Made by a program: the position numbers and the translations under genes. From positions 1-48,399 of the forward strand of contig JBBQPO010000012.1 in NCBI GenBank assembly GCA_038217285.1: 48,399 nt of DNA, in the 5' to 3' direction. The stretch's first letter is position 1. Each line of letters opens with the position of its first letter. Positions 1-48,399 of this stretch are shown in pieces. A model generated the notes under the pieces. That model was given only the letters and a program-made list of their open reading frames with translations. It was not told where the DNA came from and ran no database searches. The DNA is from Chthonomonadales bacterium (GTDB taxonomy: Bacteria > Armatimonadota > Chthonomonadetes > Chthonomonadales > Chthonomonadaceae).

Positions 1-964
1 AATCCTGCACGGAGACCTGTACGCCGGTAAGGTTAGGCTGACGGACGGCGCAGGTATTGGCGATGTCCAGGTCACTGACTTCGTAATATTCGACGTTATG
101 CAGATAGAGCGCAGCAAGAGATTTTCCTGCCGCGTCGATACGCGGCTTCGGTCCGGTACCATATGAGCCGATGCGGACGGGCAGACCTTCGTGGCCGCTT
201 CCACCGGGTGCGAGGAACCCTGTCCAGGCCGAGCCCGATTTCAACAGGATCCGGTCGCCGGCGGAGAACTCCCCCCGGTTCACGTTGTCGAGCGTCTGCC
301 AGGCATGGGGTGCGGTGAGGCCGTCCGAGCTATCGTTGCCATGGGCGGAATCCAGGAAATAGGTGTGGTTTTCGGGGTATTTTCGATCCCGGACCGGGTT
401 CGGTAACGTCGCGTCCAACGGTCTGTTTTCCGAGTCGGTTCGGATGACGATGTTATTGATCGCCAGCGCTCCTCGATTCCGAATGCCGATAATGAGGGCG
501 AAATCTCCGGATCGATGGGTAGCCAGCGCCATATCCATGTGGCCCGTCGCCCCCGTTTCACCGGCCAGGTCCTTCCAGCCCACCGCTCCCCCGCCGCCTT
601 TACGGCGGAAGAGGGCGTAGAACTGGGCGTTGCCGTCGCGTGCCAGCACCCGGTAGTCGAAAGAGACCCGGTACGCTTCTTTAGGCATCAGCAGCCCCGA
701 GCGTAGGTGGAAAAACTCGTTCCACTCCGCAGTGGAAGCCCGCGAATCGCCCTTGAGTGACTTTTTGCCTCCGACCTCCTCGTTGGTCTGCGTCGTCAGG
801 CTCACGGAGGCCAGTGTCTCCTGAGAGACGACTGCGGCGGGATTCGTCGTCGCGAAGTCGGCCTGGAGGATGGTGCGAGGCGCTTCCTGAGCTTTACCGG
901 GAGCAGCGAACCATCCGAAGAGGGCCAAAGCAACCGATGATCCTACCGCTGTGTAGATTCTCAC
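1..964 (-). CDS. Secreted right-handed parallel beta-helix protein (pectin-lyase-like fold), 3' end runs off the window
   Basis: Not in the ORF track; translated by hand from GTG at 964 (GAGAGGGA upstream). Signal-like MRIYTAVGSSVALALFGWFAAPGKAQ, then TYFLDSAHGNDSSDGLTAPHAWQTLDNVN..FSAGDRILLKSGSAWTG..GSYGTGPKPRI, the typical N-terminal cap of beta-helix repeat proteins. Confidence 0.8.
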   Translation of the reverse strand, partial: MRIYTAVGSSVALALFGWFAAPGKAQEAPRTILQADFATTNPAAVVSQETLASVSLTTQTNEEVGGKKSLKGDSRASTAEWNEFFHLRSGLLMPKEAYRVSFDYRVLARDGNAQFYALFRRKGGGGAVGWKDLAGETGATGHMDMALATHRSGDFALIIGIRNRGALAINNIVIRTDSENRPLDATLPNPVRDRKYPENHTYFLDSAHGNDSSDGLTAPHAWQTLDNVNRGEFSAGDRILLKSGSAWTGFLAPGGSGHEGLPVRIGSYGTGPKPRIDAAGKSLAALYLHNVEYYEVSDLDIANTCAVRQPNLTGVQVSVQD

Positions 965-1044
965 AGCATTCCCTCTCTTTCTGATGCGAAAATGGTTAGG
1001 CACGGTCAATCTGCAGCCGACCGGCATCGAAGATCCTTGGTCGA

Positions 1045-4000
1045 TCACGGCATCGGGCGCAGGACGACGACTGTCGGTGCGGAGGCGAGGCGGATAACAT
1101 ACGAATCGCGGACAGCCGGGGTCTGGCGCGCCGGAACGTAATGTGGGCTTGCCGCCACCGTTGTTTCGATACGTAAGTAGGCAGACGGCGTACCTGGTGT
1201 GAGCGGCGAGAGACTGAGTTCGACCTGCCGCGTTATCAGATTAAAACGGATTATCTCCAGGGTGCCGGAATCCAGAGTCAGCCAGAGGTGCAGAGGCGCT
1301 ACGAAAACCCGACTTCGGAAGCCGTCTCGTGGCAAAATGGTGATGCTGTTTTTCTCTGCGAGCACGTTGCAGCCGAAGCCGAGCCAGCCGAACTCCGGGT
1401 CGTTCATCACATAAGAGCCGGTGTTGTGGGCATAACCGTAGAACGCAATGCCGTAGTCGGCGGTGTAGGGGTCGAACTGGAGAATGCGGGGGTCCGCGTC
1501 AAAGCCGTACGAGCCGAAACCCTGCGCGTCGATATTTGCCGCGACCTGACTCATGGCGGCGTAGCCGACGCGCAACAGTCGCAAGTTACCGGGGTTCCGG
1601 CGATAGGCATCGAGAATAGGAATCGAGTTTATGGAGGAACCGTAGTGGTTCGTCATGCGGACGATGTCGGGCCAGCGTGTGCCGTTGACCGGGGCGTCGA
1701 AATAGCGCCGTCCCGCGCCGTTATAAGCCCAGTTTGGGACGGTCGGGGTATAGCCCAAAATGGCATTGAGGGTCACCTGGGCTTTGTCGTCATCGTGGAA
1801 ATAGCGGGTCCACGTGTAGACCTCCTCCTGGCCGGTCGAATCCCAGGGCATTTCACTGCCGAAGGGATAGCGTAAGGTACGCCAGTGGTCGGCCCGCTCA
1901 CGCATAAAGCCTTCCAGGGCGTCCGCTTCCGTCTTCCAGCCTTCCCGTTTCAGATCGGCGAGAATCTCCGGGAAGACACTGCCGACCATCAGGCCGAACT
2001 GAGCCAGTCCGTAGTGATCCTGTTTCGGCCCGGACTGCACCTGGAGCGCCATGACGGTCCGATAGGCGTGCCGGAGATACCAGTCCCATTTCTGCTGTTT
2101 CACCAGGCCGTCGTGAGCGCGGGCGAGACGGTAGAGGGACCAGTAGACTGCCGCGACGTGCGGGTAGTTGAAGGCGCGCCAGGTCGTCTCGGTACGGGCT
2201 TTGTCCCAGCCTCCGCGCACCGTGTAGTAGTTCGGAAACTCTTTCGGATCGAAGTAAAACAGGCTGGCCTTTACCCCGTAGTCCGGGTTCTGGAGATGGC
2301 CCCAGAGGGTCTTGTTTACGTAGGTTTCCAGGAGAGCGATCTCGGCTGCGTTCGGCTGACCGAGATTCTTCATCGCCATCGCAACAGACGGTCCGGCCCC
2401 GATCTCGTCGCTCAGTCCGACGAACCATGTATGGGAATGCTGAAGCACGATCTTGCCGGTGTCGCGGTCGAACTGCATGAAGGAAGGGGCGCGGTGGAAG
2501 CGGTCGGTGGGATCGTCGTACCACTGCTTTGCGGCATGGAAGGCCCCCAGACGCGCCACGGCTGTCGCTTCCGGTTGGGTGATTATATAGTGGATCACTT
2601 GCGTCGAGCCATCGGCATAGGTCGCTATCAGACGTGTTCTGCCGATCCTTTTGCCGTGCAGGCTGAACTGCTGCCAGCCGTGCGCCGTCGCCTTCGCATC
2701 GGAGGTGATCTGAACAGCGTCCTGCGGTTCGCTGCGCAACGATAGCAGGGGTTGAGCGGAATGCAGAAACAGCCGACCGGTCTGGTCGGACGGCAGGACA
2801 TAGCCCGGTATCCCGATGGCAACCGGCCGCTGGTGCTCGATCAGAGTCGGCTCGATCTCCGCGATAGACGGCGAGAGCACAAACTGAAATCCATAGCTCG
2901 CCGACTCACCGGGCTGGAGGGTCTTCGCAGTCGGAGCGTTCCAGGGCTGCGCGAGTTTCCATTCGTTCTCGGCGTAGGCGGCGGTATGGGCCATCCACTC
3001 GTAGAAGCCCTCAAAGGTCACATCGCGAGGAGTCGGATCGTCGTAGAGCGGGCGATACGCCTCGAACGCGGTTCCACGTTCCGGCAACACCAGCAGGGCC
3101 GGTCCTTTACCGCTTAAGCGTGTGACTTGAAGGTATCCCTTCTCCCCGCCAATATAGGGGTCAGAGAATGCGCACTTCTCGTGCGCTTCTTCCAGCGAGC
3201 GTCCGGTAAGCAGGTTGTTGAACACCATGGGAAACCCGAGCGCGCCGATGCGAACCGGTCGCGTGCCGGGATTCGATATATGGAAACGAAGGACGAGATG
3301 TCCGCCATCCTGCGTCCACTCCCGTCGTACCGAGAGCGGGCAATCCCCCCCAAGCGAAGGGGTGAGGTCGGTCGTGACGAGGGAAGAGGGGACGTTGAGC
3401 GCGGTGCGTGCTGTGCGTACGGTCGCCGTGGAAAACGCTTTCCAGGCCTCGCCGTCAATCTGGGTCCGCAGCGTCATATCGCCGAGATGATAGAAGCCGT
3501 CGTCCAGGCGAGCCGTCAGTCGGTCTGCCGGAAGAAAATCGAAGACTGTGCCGAGCGGCGAGAGAGACACCGCTGTCTGCGTCGCGTTCAGGAGGGTGAG
3601 CGTCAGGTTGCCCACGGTGATCCGGCGGGTGCCCTGGCGCAGCAGCCCAGCGGCAACCGCGCGTTCTGCTCCGAAGCGCGTTGCGTCGGCATCGAACGCC
3701 TGCCCGATCTGTTCCGCTGTCAAGGCGCCCTCGCGGATGCGCACCGTGGCGAGCAGCAGCGAACCCGCCTGCTGTGCGCCCGTGAATTCATTGGTGAACT
3801 GCGTGGCACCGCCTGCACCGGTCTCGGCGGCGAGCACGACCGGAAATCCGGCAGGAGTGTTCAGAGTAATGTCCCGCGCGCTCTTTTCCAGTCCATTGTC
3901 GTAGACTCGGGCGGTCTTCCCATCGTAGGAATAGACCAGATAGTGCCAGCGTTTCGGCTTCGGGACGCCGTTCCAGCCCAGGTCTGCGGCCCAGTGCGCC

Positions 4001-4473
4001 GCAGCACCGTAAGCCGGATTGCGCCCCCATCCGAAAGCTAGCAAGGTGCCGCCCGGACCGCCCCGCTTTCCGAGGCAGACCATCGTCTCTTCATCGCTAT
4101 CGAGCGACGGGTTGTAAGCCCAGACCTCGATGGTTCGCGGACGACTGCCTGCGATCTCCGACGCAGCGTTCGGGCCGCGATAGGCGTCCTGCCTGCCATC
4201 GAAAGAAACCGCCTTTACACCGCCAATCTCCACGACTTTCGGTTGTCCAACGCGCTCAAAGGCGCCAAGCGTGCCGTGGTTGATCCATCGGGTCGTCCCC
4301 GCGCTCGCATCCCGCGCGTCCAGATCAACGAACAACGCGCCCGGCATCTGTGCCAAAACCGGCTGGGCCAGGGCGAACAGCAGGGCGAACGTGACCATGA
4401 GCGAGCCGTAGGCCGAAAGTCGGTTTGCTCGCGGAGACAGAATCGCCCCCATAGTACGCAACATTGTCAACAC
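1045..4473 (-). CDS. Secreted LamG-like jellyroll + DUF5695-family putative glycoside hydrolase
   Basis: 1142-aa ORF with signal peptide. N-terminal LamG-like motif (RTIEVWAY..WHYLVYSYDG..VYDNG). C-terminal WRAFNYPH, YPFGSEMPWDSTGQEEVY and HYGSSINSIP motifs recognised as DUF5695. Exact start uncertain. Confidence 0.75.
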   Translation of the reverse strand: MLTMLRTMGAILSPRANRLSAYGSLMVTFALLFALAQPVLAQMPGALFVDLDARDASAGTTRWINHGTLGAFERVGQPKVVEIGGVKAVSFDGRQDAYRGPNAASEIAGSRPRTIEVWAYNPSLDSDEETMVCLGKRGGPGGTLLAFGWGRNPAYGAAAHWAADLGWNGVPKPKRWHYLVYSYDGKTARVYDNGLEKSARDITLNTPAGFPVVLAAETGAGGATQFTNEFTGAQQAGSLLLATVRIREGALTAEQIGQAFDADATRFGAERAVAAGLLRQGTRRITVGNLTLTLLNATQTAVSLSPLGTVFDFLPADRLTARLDDGFYHLGDMTLRTQIDGEAWKAFSTATVRTARTALNVPSSLVTTDLTPSLGGDCPLSVRREWTQDGGHLVLRFHISNPGTRPVRIGALGFPMVFNNLLTGRSLEEAHEKCAFSDPYIGGEKGYLQVTRLSGKGPALLVLPERGTAFEAYRPLYDDPTPRDVTFEGFYEWMAHTAAYAENEWKLAQPWNAPTAKTLQPGESASYGFQFVLSPSIAEIEPTLIEHQRPVAIGIPGYVLPSDQTGRLFLHSAQPLLSLRSEPQDAVQITSDAKATAHGWQQFSLHGKRIGRTRLIATYADGSTQVIHYIITQPEATAVARLGAFHAAKQWYDDPTDRFHRAPSFMQFDRDTGKIVLQHSHTWFVGLSDEIGAGPSVAMAMKNLGQPNAAEIALLETYVNKTLWGHLQNPDYGVKASLFYFDPKEFPNYYTVRGGWDKARTETTWRAFNYPHVAAVYWSLYRLARAHDGLVKQQKWDWYLRHAYRTVMALQVQSGPKQDHYGLAQFGLMVGSVFPEILADLKREGWKTEADALEGFMRERADHWRTLRYPFGSEMPWDSTGQEEVYTWTRYFHDDDKAQVTLNAILGYTPTVPNWAYNGAGRRYFDAPVNGTRWPDIVRMTNHYGSSINSIPILDAYRRNPGNLRLLRVGYAAMSQVAANIDAQGFGSYGFDADPRILQFDPYTADYGIAFYGYAHNTGSYVMNDPEFGWLGFGCNVLAEKNSITILPRDGFRSRVFVAPLHLWLTLDSGTLEIIRFNLITRQVELSLSPLTPGTPSAYLRIETTVAASPHYVPARQTPAVRDSYVIRLASAPTVVVLRPMP

Positions 4474-4645
4474 CTGTTCTCCTTGACTCTCATAAGGGGT
4501 CGGCTCTCACTCTATTGGCTCAGACATTCACCATAAGGGCTCCGGTTTCCTACGGGGCGAAAGCCGGAAGCATGTAGAAGTCTGCAGGCAGGAAAAGTTG
4601 TGCTCCAACCGGAAATTCTACGTCAACTTATGAGGGAGGGCGTGT

Positions 4646-6175
4646 ATGCTACGAAATCGTGAAAAGCAGGTTGTTTTCATCGCTGTCATGGCGATACTTC
4701 TAGGGGGGTTAGGAGCACGGGGGCGGGCGGACGTGTCGCTGTCATCGGTGATTTCCGACAATATGGTACTACAGCAGCAGACGCCGGTGCGCATATTTGG
4801 CAAAGCCGATCCCATGGAGAAAGTTACGGTGGCTATTCAGGGTCAGACTCAGGTGACGACGGCCAGCGCGGACGGCAAGTGGGCCGTGTGGTTGAAACCG
4901 CTGAAGGCAGGGGGACCGTTTTCGTTGACAGTCGCGGGGAAGAACGCGATTGAATTGAAGAATATCCTGGTCGGGGAGGTCTGGGTCTGCAGCGGACAGT
5001 CGAATATGGAGTTCGCACTGAAAAGAGCATTCGAGGGCGACAAGGCTATCGCGAGTTCGGCGAACCCAAACATACGGCTGTTTCTGGTTTCCAAGGCGCG
5101 CTCCACCCAGCCATTGGACGACGTGAAGGCGAGTTGGAAAGAGTGCGGCCCCGACAGTGTCGGCGGCTTTAGCGCTGTCGCTTACTACTTTGCCCGCGAC
5201 CTTCAGAAGGCGCGGAATGTGCCTGTCGGCCTCATTGGCACCTACTGGGGCGGGACACCGGCCGAATCGTGGACGAGCGAGGATGTTCTCACCGGAAGTC
5301 CGGTGCTCAAGCCCATCGTGGACAACTATCCGGCGGCGCGGAGCCGATTCGACAAGGCTGTGGCGGACTATCCGGCGGCGGTGGAGAAGGCCAAGGCGGA
5401 AGGGAAGCGCACGCCGAACCGCCCCAATCTATGGCGTTATTCGGAACTCTACAACGCGATGATCGCCCCCTTGACACCGTACACGGTCAAGGGTTTCACG
5501 TGGTATCAGGGTGAGTCCAACGCAAGTCAGGCGGATCAGTACCGCACCCTGATGCCAGCGATGATCAATAACTGGCGGCAGGCGTGGGGCAACGTCGAGA
5601 TGCCGTTTCTGCTGGTCCAGCTTGCTCCTTACATGGCGCTCAGCCCGGAGCCGCAGGACACCCCGTGGGCGCACCTGCGCGAAGCCCAACTCTACACGAC
5701 GCAGACGCTGCCGAAGGTGGGGATGGCGGTCATCACGGATGTCGGCACGGCCGGAGACATACATCCGAAACACAAGGAACCGGTCGGGCAGCGGCTCGCG
5801 CTCCTCGCTCGAAACATCGCTTATGGGGAGAAGATCGTCGCCAACGGGCCTGTCTATCGCAATATGAACGTTCGGGATGGCAAGGCGCTGCTGCATTTCG
5901 GAAGCGTGGGGACAGGCCTGCAGGCGCTCGCTGTGGAGGAAGAGGGGGTGTCGATACCAGCGGGCAGACTGACCGGATTTACGATTGCGGGCAAGGACGG
6001 GAATTTTGTCAATGCCGACGCGGTTATTCAGGGCAAAGATGCGGTGCTGGTCTCTTCGCCGCAAGTGCCGGAACCTGTCGCGGTTCGCTACGGATGGGCG
6101 AACTATCCGGTGGTGAACCTGTGGAATAGCGAAAACCTTCCTGCCTCGCCGTTCCGCACCGACGCTCCGAAGTAG
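4646..6175 (+). CDS. Sialate O-acetylesterase (SASA) family carbohydrate esterase
   Basis: Signal peptide, SDNMVLQQ, GEVWVCSGQSNMEF, WYQGESN, DIHPKHK, AVRYGW and LPASPFRTD motifs; GAGGGAGG RBS. Confidence 0.9.
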   Translation: MLRNREKQVVFIAVMAILLGGLGARGRADVSLSSVISDNMVLQQQTPVRIFGKADPMEKVTVAIQGQTQVTTASADGKWAVWLKPLKAGGPFSLTVAGKNAIELKNILVGEVWVCSGQSNMEFALKRAFEGDKAIASSANPNIRLFLVSKARSTQPLDDVKASWKECGPDSVGGFSAVAYYFARDLQKARNVPVGLIGTYWGGTPAESWTSEDVLTGSPVLKPIVDNYPAARSRFDKAVADYPAAVEKAKAEGKRTPNRPNLWRYSELYNAMIAPLTPYTVKGFTWYQGESNASQADQYRTLMPAMINNWRQAWGNVEMPFLLVQLAPYMALSPEPQDTPWAHLREAQLYTTQTLPKVGMAVITDVGTAGDIHPKHKEPVGQRLALLARNIAYGEKIVANGPVYRNMNVRDGKALLHFGSVGTGLQALAVEEEGVSIPAGRLTGFTIAGKDGNFVNADAVIQGKDAVLVSSPQVPEPVAVRYGWANYPVVNLWNSENLPASPFRTDAPK

Positions 6176-6205
6176 GCCATGGGGGCGACCGTCGATGGGT
6201 TAGCA

Positions 6206-6233
6206 CGGGAGAGATCCAGTCTGTTCTCTCCCG
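6206..6233. terminator. Hairpin between convergent genes, possible bidirectional terminator
   Basis: cgggagaga (6206-6214) pairs with tctctcccg (6225-6233): 9-bp stem, no strong U-tract. Confidence 0.4.
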
Positions 6234-6235
6234 CC

Positions 6236-6454
6236 CTACGACGGGGTCACATCGGGCTCAGGCTCGGACTCTCGCGCCTGCTGGAGCGTTCTCAGCGAGG
6301 TTCCGCATTGGTTACAGTAGGAACAGTGCAGGGCCGTATACCACTTCATAGGGCCTTTAAGGGAGTTGTCCGCAAGCGCTTCCACCGGATGCCGCATATG
6401 GTGGCAGGCCTGAATCTCCGCAGAGTCATCCGTCTTTTTCACAGGCATCTCCAT
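6236..6454 (-). CDS. Small zinc-finger protein, anti-sigma (ZAS/zf-HC2)-like
   Basis: 72 aa, GGAGGAGG RBS, C..(x25)..HCSYCNQC matching HxxxCxxC. Confidence 0.55.
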   Translation of the reverse strand: MEMPVKKTDDSAEIQACHHMRHPVEALADNSLKGPMKWYTALHCSYCNQCGTSLRTLQQARESEPEPDVTPS

Positions 6455-6597
6455 CCCTCCTCCGACCGATCAGATACACGCTTGAACAGCGTATCGACGG
6501 CCTGAGTTCCCGAAATGTACGACCCGTTGCTAAATAGATCGGGAAGACGAATCCGGTTCGGACCGTGGGACGCGAACCGTTGTTATCGGTGAAACTG

Positions 6598-8061
6598 TTA
6601 CTGCTTTTTTGAGGAGAGACTGCCGGCGAAACCGACGACTTTGTGGTCGTGGCCGGGCTGAGAGACGAAGGAGAGAAGGGGCTGGCCGGTCTGCGTGTCC
6701 CAGATCCGTACCTCGCCGTTATACGCACCGGTGAGGAGGCGGTGAGTCGCGGCGTCGTAGTCGAGGGCGAAGACCCAGTCGGTGTGCCCTTCGAAGGTTC
6801 GGACGCTGGAGAGGGTTTTCGTGTCGAACTGTTTAACCAGGCCGTCGGCGGAGGTGGCGAACACCTGATCGCCACAGACGAGCAGGCCGAAGACATCCTT
6901 CGCGAAACCGTGAGGAATATAGCGGGTATTACTCTGCTTTGCGAAGCGGTCCTCCATGTCTCCGGCGTCACCTGACTCGGCTTTGACCTGGACCGGGTTC
7001 CAGATCTGAATCCACTGCCCGCCTCCGGCGCTGTAGGCGAGCAGGGAGTCGGGAGCGAACTGGACGGCGTAGACCGGCGCATGACCCTGATAACGTCCGA
7101 TCTGACGGTTATGCCCGTTATACGTGGTGAAGAGGTCGCCAGAAGCGGCGTCGTAGACCTTCACGGTCATGTCACGGCTGGAACTGGCGAGGAACTGACC
7201 GTCGAAGCTGAAACTGACGCCCGTCACCCAGTCGGAATGGACACCGGCGCTCCAGAGCCGCTTCCGGGCGGCGGTGTCATAGACTCGCACGGCGGCGTCC
7301 GCGCTGCCTGCCGCGATCCGCTTGCCGTCCGGGCTGAAGGCGGCCGTCAGGACGATGTCGTTGAAAGTATCGAGCACAGCCGATCTCTGACCGGTCGTCG
7401 TATCGACAAGCGACACTTCGCCGTACTCCCCCGGTGTGCCGCCGCCGATCAGGAGCGTCTTGCCGTCCTTGCTGAACACGAGGGCCTGGATTCGCTCCGG
7501 AAGATGCTGCCATCGTTTCACCAGGGCGCCTGTCCTCGCGTTCCAGACCGTCACTTCGTAGTAGCCGCCGACTGCGATCTCTTTGCCGCCCGGAGCGAAC
7601 GCGATGGCCATGACGGGAACCGTAGACCGATAGACCGCCGGTGAGGCCGGATGCTCCCGTGGACCGAGCAGGCTCTTCAGCGGGGCTGTCTTGTCGGCGG
7701 CATCGAACTTCGCGCCTTCAACGATCCACTGTCGGACGAGTTCGATCTGCGCCGCCGAGAGGGGATCGTCGCTTTTCGGCATCCGGATCGGCTCGACTTT
7801 CGTCGTGATCCGCTGGAAGAGCAGCGACTCCGTCGGCTTGCCCGCTACCACAGGCGCGAGTCCGGAGGCGCCCGGTTTGAGCAGGCTCTGGAAGTTGTGC
7901 GCGCGATAGCCACCCAGGTTGGTGCGCTCTCCATGACAGCCGGTACACCGCTTCAGCAGAATAGGCGCGACGTCATGCGAAAAGCTGACATTCGCTTGTG
8001 CGGGAGCGGTCCAGAGTAGAATCAGCCCGATCAGAGACATTCCAAAGGTTTTCAAGTTCAC
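6598..8061 (-). CDS. Planctomycete-type cytochrome c domain + WD40 repeat protein
   Basis: Signal peptide, VSFSHDVAPILLKRCTGCHG (CxxCH), RMPK..QWIVEGA, then several WD40 repeats (HSDWVTGVSFS, GHTDWVFALDY..VRIWD). Confidence 0.9.
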   Translation of the reverse strand: MNLKTFGMSLIGLILLWTAPAQANVSFSHDVAPILLKRCTGCHGERTNLGGYRAHNFQSLLKPGASGLAPVVAGKPTESLLFQRITTKVEPIRMPKSDDPLSAAQIELVRQWIVEGAKFDAADKTAPLKSLLGPREHPASPAVYRSTVPVMAIAFAPGGKEIAVGGYYEVTVWNARTGALVKRWQHLPERIQALVFSKDGKTLLIGGGTPGEYGEVSLVDTTTGQRSAVLDTFNDIVLTAAFSPDGKRIAAGSADAAVRVYDTAARKRLWSAGVHSDWVTGVSFSFDGQFLASSSRDMTVKVYDAASGDLFTTYNGHNRQIGRYQGHAPVYAVQFAPDSLLAYSAGGGQWIQIWNPVQVKAESGDAGDMEDRFAKQSNTRYIPHGFAKDVFGLLVCGDQVFATSADGLVKQFDTKTLSSVRTFEGHTDWVFALDYDAATHRLLTGAYNGEVRIWDTQTGQPLLSFVSQPGHDHKVVGFAGSLSSKKQ

Positions 8062-8069
8062 GCGTCTTC

Positions 8070-8110
8070 TCCTCCTGACTCTAGTGCTGGAACAGGAACT
8101 CCTGCGTATT
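8070..8110. repeat. 41-bp direct repeat, copy 1
   Basis: tcctcctgactctagtgctggaacaggaactcctgcgtatt, identical to 8294-8334. Confidence 0.97.
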
Positions 8111-8293
8111 TCCTGCTATCGGGGTTAAAACCCCGCGCTGAAAGGGGAAGGCAGGAAGCCCTCCGGGCACCCCAAATTCTCCGCTGCCGCGCAGAGAATT
8201 TCCTTCGCGGACTCAATGCATTTGAGTCCGCGAAGGCGGACTTCCCGTATCAGAACGGCAATTCATTGCCGGGAAAAGTGCGAACGGATTACG
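8111..8293. mobile_element. Non-coding multi-hairpin REP/MITE-like element
   Basis: 183 bp between the two 41-bp repeats. Contains a perfect 15-bp inverted repeat (8202-8216 with 8222-8236), cggggttaaaaccccg, agtccgcgaaggcggact and cggcaattcattgccg. Confidence 0.65.
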
Positions 8294-8334
8294 TCCTCCT
8301 GACTCTAGTGCTGGAACAGGAACTCCTGCGTATT
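8294..8334. repeat. 41-bp direct repeat, copy 2
   Basis: Identical to 8070-8110; on the minus strand it encodes NTQEFLFQH, the stop codon and AGGAGGA. Confidence 0.97.
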
Positions 8335-10881
8335 GAGCACCGTCCAGACCAGATCGGTGACCGCGTTCTCCCGGCTGGACGCTCGGGCAAGGTACTGCCC
8401 TGCTACCGCCTGCTCTTTCGGCGTGGGGAAACGGGCGAGAGCCGAGAGATAGAGATCTTCGATCAGAGCCGCGTTGGTAAAGCCTGTATAGTGCTGCGCG
8501 CCGACCTGTGCCATGTGGTAGGCGGTGCCTCCATTCAGCAGCTCCAGGGCTTCCAGCAGAGTAGGGGAGTTCTGGCGTTCGCAGGTGCAGGCGGTCTCGC
8601 GCAGCGGCTGGCCGAACGTTGTGTTAAAGGCCGAAGGCTCCGGATAGGGCCGTTGCGTGGCATACTGCATCCGGCCCTCCATCTGGGCGAGTTCCCGCTT
8701 CATCGGCTCGGACTTACCGCCGTCCGCAGTAAATTTTTCCCGCAGTTTCTGCTCCTCTACGGCGAACTGCGCGGGCGGCAGCAGCGCACTGGTCGTGAGG
8801 CCGATGGCGTCTTTCAACTGTTCCGCCGTCAGCATGCGAATACGGGCATGAGAGAAGAGGGCCTCGTCTGTCTGATTGAACTTGTTGGGCTGCGTGTCGC
8901 TCTGATAGGTGCGGCTGTTGCAGAGCAGACGCAGGATGTGCTTGCGGTCGTAGCCGCTGCGTTCGAACTCCTGCGCCAGCGCGTCGAGCAGAGGCACGTT
9001 GGCAGGCGGATTGGAGGAGCGGAAATCATCGACCGGGTTGACGATGCCCCGGCCCATCAGGTCGGCCCACATTCTGTTGACTTCGACACGCGCGAAAAAG
9101 GGATTGCCCGGCTGCGTCAACCACGCGGCGAACGCGGCACGACGATCCATCGTACTCTGGCCGGACACGCTGCCCCAGGGGATCATCGTCTCTTTCGTGG
9201 TGGGATGCTGCACCTCGCCAGTGCTGGCAAGCTGGACGATGCCGTCTTGGGTGACCTGCGTCCGCGCAAAGACTGCCCCGATGCTATAGTAGTCTCGCAT
9301 CGTCCAGTTTTCGAACGGGTGGTTGTGGCACTTCGTGCATTCGACACGGGTTCCCATGAAGAGCTGCGCGGTCATCTCCGTGCGCTCCTCCATCGTCGGG
9401 ATCGCGACAAAGTAGTTGGCGGGCGCGACCTGGGCCGTATTGCCGGAAGAGGTGAGGAGAGTGCGAGCGAACTGATCGTAGGGCATATTCTTGCGGAAGG
9501 CTTCCACCAGCCACTGTGCGAAAAGGTCGGCGCGACCGGATTTCAAGGTGCGCGGCGAGACGCGCATGAGGTCGGCCTTCTTCAGCGCCTGGAACCGAGC
9601 GAACTCCTCCGTTCCGAGCAGAACATCGATCAGTTGCGATCGCTTGTCGGTGTGGCCGTCCTGAAGGAAGGCGCGTACCTGTGCGGCGGTCGGGGGCAGA
9701 CCGGTCAGATCGAGATAGACGCGGCGCAGGAAGACGCTGTCGGTGCATAGGCCGGAAGGGAGGTACTGCAACTGCCTCAGTTTCGCGTCTACCAGCTTAT
9801 CCACCACATTGTTTTCGCGTGGGCTGCTCCAGGCGAATCCCGGCACATCCTGGACGACGGTGACGAAGACCGACTGGAATTTGTCGAGGTAGCGCACACT
9901 GATCGCGGCCTGCCCCCGGTCGAGGCCGGTGATCAAGCCGTCTGTATCGACCTTGACGAGGTTCGGATTGGAGCTTTCGTAGGCGGCGATGGCAGAGACG
10001 TCCCGCGTGGAGCCGTCGGAATAAGAGGCCAGAACGCTCAACTGCTGTCTCAGGTTCGGCGCGTGCAGCAGCCGGCTGCTGCCAGGGGTGATCACGATTT
10101 TGGTACACTCGGTCTTCGGCAGGTCGACATGCGCGCCTTCATAGATCCAGTTACGGAGCACCTGATAGCCCGCGTCGGTCTTGCGGAGTCGTTTGCCTCC
10201 GACGTGCGGAATCTGCAGAAGCGGCTTCTTCATGATGAGACTGTCGGTCGGATCCATCACGTTCAGGCGTCGATTGAAGCCGTCCCGGGTGAGAGAGACG
10301 CTGTCGATACGGGGGTCGTAGCCGAATAGCGACAGCGAGAAACCGCCTTTGCCGTGCGGCGAGCCGTGACACGATCCGGTGGCGCAGCCCTGTTTGGTGA
10401 GGATCGCCAGCGTTTCGAACTTGAACTGCACGGGATCCGGCGCGGCGCTGTTGGCGACCACTACGGAAACCTGTACCGTTCGCCCGCCTGCCAGGACGGA
10501 AAGGGTCGTATTGCCATCTCCAACGGCCGAAACCCGGCTTCCAGAGACGGTCGCGATGTGGGGGTTCGTCGAGCGGATCACCGCCAGCGGGGTTAAGTCC
10601 CGGGATTCTCCGTGGAAATAGCCGGTTACGACGAACTGTCGATAGGCGCGGCGGCTGCCCAGTTTCACCGTCGTCGGATAGACCTCGACACGTTCCGGCA
10701 GAGTCGAGGCCGCAACAGGGTGAATCCTGCCGGAAACCGAGTTTGCCGGAGGGGCAACGTGCTGCGCTGATCCCGCCGATACCAGGCAGAAAAGCAGCGC
10801 GACGGTCAGGCCCCAGGTGCGACGATAACCGAACCGGTTCTGCCCGCAAAGGCTGCGATCCGCGTTAGAAAAGTTCGACAA
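8305..10881 (-). CDS. DUF1549/DUF1553 (PSD1/PSCyt2) protein with Ig-like (Big_2) domains
   Basis: GCATGSCHG..GKGGFSLSLFGYDP, FLRRVYLDLTGLPPT, ECTKCHNHPFENW, VNRMWADLMGRGIVNPVDD, TACTCER and EFLFQH motifs. Start proposed at in-frame TTG 10881; the ORF track extends to 10980, deep into DUF1501. Confidence 0.88.
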   Translation of the reverse strand: MSNFSNADRSLCGQNRFGYRRTWGLTVALLFCLVSAGSAQHVAPPANSVSGRIHPVAASTLPERVEVYPTTVKLGSRRAYRQFVVTGYFHGESRDLTPLAVIRSTNPHIATVSGSRVSAVGDGNTTLSVLAGGRTVQVSVVVANSAAPDPVQFKFETLAILTKQGCATGSCHGSPHGKGGFSLSLFGYDPRIDSVSLTRDGFNRRLNVMDPTDSLIMKKPLLQIPHVGGKRLRKTDAGYQVLRNWIYEGAHVDLPKTECTKIVITPGSSRLLHAPNLRQQLSVLASYSDGSTRDVSAIAAYESSNPNLVKVDTDGLITGLDRGQAAISVRYLDKFQSVFVTVVQDVPGFAWSSPRENNVVDKLVDAKLRQLQYLPSGLCTDSVFLRRVYLDLTGLPPTAAQVRAFLQDGHTDKRSQLIDVLLGTEEFARFQALKKADLMRVSPRTLKSGRADLFAQWLVEAFRKNMPYDQFARTLLTSSGNTAQVAPANYFVAIPTMEERTEMTAQLFMGTRVECTKCHNHPFENWTMRDYYSIGAVFARTQVTQDGIVQLASTGEVQHPTTKETMIPWGSVSGQSTMDRRAAFAAWLTQPGNPFFARVEVNRMWADLMGRGIVNPVDDFRSSNPPANVPLLDALAQEFERSGYDRKHILRLLCNSRTYQSDTQPNKFNQTDEALFSHARIRMLTAEQLKDAIGLTTSALLPPAQFAVEEQKLREKFTADGGKSEPMKRELAQMEGRMQYATQRPYPEPSAFNTTFGQPLRETACTCERQNSPTLLEALELLNGGTAYHMAQVGAQHYTGFTNAALIEDLYLSALARFPTPKEQAVAGQYLARASSRENAVTDLVWTVLNTQEFLFQH

Positions 10882-12286
10882 TGGGTTTGCCTTTGGAAGC
10901 GAGATAGATCGGACGACCCGCTGCGGTCGGGATCGGTTTGGTGCGATCGATGCCGAGTTTCTCATAGATGGTGGCCGCATAGTCTTCGATGGTGTAGGCC
11001 ATCGAACTGGTGATATAGCCGCCGTCCCTATCCGTAGAACCGACGACCTGACCGCCGGGAACGCCCGCTCCTGCGAAGGCGAAGCTGAAGGAGTGCGTCC
11101 AGTGGTCGCGGCCCTGGCGCTCGTTGATGTGGGGGGTGCGTCCGAACTCGGTGACGAAGCAGACCAGCGTCTCGGCCAGCAGACCGCGCTGGTGCATATC
11201 TTCGATCAGCGTGGAGAACGCCTGATCGGTGGATCCCATCATCGGCCAGGTCTGGATGCCGAAGCGGCCCGCTCCCGCGCCTCCACCTTTGATGTTGGTG
11301 TTCCCGGTGGCGTAGATGGCGTCGTGGTGATCCCAGTTCATGTTGTTGCCGCCGTCATAATGGACGGGCTTGCCGTCCCGATAGGAGTTCATCGGTTCGC
11401 GAGCGTCGATAGTGACGTACCGGACGCCCGACTCGATCAGCTTCCGGGCGAGCAGGTAGCACTGCCCCCGGTGGCCCAGGCCATACTTCTCGCGTACCGC
11501 CGTCGGTTCGCTGCCCAGATCGAAGGCCTTGCGCGTTAAGGGATTGGTCAGCATATCGGCTGCCTGGCCCATCAGCGCGCGCATCGCCTCCACATCTTTC
11601 GAACGGCCTGCATTGACGTAGCCGACATCGAGGGAACTGAGCAGATCCCGGCGATCTTTGAACCGGCGCTCGTCGATCCCGGCGGCAAGCCCCAGGTTCG
11701 GGACTTTCCAGGTGGGGTCGGCAGGACTCCCGCCCGTTTTGAAGACCGCATAACCGGGCGGAAGAAAACCGACCTGAGATGTGGGCGCCTGCTCGCTGGT
11801 GCCCGGTAAGAGAATATTGGAGGGAAGGTAGAGAGCGTCGGTGCCGACACGGTGCGCGACAACGCACCCGATGTCCGGCATCTCTACGGGGCCGCCGGGC
11901 GCCTCTCCCGAGAAGATATACTGCGAGCCTTTCGGGTGGGAGTTGCCGATCCCCGGCGTCGGCTGCGTCATACAGCGTACGACCGTCAGCTTGTCCGCGA
12001 CCTGTGCGGTTCGGCTCAGCAGTTCGGTAAAGTAGACTCCGTCGGCCTTCGTTTTGATCGTTTTGAAAGGACTACGATGTTCGGCAGGAGCGTCCGGCTT
12101 CGGATCCCAGGTATCCATCTGAGAAACGCCGCCCTGCTCGAAAATGACCAGAACTTGTTTCGCCTTCCCGGTTCCGACGCTGCGTTCGGCAGACGCGCTC
12201 AGGTCGATGCCGGTCATGGCGGCCAGCATCCCGCCTAGGCCGATCCCGATAAAGTTACGACGCGGTAGATGAAGCCCTGAACTCAT
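10865..12286 (-). CDS. DUF1501 domain protein (Tat-like signal)
   Basis: PRRNFIG twin-arginine motif, GGVSQMDTWDPKP, LLARKLIESGVRYV, WDHH and TEFGRTPHIN..GRDHW motifs. ATG 12286 follows a CAGGAG RBS. Confidence 0.93.
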   Translation of the reverse strand: MSSGLHLPRRNFIGIGLGGMLAAMTGIDLSASAERSVGTGKAKQVLVIFEQGGVSQMDTWDPKPDAPAEHRSPFKTIKTKADGVYFTELLSRTAQVADKLTVVRCMTQPTPGIGNSHPKGSQYIFSGEAPGGPVEMPDIGCVVAHRVGTDALYLPSNILLPGTSEQAPTSQVGFLPPGYAVFKTGGSPADPTWKVPNLGLAAGIDERRFKDRRDLLSSLDVGYVNAGRSKDVEAMRALMGQAADMLTNPLTRKAFDLGSEPTAVREKYGLGHRGQCYLLARKLIESGVRYVTIDAREPMNSYRDGKPVHYDGGNNMNWDHHDAIYATGNTNIKGGGAGAGRFGIQTWPMMGSTDQAFSTLIEDMHQRGLLAETLVCFVTEFGRTPHINERQGRDHWTHSFSFAFAGAGVPGGQVVGSTDRDGGYITSSMAYTIEDYAATIYEKLGIDRTKPIPTAAGRPIYLASKGKPIVELF

Positions 12287-12370
12287 CCTGATCTCCTGTC
12301 TCTGCCATACGGTGTGGGGCGCAAGCCGCACACGCTCGTCGTGCAGTCGCGCCGATCTCCCCATTCTTAC

Positions 12371-12376
12371 ATTATA
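12371..12376 (-). promoter_or_regulatory. Candidate -10 element for the DUF1501 operon
   Basis: Perfect TATAAT on the minus strand about 85 bp upstream of the start in GC-rich DNA; no well-spaced -35. Confidence 0.4.
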
Positions 12377-12479
12377 TCCTATCGGCCGCCACAATAGTTG
12401 CGAACTAAATTGTCGATTGCTTCGTTGACACGGTAGCGGTCAAAATGCCGGAATGCCCGCCCGATAGAGGAGAACCTTC

Positions 12480-13097
12480 ATGACCCTGACACCATCTGAC
12501 CCTGATTCGCCGACGACGCTGAACGATGCCGGTCTCGATCTGCTGTTTCGGGAAGCGCGGACCTACACGGCATGGCTGGCGAAGCCAGTGTCTGACGAAC
12601 AGCTTCATGCGATATACGACCTGTTCAAATGGGGGCCGACAAGCGCCAACGCGTCTCCGGCTCGCGTCCTGTTCCTGAAAAGTGAGCAGGCCAAGGTGCG
12701 ACTGCTGCCGGCGCTCGCGCCAAACAATGTCGAAAAGTCCCGGACGGCTCCGGTGGTTGCCGTGATCGCCTACGACCTGGAGTTCTATGAAAAACTGCCG
12801 GAACTCTATCCCGCAGTAGATGCGCGACCCTGGTTTGCGGGCAAACCCGATGTCATCCAGGAGACGGCCTTCCGTAACAGTTCGCTTCAGGGAGCCTACT
12901 TCCTTCTCGCAGCGCGTTCTATGGGACTCGACTGCGGCCCGATGTCCGGCTTCGATGCGGCTAAAGTGAACGCCGAATTCTTTCCGGACGGCAAATGGAA
13001 GGTCAATTTCGTCTGCAACCTTGGCTACGGCGATCCGGAAAAACTGTTCCCTCGCAACCCACGCCTGGCGTTCGACGACGCCTGTAGGGTTCTGTAG
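12480..13097 (+). CDS. rutE: Malonic semialdehyde reductase (RutE-like nitroreductase family)
   Basis: LFREARTY, WGPTSANASPAR, AFRNSSLQGAY, GLDCGPMSGFD and PRNPRLAFDDAC motifs; AGGAG RBS. Confidence 0.85.
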   Translation: MTLTPSDPDSPTTLNDAGLDLLFREARTYTAWLAKPVSDEQLHAIYDLFKWGPTSANASPARVLFLKSEQAKVRLLPALAPNNVEKSRTAPVVAVIAYDLEFYEKLPELYPAVDARPWFAGKPDVIQETAFRNSSLQGAYFLLAARSMGLDCGPMSGFDAAKVNAEFFPDGKWKVNFVCNLGYGDPEKLFPRNPRLAFDDACRVL

Positions 13098-13108
13098 AGA
13101 ACCACCGG

Positions 13109-15094
13109 TTATGGGGTGGGGGCAAGTTCCAGGCGCAGGTAGTCGTACTCGACGCCGCTCATCACGCCACCGGCTGGGATCGTAAGTTGCACCACATTGT
13201 CTCCGGTATGCATCAACCCGGCATCGAAGGCGACGTCACGCTCGAACCAGTAGCCTCGTATCCCGTCGCGACGAATGGTGGCCGTATCCGTCAGCGGGCC
13301 GGTATCCCCGGCTGGCTTGTCGTTGACCGTCACCGTGATCCGGCGCGCGCTCGTGGCGGCCAGGGCCAGACGCAGGGTCGCCTTGCCGCGCGGCGCTTCC
13401 GCCAGGTGAAACGTGATCGACCAGGTCGTCGGCTTGCCATCGCTGCGGGGCGGCTGACAGTAGTTCCAGTCGGTGTGCATGTCGCTCTTACCGATCACGA
13501 AACGCACATCGTCGGGAAACTCCTGCGCGTATTTGAGATAGAGTCCCCACTCCCAGTAGTGATCCCCGTGCCGAAACTCCCCGGCGGTGCGGTCCGGAAT
13601 GCCGATCTCCCATAGCTGCTTTCCATACCGGACCGGTGTCCATGCGAGAGCGCCCAGGTCGAGCGGCCTGCCCGCCGCCACGACGACATCGGTGCGGGCG
13701 TATTCGCCGAGCACCCCATCGGCGAGGGCATGGAGCGTATATTTTCCAGGGCGGACGTTCAGAAGGCGGAAGCGGCCCTGAGCGTCGCCACGTGCCCAGA
13801 ACTGGTAATACTTCGCGTCCCGCTGCCAGTCCACCATCTGCGCGTTCTGTCCACGTCCTCCCACAGGCATGGCGTAGTCCGGGGCTGAGAGACCGACGAG
13901 AAGACGGCTCATCCGGGCCGCCGGAGCCTGGGGGTCCTTCAGGACGATTCGCCCGCTGACGTCGCCGCGTTGATCGCGGAGGGGATAGTCGGCTCCCCGG
14001 ACCCAGTCGTAGGGCCACTTTACCGTCTCTCTCGTCGCCTGTGCCAGTGCATCTTGCCATCCTGCCTCGGGAGTTGAGGCTGTGTTGCAGTAGATCAGGA
14101 AGGGACCGATGACCTTCGTCCATGCCTCTCCGGCCGCAATCGCGCATTCCGAGCCGCCATAGTGGCTTCCGCGCCAGTAGTTCAGCATGGTTGGAGCGGC
14201 GCCTGCATTGACGTCGCGGTGGGCCGTGAGTTCGACCTTCGTAGCGCCGCCGCTCAGGTACTCTATGGTGGGATTGACGAACCAGAAGCCCACCTTTTGC
14301 AGTGTACTGAACCACCCGAAGGCAGGCGTTTCGAACTGTACGGCGGAGTAGTCGTATTTATGTTCCGCTTGCCCGACGTATCGCCCCGTCGTCATCCGTC
14401 GGGCCTCTTTCATGTTGAGCGGGGTGCCCTGATTCCAGTCCTCCGCCGTGATCATGATCTTCTTGCGCCGGGCATCGATCGCCATGTAGTCGAAGATCTG
14501 ATCGTTCAGCTTCGCGCCGAAGCGGGCTTCTCCCACCGATGTCATCGGATAGACGGGCTTATGATCGAAAATGGAATAGGTGTAGAGGCCGTGGTCGTCG
14601 CGTCCGAGCGTATAACGGATCTCGATGTCTGCGGCAACGCCGCCGCCCGGGCCTTGACCGAGGGCGGTCCTGTCATAAAAACCTTTGACAGAGACTTCGG
14701 CGCGTTCACCGTTCGAGCGGGCTGGATCGATGGTGACGGTCGAGATCGTCCGCGTGCCGCGTGTGGGCGTGTGGGACCAGTAGGCATGGGGATGGCCGGA
14801 GCCCGCTCCGAGGAGCTCCCGATCCGCATATTTCAGGGAGACAAGGTCGCCCGACTCTCTGTCCACCCGCGCCGTGACGAACGCGTTTGCCAGCGTATAG
14901 GTTGTGGCTGCCTGCGTCACCGTAACGGGTACGGTTGCCGCCGCCCCCCCTTGTGCCGCGCCGACCGCGCCCGAGAAGGCAAGGAGCAAGCTTATGAGGA
15001 CGAGTCGCGTGGTAGATGCGTCCCCTGTCCAACGTAGCGGAAGTGTGCAGGACGCGCGGCCTTGCACGTCCCGTCGTGTCACTAACATACGCAA
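13109..15094 (-). CDS. Rhamnogalacturonan lyase (polysaccharide lyase family 4)
   Basis: Signal peptide, EHKYDYS, EYLSGG..K.EL, HYGG, WTKVIGPFLIY, YQFW, LWEIGIPDRTAGEF and YDYLRLE motifs of PL4. Confidence 0.88.
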   Translation of the reverse strand: MRMLVTRRDVQGRASCTLPLRWTGDASTTRLVLISLLLAFSGAVGAAQGGAAATVPVTVTQAATTYTLANAFVTARVDRESGDLVSLKYADRELLGAGSGHPHAYWSHTPTRGTRTISTVTIDPARSNGERAEVSVKGFYDRTALGQGPGGGVAADIEIRYTLGRDDHGLYTYSIFDHKPVYPMTSVGEARFGAKLNDQIFDYMAIDARRKKIMITAEDWNQGTPLNMKEARRMTTGRYVGQAEHKYDYSAVQFETPAFGWFSTLQKVGFWFVNPTIEYLSGGATKVELTAHRDVNAGAAPTMLNYWRGSHYGGSECAIAAGEAWTKVIGPFLIYCNTASTPEAGWQDALAQATRETVKWPYDWVRGADYPLRDQRGDVSGRIVLKDPQAPAARMSRLLVGLSAPDYAMPVGGRGQNAQMVDWQRDAKYYQFWARGDAQGRFRLLNVRPGKYTLHALADGVLGEYARTDVVVAAGRPLDLGALAWTPVRYGKQLWEIGIPDRTAGEFRHGDHYWEWGLYLKYAQEFPDDVRFVIGKSDMHTDWNYCQPPRSDGKPTTWSITFHLAEAPRGKATLRLALAATSARRITVTVNDKPAGDTGPLTDTATIRRDGIRGYWFERDVAFDAGLMHTGDNVVQLTIPAGGVMSGVEYDYLRLELAPTP

Positions 15095-15111
15095 GTCTCC
15101 CTTCCTGGCTC

Positions 15112-16473
15112 TCAGTTACCGTCCGGTTTCTGCGCGGAACTGCCGGAGCTGAGGGGCATCTTGAATCCGTCCGGCGAGTCAGGATGGGCCGGATCGAACC
15201 GCGGCAGATCGTTCGTCAGGAACGTCGAGAGGCGGAGGCGATTCTGCCGTATCCCTTCGACGATGCAGCGTGCCAACTCGTAACTGCCAAAGTTGTTATG
15301 ATGGGTGCCGTCCTGAAACGCCTGGTCGATATGCTGTGGTCCGAGCGCGGCATAGAGTGTGGCGCTCATCGCATTCAGATCGATGAGTGGAACCTTCTCC
15401 TCCTGCGCCGCCTGCCGGACCGCTTCCGGATAGTCGCCGAGCGTATTGACGACCTGCCCGGTTGCGTCCAGTCGTTTGCGGTGCATCGGGGTGATCAACA
15501 CCGGAATACCGCCCTGTTTGCGGGCTGCCGCGACGTAACGTTTGAGGTCGGCTTTGTAGGTCGTGAAGGCCCCAACGCCCACGCCCTTCTCCTTCATATC
15601 GTTGTGGCCGAACTGAATGAACAGAAAGTCACCGGGCTTCATACGGCTCGTGACCTTGTCGAGCCGTCCGGCGCTAAGCGAGCTGCGCAGGGACTCACCG
15701 GACTCCGCGTTGTTGGCGACGGCGAGGCCAGCCTTGAAGAAGCGCGGCAGCATCTGCCCCCAACTGTTCCAGGGCTCCAGCGGCTGATCGCAGACCGTGG
15801 AGTCGCCCAGTATGTAGAGCGTCGGGGCGGTGTCGTTGCGCGTGATGTCGAGGACCTGGAGGCAGGGACGCGTGTCGTTGAACTCCAGCGTGAGTTTCTC
15901 ATCCCAGTTCCACATCTCGCCCGCCCGTTCGCGGGCCTTGAGTCGCACTTCGCCTCCACCCGATAGTGCAGGCGTGCGGACGTTGACTGTGAAGGAGCGG
16001 CGTGTGGTCTTCCCAGACGCGGTATGAACTCCCTGCAGCATCAGTCGGCGTAGTTCCGCCTTCACCGTAGTCACGGATTCACCGTTCGCATCGCCGAGTG
16101 TAACGGTCACATCGTAGTTACCTTCCGGCAGCGCGACCGAAAAATAGAATGGCCTGTCGCTCGTGCAGTACCCGCCCTTTTTGTTGCCGGTTGCCGGCAC
16201 GGCGGTCACCGCCGGGCCAGGCTCAAATCCGTAGCCGCGTTCGCGCGTATAGAGGGTCGTCGGGGATACGGCAACCGATCCGTCGTCCGTCGTCTCCACG
16301 CCGAAACGGAATTTCCACGATGATTGTGGTGTCTGGGCCGCGCCATGTACACCCAAAATACTGACGATCATCACCCTCAACGCCAGCCAGAAGACGGTTC
16401 GGCATTTTGCCCCCAACCCAGCCTTATCAATGCAGGCCGTCGTCTGTCTTTTGCCATATTTCCCCCCAAACAT
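15112..16473 (-). CDS. Rhamnogalacturonan acetylesterase (CE12, SGNH/GDSL) with N-terminal beta-sandwich domain
   Basis: LYILGDSTVCDQ, SWGQMLPRFF, NNAESGES, FIQFGHND and DGTHHNNFG motifs. Confidence 0.88.
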   Translation of the reverse strand: MFGGKYGKRQTTACIDKAGLGAKCRTVFWLALRVMIVSILGVHGAAQTPQSSWKFRFGVETTDDGSVAVSPTTLYTRERGYGFEPGPAVTAVPATGNKKGGYCTSDRPFYFSVALPEGNYDVTVTLGDANGESVTTVKAELRRLMLQGVHTASGKTTRRSFTVNVRTPALSGGGEVRLKARERAGEMWNWDEKLTLEFNDTRPCLQVLDITRNDTAPTLYILGDSTVCDQPLEPWNSWGQMLPRFFKAGLAVANNAESGESLRSSLSAGRLDKVTSRMKPGDFLFIQFGHNDMKEKGVGVGAFTTYKADLKRYVAAARKQGGIPVLITPMHRKRLDATGQVVNTLGDYPEAVRQAAQEEKVPLIDLNAMSATLYAALGPQHIDQAFQDGTHHNNFGSYELARCIVEGIRQNRLRLSTFLTNDLPRFDPAHPDSPDGFKMPLSSGSSAQKPDGN

Positions 16474-16703
16474 GGGTTTTCTCCTTCTTCGATAGACCGA
16501 AATACGTGGGCAGGATCGGGATTACATCTTACGGTCATCGGTGTGCCAGTGCTCGACCCACCGACCGTGCGCTGCCTCGGCGTCTACTGGATGATTCGGG
16601 AGGACCAGTCCCATCCGGCCACGGCTCGTGGCGACTACTGCCCGGTCGGACAGTCCGGATGGCGACCGGGACCGCTGCTCTTCCGAGGTGAGACGCGACC
16701 ATT

Positions 16704-17729
16704 TTATGGCCGTGTGGCACAGAAGGTGGGGAGGGGAGGCATGGCGGGAACGTCGGAGTCTGCAAGGCAGGCGAACAGCTCTTCTACGGACTGTGTACGC
16801 TTGATAAGGTCGAAGGCCGGGAAATTGCCGTGGTTGCTCGCTAGGCGGAGCCACTGCTTCAGGCGGAGCAGCGTTCCTCTTTGGACGTCGTGGGCATAAA
16901 ACTCGGACCAGTGGACGAGACGCTGGAGGTGGGGGATCCAGTCACAGGGCGTTGCAATGGCAGGCAGCGACTTGCCGGAACCGATCCCTAGATCTGCAGC
17001 GACCTGGGATGCCAAAAGAGGATTCGCCAGCGCGCTTCGACCCAGCATAAAATGGCGGCAACCCGTCTCCTCACGACACTGTCGAAAATCGGCGAGCGAC
17101 CAGATGTCTCCATTGGCGACGACCGGCAGCCGAACCCGCTCCCGTACTACGCCGATGGGTTGCCAGTAGACCGGCGGTTTATAACCCTGAGCGCGGGTGC
17201 GGGCGTGGATCGTCAGCCAGTCGGCTCCGCCCTCCGCCGCCATTTCGGCATTGGCATAGATGTCGTCGATAGAGTCCCAGCCCAGGCGCAGCTTGGCGGA
17301 AACGGGAATCTCTTTGGGCACCGCCGCGCGGATGGCGGCGACGATCTCTCGAATTCGCGTGGGATGCTTGAGCAGCGTCGCGCCGCCGTCGTGCCGGTTC
17401 ACGGTCGGCGCGGGACAGCCGAAGTTGATGTCGATCGCTCCGGCGCCGGCGTCGCAGGCCACGACCGCGGCTGCGGCCATTCGTCCGGCATCGCCGCCGA
17501 GGAGCTGCACCTGAACAGGCAGGCCGGTCGGAGTCCGCGCGTCGTGCTGAAGTTCGGGAATATGGCGCAGGAACACGCGGCGCGGCGGCACCTCGCTGCT
17601 GACCCGCAGGAACTCCGAGACGGCGAGCGTAAACGCACCGGTTTCTCCCTGCAGCGCGCGCATCGGTGCATCGGTTATCCCATCCATCGGCGCTAAAATC
17701 AGCGCGGGTACGTCCTGGTGCAGCATCAC
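16704..17729 (-). CDS. dusC: tRNA-dihydrouridine synthase (DusC-like)
   Basis: LAPMDGITD, IDINFGCPAPTVNRHDGGATLL, VSAKLRLG, LTIHARTRAQGYKPP, VVANGDIW and MLGR motifs. Confidence 0.85.
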   Translation of the reverse strand: MMLHQDVPALILAPMDGITDAPMRALQGETGAFTLAVSEFLRVSSEVPPRRVFLRHIPELQHDARTPTGLPVQVQLLGGDAGRMAAAAVVACDAGAGAIDINFGCPAPTVNRHDGGATLLKHPTRIREIVAAIRAAVPKEIPVSAKLRLGWDSIDDIYANAEMAAEGGADWLTIHARTRAQGYKPPVYWQPIGVVRERVRLPVVANGDIWSLADFRQCREETGCRHFMLGRSALANPLLASQVAADLGIGSGKSLPAIATPCDWIPHLQRLVHWSEFYAHDVQRGTLLRLKQWLRLASNHGNFPAFDLIKRTQSVEELFACLADSDVPAMPPLPTFCATRP

Positions 17730-17744
17730 TCGCTCTCTTTCGAA

Positions 17745-18578
17745 TTATACGTAGGGAAGGGTGAGTTCCCGCTCGATCTCGAGTCCTCTCCATTCGTCTG
17801 GACCAGACGCATCGTAGATCAGGGTGAACGGTCCGGTAAATCCGCTTGCTTGCCCCAATTCGAGGCAGTGACGGAAATCTTCCGAATCCGGGACATATTC
17901 GGAAAAGAACGCACATTTGGCGTGGCACGTCTCCGCATACGGAAAGATAGACGCGAGCTCGATGTACTTCGACGGTCCTTCCCAGTTACCGAAATCCAGA
18001 TTGAACCCGACCTCCCCCTCCAGGCTGTCCAGAAGGTTATGGACAGCCTCGGGCGTGTCGAGCAGGTCGAACCAGTTCTCCGTCGTGACGCGGACGTCGT
18101 GCTCCTGACCGCGTTTTGCAAGCGTGCGCAATGCAGCGCTGCTGCGGTAGAGTGTCTCCAGCCTATAAGGCGCGTGACCTGCGATGAGGCGCGCCCTCTG
18201 CGCTCCCAGCAGTCCGGCCGTTTCGAGCCAGCCCCCCATCCACTCCTGATCTCTACTGCCATGGTCGGGATGGGTAAGATCGCCCGCTTCTACCAGAACG
18301 GAGAGGAGGGTCACGCCTGCCTCCGCGAGAGCGGCCTTCAGTTCGTTCAGGTAGGAAGGATCACGACTGGGCAGATGCGGGTGCGAGATCTCCATCATGG
18401 TGTAGCCGTGGGCAGCGAGACGGGCAGGAAGCTCCAGCAGCGTCAGTGCGCCGTCGCCGTGCGGTTTCGTGCAGGGGCGCGTGCCGTCGTCGCCTGGCAG
18501 GTCGCGGTACATGACTCCGAGGGTACGATGGAGGCTGTAGGACGATACAGAAAAACGGTTGGTATTCTCGGTGGACAT
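17745..18578 (-). CDS. Sugar phosphate isomerase/epimerase (xylose isomerase-like TIM barrel)
   Basis: VRVTTENW, GFNLDFGNW, CHAK and GFTGPFTLIY pattern of the AP_endonuc_2 family. Confidence 0.75.
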   Translation of the reverse strand: MSTENTNRFSVSSYSLHRTLGVMYRDLPGDDGTRPCTKPHGDGALTLLELPARLAAHGYTMMEISHPHLPSRDPSYLNELKAALAEAGVTLLSVLVEAGDLTHPDHGSRDQEWMGGWLETAGLLGAQRARLIAGHAPYRLETLYRSSAALRTLAKRGQEHDVRVTTENWFDLLDTPEAVHNLLDSLEGEVGFNLDFGNWEGPSKYIELASIFPYAETCHAKCAFFSEYVPDSEDFRHCLELGQASGFTGPFTLIYDASGPDEWRGLEIERELTLPYV

Positions 18579-18606
18579 CGGTGAAGGATCTTCCTTGTAG
18601 CGAGGG

Positions 18607-21036
18607 TCATTTTTCGTTGGCGTTGTGGGACTGCTTATAGAGTGTGTGCAACTGCGACGGAGTCACCGCGACATACTCTGGCCCCAACAGCTCCTGGATA
18701 CGCTTGAGGTCGGCAAGCTTCGATCCCCAGTTCCAGATAAAGACATTGGTAAAGGCCGGACGTGCCGAACCGATACGCTGGCGTATCTGCTCTGCAAGCT
18801 TCTCTGGGCCGGGGTCTGCACCGGTGATCGCGCGAAAGACGGTCTGGTCGCCCGGCAGATCGTACGTCAGCCCGCTGTACGGTTTGTCACCGGGATTGCC
18901 GTAGTCCGGCATCAGGAAGCGCACATCGGGCATCAGACGAGCGGCCTGGGCGATGTCGGGTGGGAAGACGTTCATCAGGCGGATGGTGTGCATGTCCAGC
19001 CGCTGCATATACTGCTCGGTCCAGTGATAGAAGTCTGCGAACGCCCCTTCGCGATCCTTCAGTGCGGTCGCCCAGTCGGGACCGTAGATGTAGCCGACCC
19101 CGGAGACGTCGCACAGGAACTCGTCGTTGGGCGTCGCATGGTCGTAGTACCAGCGCGCCCAGACCGGTGCGTTGTCGATCAGCGACGGCCCCATGCCCCA
19201 GCCGATGGGAATGGTGCCGTGCAGCGGGTCTTCGAAATAGGTGCGGAAGTAGTCTCGCCATGTGCAGAGGTTGTCGCCATCCGACATGGTGAAGCTGAAG
19301 TAGACCTTGCTGCGGTCCAGGGTGGGCGGCGGCGCCTGCGGCCTCTGCTTGAGTTTGGTTAGTGGCACGCCACTGAACACGGAGAAGTTCGCGACATAGT
19401 CGCTCACGACCGTTACCTTGCCGAAGCGGCTTGCCAGCGAGACGCCCGGCCCCTCGTTGATGCCGACGTCCTCCCCGTGCCACCAGAAGCCGCGCACAGT
19501 CGCACCGAGGGGCATGCCGGCCAGCAGCTTCTTTACCTCCGATGTCTCCTCCGAACCGTTTGCGCCCGGTCGATCCTGCGCCTTCGTGCCTGTGATCCAG
19601 AAGACGGACCCCTTTGCGGCGATGATCTGATCCAGCGCGCCCGAGTCGAAGATCGTCGGATCGAGGCAGCAGGTGAGATAGGGATTGAGACGCGGCATGA
19701 GGCTCGTCCGTACGTAGCGCAGCGCGTCCCCGCCTGACCTGAACTTGCCGCGCAGGTCGGCTTTGATGGGGATCCGCAGGCGGAGGGCCAGCTCCGGGGT
19801 GGCCATGAGGAGGTCGTCGGCACCGGCGATACAGGCTGCAACGCAAGGGCTGACGTAGACCTTCGGATCGGACACGACCGCGCCCCGAAAATCGGCGCGG
19901 AACCGGTCCACCAGGCTCAGGGGATCCGGGACAGGAATCGGCTCGTCCGTCTGTCCCTGTTTACGCATCTCTTGCAGCCAGAACGAATCGGTATCTCTCA
20001 TGATCAGATAGATTCGCGGCTGGGTACGATTGACCAGCCCTTGTAGCGAGAGCAGCAGAACCCGCTCGTCGAACGTGGAGTGGCGCACATCGGCAACATA
20101 CAGACGGCGAGCCAGGGGAGGCATTTTTGGCTGAAAAGTAGGGTAGGGACGGGGCACGACAGGCAGTACTAAATTCGCATAGACAGGCGGCTTGGGCAGT
20201 TTCGCGAAGCGGGCGAATGCGGTCCGGCGCTGTGCGGAGGTGAGAAGGCCCTTCTTTTCGAGAGCGACCACCGTGCCTCGCAGCAGCAGTTGATCCGTGG
20301 TCCAGGCTTCCAGGTCGCCCTCCGGGCCGTACTGTGTCCAGACGTCTACCGCGCCACGGAACAGCGGCGTGTGGTGGAGGACGATGGCGATGGCCGGTCT
20401 CTGCGCAGACCCGACAATCGGAACGACGATGTCGCCGGCAGGCAGGGATTGCGGATCGAGGCGCTGCGCATGGGCGTACGCCGACCCGTTTACCGACAGC
20501 GAACTGAACCCGAGGGCATCGTCGTGAGCGATCACCGGCGCCACGTCCTTTTCAGAGTTGGTGAAGCCGCCGACGCCGATTCCCGTCGGGCCGAACAGTG
20601 CCGCGTCGCTGCGGTGCCCCAGGTCCGTCCATTTGCTGGACGCACTGCGCCTGATGGGATGCGTGAAGGGAATCCCCGTGAGAATCAGCGCGCCGCCTGC
20701 CTGATGAAACGCGCGCATCGCAGCGAAGGCCTTTTCCGGATAGCTGTTGCCGTAGGGAAGAACGAGGGCGCTGAACATCGTGGCGTTGAAGCGCGTCGTG
20801 TCGGACAATGCGCCTTCTCCCAACACCTCCGCCGGAACGCCGCTCTCCTGCAGTCGTCGCGCGATCTCACGCGGATCGGTCTGCAAATGGCCCGCGTAGT
20901 ACGGAAACCCCGGCTCATAGAAAACGGCGACATGAGGCGCTGTCATAATCCGTTGGGCGGAACTGCCGACCTCGCACACGGCGAACGAGGGGCAGAGAAC
21001 CAGGGCCATCAAAAAGGTTCGAATGATTTTGTGCAT
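18607..21036 (-). CDS. GxGYxYP-domain putative glycoside hydrolase, secreted
   Basis: SLQGLVNRTQPRIY, NFSVFSG, FTMSDGDNL, PIGWGMGPSL and SGVGYIYGP motifs; signal peptide; extra N-terminal alpha/beta domain. Confidence 0.8.
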   Translation of the reverse strand: MHKIIRTFLMALVLCPSFAVCEVGSSAQRIMTAPHVAVFYEPGFPYYAGHLQTDPREIARRLQESGVPAEVLGEGALSDTTRFNATMFSALVLPYGNSYPEKAFAAMRAFHQAGGALILTGIPFTHPIRRSASSKWTDLGHRSDAALFGPTGIGVGGFTNSEKDVAPVIAHDDALGFSSLSVNGSAYAHAQRLDPQSLPAGDIVVPIVGSAQRPAIAIVLHHTPLFRGAVDVWTQYGPEGDLEAWTTDQLLLRGTVVALEKKGLLTSAQRRTAFARFAKLPKPPVYANLVLPVVPRPYPTFQPKMPPLARRLYVADVRHSTFDERVLLLSLQGLVNRTQPRIYLIMRDTDSFWLQEMRKQGQTDEPIPVPDPLSLVDRFRADFRGAVVSDPKVYVSPCVAACIAGADDLLMATPELALRLRIPIKADLRGKFRSGGDALRYVRTSLMPRLNPYLTCCLDPTIFDSGALDQIIAAKGSVFWITGTKAQDRPGANGSEETSEVKKLLAGMPLGATVRGFWWHGEDVGINEGPGVSLASRFGKVTVVSDYVANFSVFSGVPLTKLKQRPQAPPPTLDRSKVYFSFTMSDGDNLCTWRDYFRTYFEDPLHGTIPIGWGMGPSLIDNAPVWARWYYDHATPNDEFLCDVSGVGYIYGPDWATALKDREGAFADFYHWTEQYMQRLDMHTIRLMNVFPPDIAQAARLMPDVRFLMPDYGNPGDKPYSGLTYDLPGDQTVFRAITGADPGPEKLAEQIRQRIGSARPAFTNVFIWNWGSKLADLKRIQELLGPEYVAVTPSQLHTLYKQSHNANEK
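21017..21036. repeat. 20-bp direct repeat, copy 1
   Basis: gttcgaatgattttgtgcat, identical to 22778-22797; both copies are followed 6 nt later by atcatt. Confidence 0.9.
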
Positions 21037-21070
21037 TGTACGATCATTATACCCCAGCGCAAACGTGTAA

Positions 21071-22129
21071 AATGGTGATCTGGACGCGGCACTGGTCCTC
21101 TTGCGGGCGGGCGCAGATGTGAATGCCGCAGACGACTATGGCAAGACGGTACTGATGGTCGCCATTATAAAAAAGAACATCGGCGTGGTGCGTCTCCTGT
21201 TGGAGCGTGGTGCGGACCTACATAAGGCCAACCGCTGGGACCAGACGGAGATTCTACTGGCGGCGATGCTCGGGCAGACCGACATTATCGACGCATTGGT
21301 GGAGGCGGGTGCGCAGATCGGCCTGGTCGAGGCCGCCGTACTGGGGAATGAGGGCCTTGTGCGGGACCTGCTCGTGAGCGGAGTCAGCGTAGACGTGCGG
21401 CATGGGAAAGGAATGACCGCCCTGGCAGGAGCGGCAGCGCGAGGTCACATAGACATCGTTCGCCTTCTCCTGGAGCGTGGCGCAGACGTAAATATGACCG
21501 ACACGTCCGGTGATACGGCGCTTATGAGGGCGGCGTCTACGGACCGCCACGACATTGTCGATCTTCTCCTTGCCGCAGGGGCAGACATCAATATCGTCGC
21601 CGAGAACGGCGCAACAGCCCTCGGTCAGGCGGCGCTGACGCAAAACGTGGCCATGATGCGGGCGCTGGCGAGGCGCGGAGCAGATCCGAAGCGCGGTGGA
21701 ATTATCGTCGGTTCGATGCTCTCGCTGGCCGCCATGATGAACCATGTCGAGGTGGTAAAGGTTCTACTGGAACTAGGCGCCGACGTGGAGGAACGGAACC
21801 ACAGCGGTCAGACGCCCTTGATCGCTGCCGCAGGCGGTGGGCACACAGAGGTCGTTAGACTCCTGCTGGAGGCCGGAGCCGCCGTCGATGGCTCCGGCGA
21901 TCATGACAACACACCGTTGAAGGCCGCGTCCTTGTCGGGGCATACCGCAGTGGTGGAGCTGCTGACGGCGCATGGGGCGGACATGCGAACACTGGACGCG
22001 CACGGCTTTCCGAAGGGTATGGCGTCCCTTATTCTGGCGGCAGCTTCGGGCCACAATGACCTGGCCGAGCGGCTCAACAACATGCTTCCGTCAAACCTGT
22101 CTCTACCGTTCCGGCGTCGGGAACCATAG
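21071..22129 (+). CDS. Ankyrin repeat protein, apparently 5'-truncated
   Basis: Many G.TAL..AA..G...V..LL..GADVN repeats. Ankyrin-like residues (NGDLDAALVLLRAGADVN) continue upstream of TTG 21101 to an in-frame TAA at 21068-21070; no clear RBS. Confidence 0.8.
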   Translation, partial: NGDLDAALVLLRAGADVNAADDYGKTVLMVAIIKKNIGVVRLLLERGADLHKANRWDQTEILLAAMLGQTDIIDALVEAGAQIGLVEAAVLGNEGLVRDLLVSGVSVDVRHGKGMTALAGAAARGHIDIVRLLLERGADVNMTDTSGDTALMRAASTDRHDIVDLLLAAGADINIVAENGATALGQAALTQNVAMMRALARRGADPKRGGIIVGSMLSLAAMMNHVEVVKVLLELGADVEERNHSGQTPLIAAAGGGHTEVVRLLLEAGAAVDGSGDHDNTPLKAASLSGHTAVVELLTAHGADMRTLDAHGFPKGMASLILAAASGHNDLAERLNNMLPSNLSLPFRRREP

Positions 22130-22178
22130 TGCCTCGTTGGCGTGCGGTGCCTCTGCACGCATCGTATGAATAATCGAC

Positions 22179-22808
22179 CTAACGTTCCGAGGGCGGGAAC
22201 AAGGGGGCTCCATCGTCAGAATGCCGGGTGTGAATAGTGCAGTTGTGCGCGCCACACACCAGGAAGGCCGCAGGGCGCTCGTGTTCGTCAGGATTTCCCA
22301 GATAGAACTCCGCATAGCTAACAGACGAGTACAGGTTGAAGAGCCGTTTCAGAGCTTCGAAATCTATACAGCACCGCGCCGACACGTCCGTGTCCTTAAC
22401 GAGTCGTACTTCAACTCCTGCCGCTCGCATTGCCCGCTCGACAAGATCGAGATGTACGCAAGTCACACTCATGCCCACGGTTTCATAATAGTAAATTTGG
22501 GCGTCCGACCAGTCCTCGCCACGCTCCACGAGCGTAGCGTAGCGCGCTCGGGCCGGATCGGCGGACAGTTCCGCCGCCCGCACGCGACGCGCCTCCGCTC
22601 GGGCAGAAGGGGACTTTTCACGGCCGCCGGTTTCCCCGATCCTTCCTGACTTTCGCCCCAGTAACCGAAGGACCAACACGGTGATCAATGCAGAACCTGC
22701 GACGATAAGTATGGCCGTGATGGCGTTCAGATGGCTGCTTCCGATGCTTATGAGTGTCCCCCTCTCGTGCCGATAACGTTCGAATGATTTTGTGCATATT
22801 GCTATCAT
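22179..22808 (-). CDS. Hypothetical protein with N-terminal transmembrane helix
   Basis: Hydrophobic AITAILIVAGSALITVLVLRLL followed by a Cys/His-containing domain. Start unclear: the best RBS (GAGAGGGGG) precedes an in-frame ATA. Confidence 0.5.
   Translation of the reverse strand: MIAICTKSFERYRHERGTLISIGSSHLNAITAILIVAGSALITVLVLRLLGRKSGRIGETGGREKSPSARAEARRVRAAELSADPARARYATLVERGEDWSDAQIYYYETVGMSVTCVHLDLVERAMRAAGVEVRLVKDTDVSARCCIDFEALKRLFNLYSSVSYAEFYLGNPDEHERPAAFLVCGAHNCTIHTRHSDDGAPLFPPSER
22778..22797. repeat. 20-bp direct repeat, copy 2
   Basis: Identical to 21017-21036. Confidence 0.9.
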
Positions 22809-22906
22809 TCGGGGATGTGCCTGTCGAGGTGTTCGTCAGAGTAATCGTGTTCTGTAGGCTGGCTATCGTCACGCCATAGTCGCGTTGGACCCAGGCGGAC
22901 TTCTCT

Positions 22907-24211
22907 TTAGGGGGCAGCATGAGAGGTGTCTCCGGAAGCCACAGCGAGCCCTGTATCTAGTGCGTCGATCAGTTCGTCCACGTGGTCACGGCTGGCAATG
23001 AGCGGCATTCCCGTTCGGATGACGTTGGCATAGAGCCCGCCTTTTCCGATCAGGACGCCGCGCCGCTTCGTCTCCTCGAACACATCGAGGATGGCCTGCG
23101 GATGCGGCTCTTTGGTTACCCGATCCTTGACCAGTTCCAGCCCCTGCATTAGCCCCAACCCGCGCACGTCGCCAACGATCGGGTACTTCTCCTTCAAACC
23201 TTCCAGTCCCATACGGAAATAAGCTCCGACTTCGGCTGCGTTATGGCGCAGATTCTCGTCCTCGATGACTTTGATGACCGCCAGCGCCGCCGCTGTCGAG
23301 ACCGGATTTCCGCCGAAGGTCGCGAAGGTGTTGCCAGGGTAGCTGTCCGCGACCTCCGGAGTCGCAATGGTCATGCCGATGGGTGTGCCGTTCCCCATGC
23401 CTTTGGCCGAGGTCAGGATGTCCGGCTCGACGTCCCAATGCTCGATGCCAAACCACTTTTCGCCGGTGCGGCCCCAGGCGGTCTGCACCTCATCGCAGAT
23501 AAAGAGCCCTCCGTGTTGGCGGGCGATCTCTACCGCGCGCTCGAAGTAGCCGGGCGGCGGGACGATGAACCCGCCGACGCCGAGCACGGTCTCCGCCATA
23601 AAGGCGGCGATCTCCCCGGTCGTTGTCGTCTGTATCAGCTCCTCGATGTCCTCCGCACAGGCGAGCCCACAGGTGGGATACGTCATTTTAAAGGGGCAGC
23701 GGTAGCAGTAGGGAGCGTGCGCGTGGGTGAACCCGGCCACTTCCGCCGCCAGCGGCCGCCAACTGTGATGGCCGACGGCGGAGAGCCCCGTTGCGGATCG
23801 ACCGCTGTAGCTGTGACGCAGAACGACAATCTCGTGGCGACCTGTATAGGTCTTCGCCGCCATGATCGCCGTATCGTTGGCCTCGGTGCCGGTGCTGGTG
23901 AAAAACGACTTCTTCAACCGTCCTGGCGTGATCTCCGCCAGCTTCTCCGCCAGATCGGATTGACCCTTGTGTGGATAGAGAGCGGAGGTGTGCGAAAGTC
24001 GCTGCGCCTGATCCACGACGGCCTTGACAACCGTCGGGTTTGCGTGGCCCACGCTGACAGTCAGCACGCCGCCGAAGCAGTCGAGATAGCGGTCGCCGTC
24101 CTCGTCCCAGACATACATTCCCTCACCGCGCACGAGCGCAAGCGGTTCCTTGTAGTAGGTTGCCACGGCCGGGAACAGGAACTCTCGATGTTTGCGAACG
24201 GTTTCGGACAT
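22907..24211 (-). CDS. Class III PLP-dependent aminotransferase (AGXT2 / beta-alanine or 4-aminobutyrate aminotransferase-like)
   Basis: RGEGMYVWDEDGDRYLD, FICDEVQTAWGRTG, PDILTSAKGMGNG, TFGGNP and VGDVRGLGLMQG motifs. ATG 24211 follows GAAAGGA. Confidence 0.92.
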   Translation of the reverse strand: MSETVRKHREFLFPAVATYYKEPLALVRGEGMYVWDEDGDRYLDCFGGVLTVSVGHANPTVVKAVVDQAQRLSHTSALYPHKGQSDLAEKLAEITPGRLKKSFFTSTGTEANDTAIMAAKTYTGRHEIVVLRHSYSGRSATGLSAVGHHSWRPLAAEVAGFTHAHAPYCYRCPFKMTYPTCGLACAEDIEELIQTTTTGEIAAFMAETVLGVGGFIVPPPGYFERAVEIARQHGGLFICDEVQTAWGRTGEKWFGIEHWDVEPDILTSAKGMGNGTPIGMTIATPEVADSYPGNTFATFGGNPVSTAAALAVIKVIEDENLRHNAAEVGAYFRMGLEGLKEKYPIVGDVRGLGLMQGLELVKDRVTKEPHPQAILDVFEETKRRGVLIGKGGLYANVIRTGMPLIASRDHVDELIDALDTGLAVASGDTSHAAP

Positions 24212-24395
24212 GCTGCTCAATCCTTTCATGACCACTGATGGCGACATGGCTGCGCGCCAGGAGCGTCATACATTCGCTCCCCAGGTGGTATAAAACAAAA
24301 AGCCCCTCCAGCGTTTTCCGGCGTTTTCCGGCCGTATGGACTTCAGAGTCCTCGGGACGGTCATTCGGCTATCGAGCGGGCCGACCATCCCTGGG

Positions 24396-26978
24396 CTAGG
24401 GGTTTTCCGTCAGGCGCTGCGCCGCGACGTCTCCTCCGAACCCCGCGCCGCCGGGTACATCAACGGCCTTGTGCCATGCTGCGCGCGCCTCTGGCTTTCT
24501 TCCCAGCTTGAGGAAGGCGTCGCCCATGGAAAGCAACAGGCCCGCCCTGGCGGTCGGTGCCTCGTATTTTGAAGGTCCTTCGTAGCACTCCAGACCGTGC
24601 TCCGCCGTTATAAGTGCGTTATCGTAGTCCTTTGCAGCTATATAGATCTGGGCCAGCCGACCGTACGTGTAGACGCCGTTACGCGGGGTCTGGCTGCAGC
24701 CCGCCTTAAGGGCCGCCAGGGCGCTGTCGTTATCATGCATGTTGATGCAGATGCCCCACTTGGTCTCGTACAGCGAGGTGTTCTTAGGGCAGAGCCTGAT
24801 CGCCTCGTTGATTGCGGCCAGCGCCTCTGGGGTTCGCTGGGCGTTGCTCAACTGTCCGGCAAGGATAGCAGGATAGTAGTAGTTCTTTGGGTCCAGCCGG
24901 ATCGCCTGACGCAGCTTCTGTTCGATCACCGCCTTGCTGTTGTTGGATGAGAGCGCCATCGCCTCCTTGTAAAGCGCCTTGGCCCGCTCCTGTGGCGTCA
25001 TGGGCGGTTCTGCGGGCTTTGCGTCAGACGAGACGACCGGCGGCTTAGTCGCAGGCGATTTCCCTCTGGCTGCTGCGCCCGCCGCGCCTGCGCCAGCTAC
25101 TACCGCGTCGGTGGCCCTGCCAGGCTGCCCCTTCGCAGTCGGCGCGCCGGACGTACCGACTCCCTGTCCGTCGGTTCGAGGATTGGCGACCTGATCCCCC
25201 AGGGCCAGCTTTCCAAGCATCGTCGCCTTATCCAGGTTCGCCTGCGCTACCTGAGGCCAGTCGGCCTTCAGGCGGGCTTTGCGCGCCTCATCGTGAGCGG
25301 AATCTGCAGTCTGCATCGCGCGCTCATGGAGATCGAAGTCGTCGTAGCGCCGGGCAAACAGCTTCTCGTAGACATCGAGCGCCTCGGTATACCGCTTCTG
25401 TTCGGCGTAGAGCTCGATCAGGTTAAGGTAGGGCAGAAGCCGGTCGGAACTGCCGCCGATTAGATCTTTCTGCTCTTTCTCGAACCGTGCAAGGACCGGG
25501 GCGGGATCCCCTCCAAAGCGGCCGGACACGTTTGTCATGCCAAGCGCTTCATACGTGGTTGCAAACGAGCCGGTGGCAATCCTTTTCAGCATCTGCTGAA
25601 TCCTGTCCGGCGCGTCGAACCACTTGGGCTGAAACATCTCCGAGCCCCAGTAGAGCGCCTCGTAATTCGACGGATCGAGCTCAATTGCGCGATCATAGGC
25701 TTTGAAGGCGGTCTCTTTCTCTCCTACGAAGGTCGCCGCCGTTGCCAGCTTCGACCAGGTGTGCGGGTTCCGGTCGTCGGCTGCACCAGCGCGCACCAGC
25801 GCCACCAACCAGCGCGGATATATATCGTTGAGGACCTTCGTTTCGCTCTCCGTCAGCTCGTTGCTGAAGCGGCCGCGCCGGGTCGACTCGGCGATATCTG
25901 AGAACACCTGCCCGAGACTGCTCCACATCTGCGGGTATCCGGGCGAGCAACGCACGGCCATCTCGGCCGCTTTGCGCTCCTCCGGAAGGTCGTTGCGCGA
26001 GCGCATGAGCCTCGCATAGGCTGTGTTGGTGGAAACGTTGTTCGGGTACCTGGCCTTTAGTCGCTCTATCTCCGGGGCGACGCCCTCCAGGGACATCAGG
26101 TTGTCCGCAGCTATTTCGGCGATCAGGGCAAGATGTGTCGGCTTTGCCGTGGGCGGAAGGTTGAGCGCCGCTGTACCGGCCCAACGTGGAAGAAACGGGT
26201 TCGAGTGCAGTGTGATATCGAGGCAAAGCGGATCGAGGGTCGCAATCTCCGCCATCGCAAGCGACTCGGCGGTCGTCAAGCGCTGGATGTCGGCTATCGG
26301 AAACGCGCCAACCACCGCGACCTGAGCCGGGCTAAGGCGGGTCGGCACCGGTTGCGCGACGGTTCGCGCGCCCGCCGCGCTGGCCAGCTCCTTTACCAGC
26401 GCTGGAAGCGCTTTAACGATGTGGTCCTGGTCGCCACTGCAGACGGCCGGCGCACCGACTGCCTGCCTGGATTCGAGCGCGTAGAGCTGGTACTTGAGCG
26501 TAAGGCTCGCGCCACTACCGGAAAGGGATCCCACCGCTGCGTGAGTCGCGCCAAGTCTCTGCGACAGGTCCAGCGCCTGTGGAAGGGACAGTGGAAAGCC
26601 CGACGTACTGAGCTCACGCTGGGTCTCGTAGATGCTCGAAAACAAGGGTGTCCTGCCGAGCTCCCCGGAACCGCAGAGCTGAAACTGCACCCATCGGGCG
26701 CAGCCGGCGCCGAACGGCAGCAACTCCGGGTTGCCGGTTGGTTCACACACCACGATTCCCGCCCCGCTGGTAACTGGTTTAAGGTCCGCGAGCGGATCCG
26801 TTGCTTGCCCTCCGCCGGCTCGGGGCGACTCAGCCCTTCCGACGGGCGTGGGAGGTGCCGGGAGTGCGCTGGCGTGTATTGCGGCGCACAGCGGTCCCAG
26901 CCCGACCGCTAGCGCGGTGAACACGGAGATCAATCCAGCCCGTTCGAATGGTGACAATTCAAGTGTGTTGCGCTTCAC
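24396..26978 (-). CDS. Large TPR-repeat protein, probably secreted or membrane-anchored
   Basis: GTG 26978 follows AAAGGAGG. Hydrophobic N-terminus, TPR motifs (AFKAYDRAIELDPSN, LRQAIRLDPKN, INEAIRLCPKN) and an Ala/Pro-rich linker. Confidence 0.8.
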   Translation of the reverse strand: MKRNTLELSPFERAGLISVFTALAVGLGPLCAAIHASALPAPPTPVGRAESPRAGGGQATDPLADLKPVTSGAGIVVCEPTGNPELLPFGAGCARWVQFQLCGSGELGRTPLFSSIYETQRELSTSGFPLSLPQALDLSQRLGATHAAVGSLSGSGASLTLKYQLYALESRQAVGAPAVCSGDQDHIVKALPALVKELASAAGARTVAQPVPTRLSPAQVAVVGAFPIADIQRLTTAESLAMAEIATLDPLCLDITLHSNPFLPRWAGTAALNLPPTAKPTHLALIAEIAADNLMSLEGVAPEIERLKARYPNNVSTNTAYARLMRSRNDLPEERKAAEMAVRCSPGYPQMWSSLGQVFSDIAESTRRGRFSNELTESETKVLNDIYPRWLVALVRAGAADDRNPHTWSKLATAATFVGEKETAFKAYDRAIELDPSNYEALYWGSEMFQPKWFDAPDRIQQMLKRIATGSFATTYEALGMTNVSGRFGGDPAPVLARFEKEQKDLIGGSSDRLLPYLNLIELYAEQKRYTEALDVYEKLFARRYDDFDLHERAMQTADSAHDEARKARLKADWPQVAQANLDKATMLGKLALGDQVANPRTDGQGVGTSGAPTAKGQPGRATDAVVAGAGAAGAAARGKSPATKPPVVSSDAKPAEPPMTPQERAKALYKEAMALSSNNSKAVIEQKLRQAIRLDPKNYYYPAILAGQLSNAQRTPEALAAINEAIRLCPKNTSLYETKWGICINMHDNDSALAALKAGCSQTPRNGVYTYGRLAQIYIAAKDYDNALITAEHGLECYEGPSKYEAPTARAGLLLSMGDAFLKLGRKPEARAAWHKAVDVPGGAGFGGDVAAQRLTENP

Positions 26979-27008
26979 GTAACCTCCTTTGGAGAGCAGG
27001 GCGGGCTG

Positions 27009-27200
27009 TTGCAGCTCGGCGAAGACTTTCGCACCTTCCAGGCATCGACGTTCGTCACTCCGTCCTGTCCAGAAGACACGTCGGGGCACAGCATCTTCAG
27101 CGCTGCCGCCGCCGAAGTGCTGAAACGGTTCAAGAACAGCGATGCTCTGGGCTTCTCCGTCTCCTTCGCGCCATGGGGCGTCTCGTGGGAGCCGCCGTAT
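27009..27200 (+). pseudogene. Fragment of a vanadium-dependent haloperoxidase / PAP2-superfamily gene
   Basis: FRTFQASTFVTPSCPEDTSGHSIFSAAAAEVLKRFKNSDALG resembles TPPFPEYxSGHSxFSAAAAEVLxxFxGSD. The rest of the gene is missing. Confidence 0.7.
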
Positions 27201-27391
27201 GGGATAGAGCCCAGACCTACATCAACGGCGCTTGAAATCGAGCGGCAATTCTCTCGATTCACCTGCCGCCCGACGGAGTATACACGATCTGGATCTCAGC
27301 TCGTGGCGCAGGCGGCAAATACGTCGTTCCTCTCGTCGATGCCGATAGAACACCCGCCTCAACGGGTCGAGGGTGTGCGCTTTGTGAGGGA

Positions 27392-27946
27392 CTATTTCTT
27401 GAACTTCGCGGCGTGCTCCAACATCCAGAGACAGGCCAGCTTGGTCGCACCCAACTCGTTGAAAAAGTGATTCCGCGCCTCGCTGGACTTTATGGCCGTG
27501 AGATGGCGCGGATTCATGCCAATGCTCTCCGCGAACGCTTTCTGAGTAATGCCTTGTTCACGCATCTGAAGGAGTAAACTCTCCAGCGTCACGCTTTGTA
27601 GATAAGAGTGAAGATCGTCAACATGCTTCACTTCTTCCGGTTGTTTTGCCTCTATAACATGAAAGGTTGCGGGGTTCTGAAGAAACGTCTGTGCCAGGGC
27701 TTCACAGTGGTGGCAGTAGCCGCCCTTTCCGACATAGCAACTACATGCCGCCACAATTTCCTGGTCTTTGAATTCGATAGACACCGTGTAGGTGCCGTGG
27801 TTGCCGACCGTCTTCGCGACGATCTTGTTTCCAACCAGGGTAGAATCGAAAAATGTACCGACGTACTTTTGTGCATTGGGGCTTGGCGCTACGGACCATT
27901 GACGTTGCACAAAGGTCTTTAGTTTTGCGGAATCGAAGTCTGGCAT
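27392..27946 (-). CDS. SWIM zinc finger + XRE-like HTH protein
   Basis: VGNHGTYTVSI..ACSCYVGKGGYCHH (CxCxnCxH) and C-terminal MREQGITQKAFAESIGMNPRHLTAI; GGGAGGA RBS. Confidence 0.75.
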   Translation of the reverse strand: MPDFDSAKLKTFVQRQWSVAPSPNAQKYVGTFFDSTLVGNKIVAKTVGNHGTYTVSIEFKDQEIVAACSCYVGKGGYCHHCEALAQTFLQNPATFHVIEAKQPEEVKHVDDLHSYLQSVTLESLLLQMREQGITQKAFAESIGMNPRHLTAIKSSEARNHFFNELGATKLACLWMLEHAAKFKK

Positions 27947-27994
27947 AATAGGTTTGTCCTCCCACCGATACTGATGGTCGTGTGCTCTCTTAAC

Positions 27995-28522
27995 TCATCC
28001 CGTGCCTGCGCCATCCGTGGGCAGGTACGGGATGAGTCCCTTCTTATAGGCGACCTCTTGGATTTCACGGGGCAGATGCCGGGCATCCACGATGAATCCG
28101 TTGACCATGATCATCCATGCCAGGAGGTTGTCCTCCATTTTGCTGGGACGGCACCACTGCGGATCCATCTGGCTCATGTTCAACGCGTTCCGAACCGCTT
28201 TACCTTTGCTGGCGCCGGTGCTCGTACTGAGTCCAAAGGCCTCGCACAACTCTGCGGCGCTCATGGAGGGCGTCTGGCACTTATCGAAAAGAAAGTTTAC
28301 GGTCCCAAGCGCATAGGCGATCCCGCACGCCCAACTCCGGATGTTCCCGGTCAGGAGCGGAGAAGGTCGCTGCCGACACAGCGCTGCCGCGGCCTGCCGA
28401 GCCAGTTGGGTATACTCCTCATCCAGCCGGGAGGTGCAGAACGCATCGGTCAGCGCGACGATCCCGTTGAAGGTGTCCTGCATCGCGACAGGAACCTTTT
28501 CGGATTTGCTGATTCGAGCCAT
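27995..28522 (-). CDS. DUF6398-family protein
   Basis: LTDAFC..LDEEY..LCRQRPSPL..WACGIAYALGTVNFLFD..ELCEAFGLS pattern. ATG 28522 follows AAGGAGG. Confidence 0.75.
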   Translation of the reverse strand: MARISKSEKVPVAMQDTFNGIVALTDAFCTSRLDEEYTQLARQAAAALCRQRPSPLLTGNIRSWACGIAYALGTVNFLFDKCQTPSMSAAELCEAFGLSTSTGASKGKAVRNALNMSQMDPQWCRPSKMEDNLLAWMIMVNGFIVDARHLPREIQEVAYKKGLIPYLPTDGAGTG

Positions 28523-28648
28523 GGGTGTTTCCTCCTTCATCAAGAGCGCAGAACAAACCGCTTGATATTTGACGCGAAGATCGGCGATGATAGGATCTCG
28601 ATTTCGCCGTTTCCGACGCTGTGCCTCCGTGTAGATTCGCTCGCTGAC

Positions 28649-28654
28649 ATTATA
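28649..28654 (-). promoter_or_regulatory. Candidate -10 element for the DUF6398-SWIM pair
   Basis: TGGTATAAT on the minus strand about 130 bp upstream of the DUF6398 start. Confidence 0.4.
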
Positions 28655-28784
28655 CCATCGAGTACAGTTCAGCCCTGCTGTTGGACCACAATGGTGGTCA
28701 GTTCGTCATAAGTTGGAGTGGCAGACTTGCTCATAAGCAGCATTACGAACGGACAGACATAAAATACTCACCAGTCTGAACAGT

Positions 28785-28814
28785 ATCCATAGCCTCCTGA
28801 TCCATAGCCTCCTG
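28785..28814. repeat. 15-bp tandem duplication
   Basis: atccatagcctcctg x2; on the minus strand CAGGAGGCTATGGAT x2, a duplicated RBS plus ATG. Confidence 0.9.
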
Positions 28815-28831
28815 TGTGAATGGTTCCATTT

Positions 28832-30313
28832 TTAAGAAAATTCGGGTAGCGGGAAGGTAACAATAACCCTCCCTCCGCCTTTCTCACGGTTCTCATACGC
28901 TGTCTGCCCCCGCAAATCCCAATGCACAAAGCTCTCGATGAGTTCCAATCCTGTGTTCGCCGCCTTCTTGGGGTCAAAGTCGGTGGGGAAACCGGGGCCA
29001 TCGTCACACACTTCCAACTGCGCTATTCTGTGTCCGCCTTCTTCTGCCTTCTGCGGCAACAGCGAGAGCGTAACTTCCACATCACCTTTACCATGTTTGA
29101 GGGCATTAGAAACCAGTTCGTTGACCAGCAGCACAAACGAGCCAACCTGTTTCAGAGTGGAACGCATCTCGTCCGCCCGAATGCAGATTTTCCGGTTGCC
29201 TGCGGTGACTTGCAGCAGGGGAACCAGTTTCTCCAATGCGGCGCTTAGAGAAACGACGTCCTGGTCTGTGGCGACTTTCGATTCCAACGTCAGCAAGTCG
29301 TGAAGGGTCGCCATGGTGAGAATATGCTGCCCGATGCGCCGCAGGTAAGAAACGGGAATCGTTTCCTCGGTGTCAGGCATTTGCATTTCGACCAGGGCGG
29401 AAAGCATCTGCAGGTTATTCTTGATCCGGTGGTGCGATTCCGCGACGGCGCGCTGCAACCGGGCGTTCAAATCTGTAATCTCCCGTTGCGCCTGCTTTTG
29501 CTCGGTCACGTTCAGGGTCGTGCCAATGATGCGCTGCATTGTGCCTTCGGTGTCGCGCATAACCCGGCCCTGCTCGAACACAGAGATATAGTGGCCTTCA
29601 CGGTGGCGGACACGGTATTCTTCCTCGTAGGCGCTGTCGGTCGCATGGAGGCTCGAAATTTTTTCTTGTGGGGCTTTCAGATCGTCAGGATGCATTTGGC
29701 CCGCCCACCATTCGGCGGTTGGGGGAACCTCCTCCGGGGCATACCCCACGAGCTTGTGCAATCCTTGTGAGCGAAAGACACACGCGGTTTCCAGGTTCCA
29801 GTCGAAGATAAAGCCGTTCATGGTATCCAGCGCCAGACGAAGCCGCTCCTCACTGGCGTTCAGCGTGGCTTCGTAGCGTTGCCGTTCGGAGAGATCGTAG
29901 AAGTGGCATACCGCGCCGAACCGTCCGTCAGGCAGTGTCAAGCGCTCAATCTTCCAGTCATAGGACTCGACCTTGCCAATGTCCTGACGGCGCTCGACCG
30001 TGCTAGGCGCGTGGTAAGGCTCACCCGTCTCCAGCGTGTGGTGGAAGAGGCCGATAACCTCGCTGGCGAACGGATCAGGCCAAATAAGATGTATCACCTC
30101 CGCAAAGTCGCGACCAATAAGTGGGCGCACATTCTCGAAAACCTTCTGCGCCCCGGCGCTCACCTGCACCAGCTGGAAATCGGCGTCCACCACGTAAATG
30201 CCAAACGGCGAGTAGTCCACCAGATGCCGGAACGTATCGTGTGCGGCACGCAAAGCTTCCTCACCCTGTTTGCGCGCCGATACATCTTGACTAATAGCAA
30301 CGGTATGGATCAA
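28832..30313 (-). CDS. PAS/PAC sensor histidine kinase (HisKA_2 type), N-terminally truncated
   Basis: Two PAS domains, ESHHRIKNNLQ H-box, NELVSNALKHG, DDGPGFP and TGLELI. The ORF begins in the middle of a PAC motif whose first half lies upstream of TAG 30329-30331. Confidence 0.85.
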   Translation of the reverse strand: MIHTVAISQDVSARKQGEEALRAAHDTFRHLVDYSPFGIYVVDADFQLVQVSAGAQKVFENVRPLIGRDFAEVIHLIWPDPFASEVIGLFHHTLETGEPYHAPSTVERRQDIGKVESYDWKIERLTLPDGRFGAVCHFYDLSERQRYEATLNASEERLRLALDTMNGFIFDWNLETACVFRSQGLHKLVGYAPEEVPPTAEWWAGQMHPDDLKAPQEKISSLHATDSAYEEEYRVRHREGHYISVFEQGRVMRDTEGTMQRIIGTTLNVTEQKQAQREITDLNARLQRAVAESHHRIKNNLQMLSALVEMQMPDTEETIPVSYLRRIGQHILTMATLHDLLTLESKVATDQDVVSLSAALEKLVPLLQVTAGNRKICIRADEMRSTLKQVGSFVLLVNELVSNALKHGKGDVEVTLSLLPQKAEEGGHRIAQLEVCDDGPGFPTDFDPKKAANTGLELIESFVHWDLRGQTAYENREKGGGRVIVTFPLPEFS

Positions 30314-30399
30314 CCTTTTCTCCTCATCCTAAATGGGAACTGCATGGACGACTATCGTTCCGGTTGTGCCGTCGAAGCGCTCAAAGATGAATTCACGTA

Positions 30400-30673
30400 C
30401 CAGCAGGCAAGCGAAAAACAGTACGTTGCCATTCTACGCAAAATGAGGCGATTCCTGCAAACGTTCTAGTGGACGTGAACGATGCCTGCATTTCAGAAAC
30501 ACAATCACGGTGCGGAGCATGGATGGCATTACATTATCGGGCTGGAGCCGGGGATACCGGAGGACATCACCGATTTGGAGAACGCTCTCCATCCGCCGGA
30601 ACCGTTTCATTCCGTCAAAATCGGGCGGAAATACAAGAAGTGTTGTGATGAAACGGTTGCGGAGGAAGGATAA
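30400..30673 (+). pseudogene. Remnant of a SEC-C motif protein 3' end
   Basis: PPEPFHSVKIGRKYKKCC matches SEC-C (KIGRNDPCPCGSGxKYKKCC) lacking its central residues; in-frame stops lie upstream. 5' limit approximate. Confidence 0.55.
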
Positions 30674-30720
30674 ATATCCTTCTGCGTAGAAATGAAGGAG
30701 AAATATGGAGGAGACGGTCA

Positions 30721-31476
30721 TTGACTCTGGATAGCGCATTGCAAGAACATGAGGAGCAGGTGGATACCCTGCTCAAGGCGGCGACCAAGTATGTTGGGGC
30801 TCTGAAGGCCTGGAAGAAAGCCTGTCAGATAGGTCATATCGGAAACTTACAAAAAGCAGCGACGACGGCCGGGGAGTTGAGTCGCACTCTGCCCGGAACG
30901 ACCGCAGAAACAAAGAGCGCGTGGAGTTTCGACGTACAGGACTATCTGGAAACCGACGCCTGGCGCAAAGAACTGCAGGCGACTGCGGCGGAGCGCTTCA
31001 GCCTTCGGACGCTGGAAGACGAAGAGACGCTGATCTCCTCTCCGATCACGGTACGCGCGCTGCCTGCACGCGGTCTTTTGGCGCTCGGCAAGGTCAACTG
31101 GCCGGCCCTTCGCCCTAAAGTGGTTGCCGCCGAACTCAAGCGCCTGCGGGATCGCACGGCGGGAGCCAACTCCCAGGAGTTCATCGAGAGTCTCTTCGGC
31201 GCCTGCGTCCAACTCAGCAGTAAGAGTGACCCCCACGCCAAATTTCGCGACATCTACGATCTGTTCTGCCTGACCCCCGGCTACAAAAAAGAGAATCCGC
31301 CCGCCGCGTTCGGACAGCAGCTTTATGCGCTGCATCGTACCGACCTCCGCATGACGCGCGCTGGCCGTAAACTTGAGATCGAGGGCGCCACCGGGAGCTA
31401 CAAAGAGAAGGACGTCTTCACCGTCATCTCCGAAGATGGTCGTCCCATCCGCTACTTCACGATCTTCTTCAAATAG
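30721..31476 (+). CDS. Hypothetical protein, first gene of the BrxD-like ATPase/SNF2 operon
   Basis: 251 aa, GGAGGAG RBS before TTG, helical N-terminus; the C-terminus may be winged-helix-like (weak). Confidence 0.8.
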   Translation: MTLDSALQEHEEQVDTLLKAATKYVGALKAWKKACQIGHIGNLQKAATTAGELSRTLPGTTAETKSAWSFDVQDYLETDAWRKELQATAAERFSLRTLEDEETLISSPITVRALPARGLLALGKVNWPALRPKVVAAELKRLRDRTAGANSQEFIESLFGACVQLSSKSDPHAKFRDIYDLFCLTPGYKKENPPAAFGQQLYALHRTDLRMTRAGRKLEIEGATGSYKEKDVFTVISEDGRPIRYFTIFFK

Positions 31477-31493
31477 ACCAGGAGGCCGCACTG

Positions 31494-32606
31494 ATGGCAG
31501 AACCGCTTCCCTCTTTGACAGTGGAAGACTGGCTGGCGACGGTAGAGTATGAGTATCTTGCGGACTATGTGCGCTCCGGTGGGTCTGCCGTCAAGGTCAT
31601 CTCCGGGACGGACGCGCAACTCAAGCAGGTCGCCGGCCGTGTGCATGCCCTGGCGGCGTCCGGCGACTATTTTACAGCCCATCTCGATCCTGGGCAGCCA
31701 GATGAGATGGGCAAACGCCCCGACCTGCACCGTATAGACCGCTTCTTCTTCAAGGTCACGGAGGCGGTCGATTGGAAGGCGTGGGCGGCGATTCAGGCAC
31801 GGCAGTATCTGGAGACCCAAGGTATCCATCTCGCGGAAGGCCGCGCGCTCGGCGACCTGGAACAGATCGCGTTGGACAACGGCAGGGATTCGCAGGACCT
31901 GCTCAACCAGTACCAGCGCGAACTGGTCACGCCGCAGATCCGCGACACGCGGCTCTCGATAGAGTTCCGTACCGCCGTCACCGCGCTCGGGCGCGCTCTG
32001 CTCATTCCCGACGCCGTCTCCCCGACGTCCGAAGAGGTGCTGCTGGGCTGGTTCTCGGGGCAGGCGCTGCCTGGGGCGGCCTCCGCGCTGAAAAAGGTGC
32101 AGATATACGAGCGGATCAATCTGGCGAACGCGCGCCCCATGCTCGTCTCCTTCTGCCACTGGCTGCCGCAGACCGGCCACTCCGGCCTGGTCGTCACGCT
32201 CGATTTTCGACCCTACGAGTTTAAGAAGATCGCCAAAGGCAAACGGCAAGCGGAACAGCTCCAGAAGGTGCGTGAAGCTCTCTCGCGCGGCGCGTCCTCC
32301 GAGGAACTCGCACGGTTGGCGGAGGAGGAGAACAGTGTGGAGCCCGAACTCCACTACAGCGACGCGGCCTATATGCAGATGCTGACGATGTTACGCCGGT
32401 TCATCGACGAGATCGACCGGTTCGAGCGGTTCTTCCTGGTTGTCCTCACCAGTCCCAACTTCTACAAAGACAAAACGCTCGACCCGACCGTAAAACGCTG
32501 CTATTTCGACTACGATGCGCTGCAGACGCGCATCGGGCAAGAGGTGCATGACGCCCGTTACGCCAATCCTGCCGCGTCGCTCGTGCAGTTGGGAGGTGCC
32601 GAATGA
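31494..32606 (+). CDS. BrxD/DUF2791-like P-loop protein with degenerate Walker A
   Basis: YVRSGGSAVKVISG followed by TDAQLKQ where GxGKT is expected. Also AFR-like EFRTAVTAL..LLGWFSG, INLANARPML, GHSGLVVTLD, MLRRFIDEID and YDALQTRI, matching DUF2791 patterns. Confidence 0.7.
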   Translation: MAEPLPSLTVEDWLATVEYEYLADYVRSGGSAVKVISGTDAQLKQVAGRVHALAASGDYFTAHLDPGQPDEMGKRPDLHRIDRFFFKVTEAVDWKAWAAIQARQYLETQGIHLAEGRALGDLEQIALDNGRDSQDLLNQYQRELVTPQIRDTRLSIEFRTAVTALGRALLIPDAVSPTSEEVLLGWFSGQALPGAASALKKVQIYERINLANARPMLVSFCHWLPQTGHSGLVVTLDFRPYEFKKIAKGKRQAEQLQKVREALSRGASSEELARLAEEENSVEPELHYSDAAYMQMLTMLRRFIDEIDRFERFFLVVLTSPNFYKDKTLDPTVKRCYFDYDALQTRIGQEVHDARYANPAASLVQLGGAE

Positions 32607-33829
32607 GTCCGGAAGTTGTGGAGGCGAGAAGCGCGATCGAATCGCTGCGTTCGGGGGTTCCAAGCCGGGACGTGGTCGCGCAGTTGGGAACCACGCAGCA
32701 CGATGTGCGCGAGCGTTTTGAAGAGTCGCTGGACGCGCTGGCGGCAGGGCAGGGGGTGAGTCCGATCATTATTTCGGCGACCTTCGGTGCGGGCAAGACA
32801 CATCTGCTCAACTACCTGCAAGCGCTTGCGGAGCGAGAGGGGTTCGTCACGAGTTACGCGGTCATCAGCCCGGAGATGCCGCTGGGCAATGCACATATGG
32901 TCGTGAAAGCCCTCTCCGAAGCCGCGTCCGCACCCGGACTGACCGGGAAAGCCGTGCGCGCACTGGCCGCCAACCTGCGCACCGATTCGAGCGCCTATCA
33001 GGAGCTTCAGGGTTGGGCGCGGAGCGCGACGATCGACGACCGGTTTCGGGCGCTGCTCCATCTCTACGAGGCTTTTCGGGCCGACGAAGAGTTTCGCGTT
33101 CAGATCCTCAACGACTTCGAGGGGCGGGCGATCCTGAAGACCATCCTCAAGAATCGCCTGAAGCAGATCAACCAGGCCGCCGCTTACGATCTGACCGGGC
33201 CGCGCAGCGCCTTCGTGGCCCATGATCGCATCCGTCTGCTGGCGCAGTTCTTTCGCGCGAGTGGCTGCAAGGGCTGGGTCGTCCTGTTCGACGAGATGGA
33301 GCGCGTCGGGAAGTTCTCCCTCAACCAGCGACTGGCAGCCTACTCGGAACTGGGCTGGTGGCGTGAGGCGGCGGAACAGGCCGGCAGTGCGCTCCTGCCC
33401 GTCTTCACGACGGCGAGCGGCTTCGTTACCGAGTCGGTCACGGGTGGCACACACGACGAACAGCGGCTGAGTTCCGGCGGCTTCGCACAGGACGAAAGAG
33501 ATCAACGCGCGCGGCGCGGGATCGAACTGCTCAAAGCGCCCTTCCGACTGGAATCGCCGACCCGAGAACAGGAGGCCGAGATCGAATATCGCGTCAGAGC
33601 GATCTACGAAGCGGCTTACGGTACGACGGTTCCACCCCTGCCGGCAGCGCGGAACGACGTTCGGATCTCGATCCGCTCGGAGATGCGACGCTGGATCACC
33701 CTGTGGGATCTGCACCGGTACTATCCGGCCTATCAGCCGGAGGTAGAGGTGGGGGAGATGCATTTCGACGCGACCGCCATCGCGGACACCGACATCGTGC
33801 CGGAGGATGAGGACGGAGCGCGGGAGTAG
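32603..33829 (+). CDS. BrxD/DUF2791-family ATPase (BREX system ATP-binding domain)
   Basis: ARSAIESLRSGVPS N-terminal motif, Walker A ATFGAGKTHLL, GFVTSYAVISPEMPL and Walker B GWVVLFDEME. ATGA overlap with the upstream gene. Confidence 0.85.
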   Translation: MSPEVVEARSAIESLRSGVPSRDVVAQLGTTQHDVRERFEESLDALAAGQGVSPIIISATFGAGKTHLLNYLQALAEREGFVTSYAVISPEMPLGNAHMVVKALSEAASAPGLTGKAVRALAANLRTDSSAYQELQGWARSATIDDRFRALLHLYEAFRADEEFRVQILNDFEGRAILKTILKNRLKQINQAAAYDLTGPRSAFVAHDRIRLLAQFFRASGCKGWVVLFDEMERVGKFSLNQRLAAYSELGWWREAAEQAGSALLPVFTTASGFVTESVTGGTHDEQRLSSGGFAQDERDQRARRGIELLKAPFRLESPTREQEAEIEYRVRAIYEAAYGTTVPPLPAARNDVRISIRSEMRRWITLWDLHRYYPAYQPEVEVGEMHFDATAIADTDIVPEDEDGARE

Positions 33830-33832
33830 CTT

Positions 33833-34369
33833 ATGCCTGTCCCTTATCGCAAAACACCCCGCGCCGCCGAGTTCGGTCAGGCCGCTTACCTGGACATCGT
33901 GTGGCTGCCTTCCGACCGGACTCTCTATGGTGGCCTGCTGGTCCTGGATGGAAAGGGACAGCCGCAGGAGTTCGTCCACAACACGCTGGCTGCGCCATCC
34001 GGCCTGCTCTGGCCGGACGACAAGGTACAGTCGCTTGGCATCGTCATGCTGGCGCACTCCCTATTCGACGCCTGCCGCCGCGAACCCGATCTGCTCATCG
34101 GCCTGCCCACCCTCGGCTCGCCCGAAACGTGCCGAACGGAGATCGCGCCGTCCATTCCGTTTGTCCAGGTTATTCCGGCCCAGGACGGGATTCCGGCGCA
34201 ATGGAACTGGATGAACGAGCCGCCCTCCGGCGCGATGCGAGCGGCCATCCTGGCGCAGGAGCTAGAGCGGCGCGGCTTCATTGTCGAGCCGTTCGAGCGG
34301 CTGCACCACGCGCTCCGTCTGGTCTATCCGCAGGCGGCCTGGCACGGGGGCGACGAGGATGCAGCTTAG
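33833..34369 (+). CDS. Hypothetical protein
   Basis: 178 aa, starts 3 nt after the ATPase stop and overlaps the helicase start; YGGLLVLDGKGQPQEF..PDLLI..EPFERL pattern. Confidence 0.75.
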   Translation: MPVPYRKTPRAAEFGQAAYLDIVWLPSDRTLYGGLLVLDGKGQPQEFVHNTLAAPSGLLWPDDKVQSLGIVMLAHSLFDACRREPDLLIGLPTLGSPETCRTEIAPSIPFVQVIPAQDGIPAQWNWMNEPPSGAMRAAILAQELERRGFIVEPFERLHHALRLVYPQAAWHGGDEDAA

Positions 34370-36023
34370 TGTCGGGGTGGCGAAACGCGAGAAGGTCGGT
34401 GCCTTTCGACAGGGTGTGCCCGCCTATTTCGAGGTAGGAAACTGGGAGTTGGGCCGCGCTATCCGCCACACGGTCGGCTGGTTCGACTACGACACGCTGG
34501 ACGATCCCTCGCTGTTGGGTGGAGAGGCGGGGGAAGGCGAAGGTGCACAGTCCTCACTCTCCGAGGCTGCCGACCTGATGCGGCGGTTGGCGGCGGCCCT
34601 CCAGCCTTCCTGTACCACCCTGGCGACGCCGGACGGCGTTCTGGAGTGGCCTGCTCCCCTGCTGCCCTATCAGCGCGAAGGCGTCCTGGCGCTGCTGTCG
34701 CGCAACGCGCTGCTGCTCGCAGACAGCATGGGCCTCGGAAAAACGATTCAGGCCATCGCTGCGCTGCGCATCCTTATCCACCAGGGGAACCTCACAACGG
34801 CATTGATCGTCTGTCCCGCCTCGCTGCTTACCCAGTGGCGGCGTGAGTTGGCACGGTGGGCTCCCGATCTGAAGGTGGTTCCCGTGTCCGGCAGTCCGTC
34901 GGTTCGCGGTCATCTCTGGCAGTTGCCCGCGCATATCAAGCTGGTCGGTTACGAGACGCTGCGCGCCGATGTCATGGATCTGCGGGACAGTCCGGTACTG
35001 CAGAAGCCGTGGGGCGTCGTGATTCTGGACGAAGCCTCCCGCATCAAGAATCGGCGCTCCTCCGTCGCTATCGCCTGCAAACGTGTTCCGCGTGAACGTC
35101 GCTGGGCCCTCACTGGCACACCGCTCGAAAACAGCGTGGATGATGTCGCCTCCCTCCTCGACTTCCTGCTTCTCGATCCGGATGCGCCTCCCCCTCCGCC
35201 ACTCGGGCTTGCCGAACTCAAAGCGCAACTCCTTGCCAACCAACTGCGGCGTCGGAAAGAGGATGTGCTGCCGGATCTGCCGCCGAAACGGATCAGCGAT
35301 GTCGTCATCGAACTGCCCACCCGGCAGCGCGAAGCCTACGATCGCGCCGAACAGGAGGGCATCGTGCAGTTGACGCAGGCGGCGGGCTCCGTGACCATCG
35401 TCCATGTCCTGGAGTTGATCTCCCGCCTCAAGCAGTTGTGCAACTACGATCCCAGCAGCGGCGAGTCGGGCAAACTGGCGGACATTCGAGAGCGGATGGT
35501 TGCTCTAGTGGCAGAAGGACAGCGGGCGCTCATCTTCTCCCAGTTTACGGACGATATATTCGGTATCGGAAGGCTCTCCGACGTCCTGCGCGAATTTCAG
35601 CCGCTGACCTTCACCGGCAGCATGAGCCTCCGCCAACGTGCCGAGATCGTCGAGCGGTTTCTCCAGCACCCACAACACAAAGCCCTGCTTCTCTCCCTGC
35701 GCGCCGGAGCCCAGGGGTTGAACTTGCAGACCGCCTCCTATGTGTTTCACTTCGACCGCTGGTGGAACCCCGCTATCGAGGAGCAGGCGGATGGTCGTGT
35801 GCATCGTATGGGCCAGACCTATCCCGTCACGATCTACCGCTATATCTGCGCCAACACCATTGAAGACCGCATCGACGCCAAACTCCGCGAGAAACGGAAG
35901 ATGTTTCAGGAGGTCGTGGAGGATGTCAGCCTGGAACTGACGACAGCCCTCTCCGAACGGGAGATATTCGATCTGGTCGGCATCTCCGCACGGCACCCTA
36001 TTCGCAGAGCAGATCCCCGTTAG
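34359..36023 (+). CDS. SNF2-family (SF2) helicase/translocase
   Basis: LLPYQREG, LLADSMGLGKTIQA, LIVCPASL, ILDEASRIKN, LTGTPLEN, LIFSQF, GAQGLNL and WWNPAIEEQADGRVHRMGQ motifs. Start proposed at ATG 34359. Confidence 0.93.
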   Translation: MQLSVGVAKREKVGAFRQGVPAYFEVGNWELGRAIRHTVGWFDYDTLDDPSLLGGEAGEGEGAQSSLSEAADLMRRLAAALQPSCTTLATPDGVLEWPAPLLPYQREGVLALLSRNALLLADSMGLGKTIQAIAALRILIHQGNLTTALIVCPASLLTQWRRELARWAPDLKVVPVSGSPSVRGHLWQLPAHIKLVGYETLRADVMDLRDSPVLQKPWGVVILDEASRIKNRRSSVAIACKRVPRERRWALTGTPLENSVDDVASLLDFLLLDPDAPPPPPLGLAELKAQLLANQLRRRKEDVLPDLPPKRISDVVIELPTRQREAYDRAEQEGIVQLTQAAGSVTIVHVLELISRLKQLCNYDPSSGESGKLADIRERMVALVAEGQRALIFSQFTDDIFGIGRLSDVLREFQPLTFTGSMSLRQRAEIVERFLQHPQHKALLLSLRAGAQGLNLQTASYVFHFDRWWNPAIEEQADGRVHRMGQTYPVTIYRYICANTIEDRIDAKLREKRKMFQEVVEDVSLELTTALSEREIFDLVGISARHPIRRADPR

Positions 36024-36051
36024 CAGGCCAGGAGGGACGCTGTCATCGCTG

Positions 36052-37683
36052 TCATGTATCTGAGGAGGAGGGCGTCTGGGCCTGCCACATGGTCCAGTTT
36101 CCATTGAACAGTCGCGGGGGGCCGTCCTGCTCGAATACGAGCAGTTGCGTGGTGACCTTATCCAGAAAAAAGCGGTCATGGCTGACGACCACAACAGCTC
36201 CCGGAAAGTGGATCAGCGCCTGCTCCATCACCTGGGTACTGGTCAGATCGAGATGATTTGTCGGCTCGTCCAGGACCAGAACCTGCGCCCCGGAGAGCAG
36301 ACACTGGGCCAGGGCGACCCGCGCCTTCTGCCCCCCGGAGAGCGTTCCGATCCGCTGCTGAAGGTCCATTTCTGAGAACTGCAGCAATGAGAGAAAGCGG
36401 TTTACCTGCTTACGCTGCGCCTGGCCTGCCATGCTGAACTGCCCGCCGGTTGTGTTCACGGCATGCGTGACCGTGTCTTTCAGGTCGAGATCTCTCTGCA
36501 CCGCGTTGAAGTCGGCGAAGGAGACTCCGCGCTCCCACACGACCTTGCCGGAGTCGGGAGTTTCCTGGCCCGTCAGGAGGCGCAGCAACGTGGACTTGCC
36601 GCTGCCATTCGAGCCGATGACGCCTAATCGCTCTCCCCGCGCCAGTTCCAGCGTGACCCCTTCAAAGAGACGATGTTCGCCGTAAGCATGGGCTACCTCT
36701 TCCACACGACACAAACGGTCGGGGATGCGAAGGCCCTGATAGAGACTGGTGATGATGGTGTCGATGGGGCGAGGGGTACGGCGTTTGCGGATATCCGCCA
36801 GTTTGCGGTGCAGGGTGTCACTGGGATCACGGGCCAACTCCTCACGGTCGGAAGCCGCTTCACCTTCCAGAGTCAGCATCTCTTCCTCATGTTCGAACTG
36901 CCGTTCCAGCGTTTTAAGGCGGAAGGGTTTGGTACGTACATAGTGGGTGTAGTTGCCGGGATAGTCGTGGAGATGATAGTTTTCCACCTCCACCACACGC
37001 GTCACCACTTTGTCGAGGAACTGCCGGTCGTGCGAGACGAGGAGCAGCCCGCCGCGGTAGTCCCGCAACCACGATTCCAGCCAGGCCAGTCCTGCTACGT
37101 CCAGAAAGTTCGTCGGCTCATCCAGAAGCAGCACATCGGGCTGTTCCAGCAGGATGCGCGAGAGGGAGGCCCGAATACGCCAGCCGCCCGAGAGTTCGTC
37201 GATAGGCTGGTGGCGGCGTGTGGCGTTGAACCCGAGTTTGGTCAGCACGGTGTCGATCTGCCTTGGGTAGTCCCACCCGCCCCGAGACTCCATCTCCTCT
37301 AGCAGGTGCGCCTGCCGATCGATCAGTCGTTCCATCTCCGCCATGTCGGTGACCGTCTGAAGCGCGAGGCCAATCCGGTCCAGTTCGGCCTCGACGGCTC
37401 GCAGATCGGCGAACAGGGCTTCGAGCACCTGCTGGATCGAGGCCGTGCCACTCAAGTCGGAGAACTGAGAAAAGTATCCCAGTCGGATGCCTTGGTTGAC
37501 CTCGACATCGCCTTCGTCCGGCTCCTCTTCACCCAGAATCAGGCGGAGCAGGGTCGTCTTACCCGCGCCGTTTCTGCCGAGCAGTCCGACACGCTCACCT
37601 GCCCGCAGGCGGAAAGAGACATCGCGCAAGACCAGACGATCATCGTAACGCTTGGTGACGCGGCTGATACGTACCAGGCTCAT
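36052..37683 (-). CDS. ABC-F family ATP-binding protein
   Basis: Two ABC domains (GRNGAGKT / LSGGW / LLLDEPTN and GSNGSGKS / LSGGQ / VLDEPTNHLD), VSHDR, no transmembrane segments. Confidence 0.93.
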   Translation of the reverse strand: MSLVRISRVTKRYDDRLVLRDVSFRLRAGERVGLLGRNGAGKTTLLRLILGEEEPDEGDVEVNQGIRLGYFSQFSDLSGTASIQQVLEALFADLRAVEAELDRIGLALQTVTDMAEMERLIDRQAHLLEEMESRGGWDYPRQIDTVLTKLGFNATRRHQPIDELSGGWRIRASLSRILLEQPDVLLLDEPTNFLDVAGLAWLESWLRDYRGGLLLVSHDRQFLDKVVTRVVEVENYHLHDYPGNYTHYVRTKPFRLKTLERQFEHEEEMLTLEGEAASDREELARDPSDTLHRKLADIRKRRTPRPIDTIITSLYQGLRIPDRLCRVEEVAHAYGEHRLFEGVTLELARGERLGVIGSNGSGKSTLLRLLTGQETPDSGKVVWERGVSFADFNAVQRDLDLKDTVTHAVNTTGGQFSMAGQAQRKQVNRFLSLLQFSEMDLQQRIGTLSGGQKARVALAQCLLSGAQVLVLDEPTNHLDLTSTQVMEQALIHFPGAVVVVSHDRFFLDKVTTQLLVFEQDGPPRLFNGNWTMWQAQTPSSSDT

Positions 37684-37772
37684 AGGTTCACGGAGGAAAG
37701 GTTTCTAGACATAGACTGAGTATACCCGCCGGGACGATAGGATTCGGTGAACTGACGCTCCATCGTCCGGCT

Positions 37773-40700
37773 TCAGGGTTTTCGACGGGCCGGTGAAGAG
37801 GGAGCGGATGCCGCGGATTCCCCTATAGGCCTCAGATTCGCCTTCGCCAGAAGCGCATTGAAGGCGGAGATATCCGCGCTCTTGAGCTGTTCCCAGGCTT
37901 TCGTGGCTTTCTGAAGATCGGATTCGGTCGAGAGAACGGCCTTGCGCATCGCTTCATTGGGAACCATGTCGCCGGAATCGAGCGTGTTGAGTTGGCGACC
38001 GGAGGCGCTGTTGATGCTATAGAAGGTGGGCTGACTGGGCGGAGCGCCCGCGCCGCCACCCCCTCCGCCGCCGGGACGCCGGCCGAAACCTGCAGCGCCG
38101 CCGATGGATGCGAGTTTGGTGTCGAGCAAGTGAGCGGCGGTCGCGACGTCCGCAGGCGGATTCTCCTTGATAAGCCCCGCAAGGGACGACCTGATGGCTC
38201 CGACCTCATGGTAGCCGTCCCAGGACTCCTGGGAGCACCGATAGAGACTCATCTGAAGCTCATGCTGCTCACGGAGGTCGCCGGAAGAGGCAGGGGAGCG
38301 GGGATCGTTCTTCACGGTCACTGTCTGCAGGTAGGATTTGCCTTGCACGGTCAGCGTTAGCGTGTAGACGCCGGGAAGGGCCAGGGGCCCTTCCGGGGAA
38401 GCGGGTGTCTGGCCGGGGTTCGCGTTAATCTCATAGGAGTGGCTGAAGGCTGCCGGACTGTCGTACCGCAGGTTCCAGTTCGTCCGGTTCAGGCCGGGGG
38501 CAGTCGGTAGAGGCGAGGGTTTCTCTACCCAGAAATTCGGGACCGGCGGCGGCGGTTCGGACAGGGTGGGAACCGGGGCGCTGGACAGGCGCCGCACGAT
38601 GCGCCCATGTGCGTCGCGAACCTCCAGCGTGACGTCGCCAGACGGATGGGAACCAAGATAGTAGTAGAGAATAGCGCCCGCAGGGGCGTTTTCAGCGTGG
38701 GGAATCTCCGGGGGAAAGGGCGTGTCGCCGTTCACATTGCGGCGCACCCGCGTGGCTGCGGCGATCTTGAACAGATGCACCGGCTCAGAGGTGACCGACG
38801 GTACGATCTGGCGCAGGGGCGAGATGTCGTCGAGAATCCAAAATCCGCGTCCGTAGGTTCCTACGACCAGGTCGTTGTCCTTGACCACCATGTCCCGATA
38901 GGAGGTGTTCGGCAGGTTGAGCAGGAGACTCTGCCAGTGGTCGCCGTCGTCGAAGGAGACGTAGACCGCGCTTTCGGTGCCAGCAAAGAGGAGGCCCGCC
39001 CGCTCGGTATCTGCTCGGATGACGCGTGCGAAGCTGCCGCCTGTCTGATCCTCCGGCAGTCCGGTGATGATCGCCGTCCAGGTCTTACCGAAGTCATGGG
39101 TACGGTAGAGATAGGGTTTGTAGTCGCCCATCCCATGGCAGTCCACGGCCGCATACGCGGTTCCTGCGTCCAGATGCGACGCGTCGAGTGCCGAAATATC
39201 GGCGCGGGTGGGGTTCGGAAGACCGGGAATGGTGACGTCGTCCCAGGTGTTGCCATGGTCGCGCGATAGTTTGATCAGACCGTTGCTGGTGCCGGTCCAG
39301 ATCACCTTCCCGTCGACGCTGGAGGCCGAGATCGATTCGATGGCCCCGCTGCCTGCCGCGCGCTGGGCTTCGATCTCCTCTTCATTGCCCTGTTCTTCGT
39401 CGCCGTCCTGGTCATCGCTTTCCGGTGGCGACTGACCCCCGACTGCGCCCGCCGTTGCCGGGCGAAATGGCGCGGCTGGAGCCGTAGGCGCTTTCTCCCC
39501 CGGCTTCAACGTCAGGTCAGGACCGAGTTTGCGCCAGCGCTTGCCGCCGTCGGTGGTCGCCATCAGATACTGGAATCCGGCGAAGAGTTCGTGCGGGTCT
39601 GTCCGCGAGAAAAGCAGAGGTTGGTTGCCGACCTTACGGAGCCCAAGGCTCGAATCCTGGCTGGGGCTAACGTTAATCCACTGGCCGCTGGGGTAGGTCG
39701 TCTTGACGATGCCTCCTCCCGGCCCGCCGGCATAGCTCACCTTCGGATTCAGAGGATCGGCAACGATCGATCCGAACTCATAGCCGGGGTGCGGCAGCCA
39801 GTCCATCGGCGTGATCGCGCCCAGGTTGCCCCGGCTGCTCGTTGCGATCGAGCCGCTGTCCTGCTGGGTGGCGTAGACCCAGTAGGGGAACTGATTGTCC
39901 ACGGAGATGTGATAGACCTGCGCCGTCGACTGGTTGTACCAGGAGCTCCAGTTCAGGCCGCCGTCGAGCGAGATGGTCGCGCCCTGATCTGTGCCGAAAC
40001 AGAGGCGCTTGCCGTCCGTGGGGTCGATCCACAACTGCTGCGGATCGTCTCCTCCGGGAGCGCCTTTGAATCCTGTGAAGGTCTGACCTCCGTCGGTGGA
40101 TCGGTAGCAGCAGGTGTTGACGACGTAGACGATGTCAGGATTCTGCGAATCGACGTACACGCCGCAGTTGTAGCCACCCTGACCGTTGGAGACACGCAGG
40201 TCGGCGGCGTCCATGTGCCGCCATGTGTCGCCGCCATCGTCCGAGCGGTAGAGGCCGAAATTCCCGACCAGATACATGCGCTGGGAGTTCGTATTCATGG
40301 CGATAGCAACGGAGGTTCTGCCGGTAATTTCCGGCTGCCCATCGCCATCGAGCTCCTTCCAGGTCAGCCCCTCGTCGGTTGACTTGTAGAGTCCGCCCAG
40401 CGCGGGCGCTGGCCTCTGTCTCACCCCACCCGGAACGACCGCCGCACCAGGAACGACAGGAACGACCGGAGCGCCCGGAATGCCCGGAATGCCCGGCCCA
40501 CCCGGAACGCCTGGGCCTCGGGCCTGTCCGGGGGCGTTGTAGTAGTGCATAGTCGTGGCCAGCATCACGTTCGGGTGGTCGAAGGCCCAGGCGATCTTCT
40601 GAACGCCGGTTTCGTTCCCGGTGCGGAGCGTCTTCGTCCACGTGTGGCCGCCGTCCGTGCTCCGGTAGAGGCCCCGCGCCTCGGATTTGGCGATTATCGA

Positions 40701-41198
40701 GCCCTGTGCGGCGACCATGACGATATTCGGGTCGTGCGGGTCTACGAGGATCGACGGGATGTGTTCGGTACTGTCAAGTCCCAGGTGCTGCCACGTTGCG
40801 CCTGCATTCGACGACTTGTAGACGCCATTACCACGGTTGATGCCTCCGCCCGAGATCATGTCGCCCATACCAGCGTAGATAATCTTCGGATCGGAGGGAG
40901 CGACCTGTATTGCGCCCACAGAAGAGGCTTCCTTGACCGCGTCGAATATGGGGTACCAGGTCGCGCCCGCACTCGTGGTTTTCCAAATGCCCCCCAGAGG
41001 AAGCCCCATATAGTACACGCCCGGCTGCCCGACAGCGCCGGTCACGGCGGAGACACGCCCGCCACGGAAGGGGCCGATATTGCGCCACACCAGGCCGGAG
41101 ATAAGGCTCTGCGGCATGGACTGCGCGCCTCCCGACGCACAGAAGGTAACGAGAGCCAAGAATAGGGTAGGGAACAGAAGCCGTGTAACGCGTTGCAT
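37773..41198 (-). CDS. Secreted VPS10/sortilin-like BNR-repeat protein (putative glycosyl hydrolase)
   Basis: WRNIGPFRGGRV, many SxDGGxTW Asp-box repeats, GTYGRGFWILDDISPLRQ and GLNRTNWNLRY motifs. Confidence 0.88.
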   Translation of the reverse strand: MQRVTRLLFPTLFLALVTFCASGGAQSMPQSLISGLVWRNIGPFRGGRVSAVTGAVGQPGVYYMGLPLGGIWKTTSAGATWYPIFDAVKEASSVGAIQVAPSDPKIIYAGMGDMISGGGINRGNGVYKSSNAGATWQHLGLDSTEHIPSILVDPHDPNIVMVAAQGSIIAKSEARGLYRSTDGGHTWTKTLRTGNETGVQKIAWAFDHPNVMLATTMHYYNAPGQARGPGVPGGPGIPGIPGAPVVPVVPGAAVVPGGVRQRPAPALGGLYKSTDEGLTWKELDGDGQPEITGRTSVAIAMNTNSQRMYLVGNFGLYRSDDGGDTWRHMDAADLRVSNGQGGYNCGVYVDSQNPDIVYVVNTCCYRSTDGGQTFTGFKGAPGGDDPQQLWIDPTDGKRLCFGTDQGATISLDGGLNWSSWYNQSTAQVYHISVDNQFPYWVYATQQDSGSIATSSRGNLGAITPMDWLPHPGYEFGSIVADPLNPKVSYAGGPGGGIVKTTYPSGQWINVSPSQDSSLGLRKVGNQPLLFSRTDPHELFAGFQYLMATTDGGKRWRKLGPDLTLKPGEKAPTAPAAPFRPATAGAVGGQSPPESDDQDGDEEQGNEEEIEAQRAAGSGAIESISASSVDGKVIWTGTSNGLIKLSRDHGNTWDDVTIPGLPNPTRADISALDASHLDAGTAYAAVDCHGMGDYKPYLYRTHDFGKTWTAIITGLPEDQTGGSFARVIRADTERAGLLFAGTESAVYVSFDDGDHWQSLLLNLPNTSYRDMVVKDNDLVVGTYGRGFWILDDISPLRQIVPSVTSEPVHLFKIAAATRVRRNVNGDTPFPPEIPHAENAPAGAILYYYLGSHPSGDVTLEVRDAHGRIVRRLSSAPVPTLSEPPPPVPNFWVEKPSPLPTAPGLNRTNWNLRYDSPAAFSHSYEINANPGQTPASPEGPLALPGVYTLTLTVQGKSYLQTVTVKNDPRSPASSGDLREQHELQMSLYRCSQESWDGYHEVGAIRSSLAGLIKENPPADVATAAHLLDTKLASIGGAAGFGRRPGGGGGGGAGAPPSQPTFYSINSASGRQLNTLDSGDMVPNEAMRKAVLSTESDLQKATKAWEQLKSADISAFNALLAKANLRPIGESAASAPSSPARRKP

Positions 41199-41289
41199 AC
41201 TGGTTGTCCTCGGGGCGGAAGAGGGGTAGGAATGGCCGTCATCCTGAATACAGAATCTCGTGCCGATGGATAAGTCCGTCGTGTTCGCG

Positions 41290-42237
41290 TCAGCCGTGCC
41301 GTAGCCAGTGCACCTGTTCAGGCGTCAGGGGGACGGCAGTCGCGCCGAAAATTTCAACGAGGTGCGCGGGATTGGTGGTTCCGGTAAGGGGCACGATAGG
41401 GTAGGGCTGATGCAGAAGCCACGCGATGGCGATCTGCGTGGGCGAACAACCGAGTTTTGACGCCAGCGACTGTGCACGTTCGCGCCGCGCCTCATTGGCC
41501 GGATTAGCATCCGGTTTGGCTTCGTCGGAGGTGCGGGCGAAATAGCCGGTGCCTGTCGCGGAGTAGGCGACAAGTGGCATTTGCGTCGCGGTATGCCATG
41601 TCTCTTCGTCTCTCGTGACATAGCGCATGGTGGGCTCCGGGCCGATCTTCCAGTCCGGATCGGCCAGACTGGCCATGACGGAGGAGACGACGAAACCGTG
41701 CAGACCGTGGCGGGAGGCATAGTCGTTCGCGGCAGCGATACGTGGCACCGACCAGTTGCTCGCTCCGAGGGATCGAAGTCTGCCGCGCTCGATCTCCTTG
41801 TTCAGCATGCCGATGATCTCCGCGACAGGTAAGCGCGGGTCGTCGCGATGCAGATAGTAGAGATCGATCCGCTCATCCCCGAGCCGCTCGATACTCTCGT
41901 CGATGTCCGATGTGATCAGCTTTTCTGAGAGGTAACCGTCCGGGCGTTGATAGGCGTCGCCTGCATCCGGATGTCCCCCCTTCGTCGCCACGATGACCTG
42001 ATCGCGTAGTCCGAGGCGGCGGAGGCTGGCTCCAAGTTCGCGCTCGCTGGCTCCGTCGCCATTCTGTTCCCAGAAGAGGTAGCAGTGGGCTGTATCGAAG
42101 AAGTTGCCGCCCGCTTCCAGATAGGCCGAGACGAGGCGATCCGTTTTGTCTCCCCGCGTCGTGGTTCCGAATCCACCCATTCCAAAACAGAGTGCCGAAA
42201 CCTCGAACTCCGTTCCCGGCAGTTGCCTTCGTTGCAT
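41290..42237 (-). CDS. Aldo/keto reductase
   Basis: GGNFFDTAHCY, IVATKGG, IDLYYLHRDD, LGASNW and QIAIAWLL motifs. ATG 42237 follows GAAAGGA. Confidence 0.92.
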   Translation of the reverse strand: MQRRQLPGTEFEVSALCFGMGGFGTTTRGDKTDRLVSAYLEAGGNFFDTAHCYLFWEQNGDGASERELGASLRRLGLRDQVIVATKGGHPDAGDAYQRPDGYLSEKLITSDIDESIERLGDERIDLYYLHRDDPRLPVAEIIGMLNKEIERGRLRSLGASNWSVPRIAAANDYASRHGLHGFVVSSVMASLADPDWKIGPEPTMRYVTRDEETWHTATQMPLVAYSATGTGYFARTSDEAKPDANPANEARRERAQSLASKLGCSPTQIAIAWLLHQPYPIVPLTGTTNPAHLVEIFGATAVPLTPEQVHWLRHG

Positions 42238-42386
42238 GCTCCGTAAGTTCCTTTCCAGGACCGGCTCTCGGGAGTGACCGGCTCCAGTAACGATTCGATT
42301 CTGAATTTCAAAACCGCTGAATCGGGGTACAATACCTGCGACGCGATGCGGCGACAGAACTATTTGGGCGGTGTGAAGGAGACAGG

Positions 42387-42911
42387 ATGAGTACACTGCG
42401 GGCCGAAAGCCTGATTCGCGACGTGCCGGATTTCCCCAAACCCGGTATTCTGTTCAAAGATATTACCCCGGTTGTGCAGGATTATGAGGCGTTGAAGGAA
42501 GTGACCGAACATCTGGCAGAGTGGGCGCGCGCGAAGAACGTCGATGCCATTGTCGGCATCGAAGCGCGTGGGTTCATTTTCGGCGTACCGGTCGCCATGG
42601 CGCTCGGGGTCGGATTCGTGCCTCTGCGTAAACTCGGCAAACTGCCCAGCAACACGATTGCGGAAGAATATGCCCTGGAGTATGGAACCAATACCGTCGA
42701 AATGCACTCCGATTCTCTGCATCCCGGCCAGAAAGTCATCATCATCGACGACCTTCTCGCCACAGGGGGCACGGCGGCGGCGGCGGCGCGGCTGGTCGAG
42801 CGTTTAGGCGCGGAAGTCGTCGGGTTCGGCTTTCTCGTGGAACTCGGCTTCCTCGATGGCCGTAAAGCGCTCGACCGGTACGAAATCCAGGCGCTGCTGC
42901 GCTACGATTAG
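42387..42911 (+). CDS. apt: Adenine phosphoribosyltransferase
   Basis: IRDVPDFPKPGILFKDIT, GIEARGF, YALEYG and IIDDLLATGGT motifs. Confidence 0.97.
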   Translation: MSTLRAESLIRDVPDFPKPGILFKDITPVVQDYEALKEVTEHLAEWARAKNVDAIVGIEARGFIFGVPVAMALGVGFVPLRKLGKLPSNTIAEEYALEYGTNTVEMHSDSLHPGQKVIIIDDLLATGGTAAAAARLVERLGAEVVGFGFLVELGFLDGRKALDRYEIQALLRYD

Positions 42912-42967
42912 GCTCCGATAGGGGACAGTCCCGTACTTGCCGGACTGCGAGGGTGAAAACTGCGACG

Positions 42968-42990
42968 GGACGGAGCTTATGGCTCCGTCC
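42968..42990. terminator. Hairpin between convergent apt and YeaQ-like genes
   Basis: ggacggagc-ttatg-gctccgtcc, a 9-bp perfect stem. Confidence 0.5.
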
Positions 42991-43053
42991 AGTCTATGTT
43001 CAGAAACGTCAATCGCTATGTCGTCTCTATTCAGTCTATCGACGAACCTCGTG

Positions 43054-43311
43054 TCAGGCAGCGTTGCGACGACCGGTGACGGCCCGCAGCACGAAGAGTA
43101 GAATGACCGCTCCAGCGAAAGCGATGACTGTGGTCATGATGATGCTGCTGGAGGCAATGCCGAACATACCGGCGATGAAACCGCCGATAAGCGCACCCAG
43201 AACTCCCACGATGAGGTCGCCGAGAATGCCGCCAGGGCCTTCGCCCGGTACGACGACTTTGGCCAGGAAGCCAGCAATGATACCGACGACGATCCATGCT
43301 AAGATGCCCAT
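43054..43311 (-). CDS. GlsB/YeaQ/YmgE family stress-response membrane protein
   Basis: MGILAWIVVGIIAGFLAKVVVPG..GILGDLIVGVLGALIGG..AFAGAVILL. ATG 43311 follows GAGGAG. Confidence 0.93.
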   Translation of the reverse strand: MGILAWIVVGIIAGFLAKVVVPGEGPGGILGDLIVGVLGALIGGFIAGMFGIASSSIIMTTVIAFAGAVILLFVLRAVTGRRNAA

Positions 43312-43511
43312 TTTTGTTATCTCCTCTGTGCCGTCCGCACATCCCGTCAGGGGGTAGCGGGCGAGAACTGTGCCGTTGTTAAGTGTGTTGAAAACGTATT
43401 GAGGAAGGGGCAGAAGTGTCAGCTTCCGTTCCATCGCACCGTCATTTCAAATGACGTGAACTGCTCGCACTGTGTTCCCAGATTTTATGGTCGGAAGGAG
43501 ACGTTTGTCTT

Positions 43512-44636
43512 ATGGCCCGTCCGCTCTTCTTTTATTCTGAAGCCTTCGCCGGTTATGACTTCGGTCCCCAGCATCCGCTCAAGACGCGACGGCTGGGAAT
43601 GACGTATCGACTGCTCGACTCCTATGGTGTGTTCGAATCCGCGCTTGAGGTCGTTACGCCACTGCATGCCGATGAAGAAGAGGTAGGCGAAACGCACAGT
43701 TTGGACTATCTGGAAGCGCTCAGCCGGATGGACCGGGAAGGGATGATTGCGAGTGCGCGCCGCTACGGGGTCGGCACCGGCGATGTGCCCTTCTTCCCTG
43801 AGATCTACGGCTCCTCGCTTCTCTATACCGGGGCCTCCGCCCAGGCTGCGCAGGCCATTATCGATGGCGCAGGCGGAGGGCGAGTGGCCTTCAATATCTC
43901 CGGGGGGCTCCATCATGCCCACTATGCGCGTGCCGCCGGGTTCTGTGTGTTGAACGACTGTGCGGTCGCCCTGCGGCGCCTGCACCGCAAGTACAGCCGC
44001 GTCGCCTACGTGGACATCGACGTGCATCACGGCGACGGCGTTCAGGAACTGTTCTTCGACGACCCGTCGGTTTTGACAATCTCTCTGCATGAGTCGGGCC
44101 GCACCCTTTTCCCCGGAACCGGCTATACCGATGAGATCGGAGTGGGCGCCGGCGAGGGCTACGCCGTCAATCTTCCCTTCGCGCCTTATACCGACGATGC
44201 CACCTGGATCGCGGCCTGGCGGGCAGGACCATTGCCGATCCTGCGAGCCTTCGATCCGGAGGCGATCGTGCTGCAGATGGGGACAGACACGCATCTCCTG
44301 GACCCTCTGGCGCATCTCTGCTTGACCGCGCAGGGCTGGCTGGAAGCGGTAAAAGACGTCCAGGCTCTCGGTAAGCCCATTGTCGCCGTGGGGGGCGGTG
44401 GATACAATCTGACGACTGTCACGAGGATGTGGACCCTGGCCGTAACCACCCTGGCAGGCCTCGACGTTCCAGATACGGTTCCAGCCTCCTATCGGCACCG
44501 TGACGAAGTTCCTACCTTGCGGGACCACTACGCCTTCGACATACCCGCCCGTGAGACGAAAGTCGCGCGCGACTTCGCCTCCAGATCCGTGGACGAACTG
44601 CAAAACCTGCTCTTTCGGCGTTTTGGACTCTCCTGA
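43512..44636 (+). CDS. acuC: Acetoin utilization protein AcuC / histone deacetylase family
   Basis: YDFGPQHPL, GGLHHA..AAGFCVLND, YVDIDVHHGDGVQ, SLHESG.LFPGTG, DPLAHL and GGGGY motifs. Confidence 0.88.
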   Translation: MARPLFFYSEAFAGYDFGPQHPLKTRRLGMTYRLLDSYGVFESALEVVTPLHADEEEVGETHSLDYLEALSRMDREGMIASARRYGVGTGDVPFFPEIYGSSLLYTGASAQAAQAIIDGAGGGRVAFNISGGLHHAHYARAAGFCVLNDCAVALRRLHRKYSRVAYVDIDVHHGDGVQELFFDDPSVLTISLHESGRTLFPGTGYTDEIGVGAGEGYAVNLPFAPYTDDATWIAAWRAGPLPILRAFDPEAIVLQMGTDTHLLDPLAHLCLTAQGWLEAVKDVQALGKPIVAVGGGGYNLTTVTRMWTLAVTTLAGLDVPDTVPASYRHRDEVPTLRDHYAFDIPARETKVARDFASRSVDELQNLLFRRFGLS

Positions 44637-44712
44637 GCCTGTATCACGCCGCAGTCGGACGGGAGGGGATGCATGCCTCGCGTTTGATCGGCATGGCACT
44701 CCTTGATGGTGT

Positions 44713-46140
44713 TTACGCCTTTTCGAAGCGGGAGAGCCAGGGATGGCGCGCCTGGAAGCGCGACGCTTGTTCCGGGTTCACCATGTGCAGGAACGAGAGG
44801 TAACCTGCCGCGTAGAGCATCGCGTTTTTGCCGAGGCGCTCCGAGACGGCAGCAAAGCCTTCTGTCTCGCAGTGATGCAGGAAGGCACGGAAACGGCGCG
44901 TGTCCTGTCGCGAGACGCTCGGGGTCTCGTTGACGACCACGCCGGTGACTGCCTGCCGGTGTTGCGGGCGCATGACGCGTGTCTTCTCCTCGTTGATCAC
45001 ATGCCCCTCGGCTGCGATAACCGAGCGGGCAAGTCCGAGCAAGGGACCGACAGGAGCGTTACCTTCGGCATGCGAAAAGACGAGGTCATCGGCATAGCGC
45101 GTGTAGGCAAAGCCGAAGGCGGCGGCGAGGCCAGTCAGGCGGGCATCAAGCCGACGGCAGAGAATGTTGGTCAGCGCGGGTGAGGTGCAAGCGCCCTGCG
45201 GGAGGGATCGTGCGCCGAGTGCGATAAACCGCTTCTCGCCGTCCAGCGTCGCGGCGACCCGGGGGCTCTCTGTAGTGAGCAGAGCCAGCAGGGTCGCGAT
45301 ACCCTCGTTGTAACCGAAACTCGCGAACAGTCCCCGCACCCGGCGCATCCGGATAGACGGGAAGAAGTCTTTCAGGTCCAGACGAACCACTACCGCTTTC
45401 CCGGTGTGCTGCCGGGCGTTATCGAGGATCGAACGCCGGGCGCGAAACGCCATCGCCGCATCGTGTACCGCGATCTTGTTCAGGAGGTTTGTCAGTATCC
45501 AGCTCTGCCCAACGCGCAGGCGCCGTTTTGGGGAGGAGATGACCCGCAAACCGCCGCTTCGCTTGGGGATGGTAAATCGGGAATAGTGATCGACGGTGGC
45601 AGCGCCGCGATGATACGTCAGCCAACCCAGTTCTTGTGTGGTGATGCCGATCGCCTTCGCCAACTCTGCAGCCGTGGTCAGGAGAGGAAGCCTGAGGTCC
45701 GCGAGCTTTTCGGGATCTCCGCCTTCGTAGCGGAGGCCGGCCGAGAAGCCTTCGCCGAGGTATGGGAGCGTCGTCTGGCGGCGAACTCTGTCCTGTTCGT
45801 GCCGCTGGGCGTTGCGCTCCCGTGTCTCTGCGCGACGGACCTCTCTCGCCGCCCGAACCCGAACGATACGTTTCTTGCGGACCTCCTGCAGTAACTGCGC
45901 GACGTTGCCGTCTAGGCGCAGCTCCTTGTCGATCTCTCGCAGCTCCGCCTGGAGCGGACGGAGCTCGGCGTAGAGCGTCTGCAGTTTTGCCTCCGCCTCC
46001 TCGGCCGTTTTCTGGACGCCCTCCTCGGGAGGCCAGTAGCCGAGCCGCTCCATCTCCTCGCGAATGAACTCGGCCTTGCCGACCTCCTGGACGCGGGTGC
46101 GCCAGTTGGGCAGGCTCGATATGGTCGTCTCATCGCTCAC
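44713..46140 (-). CDS. Retron-type reverse transcriptase (Mx162-like, long N-terminal extension)
   Basis: [20 protein letters not shown], retron region [36 protein letters not shown] and region [13 protein letters not shown] 46140 overlaps the upstream TGA; 475 aa. The 804-aa ORF in the track is an over-extension. Confidence 0.92.
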
Positions 46141-48098
46141 GATCTGCCCTCCAGCATCGCTTGAAACTGCGCTTCGGTCAATACAGCGACGCCCAGTTGC
46201 TGCGCCTTCGCCAGTTTGCTGCCCGCCTTGTCCCCCGCGACGAGATAGGTGGTGTTCTTGCTGACGCTGCCCGTCGCTGTTCCGCCCCTTGCCTGTACCA
46301 GCCCCTCGGCCTGATCGCGAGTGAAGAGCGTCAGAGCCCCCGTAAAGACGAATGTTTTGCCGGCGAAACAGGTCGGGTCGACGGTGGCGACAGGCTTGAT
46401 GTCCCGGCGCGCCACCTGGAGCGCCACCTGCTCGGCGACGACGATACTGGCCGCCAGTATATGAGGACAGGGGCCTTTCCGCAGCCGATCGCGCCGAAAA
46501 ATCGAACAGTCGCACTGCGCGTACTGCACACGTCCATCGCCGTCGATCTCCAGCACGACCTCCTGCTCTTTGCGCCCGCGGGCATCCTGCCTTACCATCG
46601 CCTCGCAGCGTACCCGCTCGGGTCGGGAAGCCGGAGGCTCCTCGCTGCCCCACTTTACCCCTTTTGAATCGATGATGCGTTTGGCCTGCGCGACGCGCCT
46701 GTCCTGTTCTGTCTCCGGGAACGCTACCGGAAACGGCAGCAGCGGACGCCAGCGATAGGCGCCCGTCACATGGTCGTACATCGCCTGTCCTCGCGCGCAG
46801 CAGTTTTGCAGAACATTCGTCGCCTCGTCCTGCTGGATTCCGAGACGCTGCGCCAGTTGCAGTGGCGTCAACGTCAGGTACTCCGCGAGAACGTATTCTG
46901 CCTGCGTGATCTGCTCCGGCTTCACCTCCGCTGTCGCCGCCAGTAGATCGAAGCGTGCGGCCTGCGCCCAGTCGTTCTTGGTCCATCCGGAGAGGCCGAG
47001 GTCGAAGCGCATCTCCTTCTGAAAGATCGTCCAGTAGGAGGGCATGCCCCCGCCGAGCAGCCGCACCTGCACGCGATCTGCATGCGGCAGAAGATGCTCC
47101 ATGACGAGGAGGCGCCGCCGCCCCCACAGCCGGATTTCGCCCTGGTAGTCGCCAGTGTAGACGTGTTCGGCTTCGCGAACCACGATATTCCAGGGCTCGA
47201 TGGTGATGGTCGGCCTTTCGCCCGGAGTAATCCCGAAGCGCAGGGAACGAGGACTGGTCTTCTCACGGCAGCGGCGCAGTACCGACAGAACCTCCGCCAT
47301 TGTCGCCGCGCTTAACTGCAGGTCGACCGCCCCGAACGCAGAGGCCGACTGCACCTGCAAAAAGCCGCGCACCCATGTCGGCGGCAGATCTATCTTCTTC
47401 TCGACGGCAGCGCCTGCGCCGGTCGCCACCGTCACGCCCTCCGCGCCTATCTGGAGGAAGGCAGGGCGGTAGCTGCGGATCCGGCGTATCTCGTCGGCGA
47501 GCGCGCGGCTGTAGTCGATATTGGTGGTGCCGAACCGCAGCTCCCCGAACGTCTCGAGCCGGTCCATCGGTACCGAGACGCGCCCGTAACTCGATTCATC
47601 CTGCGAGAAGACTTCGAACAACACGACATCGGGATGGACGCTCACGACAGGGTCGAGGACGTACCAGGCGTCCATGTCATTCTTGTAGAGCCATTTGAAG
47701 TATTTGCGCCTCTGGGCGTAGAAGACGCCGCCATAGGCGATATCTTTCAGGGGATGAGCCGCCTTCGAGAGCGCTCCTACCTTCGCCGCCACCTCTTTGC
47801 GTCGCGCGGTCAGCGCAGGCGTCCGTGCCGCCCTGTCTCGAAACTCGTCGCCCATCTCCTCCAGATACCGCTCCGCGACCCAGGTCTGGTAGACGGAATG
47901 GTTCTTGGGCGTTGATCGCAGATCGCCCGTGACCACCTCATAGAGCGCCAACATGACGCGGGCATAGGCGAGGCTATCGTTGACCATCGCTTCCAGGTGC
48001 ACGCCGGGGCGCGCCGCCTCGACCGGCATATCCAGATGCATGCCATCCGGTTCGAGCCTACCGTTGCCAGGACGCGCATAGTTTTGTGTGATCTCCAT
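46137..48098 (-). CDS. Winged-helix + SWIM zinc finger + BRCT protein (retron type XIII partner-like)
   Basis: [48 protein letters not shown], wHTH (LAQRLG..GQAMYD..GAYRWR), SWIM CDC..GPCPH and [42 protein letters not shown]. Confidence 0.88.
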
Positions 48099-48101
48099 CG
48101 T

Positions 48102-48399
48102 TCAGCCTCCTGCCACGCCGTCCAGTGTAAAGCCGGGTATCTCGATTCCGTCGAGCGCCAGTTTCGCAAGTTGACCCAGCGCCCAGTCAGCATCGCCTGG
48201 TGTGCGGCTGCGCGCCATCTCCAGCAGCAGGGCTATGTCGGGAGTCGGCTGCGCGTCGAGACGGATCTTCACCAGCTCCTTGGCCCGCCGGCCCCGATCC
48301 CGTGCACGCAGTACGGTGCGATCAAAGGCTGCCGTCCGGTCCGGTGGTGCCGCACGTCCGAGCAGTTCACCCGCGACGAACGCCTGCATCTCGGGGTCG
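48102..48399 (-). CDS. C-terminus of an alpha-helical (putative ARM/HEAT-repeat) protein, 5' end outside the window
   Basis: Open frame to the window edge, ending 3 nt before the SWIM-BRCT start, with GGAGG in its last codons. Helical AAFDRTVLRARDRGRRAKE..DADWALGQLAKL. The ARM call is inferred from operon context. Confidence 0.6.
   Translation of the reverse strand, partial: DPEMQAFVAGELLGRAAPPDRTAAFDRTVLRARDRGRRAKELVKIRLDAQPTPDIALLLEMARSRTPGDADWALGQLAKLALDGIEIPGFTLDGVAGG

Follow-up and report, generated by a model that had tools for sequence, protein, structure and literature searches.

Positions 30,721 to 36,023 of a 48,399-nucleotide stretch of DNA from a Chthonomonadales bacterium (GCA_038217285.1 JBBQPO010000012.1:1-48399), hereafter the window, hold five co-directional genes on the + strand that form a real, conserved and unnamed module. 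The genes, here called A to E, encode proteins of 251, 370, 408, 178 and 554 aa and unite a pair of BrxD-type ATPases, one of them degenerate, with an SNF2 motor and two proteins that match no sequence family. We read the module as a self-contained DNA-surveillance cassette, most likely an unnamed restriction-like system directed against phages or plasmids, and hold that functional reading with evenly divided confidence.

Organization and conserved gene order

Gene A (30721-31476, 251 aa) starts at a TTG codon preceded, 8-14 nt upstream, by GGAGGAG, and a 17-nt gap separates it from gene B (31494-32606, 370 aa). B overlaps gene C (32603-33829, 408 aa) in the sequence ATGA, C is followed after 3 nt (TAG-ctt-ATG) by gene D (33833-34369, 178 aa), and D overlaps gene E (34359-36023, 554 aa) by 11 nt. 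The mechanical ORF of E opens at TTG 34281; homologs start at the ATG that gives the 554-aa form used here. Read from the sequence, all four junctions agree with those in a preliminary description of this DNA, and all five ORFs that it listed are present on the + strand at the sizes given.

Of the 23 related loci that reach at least 1 kb past D, 21 have the genes in the order A-B-C-D-E (14/15 loci from genomes and 7/8 from metagenomes), and the loci with conserved order come from four phyla. Because the same order recurs in this way, the five-gene arrangement is not due to chance. Whether the ATPase pair is accompanied by the 178-aa and SNF2 genes had been set beforehand as the test of gene order, and in these 21 loci it is.

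A live and a degenerate ATPase

Both B and C match the BrxC_BrxD family PF10923 above its gathering cut-off of 22.2 bits, B with 32.7 bits (E 5e-8) and C with 74.6 bits (E 9.6e-21 over residues 8-343). In C the Walker A (FGAGKTH) and Walker B (DE) motifs are both intact, with G62, G64, K65, D230 and E231 invariant in 13 sequences, and the protein matches the PADLOC models BrxD (E 5.4e-15) and SngB (E 3.5e-8). From these motifs C is predicted to be an intact BrxD-type AAA+ ATPase, and it is the single copy of its type in the whole 6.2-Mb assembly.

B also matches PADLOC BrxD (E 1.6e-8, residues 26-237 on profile positions 47-245). In an alignment of 16 sequences it has no P-loop, the pattern GxxxxGK[ST] being absent, and its Walker B position reads VVTLDFRP, where D237 is invariant and no DE follows. 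B is a degenerate BrxD-type (ORC/Cdc6-like AAA+) paralog that lacks Walker A. The tandem of DUF2791-like ATPases proposed earlier therefore stands as far as family membership goes, but since B lacks Walker A it does not amount to two working ATPases. Both proteins fall below the 350-bit cut-off of the NCBIfam BrxD equivalog NF033438, C with 56.6 bits and B with 32.3 bits.

The two family-less proteins

Gene A has no family match in Pfam, PADLOC v2, NCBIfam or PHROGs. We found 187 homologs, with identities of 55-99% among the 120 listed, and an alignment of 24 sequences contains 43 invariant columns. The structure model of A (pLDDT 83.7, pTM 0.53) opens with a hairpin of helices at the N-terminus (residues 3-66), which is followed by a small beta unit (98-127); the C-terminal part (132-250), of helices and strands, may be a winged helix. 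Fold searches with VIA matched the N-terminal hairpin only (Z about 9), and this hairpin filled the lists; Foldseek gave no match at E <= 1e-3, and the winged-helix matches are the weak Foldseek rows to forkhead and RctB (E 0.2-2, probability 0.3-0.4). No TerB domain was found in A with Pfam or with PADLOC, in which no model matched at E <= 0.1.

Gene D likewise has no sequence match in the four collections searched with A. Its structure model (pLDDT 87.5, pTM 0.83) predicts an RNase H-like fold whose nearest relatives are endonuclease V (EndoV), the C-terminal domain of UvrC and PIWI. Foldseek returned 45 matches at E <= 1e-3, including EndoV 3hd0 (E 7.6e-6) and UvrC 2nrt (E 8.1e-6), and VIA gave a Z of 10.3 over 139 residues for 3hd0, 9.3 for AfAgo 6t5t and 8.9 for UvrC 8b0q. 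The 178-aa protein had been described as unknown, which remains correct for sequence families but is superseded by the predicted fold.

The EndoV model of Pfam, PF04493, does not match D, and hhalign of D against four EndoV sequences returned a probability of 0.45%. In this non-significant profile alignment D and EndoV have the strand start PDLL(I/V) in common, and R or K occupies the position of D opposite the strand-1 Asp of EndoV in 79 of 120 members of the wide family; across this family the position exchanges charge with positions 64 and 94. The D subfamily of the window has no Asp after strand 4. No conserved Asp-Glu-Asp(-His) metal site was found, the aligned catalytic positions varying across the wide family. 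As these positions are not conserved, D is probably a non-catalytic adaptor or reader, not a nuclease. D is also found in fusions among distant relatives, which we count as a tie between the cassette parts: P0388 joins a D-like region (residues 6-180) to an SNF2 region (198-661), P0385 is a fragmentary example of such a fusion, and P0368 joins a C-like to a D-like region.

The SNF2 motor and its nuclease fusions

The assignment of the 554-aa gene to the SNF2 helicases is borne out by matches to SNF2-rel_dom (PF00176, E 1.9e-47, 162.2 bits) and Helicase_C (PF00271, E 1.5e-18, 67.5 bits). Across 15 sequences there is no variation in GLGK (motif I), DEAS, TGTP or QAxxRxHRxGQ; an N-terminal stretch of about 100 residues is variable. 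With all motor motifs (I, II, III and VI) kept, E has the features expected of a minimal, intact SNF2 translocase. It matches 48 PADLOC families, with ZorD (E 3.4e-65), DpdE (E 4.9e-63) and DrmD among the best rows, and BrxHI (E 3.5e-27) and HmaA (E 1.4e-20) also matched; SngC is absent from the best 25. A further match of E is to phrog_62, a family of phage helicases (E 4.2e-94).

The nuclease domain Mrr_cat (PF04471) is carried by 23 of the 120 best E homologs, and several of these lie on contigs that match in size contigs with A or D homologs. Within related cassettes, Mrr_cat is fused to E in L012 (E 8.5e-22), L041 and L044, and L015 and L041 have a gene of the Uma2 / PDC-S03 nuclease family inserted between B and C. 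HmaA, an SNF2-nuclease fusion, is described as defending against phage T4 (PMC11232893). The nuclease-less E is the commoner form among close relatives, and the copy in the window, in which no nuclease domain was found, is of this form. Because this E has no nuclease and D has no conserved catalytic set, no effector chemistry is visible in the window's copy.

Distribution, transfer and genomic neighborhood

A relative of A occurs in 29 of 61 related genomes, 19 of 44 high-quality genomes and 21 of 39 genera. Occurrence is patchy even within genera (1/2 in each of g7, g16 and g20), four genomes carry split or truncated copies (G002, G026, G035 and G057), and one locus (L042) retains only a remnant. 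The cassette is accessory. In a midpoint-rooted tree of concatenated A+B+C (13 rows), three Planctomycetota and one Myxococcota form a clade with support 100/99 that is nested among Armatimonadota, and flanking genes vary from lineage to lineage; the cassette has been passed from one bacterial phylum to another. A search of 2.9 million viral contigs found no relative of A, and B and C, like A and D, have no match in PHROGs. The sole viral match to D, of 74 residues inside an unrelated gene neighborhood, was rejected as spurious.

The cassette had been placed at the edge of a putative region of gene remnants. Bases 27000-31000 have a lower G+C content (0.54-0.57) than the other 1-kb intervals (0.58-0.66), and they hold an intact PAS histidine kinase gene and a DUF6398 gene. 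The flanks of 34 related loci and the window were scanned with PADLOC (88 + 68 + 54 proteins), and a defense-type gene lies within 10 kb at about 5 of these 35 places. The genes found were a DruE-like helicase directly upstream of the cassette (L019, E 7e-205), unrelated type II methyltransferases about 0.5 kb (L022) and about 8 kb upstream (L009), a CapH-like HTH (L008) and, in the window, a type XIII retron 9 kb from the cassette. The association with defense islands that was looked for is weak. Flanking genes named by Pfam are mostly metabolic or housekeeping, many flank ORFs are family-less, and no integrase, transposase or phage structural gene was found among 96 flank ORFs within 4.5 kb of related loci. 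Canonical EndoV (PF04493) was not found in the 95%-complete host genome; of 26 genomes searched, a set that includes the host, just 4 have it.

Comparison with named systems

The cassette matches no named system, with Shango, BREX, Hma/BR and Zorya each failing in a defining feature, and a literature search found no description of such a cassette. Neither the cassette nor the ORFs scanned at 18.6-48.1 kb of the window yielded PglZ, a methyltransferase or TerB, in agreement with the preliminary description.

Shango consists of SngA (a TerB protein), SngB (an ATPase) and SngC (a helicase). The cassette resembles this three-part design of accessory protein, DUF2791/BrxD-type ATPase and helicase, and the match of C to SngB covers its N-terminus (residues 8-94 only). 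However, D as well as A lacks TerB (no PADLOC match at E <= 0.1), SngC is not among the 25 best of the 48 PADLOC families matched by E, and the cassette has an additional dead ATPase paralog and an EndoV-like protein. The likeness of D to the EndoV/UvrC/PIWI clade itself is one of predicted fold, unaccompanied by a sequence-level match or conserved catalytic positions. With type I Zorya the cassette shares the best PADLOC match of E, ZorD, and the SNF2 plus Mrr-like nuclease architecture of ZorD is that of the Mrr-bearing E homologs, but the window's copy lacks a nuclease and reaches 145.8 bits where the NCBIfam ZorD cut-off is 1500, and neither the cassette nor the scanned window ORFs yielded ZorA, ZorB or ZorC.

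In BREX, BrxD and its helicase form a tight dyad in which BrxD has been proposed to load or activate the helicase, and BrxHI is a Ski2/Lhr-like helicase (PMC12839542). As in the BrxD-BrxHI dyad of BREX types 2 (Pgl) and 6, a standalone BrxD-type ATPase is here tightly linked to a superfamily-2 helicase; in contrast to it, the helicase is of SNF2 type, the ATPase is a live/dead pair, C falls far short of the NCBIfam BrxD score, and A and D have no BREX counterpart. PglZ, PglX, BrxC/PglY and PglW are absent from the cassette and the scanned window ORFs, and the first three were not found inside any related cassette either. The Hma/BR systems, as described in PMC12839542, pair an ORC/Cdc6-type ATPase and an SNF2 helicase, the latter usually with a C-terminal PD-(D/E)xK nuclease, a combination approached by the cassette and its Mrr_cat-bearing relatives. 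Unlike them, all cassettes examined lack the N6-methyltransferase (DUF1156 type) that is a BR core gene, C is a small PF10923 protein whereas the BR ATPase is a multidomain DUF499 protein, E appears to have neither the Tudor nor the inactive-REase domain reported in helicases of BR systems, and its match to HmaA is weak.

Proposed function and alternative explanations

The case for defense rests on the Mrr fusions, the embedded Uma2 gene, the patchy occurrence and the transfer between phyla; the likeness of C to BrxD and SngB and of E to ZorD, DpdE and DrmD was also counted in its favor. Counted against it were the frequency of the cassette, which almost half of the related genomes searched contain, the scarcity of known defense genes and the mostly metabolic or housekeeping character of the named genes in the flanks, the lack of integrases and transposases within 4.5 kb, the want of visible effector chemistry in the window's copy, and an identity of A between phyla (53-55%) that is unusually high for immune genes. 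Of the earlier proposal of a distinct, possibly defensive module of ATPase pair and translocase, the distinct and conserved module holds, while the island association offers its defensive part little. We infer the protein contacts, the trigger, the effect on DNA and immunity itself as follows. Live C would pair with its dead paralog B. The two would join A, a coiled-coil protein with a possible DNA-binding role as well, in a module that recognizes or licenses a target. D, a catalytically disabled EndoV/PIWI-like protein, would physically couple this module to the motor E and might also read an unusual DNA feature, and E would move along the target DNA as a translocase. The C-terminal Mrr-type nuclease that E carries in about a fifth of close relatives would then cut the DNA; for the nuclease-less copy of the window the final step could be eviction or stalling of proteins on DNA by the motor only, or else cleavage by a nuclease supplied from elsewhere.

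Rather unlikely, in our judgment, is a non-immune accessory machine of genome maintenance, in which the ORC-like pair would load an SNF2 remodeler at damaged or stalled DNA with the EndoV-like subunit as a lesion-reading guide, for example in fork or transcription-conflict remodeling or in repair. It would suit the repair enzymes that are nearest to D in fold, the mostly housekeeping or metabolic flanks with few defense genes, the high sequence conservation and the frequency of A relatives, the lack of a nuclease in most copies, the window's included, and the rarity of canonical EndoV in these genomes and its absence from that of the host. It sits poorly with patchiness inside genera, transfer between phyla, decayed copies, the nuclease fusions and Uma2 insertions in relatives, the best matches of C and E to defense-system models, and the variability of the catalytic and lesion-processing residues of D. 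That the cassette belongs, in divergent or reduced form, to Shango, BREX type 2/6, a Hma/BREX-related system or type I Zorya we consider very improbable: the PADLOC matches of C and E and the ATPase-SNF2 pairing of Hma/BR speak for such a kinship, against which stand the missing TerB, PglZ, PglX, BrxC and ZorA/B/C, the lack of a methyltransferase inside any cassette examined, the scores of C and E far below the NCBIfam cut-offs, the want of any PADLOC v2 model for A and D, and the silence of the literature searched. Mobile elements do carry ORC/Cdc6-like ATPases and SNF2 helicases, and this, with the transfer between phyla and the phrog_62 match of E, would fit a cassette that serves phage or plasmid replication, partition or anti-defense and not the host. 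We give this hardly any credence, as A has no relative among the viral contigs, the one viral match of D is spurious, A to D match no PHROG, and the flanks scanned at related loci lack integrases, transposases and phage structural genes within 4.5 kb.

Returning to the reading as a restriction-like system, there is a slim chance that the cassette is specifically a methyltransferase-free, type-IV-like restriction machine of new design, in which D, with a repair-enzyme fold deprived of catalysis, would read abnormal DNA, A and the ORC-like live/dead ATPase heterodimer would license the attack, and D would hand the target to the SNF2 motor, which would destroy or disable the DNA. If this were true, what D reads in the invader would be bases that are hypermodified, deaminated or abnormal in some other way, or abnormal DNA structures. 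The Mrr-bearing forms would destroy such DNA, and the nuclease-less form would disable it purely by translocation, stripping or stalling the complexes of replication and transcription.

Organization and boundaries of the cassette

The preliminary description had presented five co-directional, tightly spaced genes as an operon and a candidate undescribed anti-phage system, and the gene arrangement was confirmed. The genes, referred to here as A to E, lie on the forward strand and encode proteins of 251 (A, 30721-31476), 370 (B, 31494-32606), 408 (C, 32603-33829), 178 (D, 33833-34369) and 554 amino acids (E, 34359-36023). A gap of 17 nt separates A from B, B and C share an ATGA, C and D are joined through TAG-ctt-ATG, and D and E overlap by 11 nt. 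The start codon of A is TTG, with GGAGGAG located 8-14 nt 5' of it, while E begins at an ATG and not at an upstream TTG, matching the start sites of its homologues. On its upstream side the cassette borders a divergent PAS histidine kinase gene (28832-30313, minus strand), and on its downstream side a convergent ABC-F ATPase gene (36052-37683, minus strand), which is 29 nt from the end of E. A promoter and terminator scan gave the same counts as in shuffled sequence, and Rfam and tRNA scans of the whole window returned no match. In a same-genus genome examined for an empty site, the contig stops 200 nt beyond the ABC-F gene, too early for such a site to be read.

Between a TPR gene and the cassette, G+C falls to 0.54-0.57 within positions 27000-30720. 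This segment is missing in the otherwise syntenic locus L001, where an aminotransferase gene lies approximately 1 kb from A, and looks like an insertion relative to L001. It contains the histidine kinase gene, which is intact, a DUF6398 gene (27995-28543, minus strand, E 8.9e-40) and an ORF with weak SWIM and HTH matches (27392-27946, minus strand).

The ATPase pair and the SNF2 motor

The cassette encodes one live AAA+ ATPase beside a dead paralogue, plus an intact SNF2 motor. Protein C is a BrxD-type (ORC/Cdc6-like) AAA+ ATPase that matches PF10923 (BrxC_BrxD, DUF2791) at E 9.6e-21, and in the PADLOC defence-model library it matches BrxD (E 5.4e-15) and SngB (E 3.5e-8). Across 13 sequences neither the Walker A motif (FG-x-GK[ST]H, including K65) nor the Walker B motif (DE, including E231) varies, and C is the only gene of its type in the 6.2-Mb, 95%-complete assembly. 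Protein B falls weakly into the same family (PF10923, E 5e-8; PADLOC BrxD, E 1.6e-8, residues 26-237). Because B lacks a P-loop and its Walker B site reads VVTLDFRP, it was taken to be the dead paralogue. Direct comparison of the B and C families by hhalign was not significant, with a match of only 12 columns, so the evidence for paralogy is B's library matches in Pfam, PADLOC and NCBIfam BrxD. Complex prediction for B together with residues 1-375 of C, with A as the partner, gave scores of 0.01 and 0.26 against a mark of 0.32, and counts for neither side.

Protein E, a minimal SNF2 motor (PF00176, E 1.9e-47; PF00271, E 1.5e-18), keeps motifs I (with K128), II (with D224/E225), III and VI unchanged across 15 sequences, and its best matches in the defence library are ZorD, DpdE and DrmD. 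No nuclease domain was found in the E protein of the window. Nuclease domains are added in a sizeable minority of relatives: Mrr_cat (PF04471) is present in 23 of the 120 best E homologues, which are 625-734 amino acids long, and several of these are on contigs equal in length to those holding A or D homologues. Among the related loci, the domain is carried by E of L012 (E 8.5e-22) and likewise by E of L041 and L044. These three belong with L014 and L015 to a clade whose SNF2 protein usually carries Mrr and which has extra DNA between B and C. The extra DNA codes for a putative restriction endonuclease of the Uma2 family in L015 (11849-12451, E 8e-33) and a PADLOC PDC-S03 protein in L041 (11868-12581, E 7e-24). 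An ORF of the DUF6530 family follows B in L014.

Proteins A and D

Protein A had no match in Pfam, NCBIfam, PADLOC v2, PHROGs or PDB sequences, no sequence family was found for D, and profiles of both proteins searched against PDB sequences gave nothing below E 0.3. The structural model of A (pLDDT 83.7, pTM 0.53) divides into three: an extended helical hairpin, a small beta unit and a C-terminal part of helices and strands. Fold searches with this model matched a generic helical hairpin alone; the C-terminal part might include a winged helix.

The model of D (pLDDT 87.5, pTM 0.83) is a confidently predicted RNase H-like domain. Foldseek placed endonuclease V (3hd0, E 7.6e-6) and the C-terminal half of UvrC (2nrt, E 8.1e-6) at the top, followed by Argonaute PIWI domains. 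A second, independent aligner gave a Z-score of 10.3 for 3hd0 (rmsd 3.5 Å over 139 residues), 10.2 for 2qh9, 9.3 for AfAgo and 8.9 for UvrC. D was at first read as a nuclease effector, a reading that was dropped after conservation had been analyzed across its wide family. A profile search of 1.84 billion representatives recovered 211 relatives (E <= 1e-3), counted as representatives at 50% identity, and the 120 of these that are 150-210 amino acids long were aligned. Columns were paired with endonuclease V by hhalign against four EndoV sequences, a comparison that was not significant (probability 0.45%) and served only as a guide. By this non-significant alignment, position 21 of D faces the strand-1 Asp of EndoV. 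Position 21 is D in the subfamily of the window, but of the 120 aligned wide-family relatives 60 have R there, 19 have K and only 7 have D. The wide-family R/K21 pairs with E94 in 68/120 and with D64 in 50/120, and in the subfamily of the window D/E21 pairs with K/R64 in 14/27 and with L/F94. We read this charge swap among positions 21, 64 and 94, which comes from sequence and not from model coordinates, as a putative salt bridge where a metal site once was. The polar residues kept across the whole family, E46, E152 and R156, do not constitute the RNase H catalytic set, and D is probably not a nuclease.

Canonical endonuclease V (PF04493) was not found in the 95%-complete genome of the window. 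It is present in 4 of the 26 genomes searched (this genome and 25 relatives), and the same search applied as a control detected it in 7 of 14 well-known genomes.

Conservation and distribution

The five genes form a conserved, transferable, accessory operon. About 170-190 homologues each of A and D were recovered from 5.8 billion clusters, mostly from Armatimonadota metagenome bins. A scan using one genome per species gave 22 loci, of which 14 have all five genes in order, 7 are interrupted by a contig end and one (L003) differs. Metagenomes supplied 25 further loci; E is present in 7 of the 8 that reach at least 1 kb past D, the exception being L033, which shares a lineage with L003. A relative of A was detected in 29/61 related genomes, 19/44 high-quality genomes and 21/39 genera, with several of the matches split or truncated.

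L003 and L033, from one Chthonomonadaceae lineage, have a 288-aa ORF in place of the SNF2 gene after D (5384-6250 in both), and their contigs end soon after. The L003 ORF had no Pfam match at E <= 1e-6 and no PADLOC match at E <= 1e-5; it may have been inserted there, or it may serve as a different partner. A decayed copy in L042 (200-1118), now a remnant, runs from residues 1-213 of A directly into the final 65 residues of an Mrr domain, which suggests an internal deletion of B to E.

The loci come from Armatimonadota, Planctomycetota, a Myxococcota/'Deltaproteobacteria' bin and a bin labelled Janthinobacterium, and the metagenome bins behind both loci and tree can contain foreign contigs. 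In a concatenated A+B+C tree, rooted only at the midpoint, a clade of Planctomycetota and Myxococcota (support 100/99) lies among Armatimonadota lineages. The L015 cassette, from the bin labelled Janthinobacterium lividum, groups as sister to the cassette of Armatimonadota bin L012 (support 100/100), so that either the transfer was recent or the contig was binned wrongly. Protein Atlas searches returned only unnamed 'hypothetical protein' clusters, whose commonest known phyla are Planctomycetota, Chloroflexota, Acidobacteriota, Armatimonadota and Actinomycetota. The sole viral-contig match of D, L028, was rejected as spurious, its neighbours being Hsp70, heme oxygenase and curli genes.

The disabled EndoV-like domain is fused to the motor or to an ATPase in other lineages. 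One distant homologue, P0388, joins D-like residues 6-180 (26% identical to D) to an SNF2 region at residues 198-661 (51% identical to E). P0385 is a fragmentary example of such a fusion, and P0368 combines C-like and D-like parts. D thus touches both partners evolutionarily, which fits an adaptor role.

Genomic neighborhood

Flanking ORFs were scanned with PADLOC (88, 68 and 54 proteins) and, for the 96 ORFs within 4.5 kb of the cassette, with Pfam. Where Pfam could assign a name, the genes mostly serve metabolism or housekeeping, and many ORFs have no family. One locus, L019 in the Myxococcota/'Deltaproteobacteria' bin, looks like a defence island: a 1908-aa DruE-like helicase (3963-9689; PADLOC DruE3, E 7e-205) ends approximately 300 nt upstream of A. 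SNF2 fragments lie further upstream in L019, and a PIN gene downstream. Other neighbours of defence type are a RAMA-domain type II methyltransferase immediately upstream in L022, a type II methyltransferase at 8 kb in L009, a CapH-like HTH protein near the L008 cassette and, as at L019, a PIN toxin near that of L005.

In the window itself, a type XIII retron (44713-48098, minus strand) lies approximately 9 kb downstream of the cassette. It comprises a reverse transcriptase gene (44713-46128, minus strand; PADLOC RT_XIII, E 2.2e-155) and a partner gene whose product has a C-terminal BRCT domain (46137-48098, minus strand; SWIM_XIII, E 7.1e-167). The mechanically called 804-aa ORF at 44713-47127 overlaps the partner gene, so the reverse transcriptase probably starts near 46128 in reality. 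The Rfam scan gave no ncRNA for the type XIII retron.

The preliminary description had looked to enrichment in defence islands as a check on its proposal, and in these little-studied phyla the association did not emerge: the loci with a defence-type neighbour are a minority, in a plain count over the loci scanned. This lack of defence-island context weakens the case for a defence role.

Proposed function and relationship to known systems

In the working that we propose, B and C would form a hetero-oligomer that, together with A, recognizes or licenses a DNA target. D would couple this assembly to E, and may itself read an abnormal feature of the DNA. E would then translocate on the target, which the Mrr-bearing forms would cut. 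Since the cassette has no methyltransferase, self-discrimination would be of the type IV kind or would depend on a feature other than host methylation.

The cassette belongs among the ATPase plus helicase(-nuclease) systems, as a new variant. Closest in working are the BrxD-BrxHI dyad, Shango and the DUF499-centred, BREX-related Hma/BR systems, and the cassette fails a defining feature of each. Passages of PMC12839542 propose that BrxD loads or activates the BrxHI helicase, a loader role that parallels the working suggested here, as does the ATPase plus SNF2-nuclease logic of Hma/BR in passages of PMC12839542 and PMC11232893. Shango has TerB, BREX has PglZ, PglX and BrxC, Hma/BR has a methyltransferase and a DUF499 ATPase, and Zorya has ZorA, ZorB and ZorC, whereas the cassette has none of these, and its scores fall well short of the NCBIfam equivalog thresholds for BrxD and ZorD. 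None of the literature searched describes this gene set, connects DUF2791 with SNF2 or speaks of BrxD-like proteins, and what turned up on DUF2791 was unrelated; the EndoV passages found in a search for EndoV with Snf2 in anti-phage work concern HNH/EndoVII or a UvrD helicase label. The supplementary locus lists of PMC12839542, outside that search, might include the cassette. It is a real, conserved five-gene module, unnamed as far as could be tested here, and that it is a named system in disguise we regard as improbable.

A predicted defence role is plausible, and we put the chances that the cassette is a defence system at about even. A non-immune part in genome maintenance, which the mostly metabolic or housekeeping neighbours would suit as the scarcity of defence genes would, is the next reading to consider and is rather unlikely. 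Lowest of the named alternatives, and about as improbable as a named system in disguise, is a mobile-element function. The transferability of the operon would speak for it; against it, neither an integrase nor a transposase was found among the 96 flanking ORFs within 4.5 kb, and A had no match in viral contigs. Some other function takes the remainder.

If defensive, the cassette would add a named system in which two protein families, those of A and D, are new, and would offer a compact setting in which to test directly the helicase loading proposed for the poorly understood BrxD-type ATPases. Its live and dead ATPase pair, its disabled EndoV-like adaptor and its sister forms with and without a nuclease make up a natural experiment, which could reveal how an SNF2 motor is directed to DNA and whether translocation by itself can restrict that DNA. 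The cassette occurs mainly in Armatimonadota and Planctomycetota, phyla with few catalogued immune systems. If it is instead a repair or remodelling machine, it would combine an ORC-like loader and an SNF2 motor in a way that is unusual for bacteria.

Follow-up and report, generated by a model that had tools for sequence, protein, structure and literature searches.

The window analysed here is one whole contig (C12 of genome G000; 48,399 nt). At its end, three genes follow one another on the minus strand: the last 98 codons and stop of a first gene, which is open at the window end (48102..48399); a 653-aa ORF encoding a partner protein with predicted clamp-like, winged-helix, SWIM, and BRCT parts (46137..48098); and a 475-aa ORF with a GTG start encoding a reverse transcriptase (RT; 44713..46140). 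The three genes are tightly coupled translationally. The first gene ends with ...GGAGGCTGA, followed by ACG and then the ATG of the SWIM gene, a gap of 3 nt. The stop codon TGA of the SWIM gene and the start codon GTG of the RT gene overlap by 4 nt, as GTGA at 46140-46137. Shine-Dalgarno-like sequences are positioned just 5′ of the SWIM-gene ATG (GGAGG) and 5′ of the RT start (GGAGGG). Both junctions are present in the sequence as a first-pass annotation of this DNA had read them when it proposed a coupled operon, and the gene order is identical in five relatives.

The RT is the last gene of the operon, and the three motifs by which it had been recognised in that annotation were located by a motif script on the minus strand: NARQH (the NAxxH motif; aa 241, 45406-45420), YADD (aa 349, 45085-45096), and VTG (aa 398, 44941-44949); LPQG is found at aa 313. 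The main text of Mestre et al. 2020 (PMC7736814) describes NAxxH, YxDD, and VTG as hallmarks of retron RTs. Pfam RVT_1 matches aa 191-402 (E 2.3e-22), and the N-terminal ~150 residues form an extension ahead of the RT fingers. The closest solved RT is that of retron Ec86, which matches the RT core (aa 145-425) with an E of 1.3e-42. A same-genus RT is 79.6% identical over all 475 aa and has an ATG start inside the same 4-nt overlap. The best PADLOC model for the RT is RT_XIII (E 1.6e-155, 516.7 bits, aa 12-469), followed by RT_other with 318.6 bits, and SWIM_XIII matches aa 1-555 of the partner protein (E 7.1e-167, profile positions 1-504 of 509). Matches of this strength are far beyond chance, and the earlier assignment to the Mx162-like type XIII agrees with them and with the main text of PMC7736814. 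Judging from the sequence, the locus is almost certainly the protein-coding 3′ part of a type XIII (Mx162-class) retron from an Armatimonadota-type bacterium, the host lineage being taken from the source names of homologues.

The first-pass annotation had advised retrieving the upstream contig for the rest of the operon. The remainder of the first gene is located on another contig of the same genome, C16; the retron unit is split over C16 and C12. A tblastn search with a same-genus full-length query matches only C16 (aa 1-975, 54.4%) and C12 (aa 1042-1139, 82.7%). Codons 1-964 are at C16 40086-42977 (plus strand), ~66 codons are found in no contig of G000, and the expected full length is ~1130 aa. 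No bridging sequence between C16 and C12 was found, but each half occurs in a single copy in the assembly and the identity profile rises toward the C-terminus. Therefore, we treat the two contigs as carrying one locus.

The 98 residues within the window have no Pfam, PADLOC, or NCBIfam match. The helical-repeat identity of the protein, which is not demonstrable from these residues, is therefore taken from the C16 part and from full-length homologues. The C16 part matches Pfam LVIVD (E 4.8e-15) and, partially, the PADLOC models HEAT-ARM_XIII (E 2.5e-13) and WGR_XIII (E 2.1e-11). The model of a homologue (pLDDT 89.0) has a helical bundle (residues 8-77), a 28-strand propeller (99-405), and an α-solenoid (421-1123). 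Profile matches and model together predict a LVIVD β-propeller joined to a HEAT/ARM solenoid, so the helical-repeat protein of the first-pass annotation holds for the solenoid and is extended by a propeller. The same annotation had tied its reading to an ARM/HEAT-like upstream protein in a conserved neighbourhood; the C16 part matches HEAT-ARM_XIII, and the gene order is kept in the five relatives. Since the PADLOC HEAT-ARM models match the gene only partially, automatic tools may call this locus incomplete. Between G000 and the same-genus genome G031, the first gene is 54.4% identical, with 43-56% per 100-aa window in the propeller part, versus 81.9% for the SWIM gene, 79.6% for the RT gene, and 95.9% for a flanking enolase-family gene. 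By sequence comparison, the first gene is the fastest-evolving part of the retron, and its product is therefore the likely sensor.

Upstream of the first ORF, C16 carries an msr-msd RNA gene (~39729-39969, plus strand), and upstream of that, a single promoter-like site with a TG extension (39649-39677, plus strand). The unit thus runs from the promoter-like site through the RNA gene, the propeller-HEAT/ARM gene, and the clamp-like/winged-helix/SWIM/BRCT gene to the RT gene. The stretch from the RNA gene to the first ORF has no terminator-like site. The RNA is composed of end inverted repeats that pair, with an invariant AGCA directly after the 5′ arm, a small msr hairpin, and a long msd hairpin. 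The RNA gene is backed by strong covariation. Of the 64 pairs in the consensus, 37 show compensatory changes, and 24 pairs of the 26-pair msd stem are changed on both sides. Paired cells amount to 93.5%, as compared with 73.4% in shuffles (0/500 reach the observed value) and 31-53% with the partners slid. The core pattern occurs once in G000 (C16 39816-39919) and in 6 of 42 genomes of the family, all six among the eight with SWIM_XIII, while a backwards-read control gave 0. No Rfam family matches the RNA gene. In a sister genus, the RNA genes form arrays of two or three, whose members differ in their msd stems.

The first-pass annotation had called the system intact, which the assembly does not establish: the first gene runs off the contig, ~66 codons are absent, and the C16 half enters a repeat. 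The last 66 nt of C16 come directly after the ARM frame and are 98.5-100% identical to a multi-contig repeat. At least eight other contigs have this repeat at or near an end; it always begins at CTAGAAGCGCGGCC beside unrelated flanks, runs on into an ORF, and has a depth of 55-113 versus 5-7 for the gene (public contigs, run X1). These observations, with the missing codons, would fit a decaying retron, in which an IS-like insertion would interrupt the propeller-HEAT/ARM gene after codon ~964-967 and leave only the RT, SWIM, and RNA genes whole and the system inactive or altered in the sampled population. The repeat is called IS-like for its copy number and sharp ends; the 167-aa ORF start that it contains has no Pfam match. 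In a relative (G008), the same gene is spread over several reading frames, so loss of the first gene may recur. However, no independent contig runs across the repeat junction of C16, and the C12 end is unique sequence with no IS end. Moreover, the assembly is of low coverage and has 459 contigs, so that a contig may stop at an insertion present only in a minority. In same-genus G033, the gene is likewise split over two contigs, with no IS and ~4 residues unaccounted for, indicating that contig breaks in the first gene occur without disruption. We regard decay as a serious possibility at somewhat less than even chances, and the chances that the copy is intact in the sampled cells as even.

The partner protein was modelled with AlphaFold2 (653 aa; mean pLDDT 89.4, pTM 0.81). 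Its N-terminal part (aa 34-374; 46977..47999, minus strand) is predicted to form a two-domain module with the fold of PCNA-like DNA clamps. In a Foldseek search of the PDB, the top matches listed are sliding clamps, almost all of them PCNA (E ~3e-7, TM by target 0.5-0.6). VIA-align superimposes residues 35-374 of the model on residues 1-244 of Sulfolobus 2ix2_B with a Z of 16.2 and an rmsd of 2.6 Å over 210/245 residues, and gives a Z of 16.0 for human PCNA (1axc_C). Across PCNA superpositions, the whole two-domain protomer is covered (Z 15.4-16.2, rmsd 2.5-3.1 Å, 210-222 residues aligned). The N-terminal ~375 residues are therefore predicted to be a complete PCNA-like clamp protomer. When a profile of 150 sequences was run against the full set of PDB sequences, none of the 31 matches with E up to 1 was a clamp; the modelled likeness is one of fold only, not of family membership. 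Within the module, WGRRRL (aa 325-330) is near-invariant.

The winged helix, the SWIM zinc finger, and the BRCT domain, which the first-pass annotation had named, were all confirmed, and a predicted clamp-like module is added to them. The winged helix (~aa 390-455; 46734..46931, minus strand) is modelled as three helices and two strands and has weak profile matches in the PDB (alignment A2), namely transcription factor E (E 0.0012), eS25, and IclR. The SWIM zinc finger, CDCx12CPH (aa 529-546; 46461..46514, minus strand), is an exact match to CxCx12CxH, although Pfam SWIM scores under its gathering score (E 0.0086). Its ligands are conserved in the 150 sequences (C529 in 123/126, C531 in 120/127, C544 in 117/124, and H546 in 119/125).

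The BRCT domain (aa 575-648; 46155..46376, minus strand) is matched by Pfam BRCT (PF00533; E 6.4e-14; 52.4 bits, cut-off 21.3) and is not covered by the SWIM_XIII profile, which ends before it. NCBIfam LigA models match this tail only (NF005932, E 8.5e-24, partner aa 564-649, ligase positions 579-664). A BRCT domain is found in 119 of 120 close homologues among the matches listed and in just 7 of 150 representatives at 50% identity; the LigA-like tail is restricted to this lineage. The BRCT domains of LigA and RFC1 bind DNA ends or nicks. Taken with the WGR domains found in other partners of type XIII, the lineage BRCT suggests that DNA ends or junctions are recognised.

To our knowledge, every retron of known function is anti-phage, and we lean towards an anti-phage role for this locus, for which the first-pass annotation had inferred defence or DNA-damage sensing. 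Our literature search found no type XIII retron reported to defend against phage and no paper giving a type XIII mechanism or function, in keeping with the first-pass statement that the mechanism is not established. A cellular role fits as well as defence, given housekeeping flanks, synteny within the genus, concentration in families, and partly vertical inheritance. The flanking genes encode proteins of the histone-deacetylase family, a phosphoribosyltransferase, an aldo/keto reductase, an enolase-family protein, and PhyH. Within ~25 kb of the locus, no clear defence system was found, only generic SNF2-helicase, ABC-ATPase, and ankyrin matches. Within the genus, synteny of the upstream flank is maintained, and the prevalence of the SWIM gene is high inside single families of the phylum sample (21/27, 15/23, 6/7, and 11/29). 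For type XIII, the main text of PMC7736814 reports partly vertical inheritance and a correlation with 16S and suggests domestication. In addition, the PCNA-like fold, the LigA-type BRCT, and the WGR of other type XIII partners are domains of replication and repair proteins. The retron could accordingly be a domesticated DNA-transaction module, which serves the cell itself in replication, repair, or DNA-end handling rather than in immunity. However, the overall distribution is patchy (present in 64 of the 401 genomes sampled from the phylum and in 8 of the 42 from the family), the flanks differ in another genus, the first gene evolves far faster than its neighbours, which is more typical of conflict systems, and the retron functions known to us are those of defence. 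Domestication thus deserves to be kept in mind, with perhaps one chance in a handful or slightly better.

We put the chances that the SWIM protein binds the msDNA, or some other duplex, by means of its clamp-like module just short of even. Alternatively, the protein may be an effector nuclease with a metal-dependent active site on a clamp-like scaffold fold. The DEDE motif, Dx7Dx4Ex32Dx37E (aa 149-233; 47400..47654, minus strand), matches the published motif in spacing, and in the model it sits inside clamp-like domain 1. Among the 150 sequences, D149 is conserved in 125/130, D157 in 109/131, E162 in 133/134, D167 in 133/135, D195 in 118/137, and E233 in 116/139, which amounts to at least 96% of aligned sequences for each of D149, E162, and D167 and to 83-86% for D195 and E233. 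The operon has no other candidate effector domain; in profile searches of all three proteins, no enzyme domain other than the RT was recognisable. On the other hand, the DEDE region takes a PCNA-like clamp fold in the model, at high confidence, rather than the RNase H-like fold of a transposase, and sequence searches matched no nuclease or transposase family. The model is poor just ahead of the last motif residue, E233 (residues 221-226 with pLDDT below 50; mean of 46 for the 221-230 block). A nuclease is unlikely in our judgement. The proposal that the RT belongs not to a retron but to another element (group II intron, DRT system, or Abi RT) has a negligible probability and is refuted as far as sequence can go, since the weak matches to the group II intron maturase (1.5e-14), Drt2, and Drt3a models score far under the curated cut-offs (53.9 vs 300, 32.8 vs 390, and 27.6 vs 200 bits), whereas RT_XIII scores 516.7 bits, the retron-specific NAxxH and VTG are found, and the operon begins with a covarying msr-msd RNA gene.

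A retron unit split over two contigs, working by the mechanism that follows, is in our view a good explanation of the locus and probably the right one. The RNA gene and the three ORFs would be expressed as a single transcript. The RT would prime from the 2′-OH of the conserved G after the 5′ inverted repeat and copy the msd part, yielding a branched msDNA of ~120-145 nt with the 26-bp hairpin as its core. The SWIM protein would hold this msDNA, with the PCNA-like module and the winged helix on the duplex and the LigA-type BRCT on a DNA end or junction. The propeller-solenoid protein would serve as scaffold and sensor; it is the fastest-evolving component, as a protein in contact with phage proteins would be expected to be. 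On infection, the phage would disturb the complex and the SWIM protein would be freed or activated, and its near-invariant acidic residues and DNA-holding parts would then cut DNA or block replication, so that the infection is stopped.

A bolder version of this mechanism, which we consider improbable, makes type XIII a mimic of replication. The SWIM partner would be a true clamp on its own msDNA stem, the BRCT would read the DNA end or branch junction, and the propeller-solenoid protein would be loader or sensor. On infection, the clamp would be released onto phage or host DNA or would capture clamp-binding replication proteins, and replication would stall. If so, this would be immunity without a classical toxin domain, and the RNA arrays of the sister genus, with their differing msd stems, would supply a single set of proteins with alternative loads. 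The locus yields three leads: a partner called nuclease- or transposase-like in print is now predicted to be a clamp-like DNA holder, a ligase-type BRCT has been added in one whole lineage, and a rapidly evolving propeller-solenoid protein is the likely sensor. The 64 of 401 genomes make type XIII common in Armatimonadota-type genomes of the sample.

Type XIII includes Mx162 and its relatives, which were the earliest retrons to be discovered. In the main text of Mestre et al. 2020 (PMC7736814), type XIII corresponds to RT clade 10 and holds Retron-Mxa1 (Mx162), Mxa2 (Mx65), Sau1 (Sa163), and Nex2 (Ne144), with a DEDE/winged-helix/SWIM protein and HEAT/ARM proteins as partners. The linked cluster-114_1 protein is described there as having Dx7[D]x4Ex30-32Dx37E, a winged helix of DprA type, and a SWIM CxCx12CxH, and its DEDE region is read as transposase- or nuclease-like, with catalysis proposed. 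The locus studied here is alike in the RT family with its long N-terminal extension, in the DEDE motif, winged helix, and SWIM finger of the partner, with an exact match in spacing, in the upstream helical-repeat gene, and in the msr-msd RNA (end repeats, msr hairpin, long msd hairpin, and conserved G after the 5′ repeat). Unlike published type XIII retrons, it has a SWIM protein with an added C-terminal LigA-type BRCT, a helical-repeat protein with an N-terminal LVIVD propeller and partial HEAT-ARM_XIII and WGR_XIII matches, and an RNA gene upstream of the first accessory gene, not adjoining the RT. The main texts of PMC7736814 and PMC13712802 contain neither the term BRCT nor the name Armatimonadota.

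With PCNA and other sliding clamps, the partner module shares two topologically repeated clamp domains per protomer in the predicted structure, at only 9-13% identity. It differs from PCNA in a ~90-aa helical insertion in domain 1 (roughly aa 58-146), in near-invariant acidic residues that are not typical of clamps, and in its fusion to winged helix, SWIM, and BRCT. With LigA, the NAD-dependent DNA ligase, the partner has only the BRCT in common, corresponding to the last ~86 positions of LigA models; the adenylation, OB, zinc-finger, and HhH parts are absent. Ec86, a type II-A retron, is alike in the RT core, whereas its effector is nucleoside deoxyribosyltransferase-like, and it has no N-terminal RT extension, clamp-like partner, or solenoid partner. 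In Ec86, the RT, the msDNA, and the effector are held in one complex, a general logic that would also apply to this locus.

The type XIII retron genes lie on the minus strand at the right end of the window, which spans the entire contig C12 of the source genome assembly (G000; 459 contigs, 95% complete). The last 98 codons of the first gene (48102..48398) are open at the contig end and are followed, on the same strand, by the gene for a 653-aa SWIM protein (46137..48098) and an RT gene with a GTG start (44713..46140; 475 aa). The first two genes are separated by a 3-nt gap (GGAGGCTGA-ACG-ATG); the SWIM and RT genes overlap by GTGA, with GGAGGG upstream. The three-gene coupled operon described in the first-pass annotation, gap and overlap included, is present in every detail. 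The overlap of the SWIM and RT genes is absent in a sister-genus genome (G009, contig C2; 10506-10586 of locus L011). The ~95 nt between the two genes there form a long purine-rich/pyrimidine-rich hairpin, which gives spurious Rfam miRNA matches and has no similar counterpart in G000.

The RT matches Pfam RVT_1 (2.3e-22). A motif scan locates NARQH (residue 241), LPQG (residue 313), YADD (residue 349), and VTG (residue 398), bearing out the NAxxH, YADD, and VTG hallmarks reported earlier. The placement of the RT is based on PADLOC models. It matches RT_XIII at 1.6e-155 (516.7 bits, as compared with 318.6 bits for the runner-up model), and the SWIM protein matches SWIM_XIII at 7.1e-167 over residues 1-555, in agreement with the type proposed in the first-pass annotation. 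The RT scores against NCBIfam models of other retron RTs, group II intron maturases, and DRTs are all under the cut-offs. According to the main text of a retron survey, type XIII comprises RT clade 10, including Mx162, Mx65, Ne144, and Sa163; its cluster-114_1 protein combines a Dx7[D]x4Ex30-32Dx37E motif with a DprA-type winged helix and a SWIM CxCx12CxH motif, a HEAT/ARM gene usually precedes, and the RNA structure is of its own type (Mestre et al. 2020, PMC7736814). The earlier description of the type as an Mx162 class with ARM-repeat and winged-helix/SWIM partners agrees with that text. Here, the SWIM protein carries Dx7Dx4Ex32Dx37E exactly (residues 149-233) and CDCx12CPH (residues 529-546); among its close homologues (n=120, query included), the acidic pattern with relaxed spacing is found in 120/120 and the SWIM pattern in 119/120. 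Judged from sequence, the locus is a real type XIII retron.

In the same-genus genome G031 the operon is complete, with a first gene of 1139 aa, a SWIM gene of 653 aa, and an RT gene of 475 aa. When the 1139-aa protein is compared with all 459 G000 contigs by tblastn, there are two matches only. The C-terminal part is at the window end (G031 residues 1042-1139; 82.7% identity), and the N-terminal part is on a second contig, C16 (40086-42986; G031 residues 1-975; 54.4% identity), which places there the rest of the operon that the first-pass annotation had expected on an upstream contig. The identity of the first protein to its relatives increases from 41-61% in the first 400 residues to 68-77% at about residues 900-1000 and reaches 77-90% over the final 98 residues. 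This rise along the protein is consistent with the two pieces being halves of one gene, with no bridging sequence between them.

Beyond codon 964, the reading frame on C16 runs directly into 66 nt (C16 42978-43043; locus L017) identical to a multi-copy repeat. The repeat lies at, or close to, the ends of at least eight other contigs (C364, C184, C338, C285, C65, C170, C77, and C113), always starts with CTAGAAGCGCGGCC, and has unrelated flanks. It runs on into an ORF that starts ~100 nt inside the element and whose first 167 residues have no Pfam match. In public contigs the repeat has a depth of 55-113 (about 10-20 times unique DNA), as compared with 5-7 for the first gene. The many contig ends, the sharp start, the ORF, and the depth indicate that the repeat behaves like an insertion sequence. 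It is probably a main cause of the fragmentation of the G000 assembly.

The main alternative to a gene divided by assembly is that the G000 copy is broken, the repeat having inserted in the first gene. The passage of the frame into the repeat is as expected for such an insertion, as is the absence of the ~66 codons between the halves from all 459 contigs in the tblastn search with the full-length homologue. C400, C51, and C157 were considered as a source of these codons and rejected: they have short matches to the repeat end and flanks nothing like the first gene. In the public run X1, Logan contigs cover the C16 end at a depth of about 5-7 and stop at position 9909 of the extracted locus L016, with the bin 9914-9952 uncovered; at this depth, no X1 contig bridges the junction of gene and repeat. 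A fixed insertion is made less likely by two observations: the window end is unique sequence without the repeat, and the first gene of the same-genus genome G033 is likewise split between two contigs, without the repeat and with almost nothing missing. The G033 break lies between the end of C219 and the start of C224 (loci L018 and L002), at about residue 883/888. In metagenome bins, assemblies seem to break readily in this variable gene. The chances that the G000 first gene is whole in most of the cells sampled are about even. In the sister-genus genome G008 (C50, minus strand; ~9160-12546 of L012), the matches to the propeller-HEAT/ARM gene fall into four pieces in different frames, and the homologues include no protein from C50; the adjacent SWIM and RT genes are whole. 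Either indel errors or decay to a frameshifted pseudogene would account for the broken frame.

The C16 part of the first protein matches Pfam LVIVD (4.8e-15) and Beta_propel (1.3e-06) and has only partial PADLOC matches, to HEAT-ARM_XIII (2.5e-13) and WGR_XIII (2.1e-11). The predicted structure of the G031 homologue (39 sequences; pLDDT 89.0) consists of a short helical bundle, a 28-strand propeller (residues 99-405), and a solenoid (residues 421-1123). The helical-repeat protein of the first-pass annotation is thus recovered as the solenoid, and a propeller has to be added to it. The structures closest to the model, at low TM-scores, are scaffold proteins that combine a propeller with a solenoid, a predicted likeness that reflects a common architecture and is uninformative on function. 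The identity between G000 and G031 is 54.4% for the first gene (N-terminal 975 residues), 81.9% for the SWIM protein, 79.6% for the RT, and 95.9% for a flanking enolase-family gene. By these values, the first protein is the fastest-evolving part of the unit.

A conserved non-coding element of ~240 nt (C16 about 39729-39969) is located ~120 nt upstream of the first-gene start codon and is common to the relatives. It is preceded by a promoter-like site that has a TG extension, and no terminator-like site is found in the interval between it and the first ORF on C16. In an alignment of eight copies, the two ends form an outer stem, an invariant AGCA immediately follows the 5' arm, and a small hairpin, a conserved 15-pair helix, and a 26-pair hairpin with a different sequence in every copy make up the rest of the fold. 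Support for this fold is strong: of 64 pairs, 37 are changed on both sides, and 93.5% of the cells are paired, as compared with 73.4% in shuffles (none of 500 as high as the real alignment) and 31-53% after sliding the partners. The predicted fold has the anatomy of an msr-msd RNA. A search of Rfam with the window part and three loci gives no retron family, and sub-threshold miRNA and sRNA models on the hairpins were dismissed as chance.

Copies of the RNA gene were counted by exact-pattern search. A single copy is present in each of G000, G031, and G033, and the sister genus has two or three: three in tandem in G007 (C6 139866-140599, minus strand; L013), three in G008 (C50 59745-60435, minus strand; L012), and two in G009 (C2 1800194-1800808, plus strand; L011). 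The array copies lie 269-511 nt apart, upstream of the type XIII operon; they have the msr core in common, and each msd stem is different and internally compensated. To our knowledge, a retron with multiple template RNA genes has not been described.

The predicted structure of the SWIM protein (150 sequences; pLDDT 89.4, pTM 0.81) has sliding clamps, almost all of them PCNA, as its best Foldseek matches. A second structural aligner places an entire PCNA chain on residues 34-374 (Z 16.2, rmsd 2.6 Å, 210/245 residues), and human PCNA gives Z 16.0. In the PDB, the SWIM-family sequence profile matches only winged-helix proteins, and no clamp. A complex prediction with three copies of residues 36-368 scores 0.00, with the fold of the partner itself uncertain, and is uninformative as to a ring. 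Alternatively, and this is the main rival for the protein, it could be a nuclease effector, consistent with the near-invariance of the acidic residues D149 (125/130), E162 (133/134), and D167 (133/135). The WGRRRL sequence at the start of a helix is likewise near-invariant. However, since the whole PCNA chain superposes on residues 34-374, the published DEDE motif would sit in a clamp-like domain, not in a transposase-like fold. The terms 'PCNA', 'clamp', 'BRCT', 'propeller', and 'Armatimonad' are all absent from the main texts of two retron surveys (PMC7736814 and PMC13712802), and a full-text literature search for a retron with a BRCT domain or with PCNA or a sliding clamp returned nothing relevant.

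The SWIM_XIII profile ends before the BRCT tail of the SWIM protein is reached. This tail matches LigA models at 8.5e-24 and is present in 119/120 close homologues listed (53-100% identity), from Chthonomonadaceae, Chthonomonadales, Capsulimonas, Armatimonadaceae, or Armatimonadota, whereas a local phmmer search with the tail finds it in only 7/150 representatives of the wider family. Therefore, the BRCT fusion is a lineage-specific accretion. Among the 115 representatives with the SWIM motif, 74 end within 30 residues past it; Pfam gives no known domain in 19 long-tailed proteins without a BRCT-like match.

SWIM_XIII is found in 8/42 genomes of the family and in 64/401 of the phylum sample, where it clusters in a few families (21/27, 15/23, 6/7, and 11/29). 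Some genomes of the phylum, for example G132, G168, G202, G237, and G110, have two to four SWIM_XIII genes each, with open frames of ~650-770, ~580, and ~500 aa. The different lengths within one genome indicate that several sub-variants coexist, probably with and without BRCT. The locus is flanked by housekeeping genes; on the upstream side, synteny holds within the genus and not with another genus. Among 15 neighbouring ORFs (~25 kb), only generic SNF2-helicase, ABC-ATPase, and ankyrin matches are found, and no second defence system. The SNF2-family helicase (34281-36023, plus strand; 580 aa) has partial-coverage PADLOC matches of the ZorD, DpdE, and DrmD type (best 3.4e-65), and the ABC-type ATPase next to it (36052-37683, minus strand; 543 aa) matches mad3 (5.5e-55). 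Both are generic domain matches, and the partner genes that such systems have are absent.

What we observe is the anatomy of the unit only, from which we infer every functional step. The RT would produce msDNA, the SWIM protein would be a clamp-like DNA holder that reads ends, and the propeller-solenoid protein would be a fast-evolving sensor and scaffold. The whole unit is most likely an anti-phage surveillance complex, the output of which would be the action of the SWIM protein on DNA; a main alternative is a domesticated cellular role of the system. New in this locus are the BRCT on the SWIM partner, the propeller on the solenoid partner, and the Armatimonadota-type lineage. Residues 34-374 of the SWIM protein resemble PCNA at the level of the predicted fold, without a sequence-profile match, and its tail resembles the C-terminal ~86 positions of LigA.
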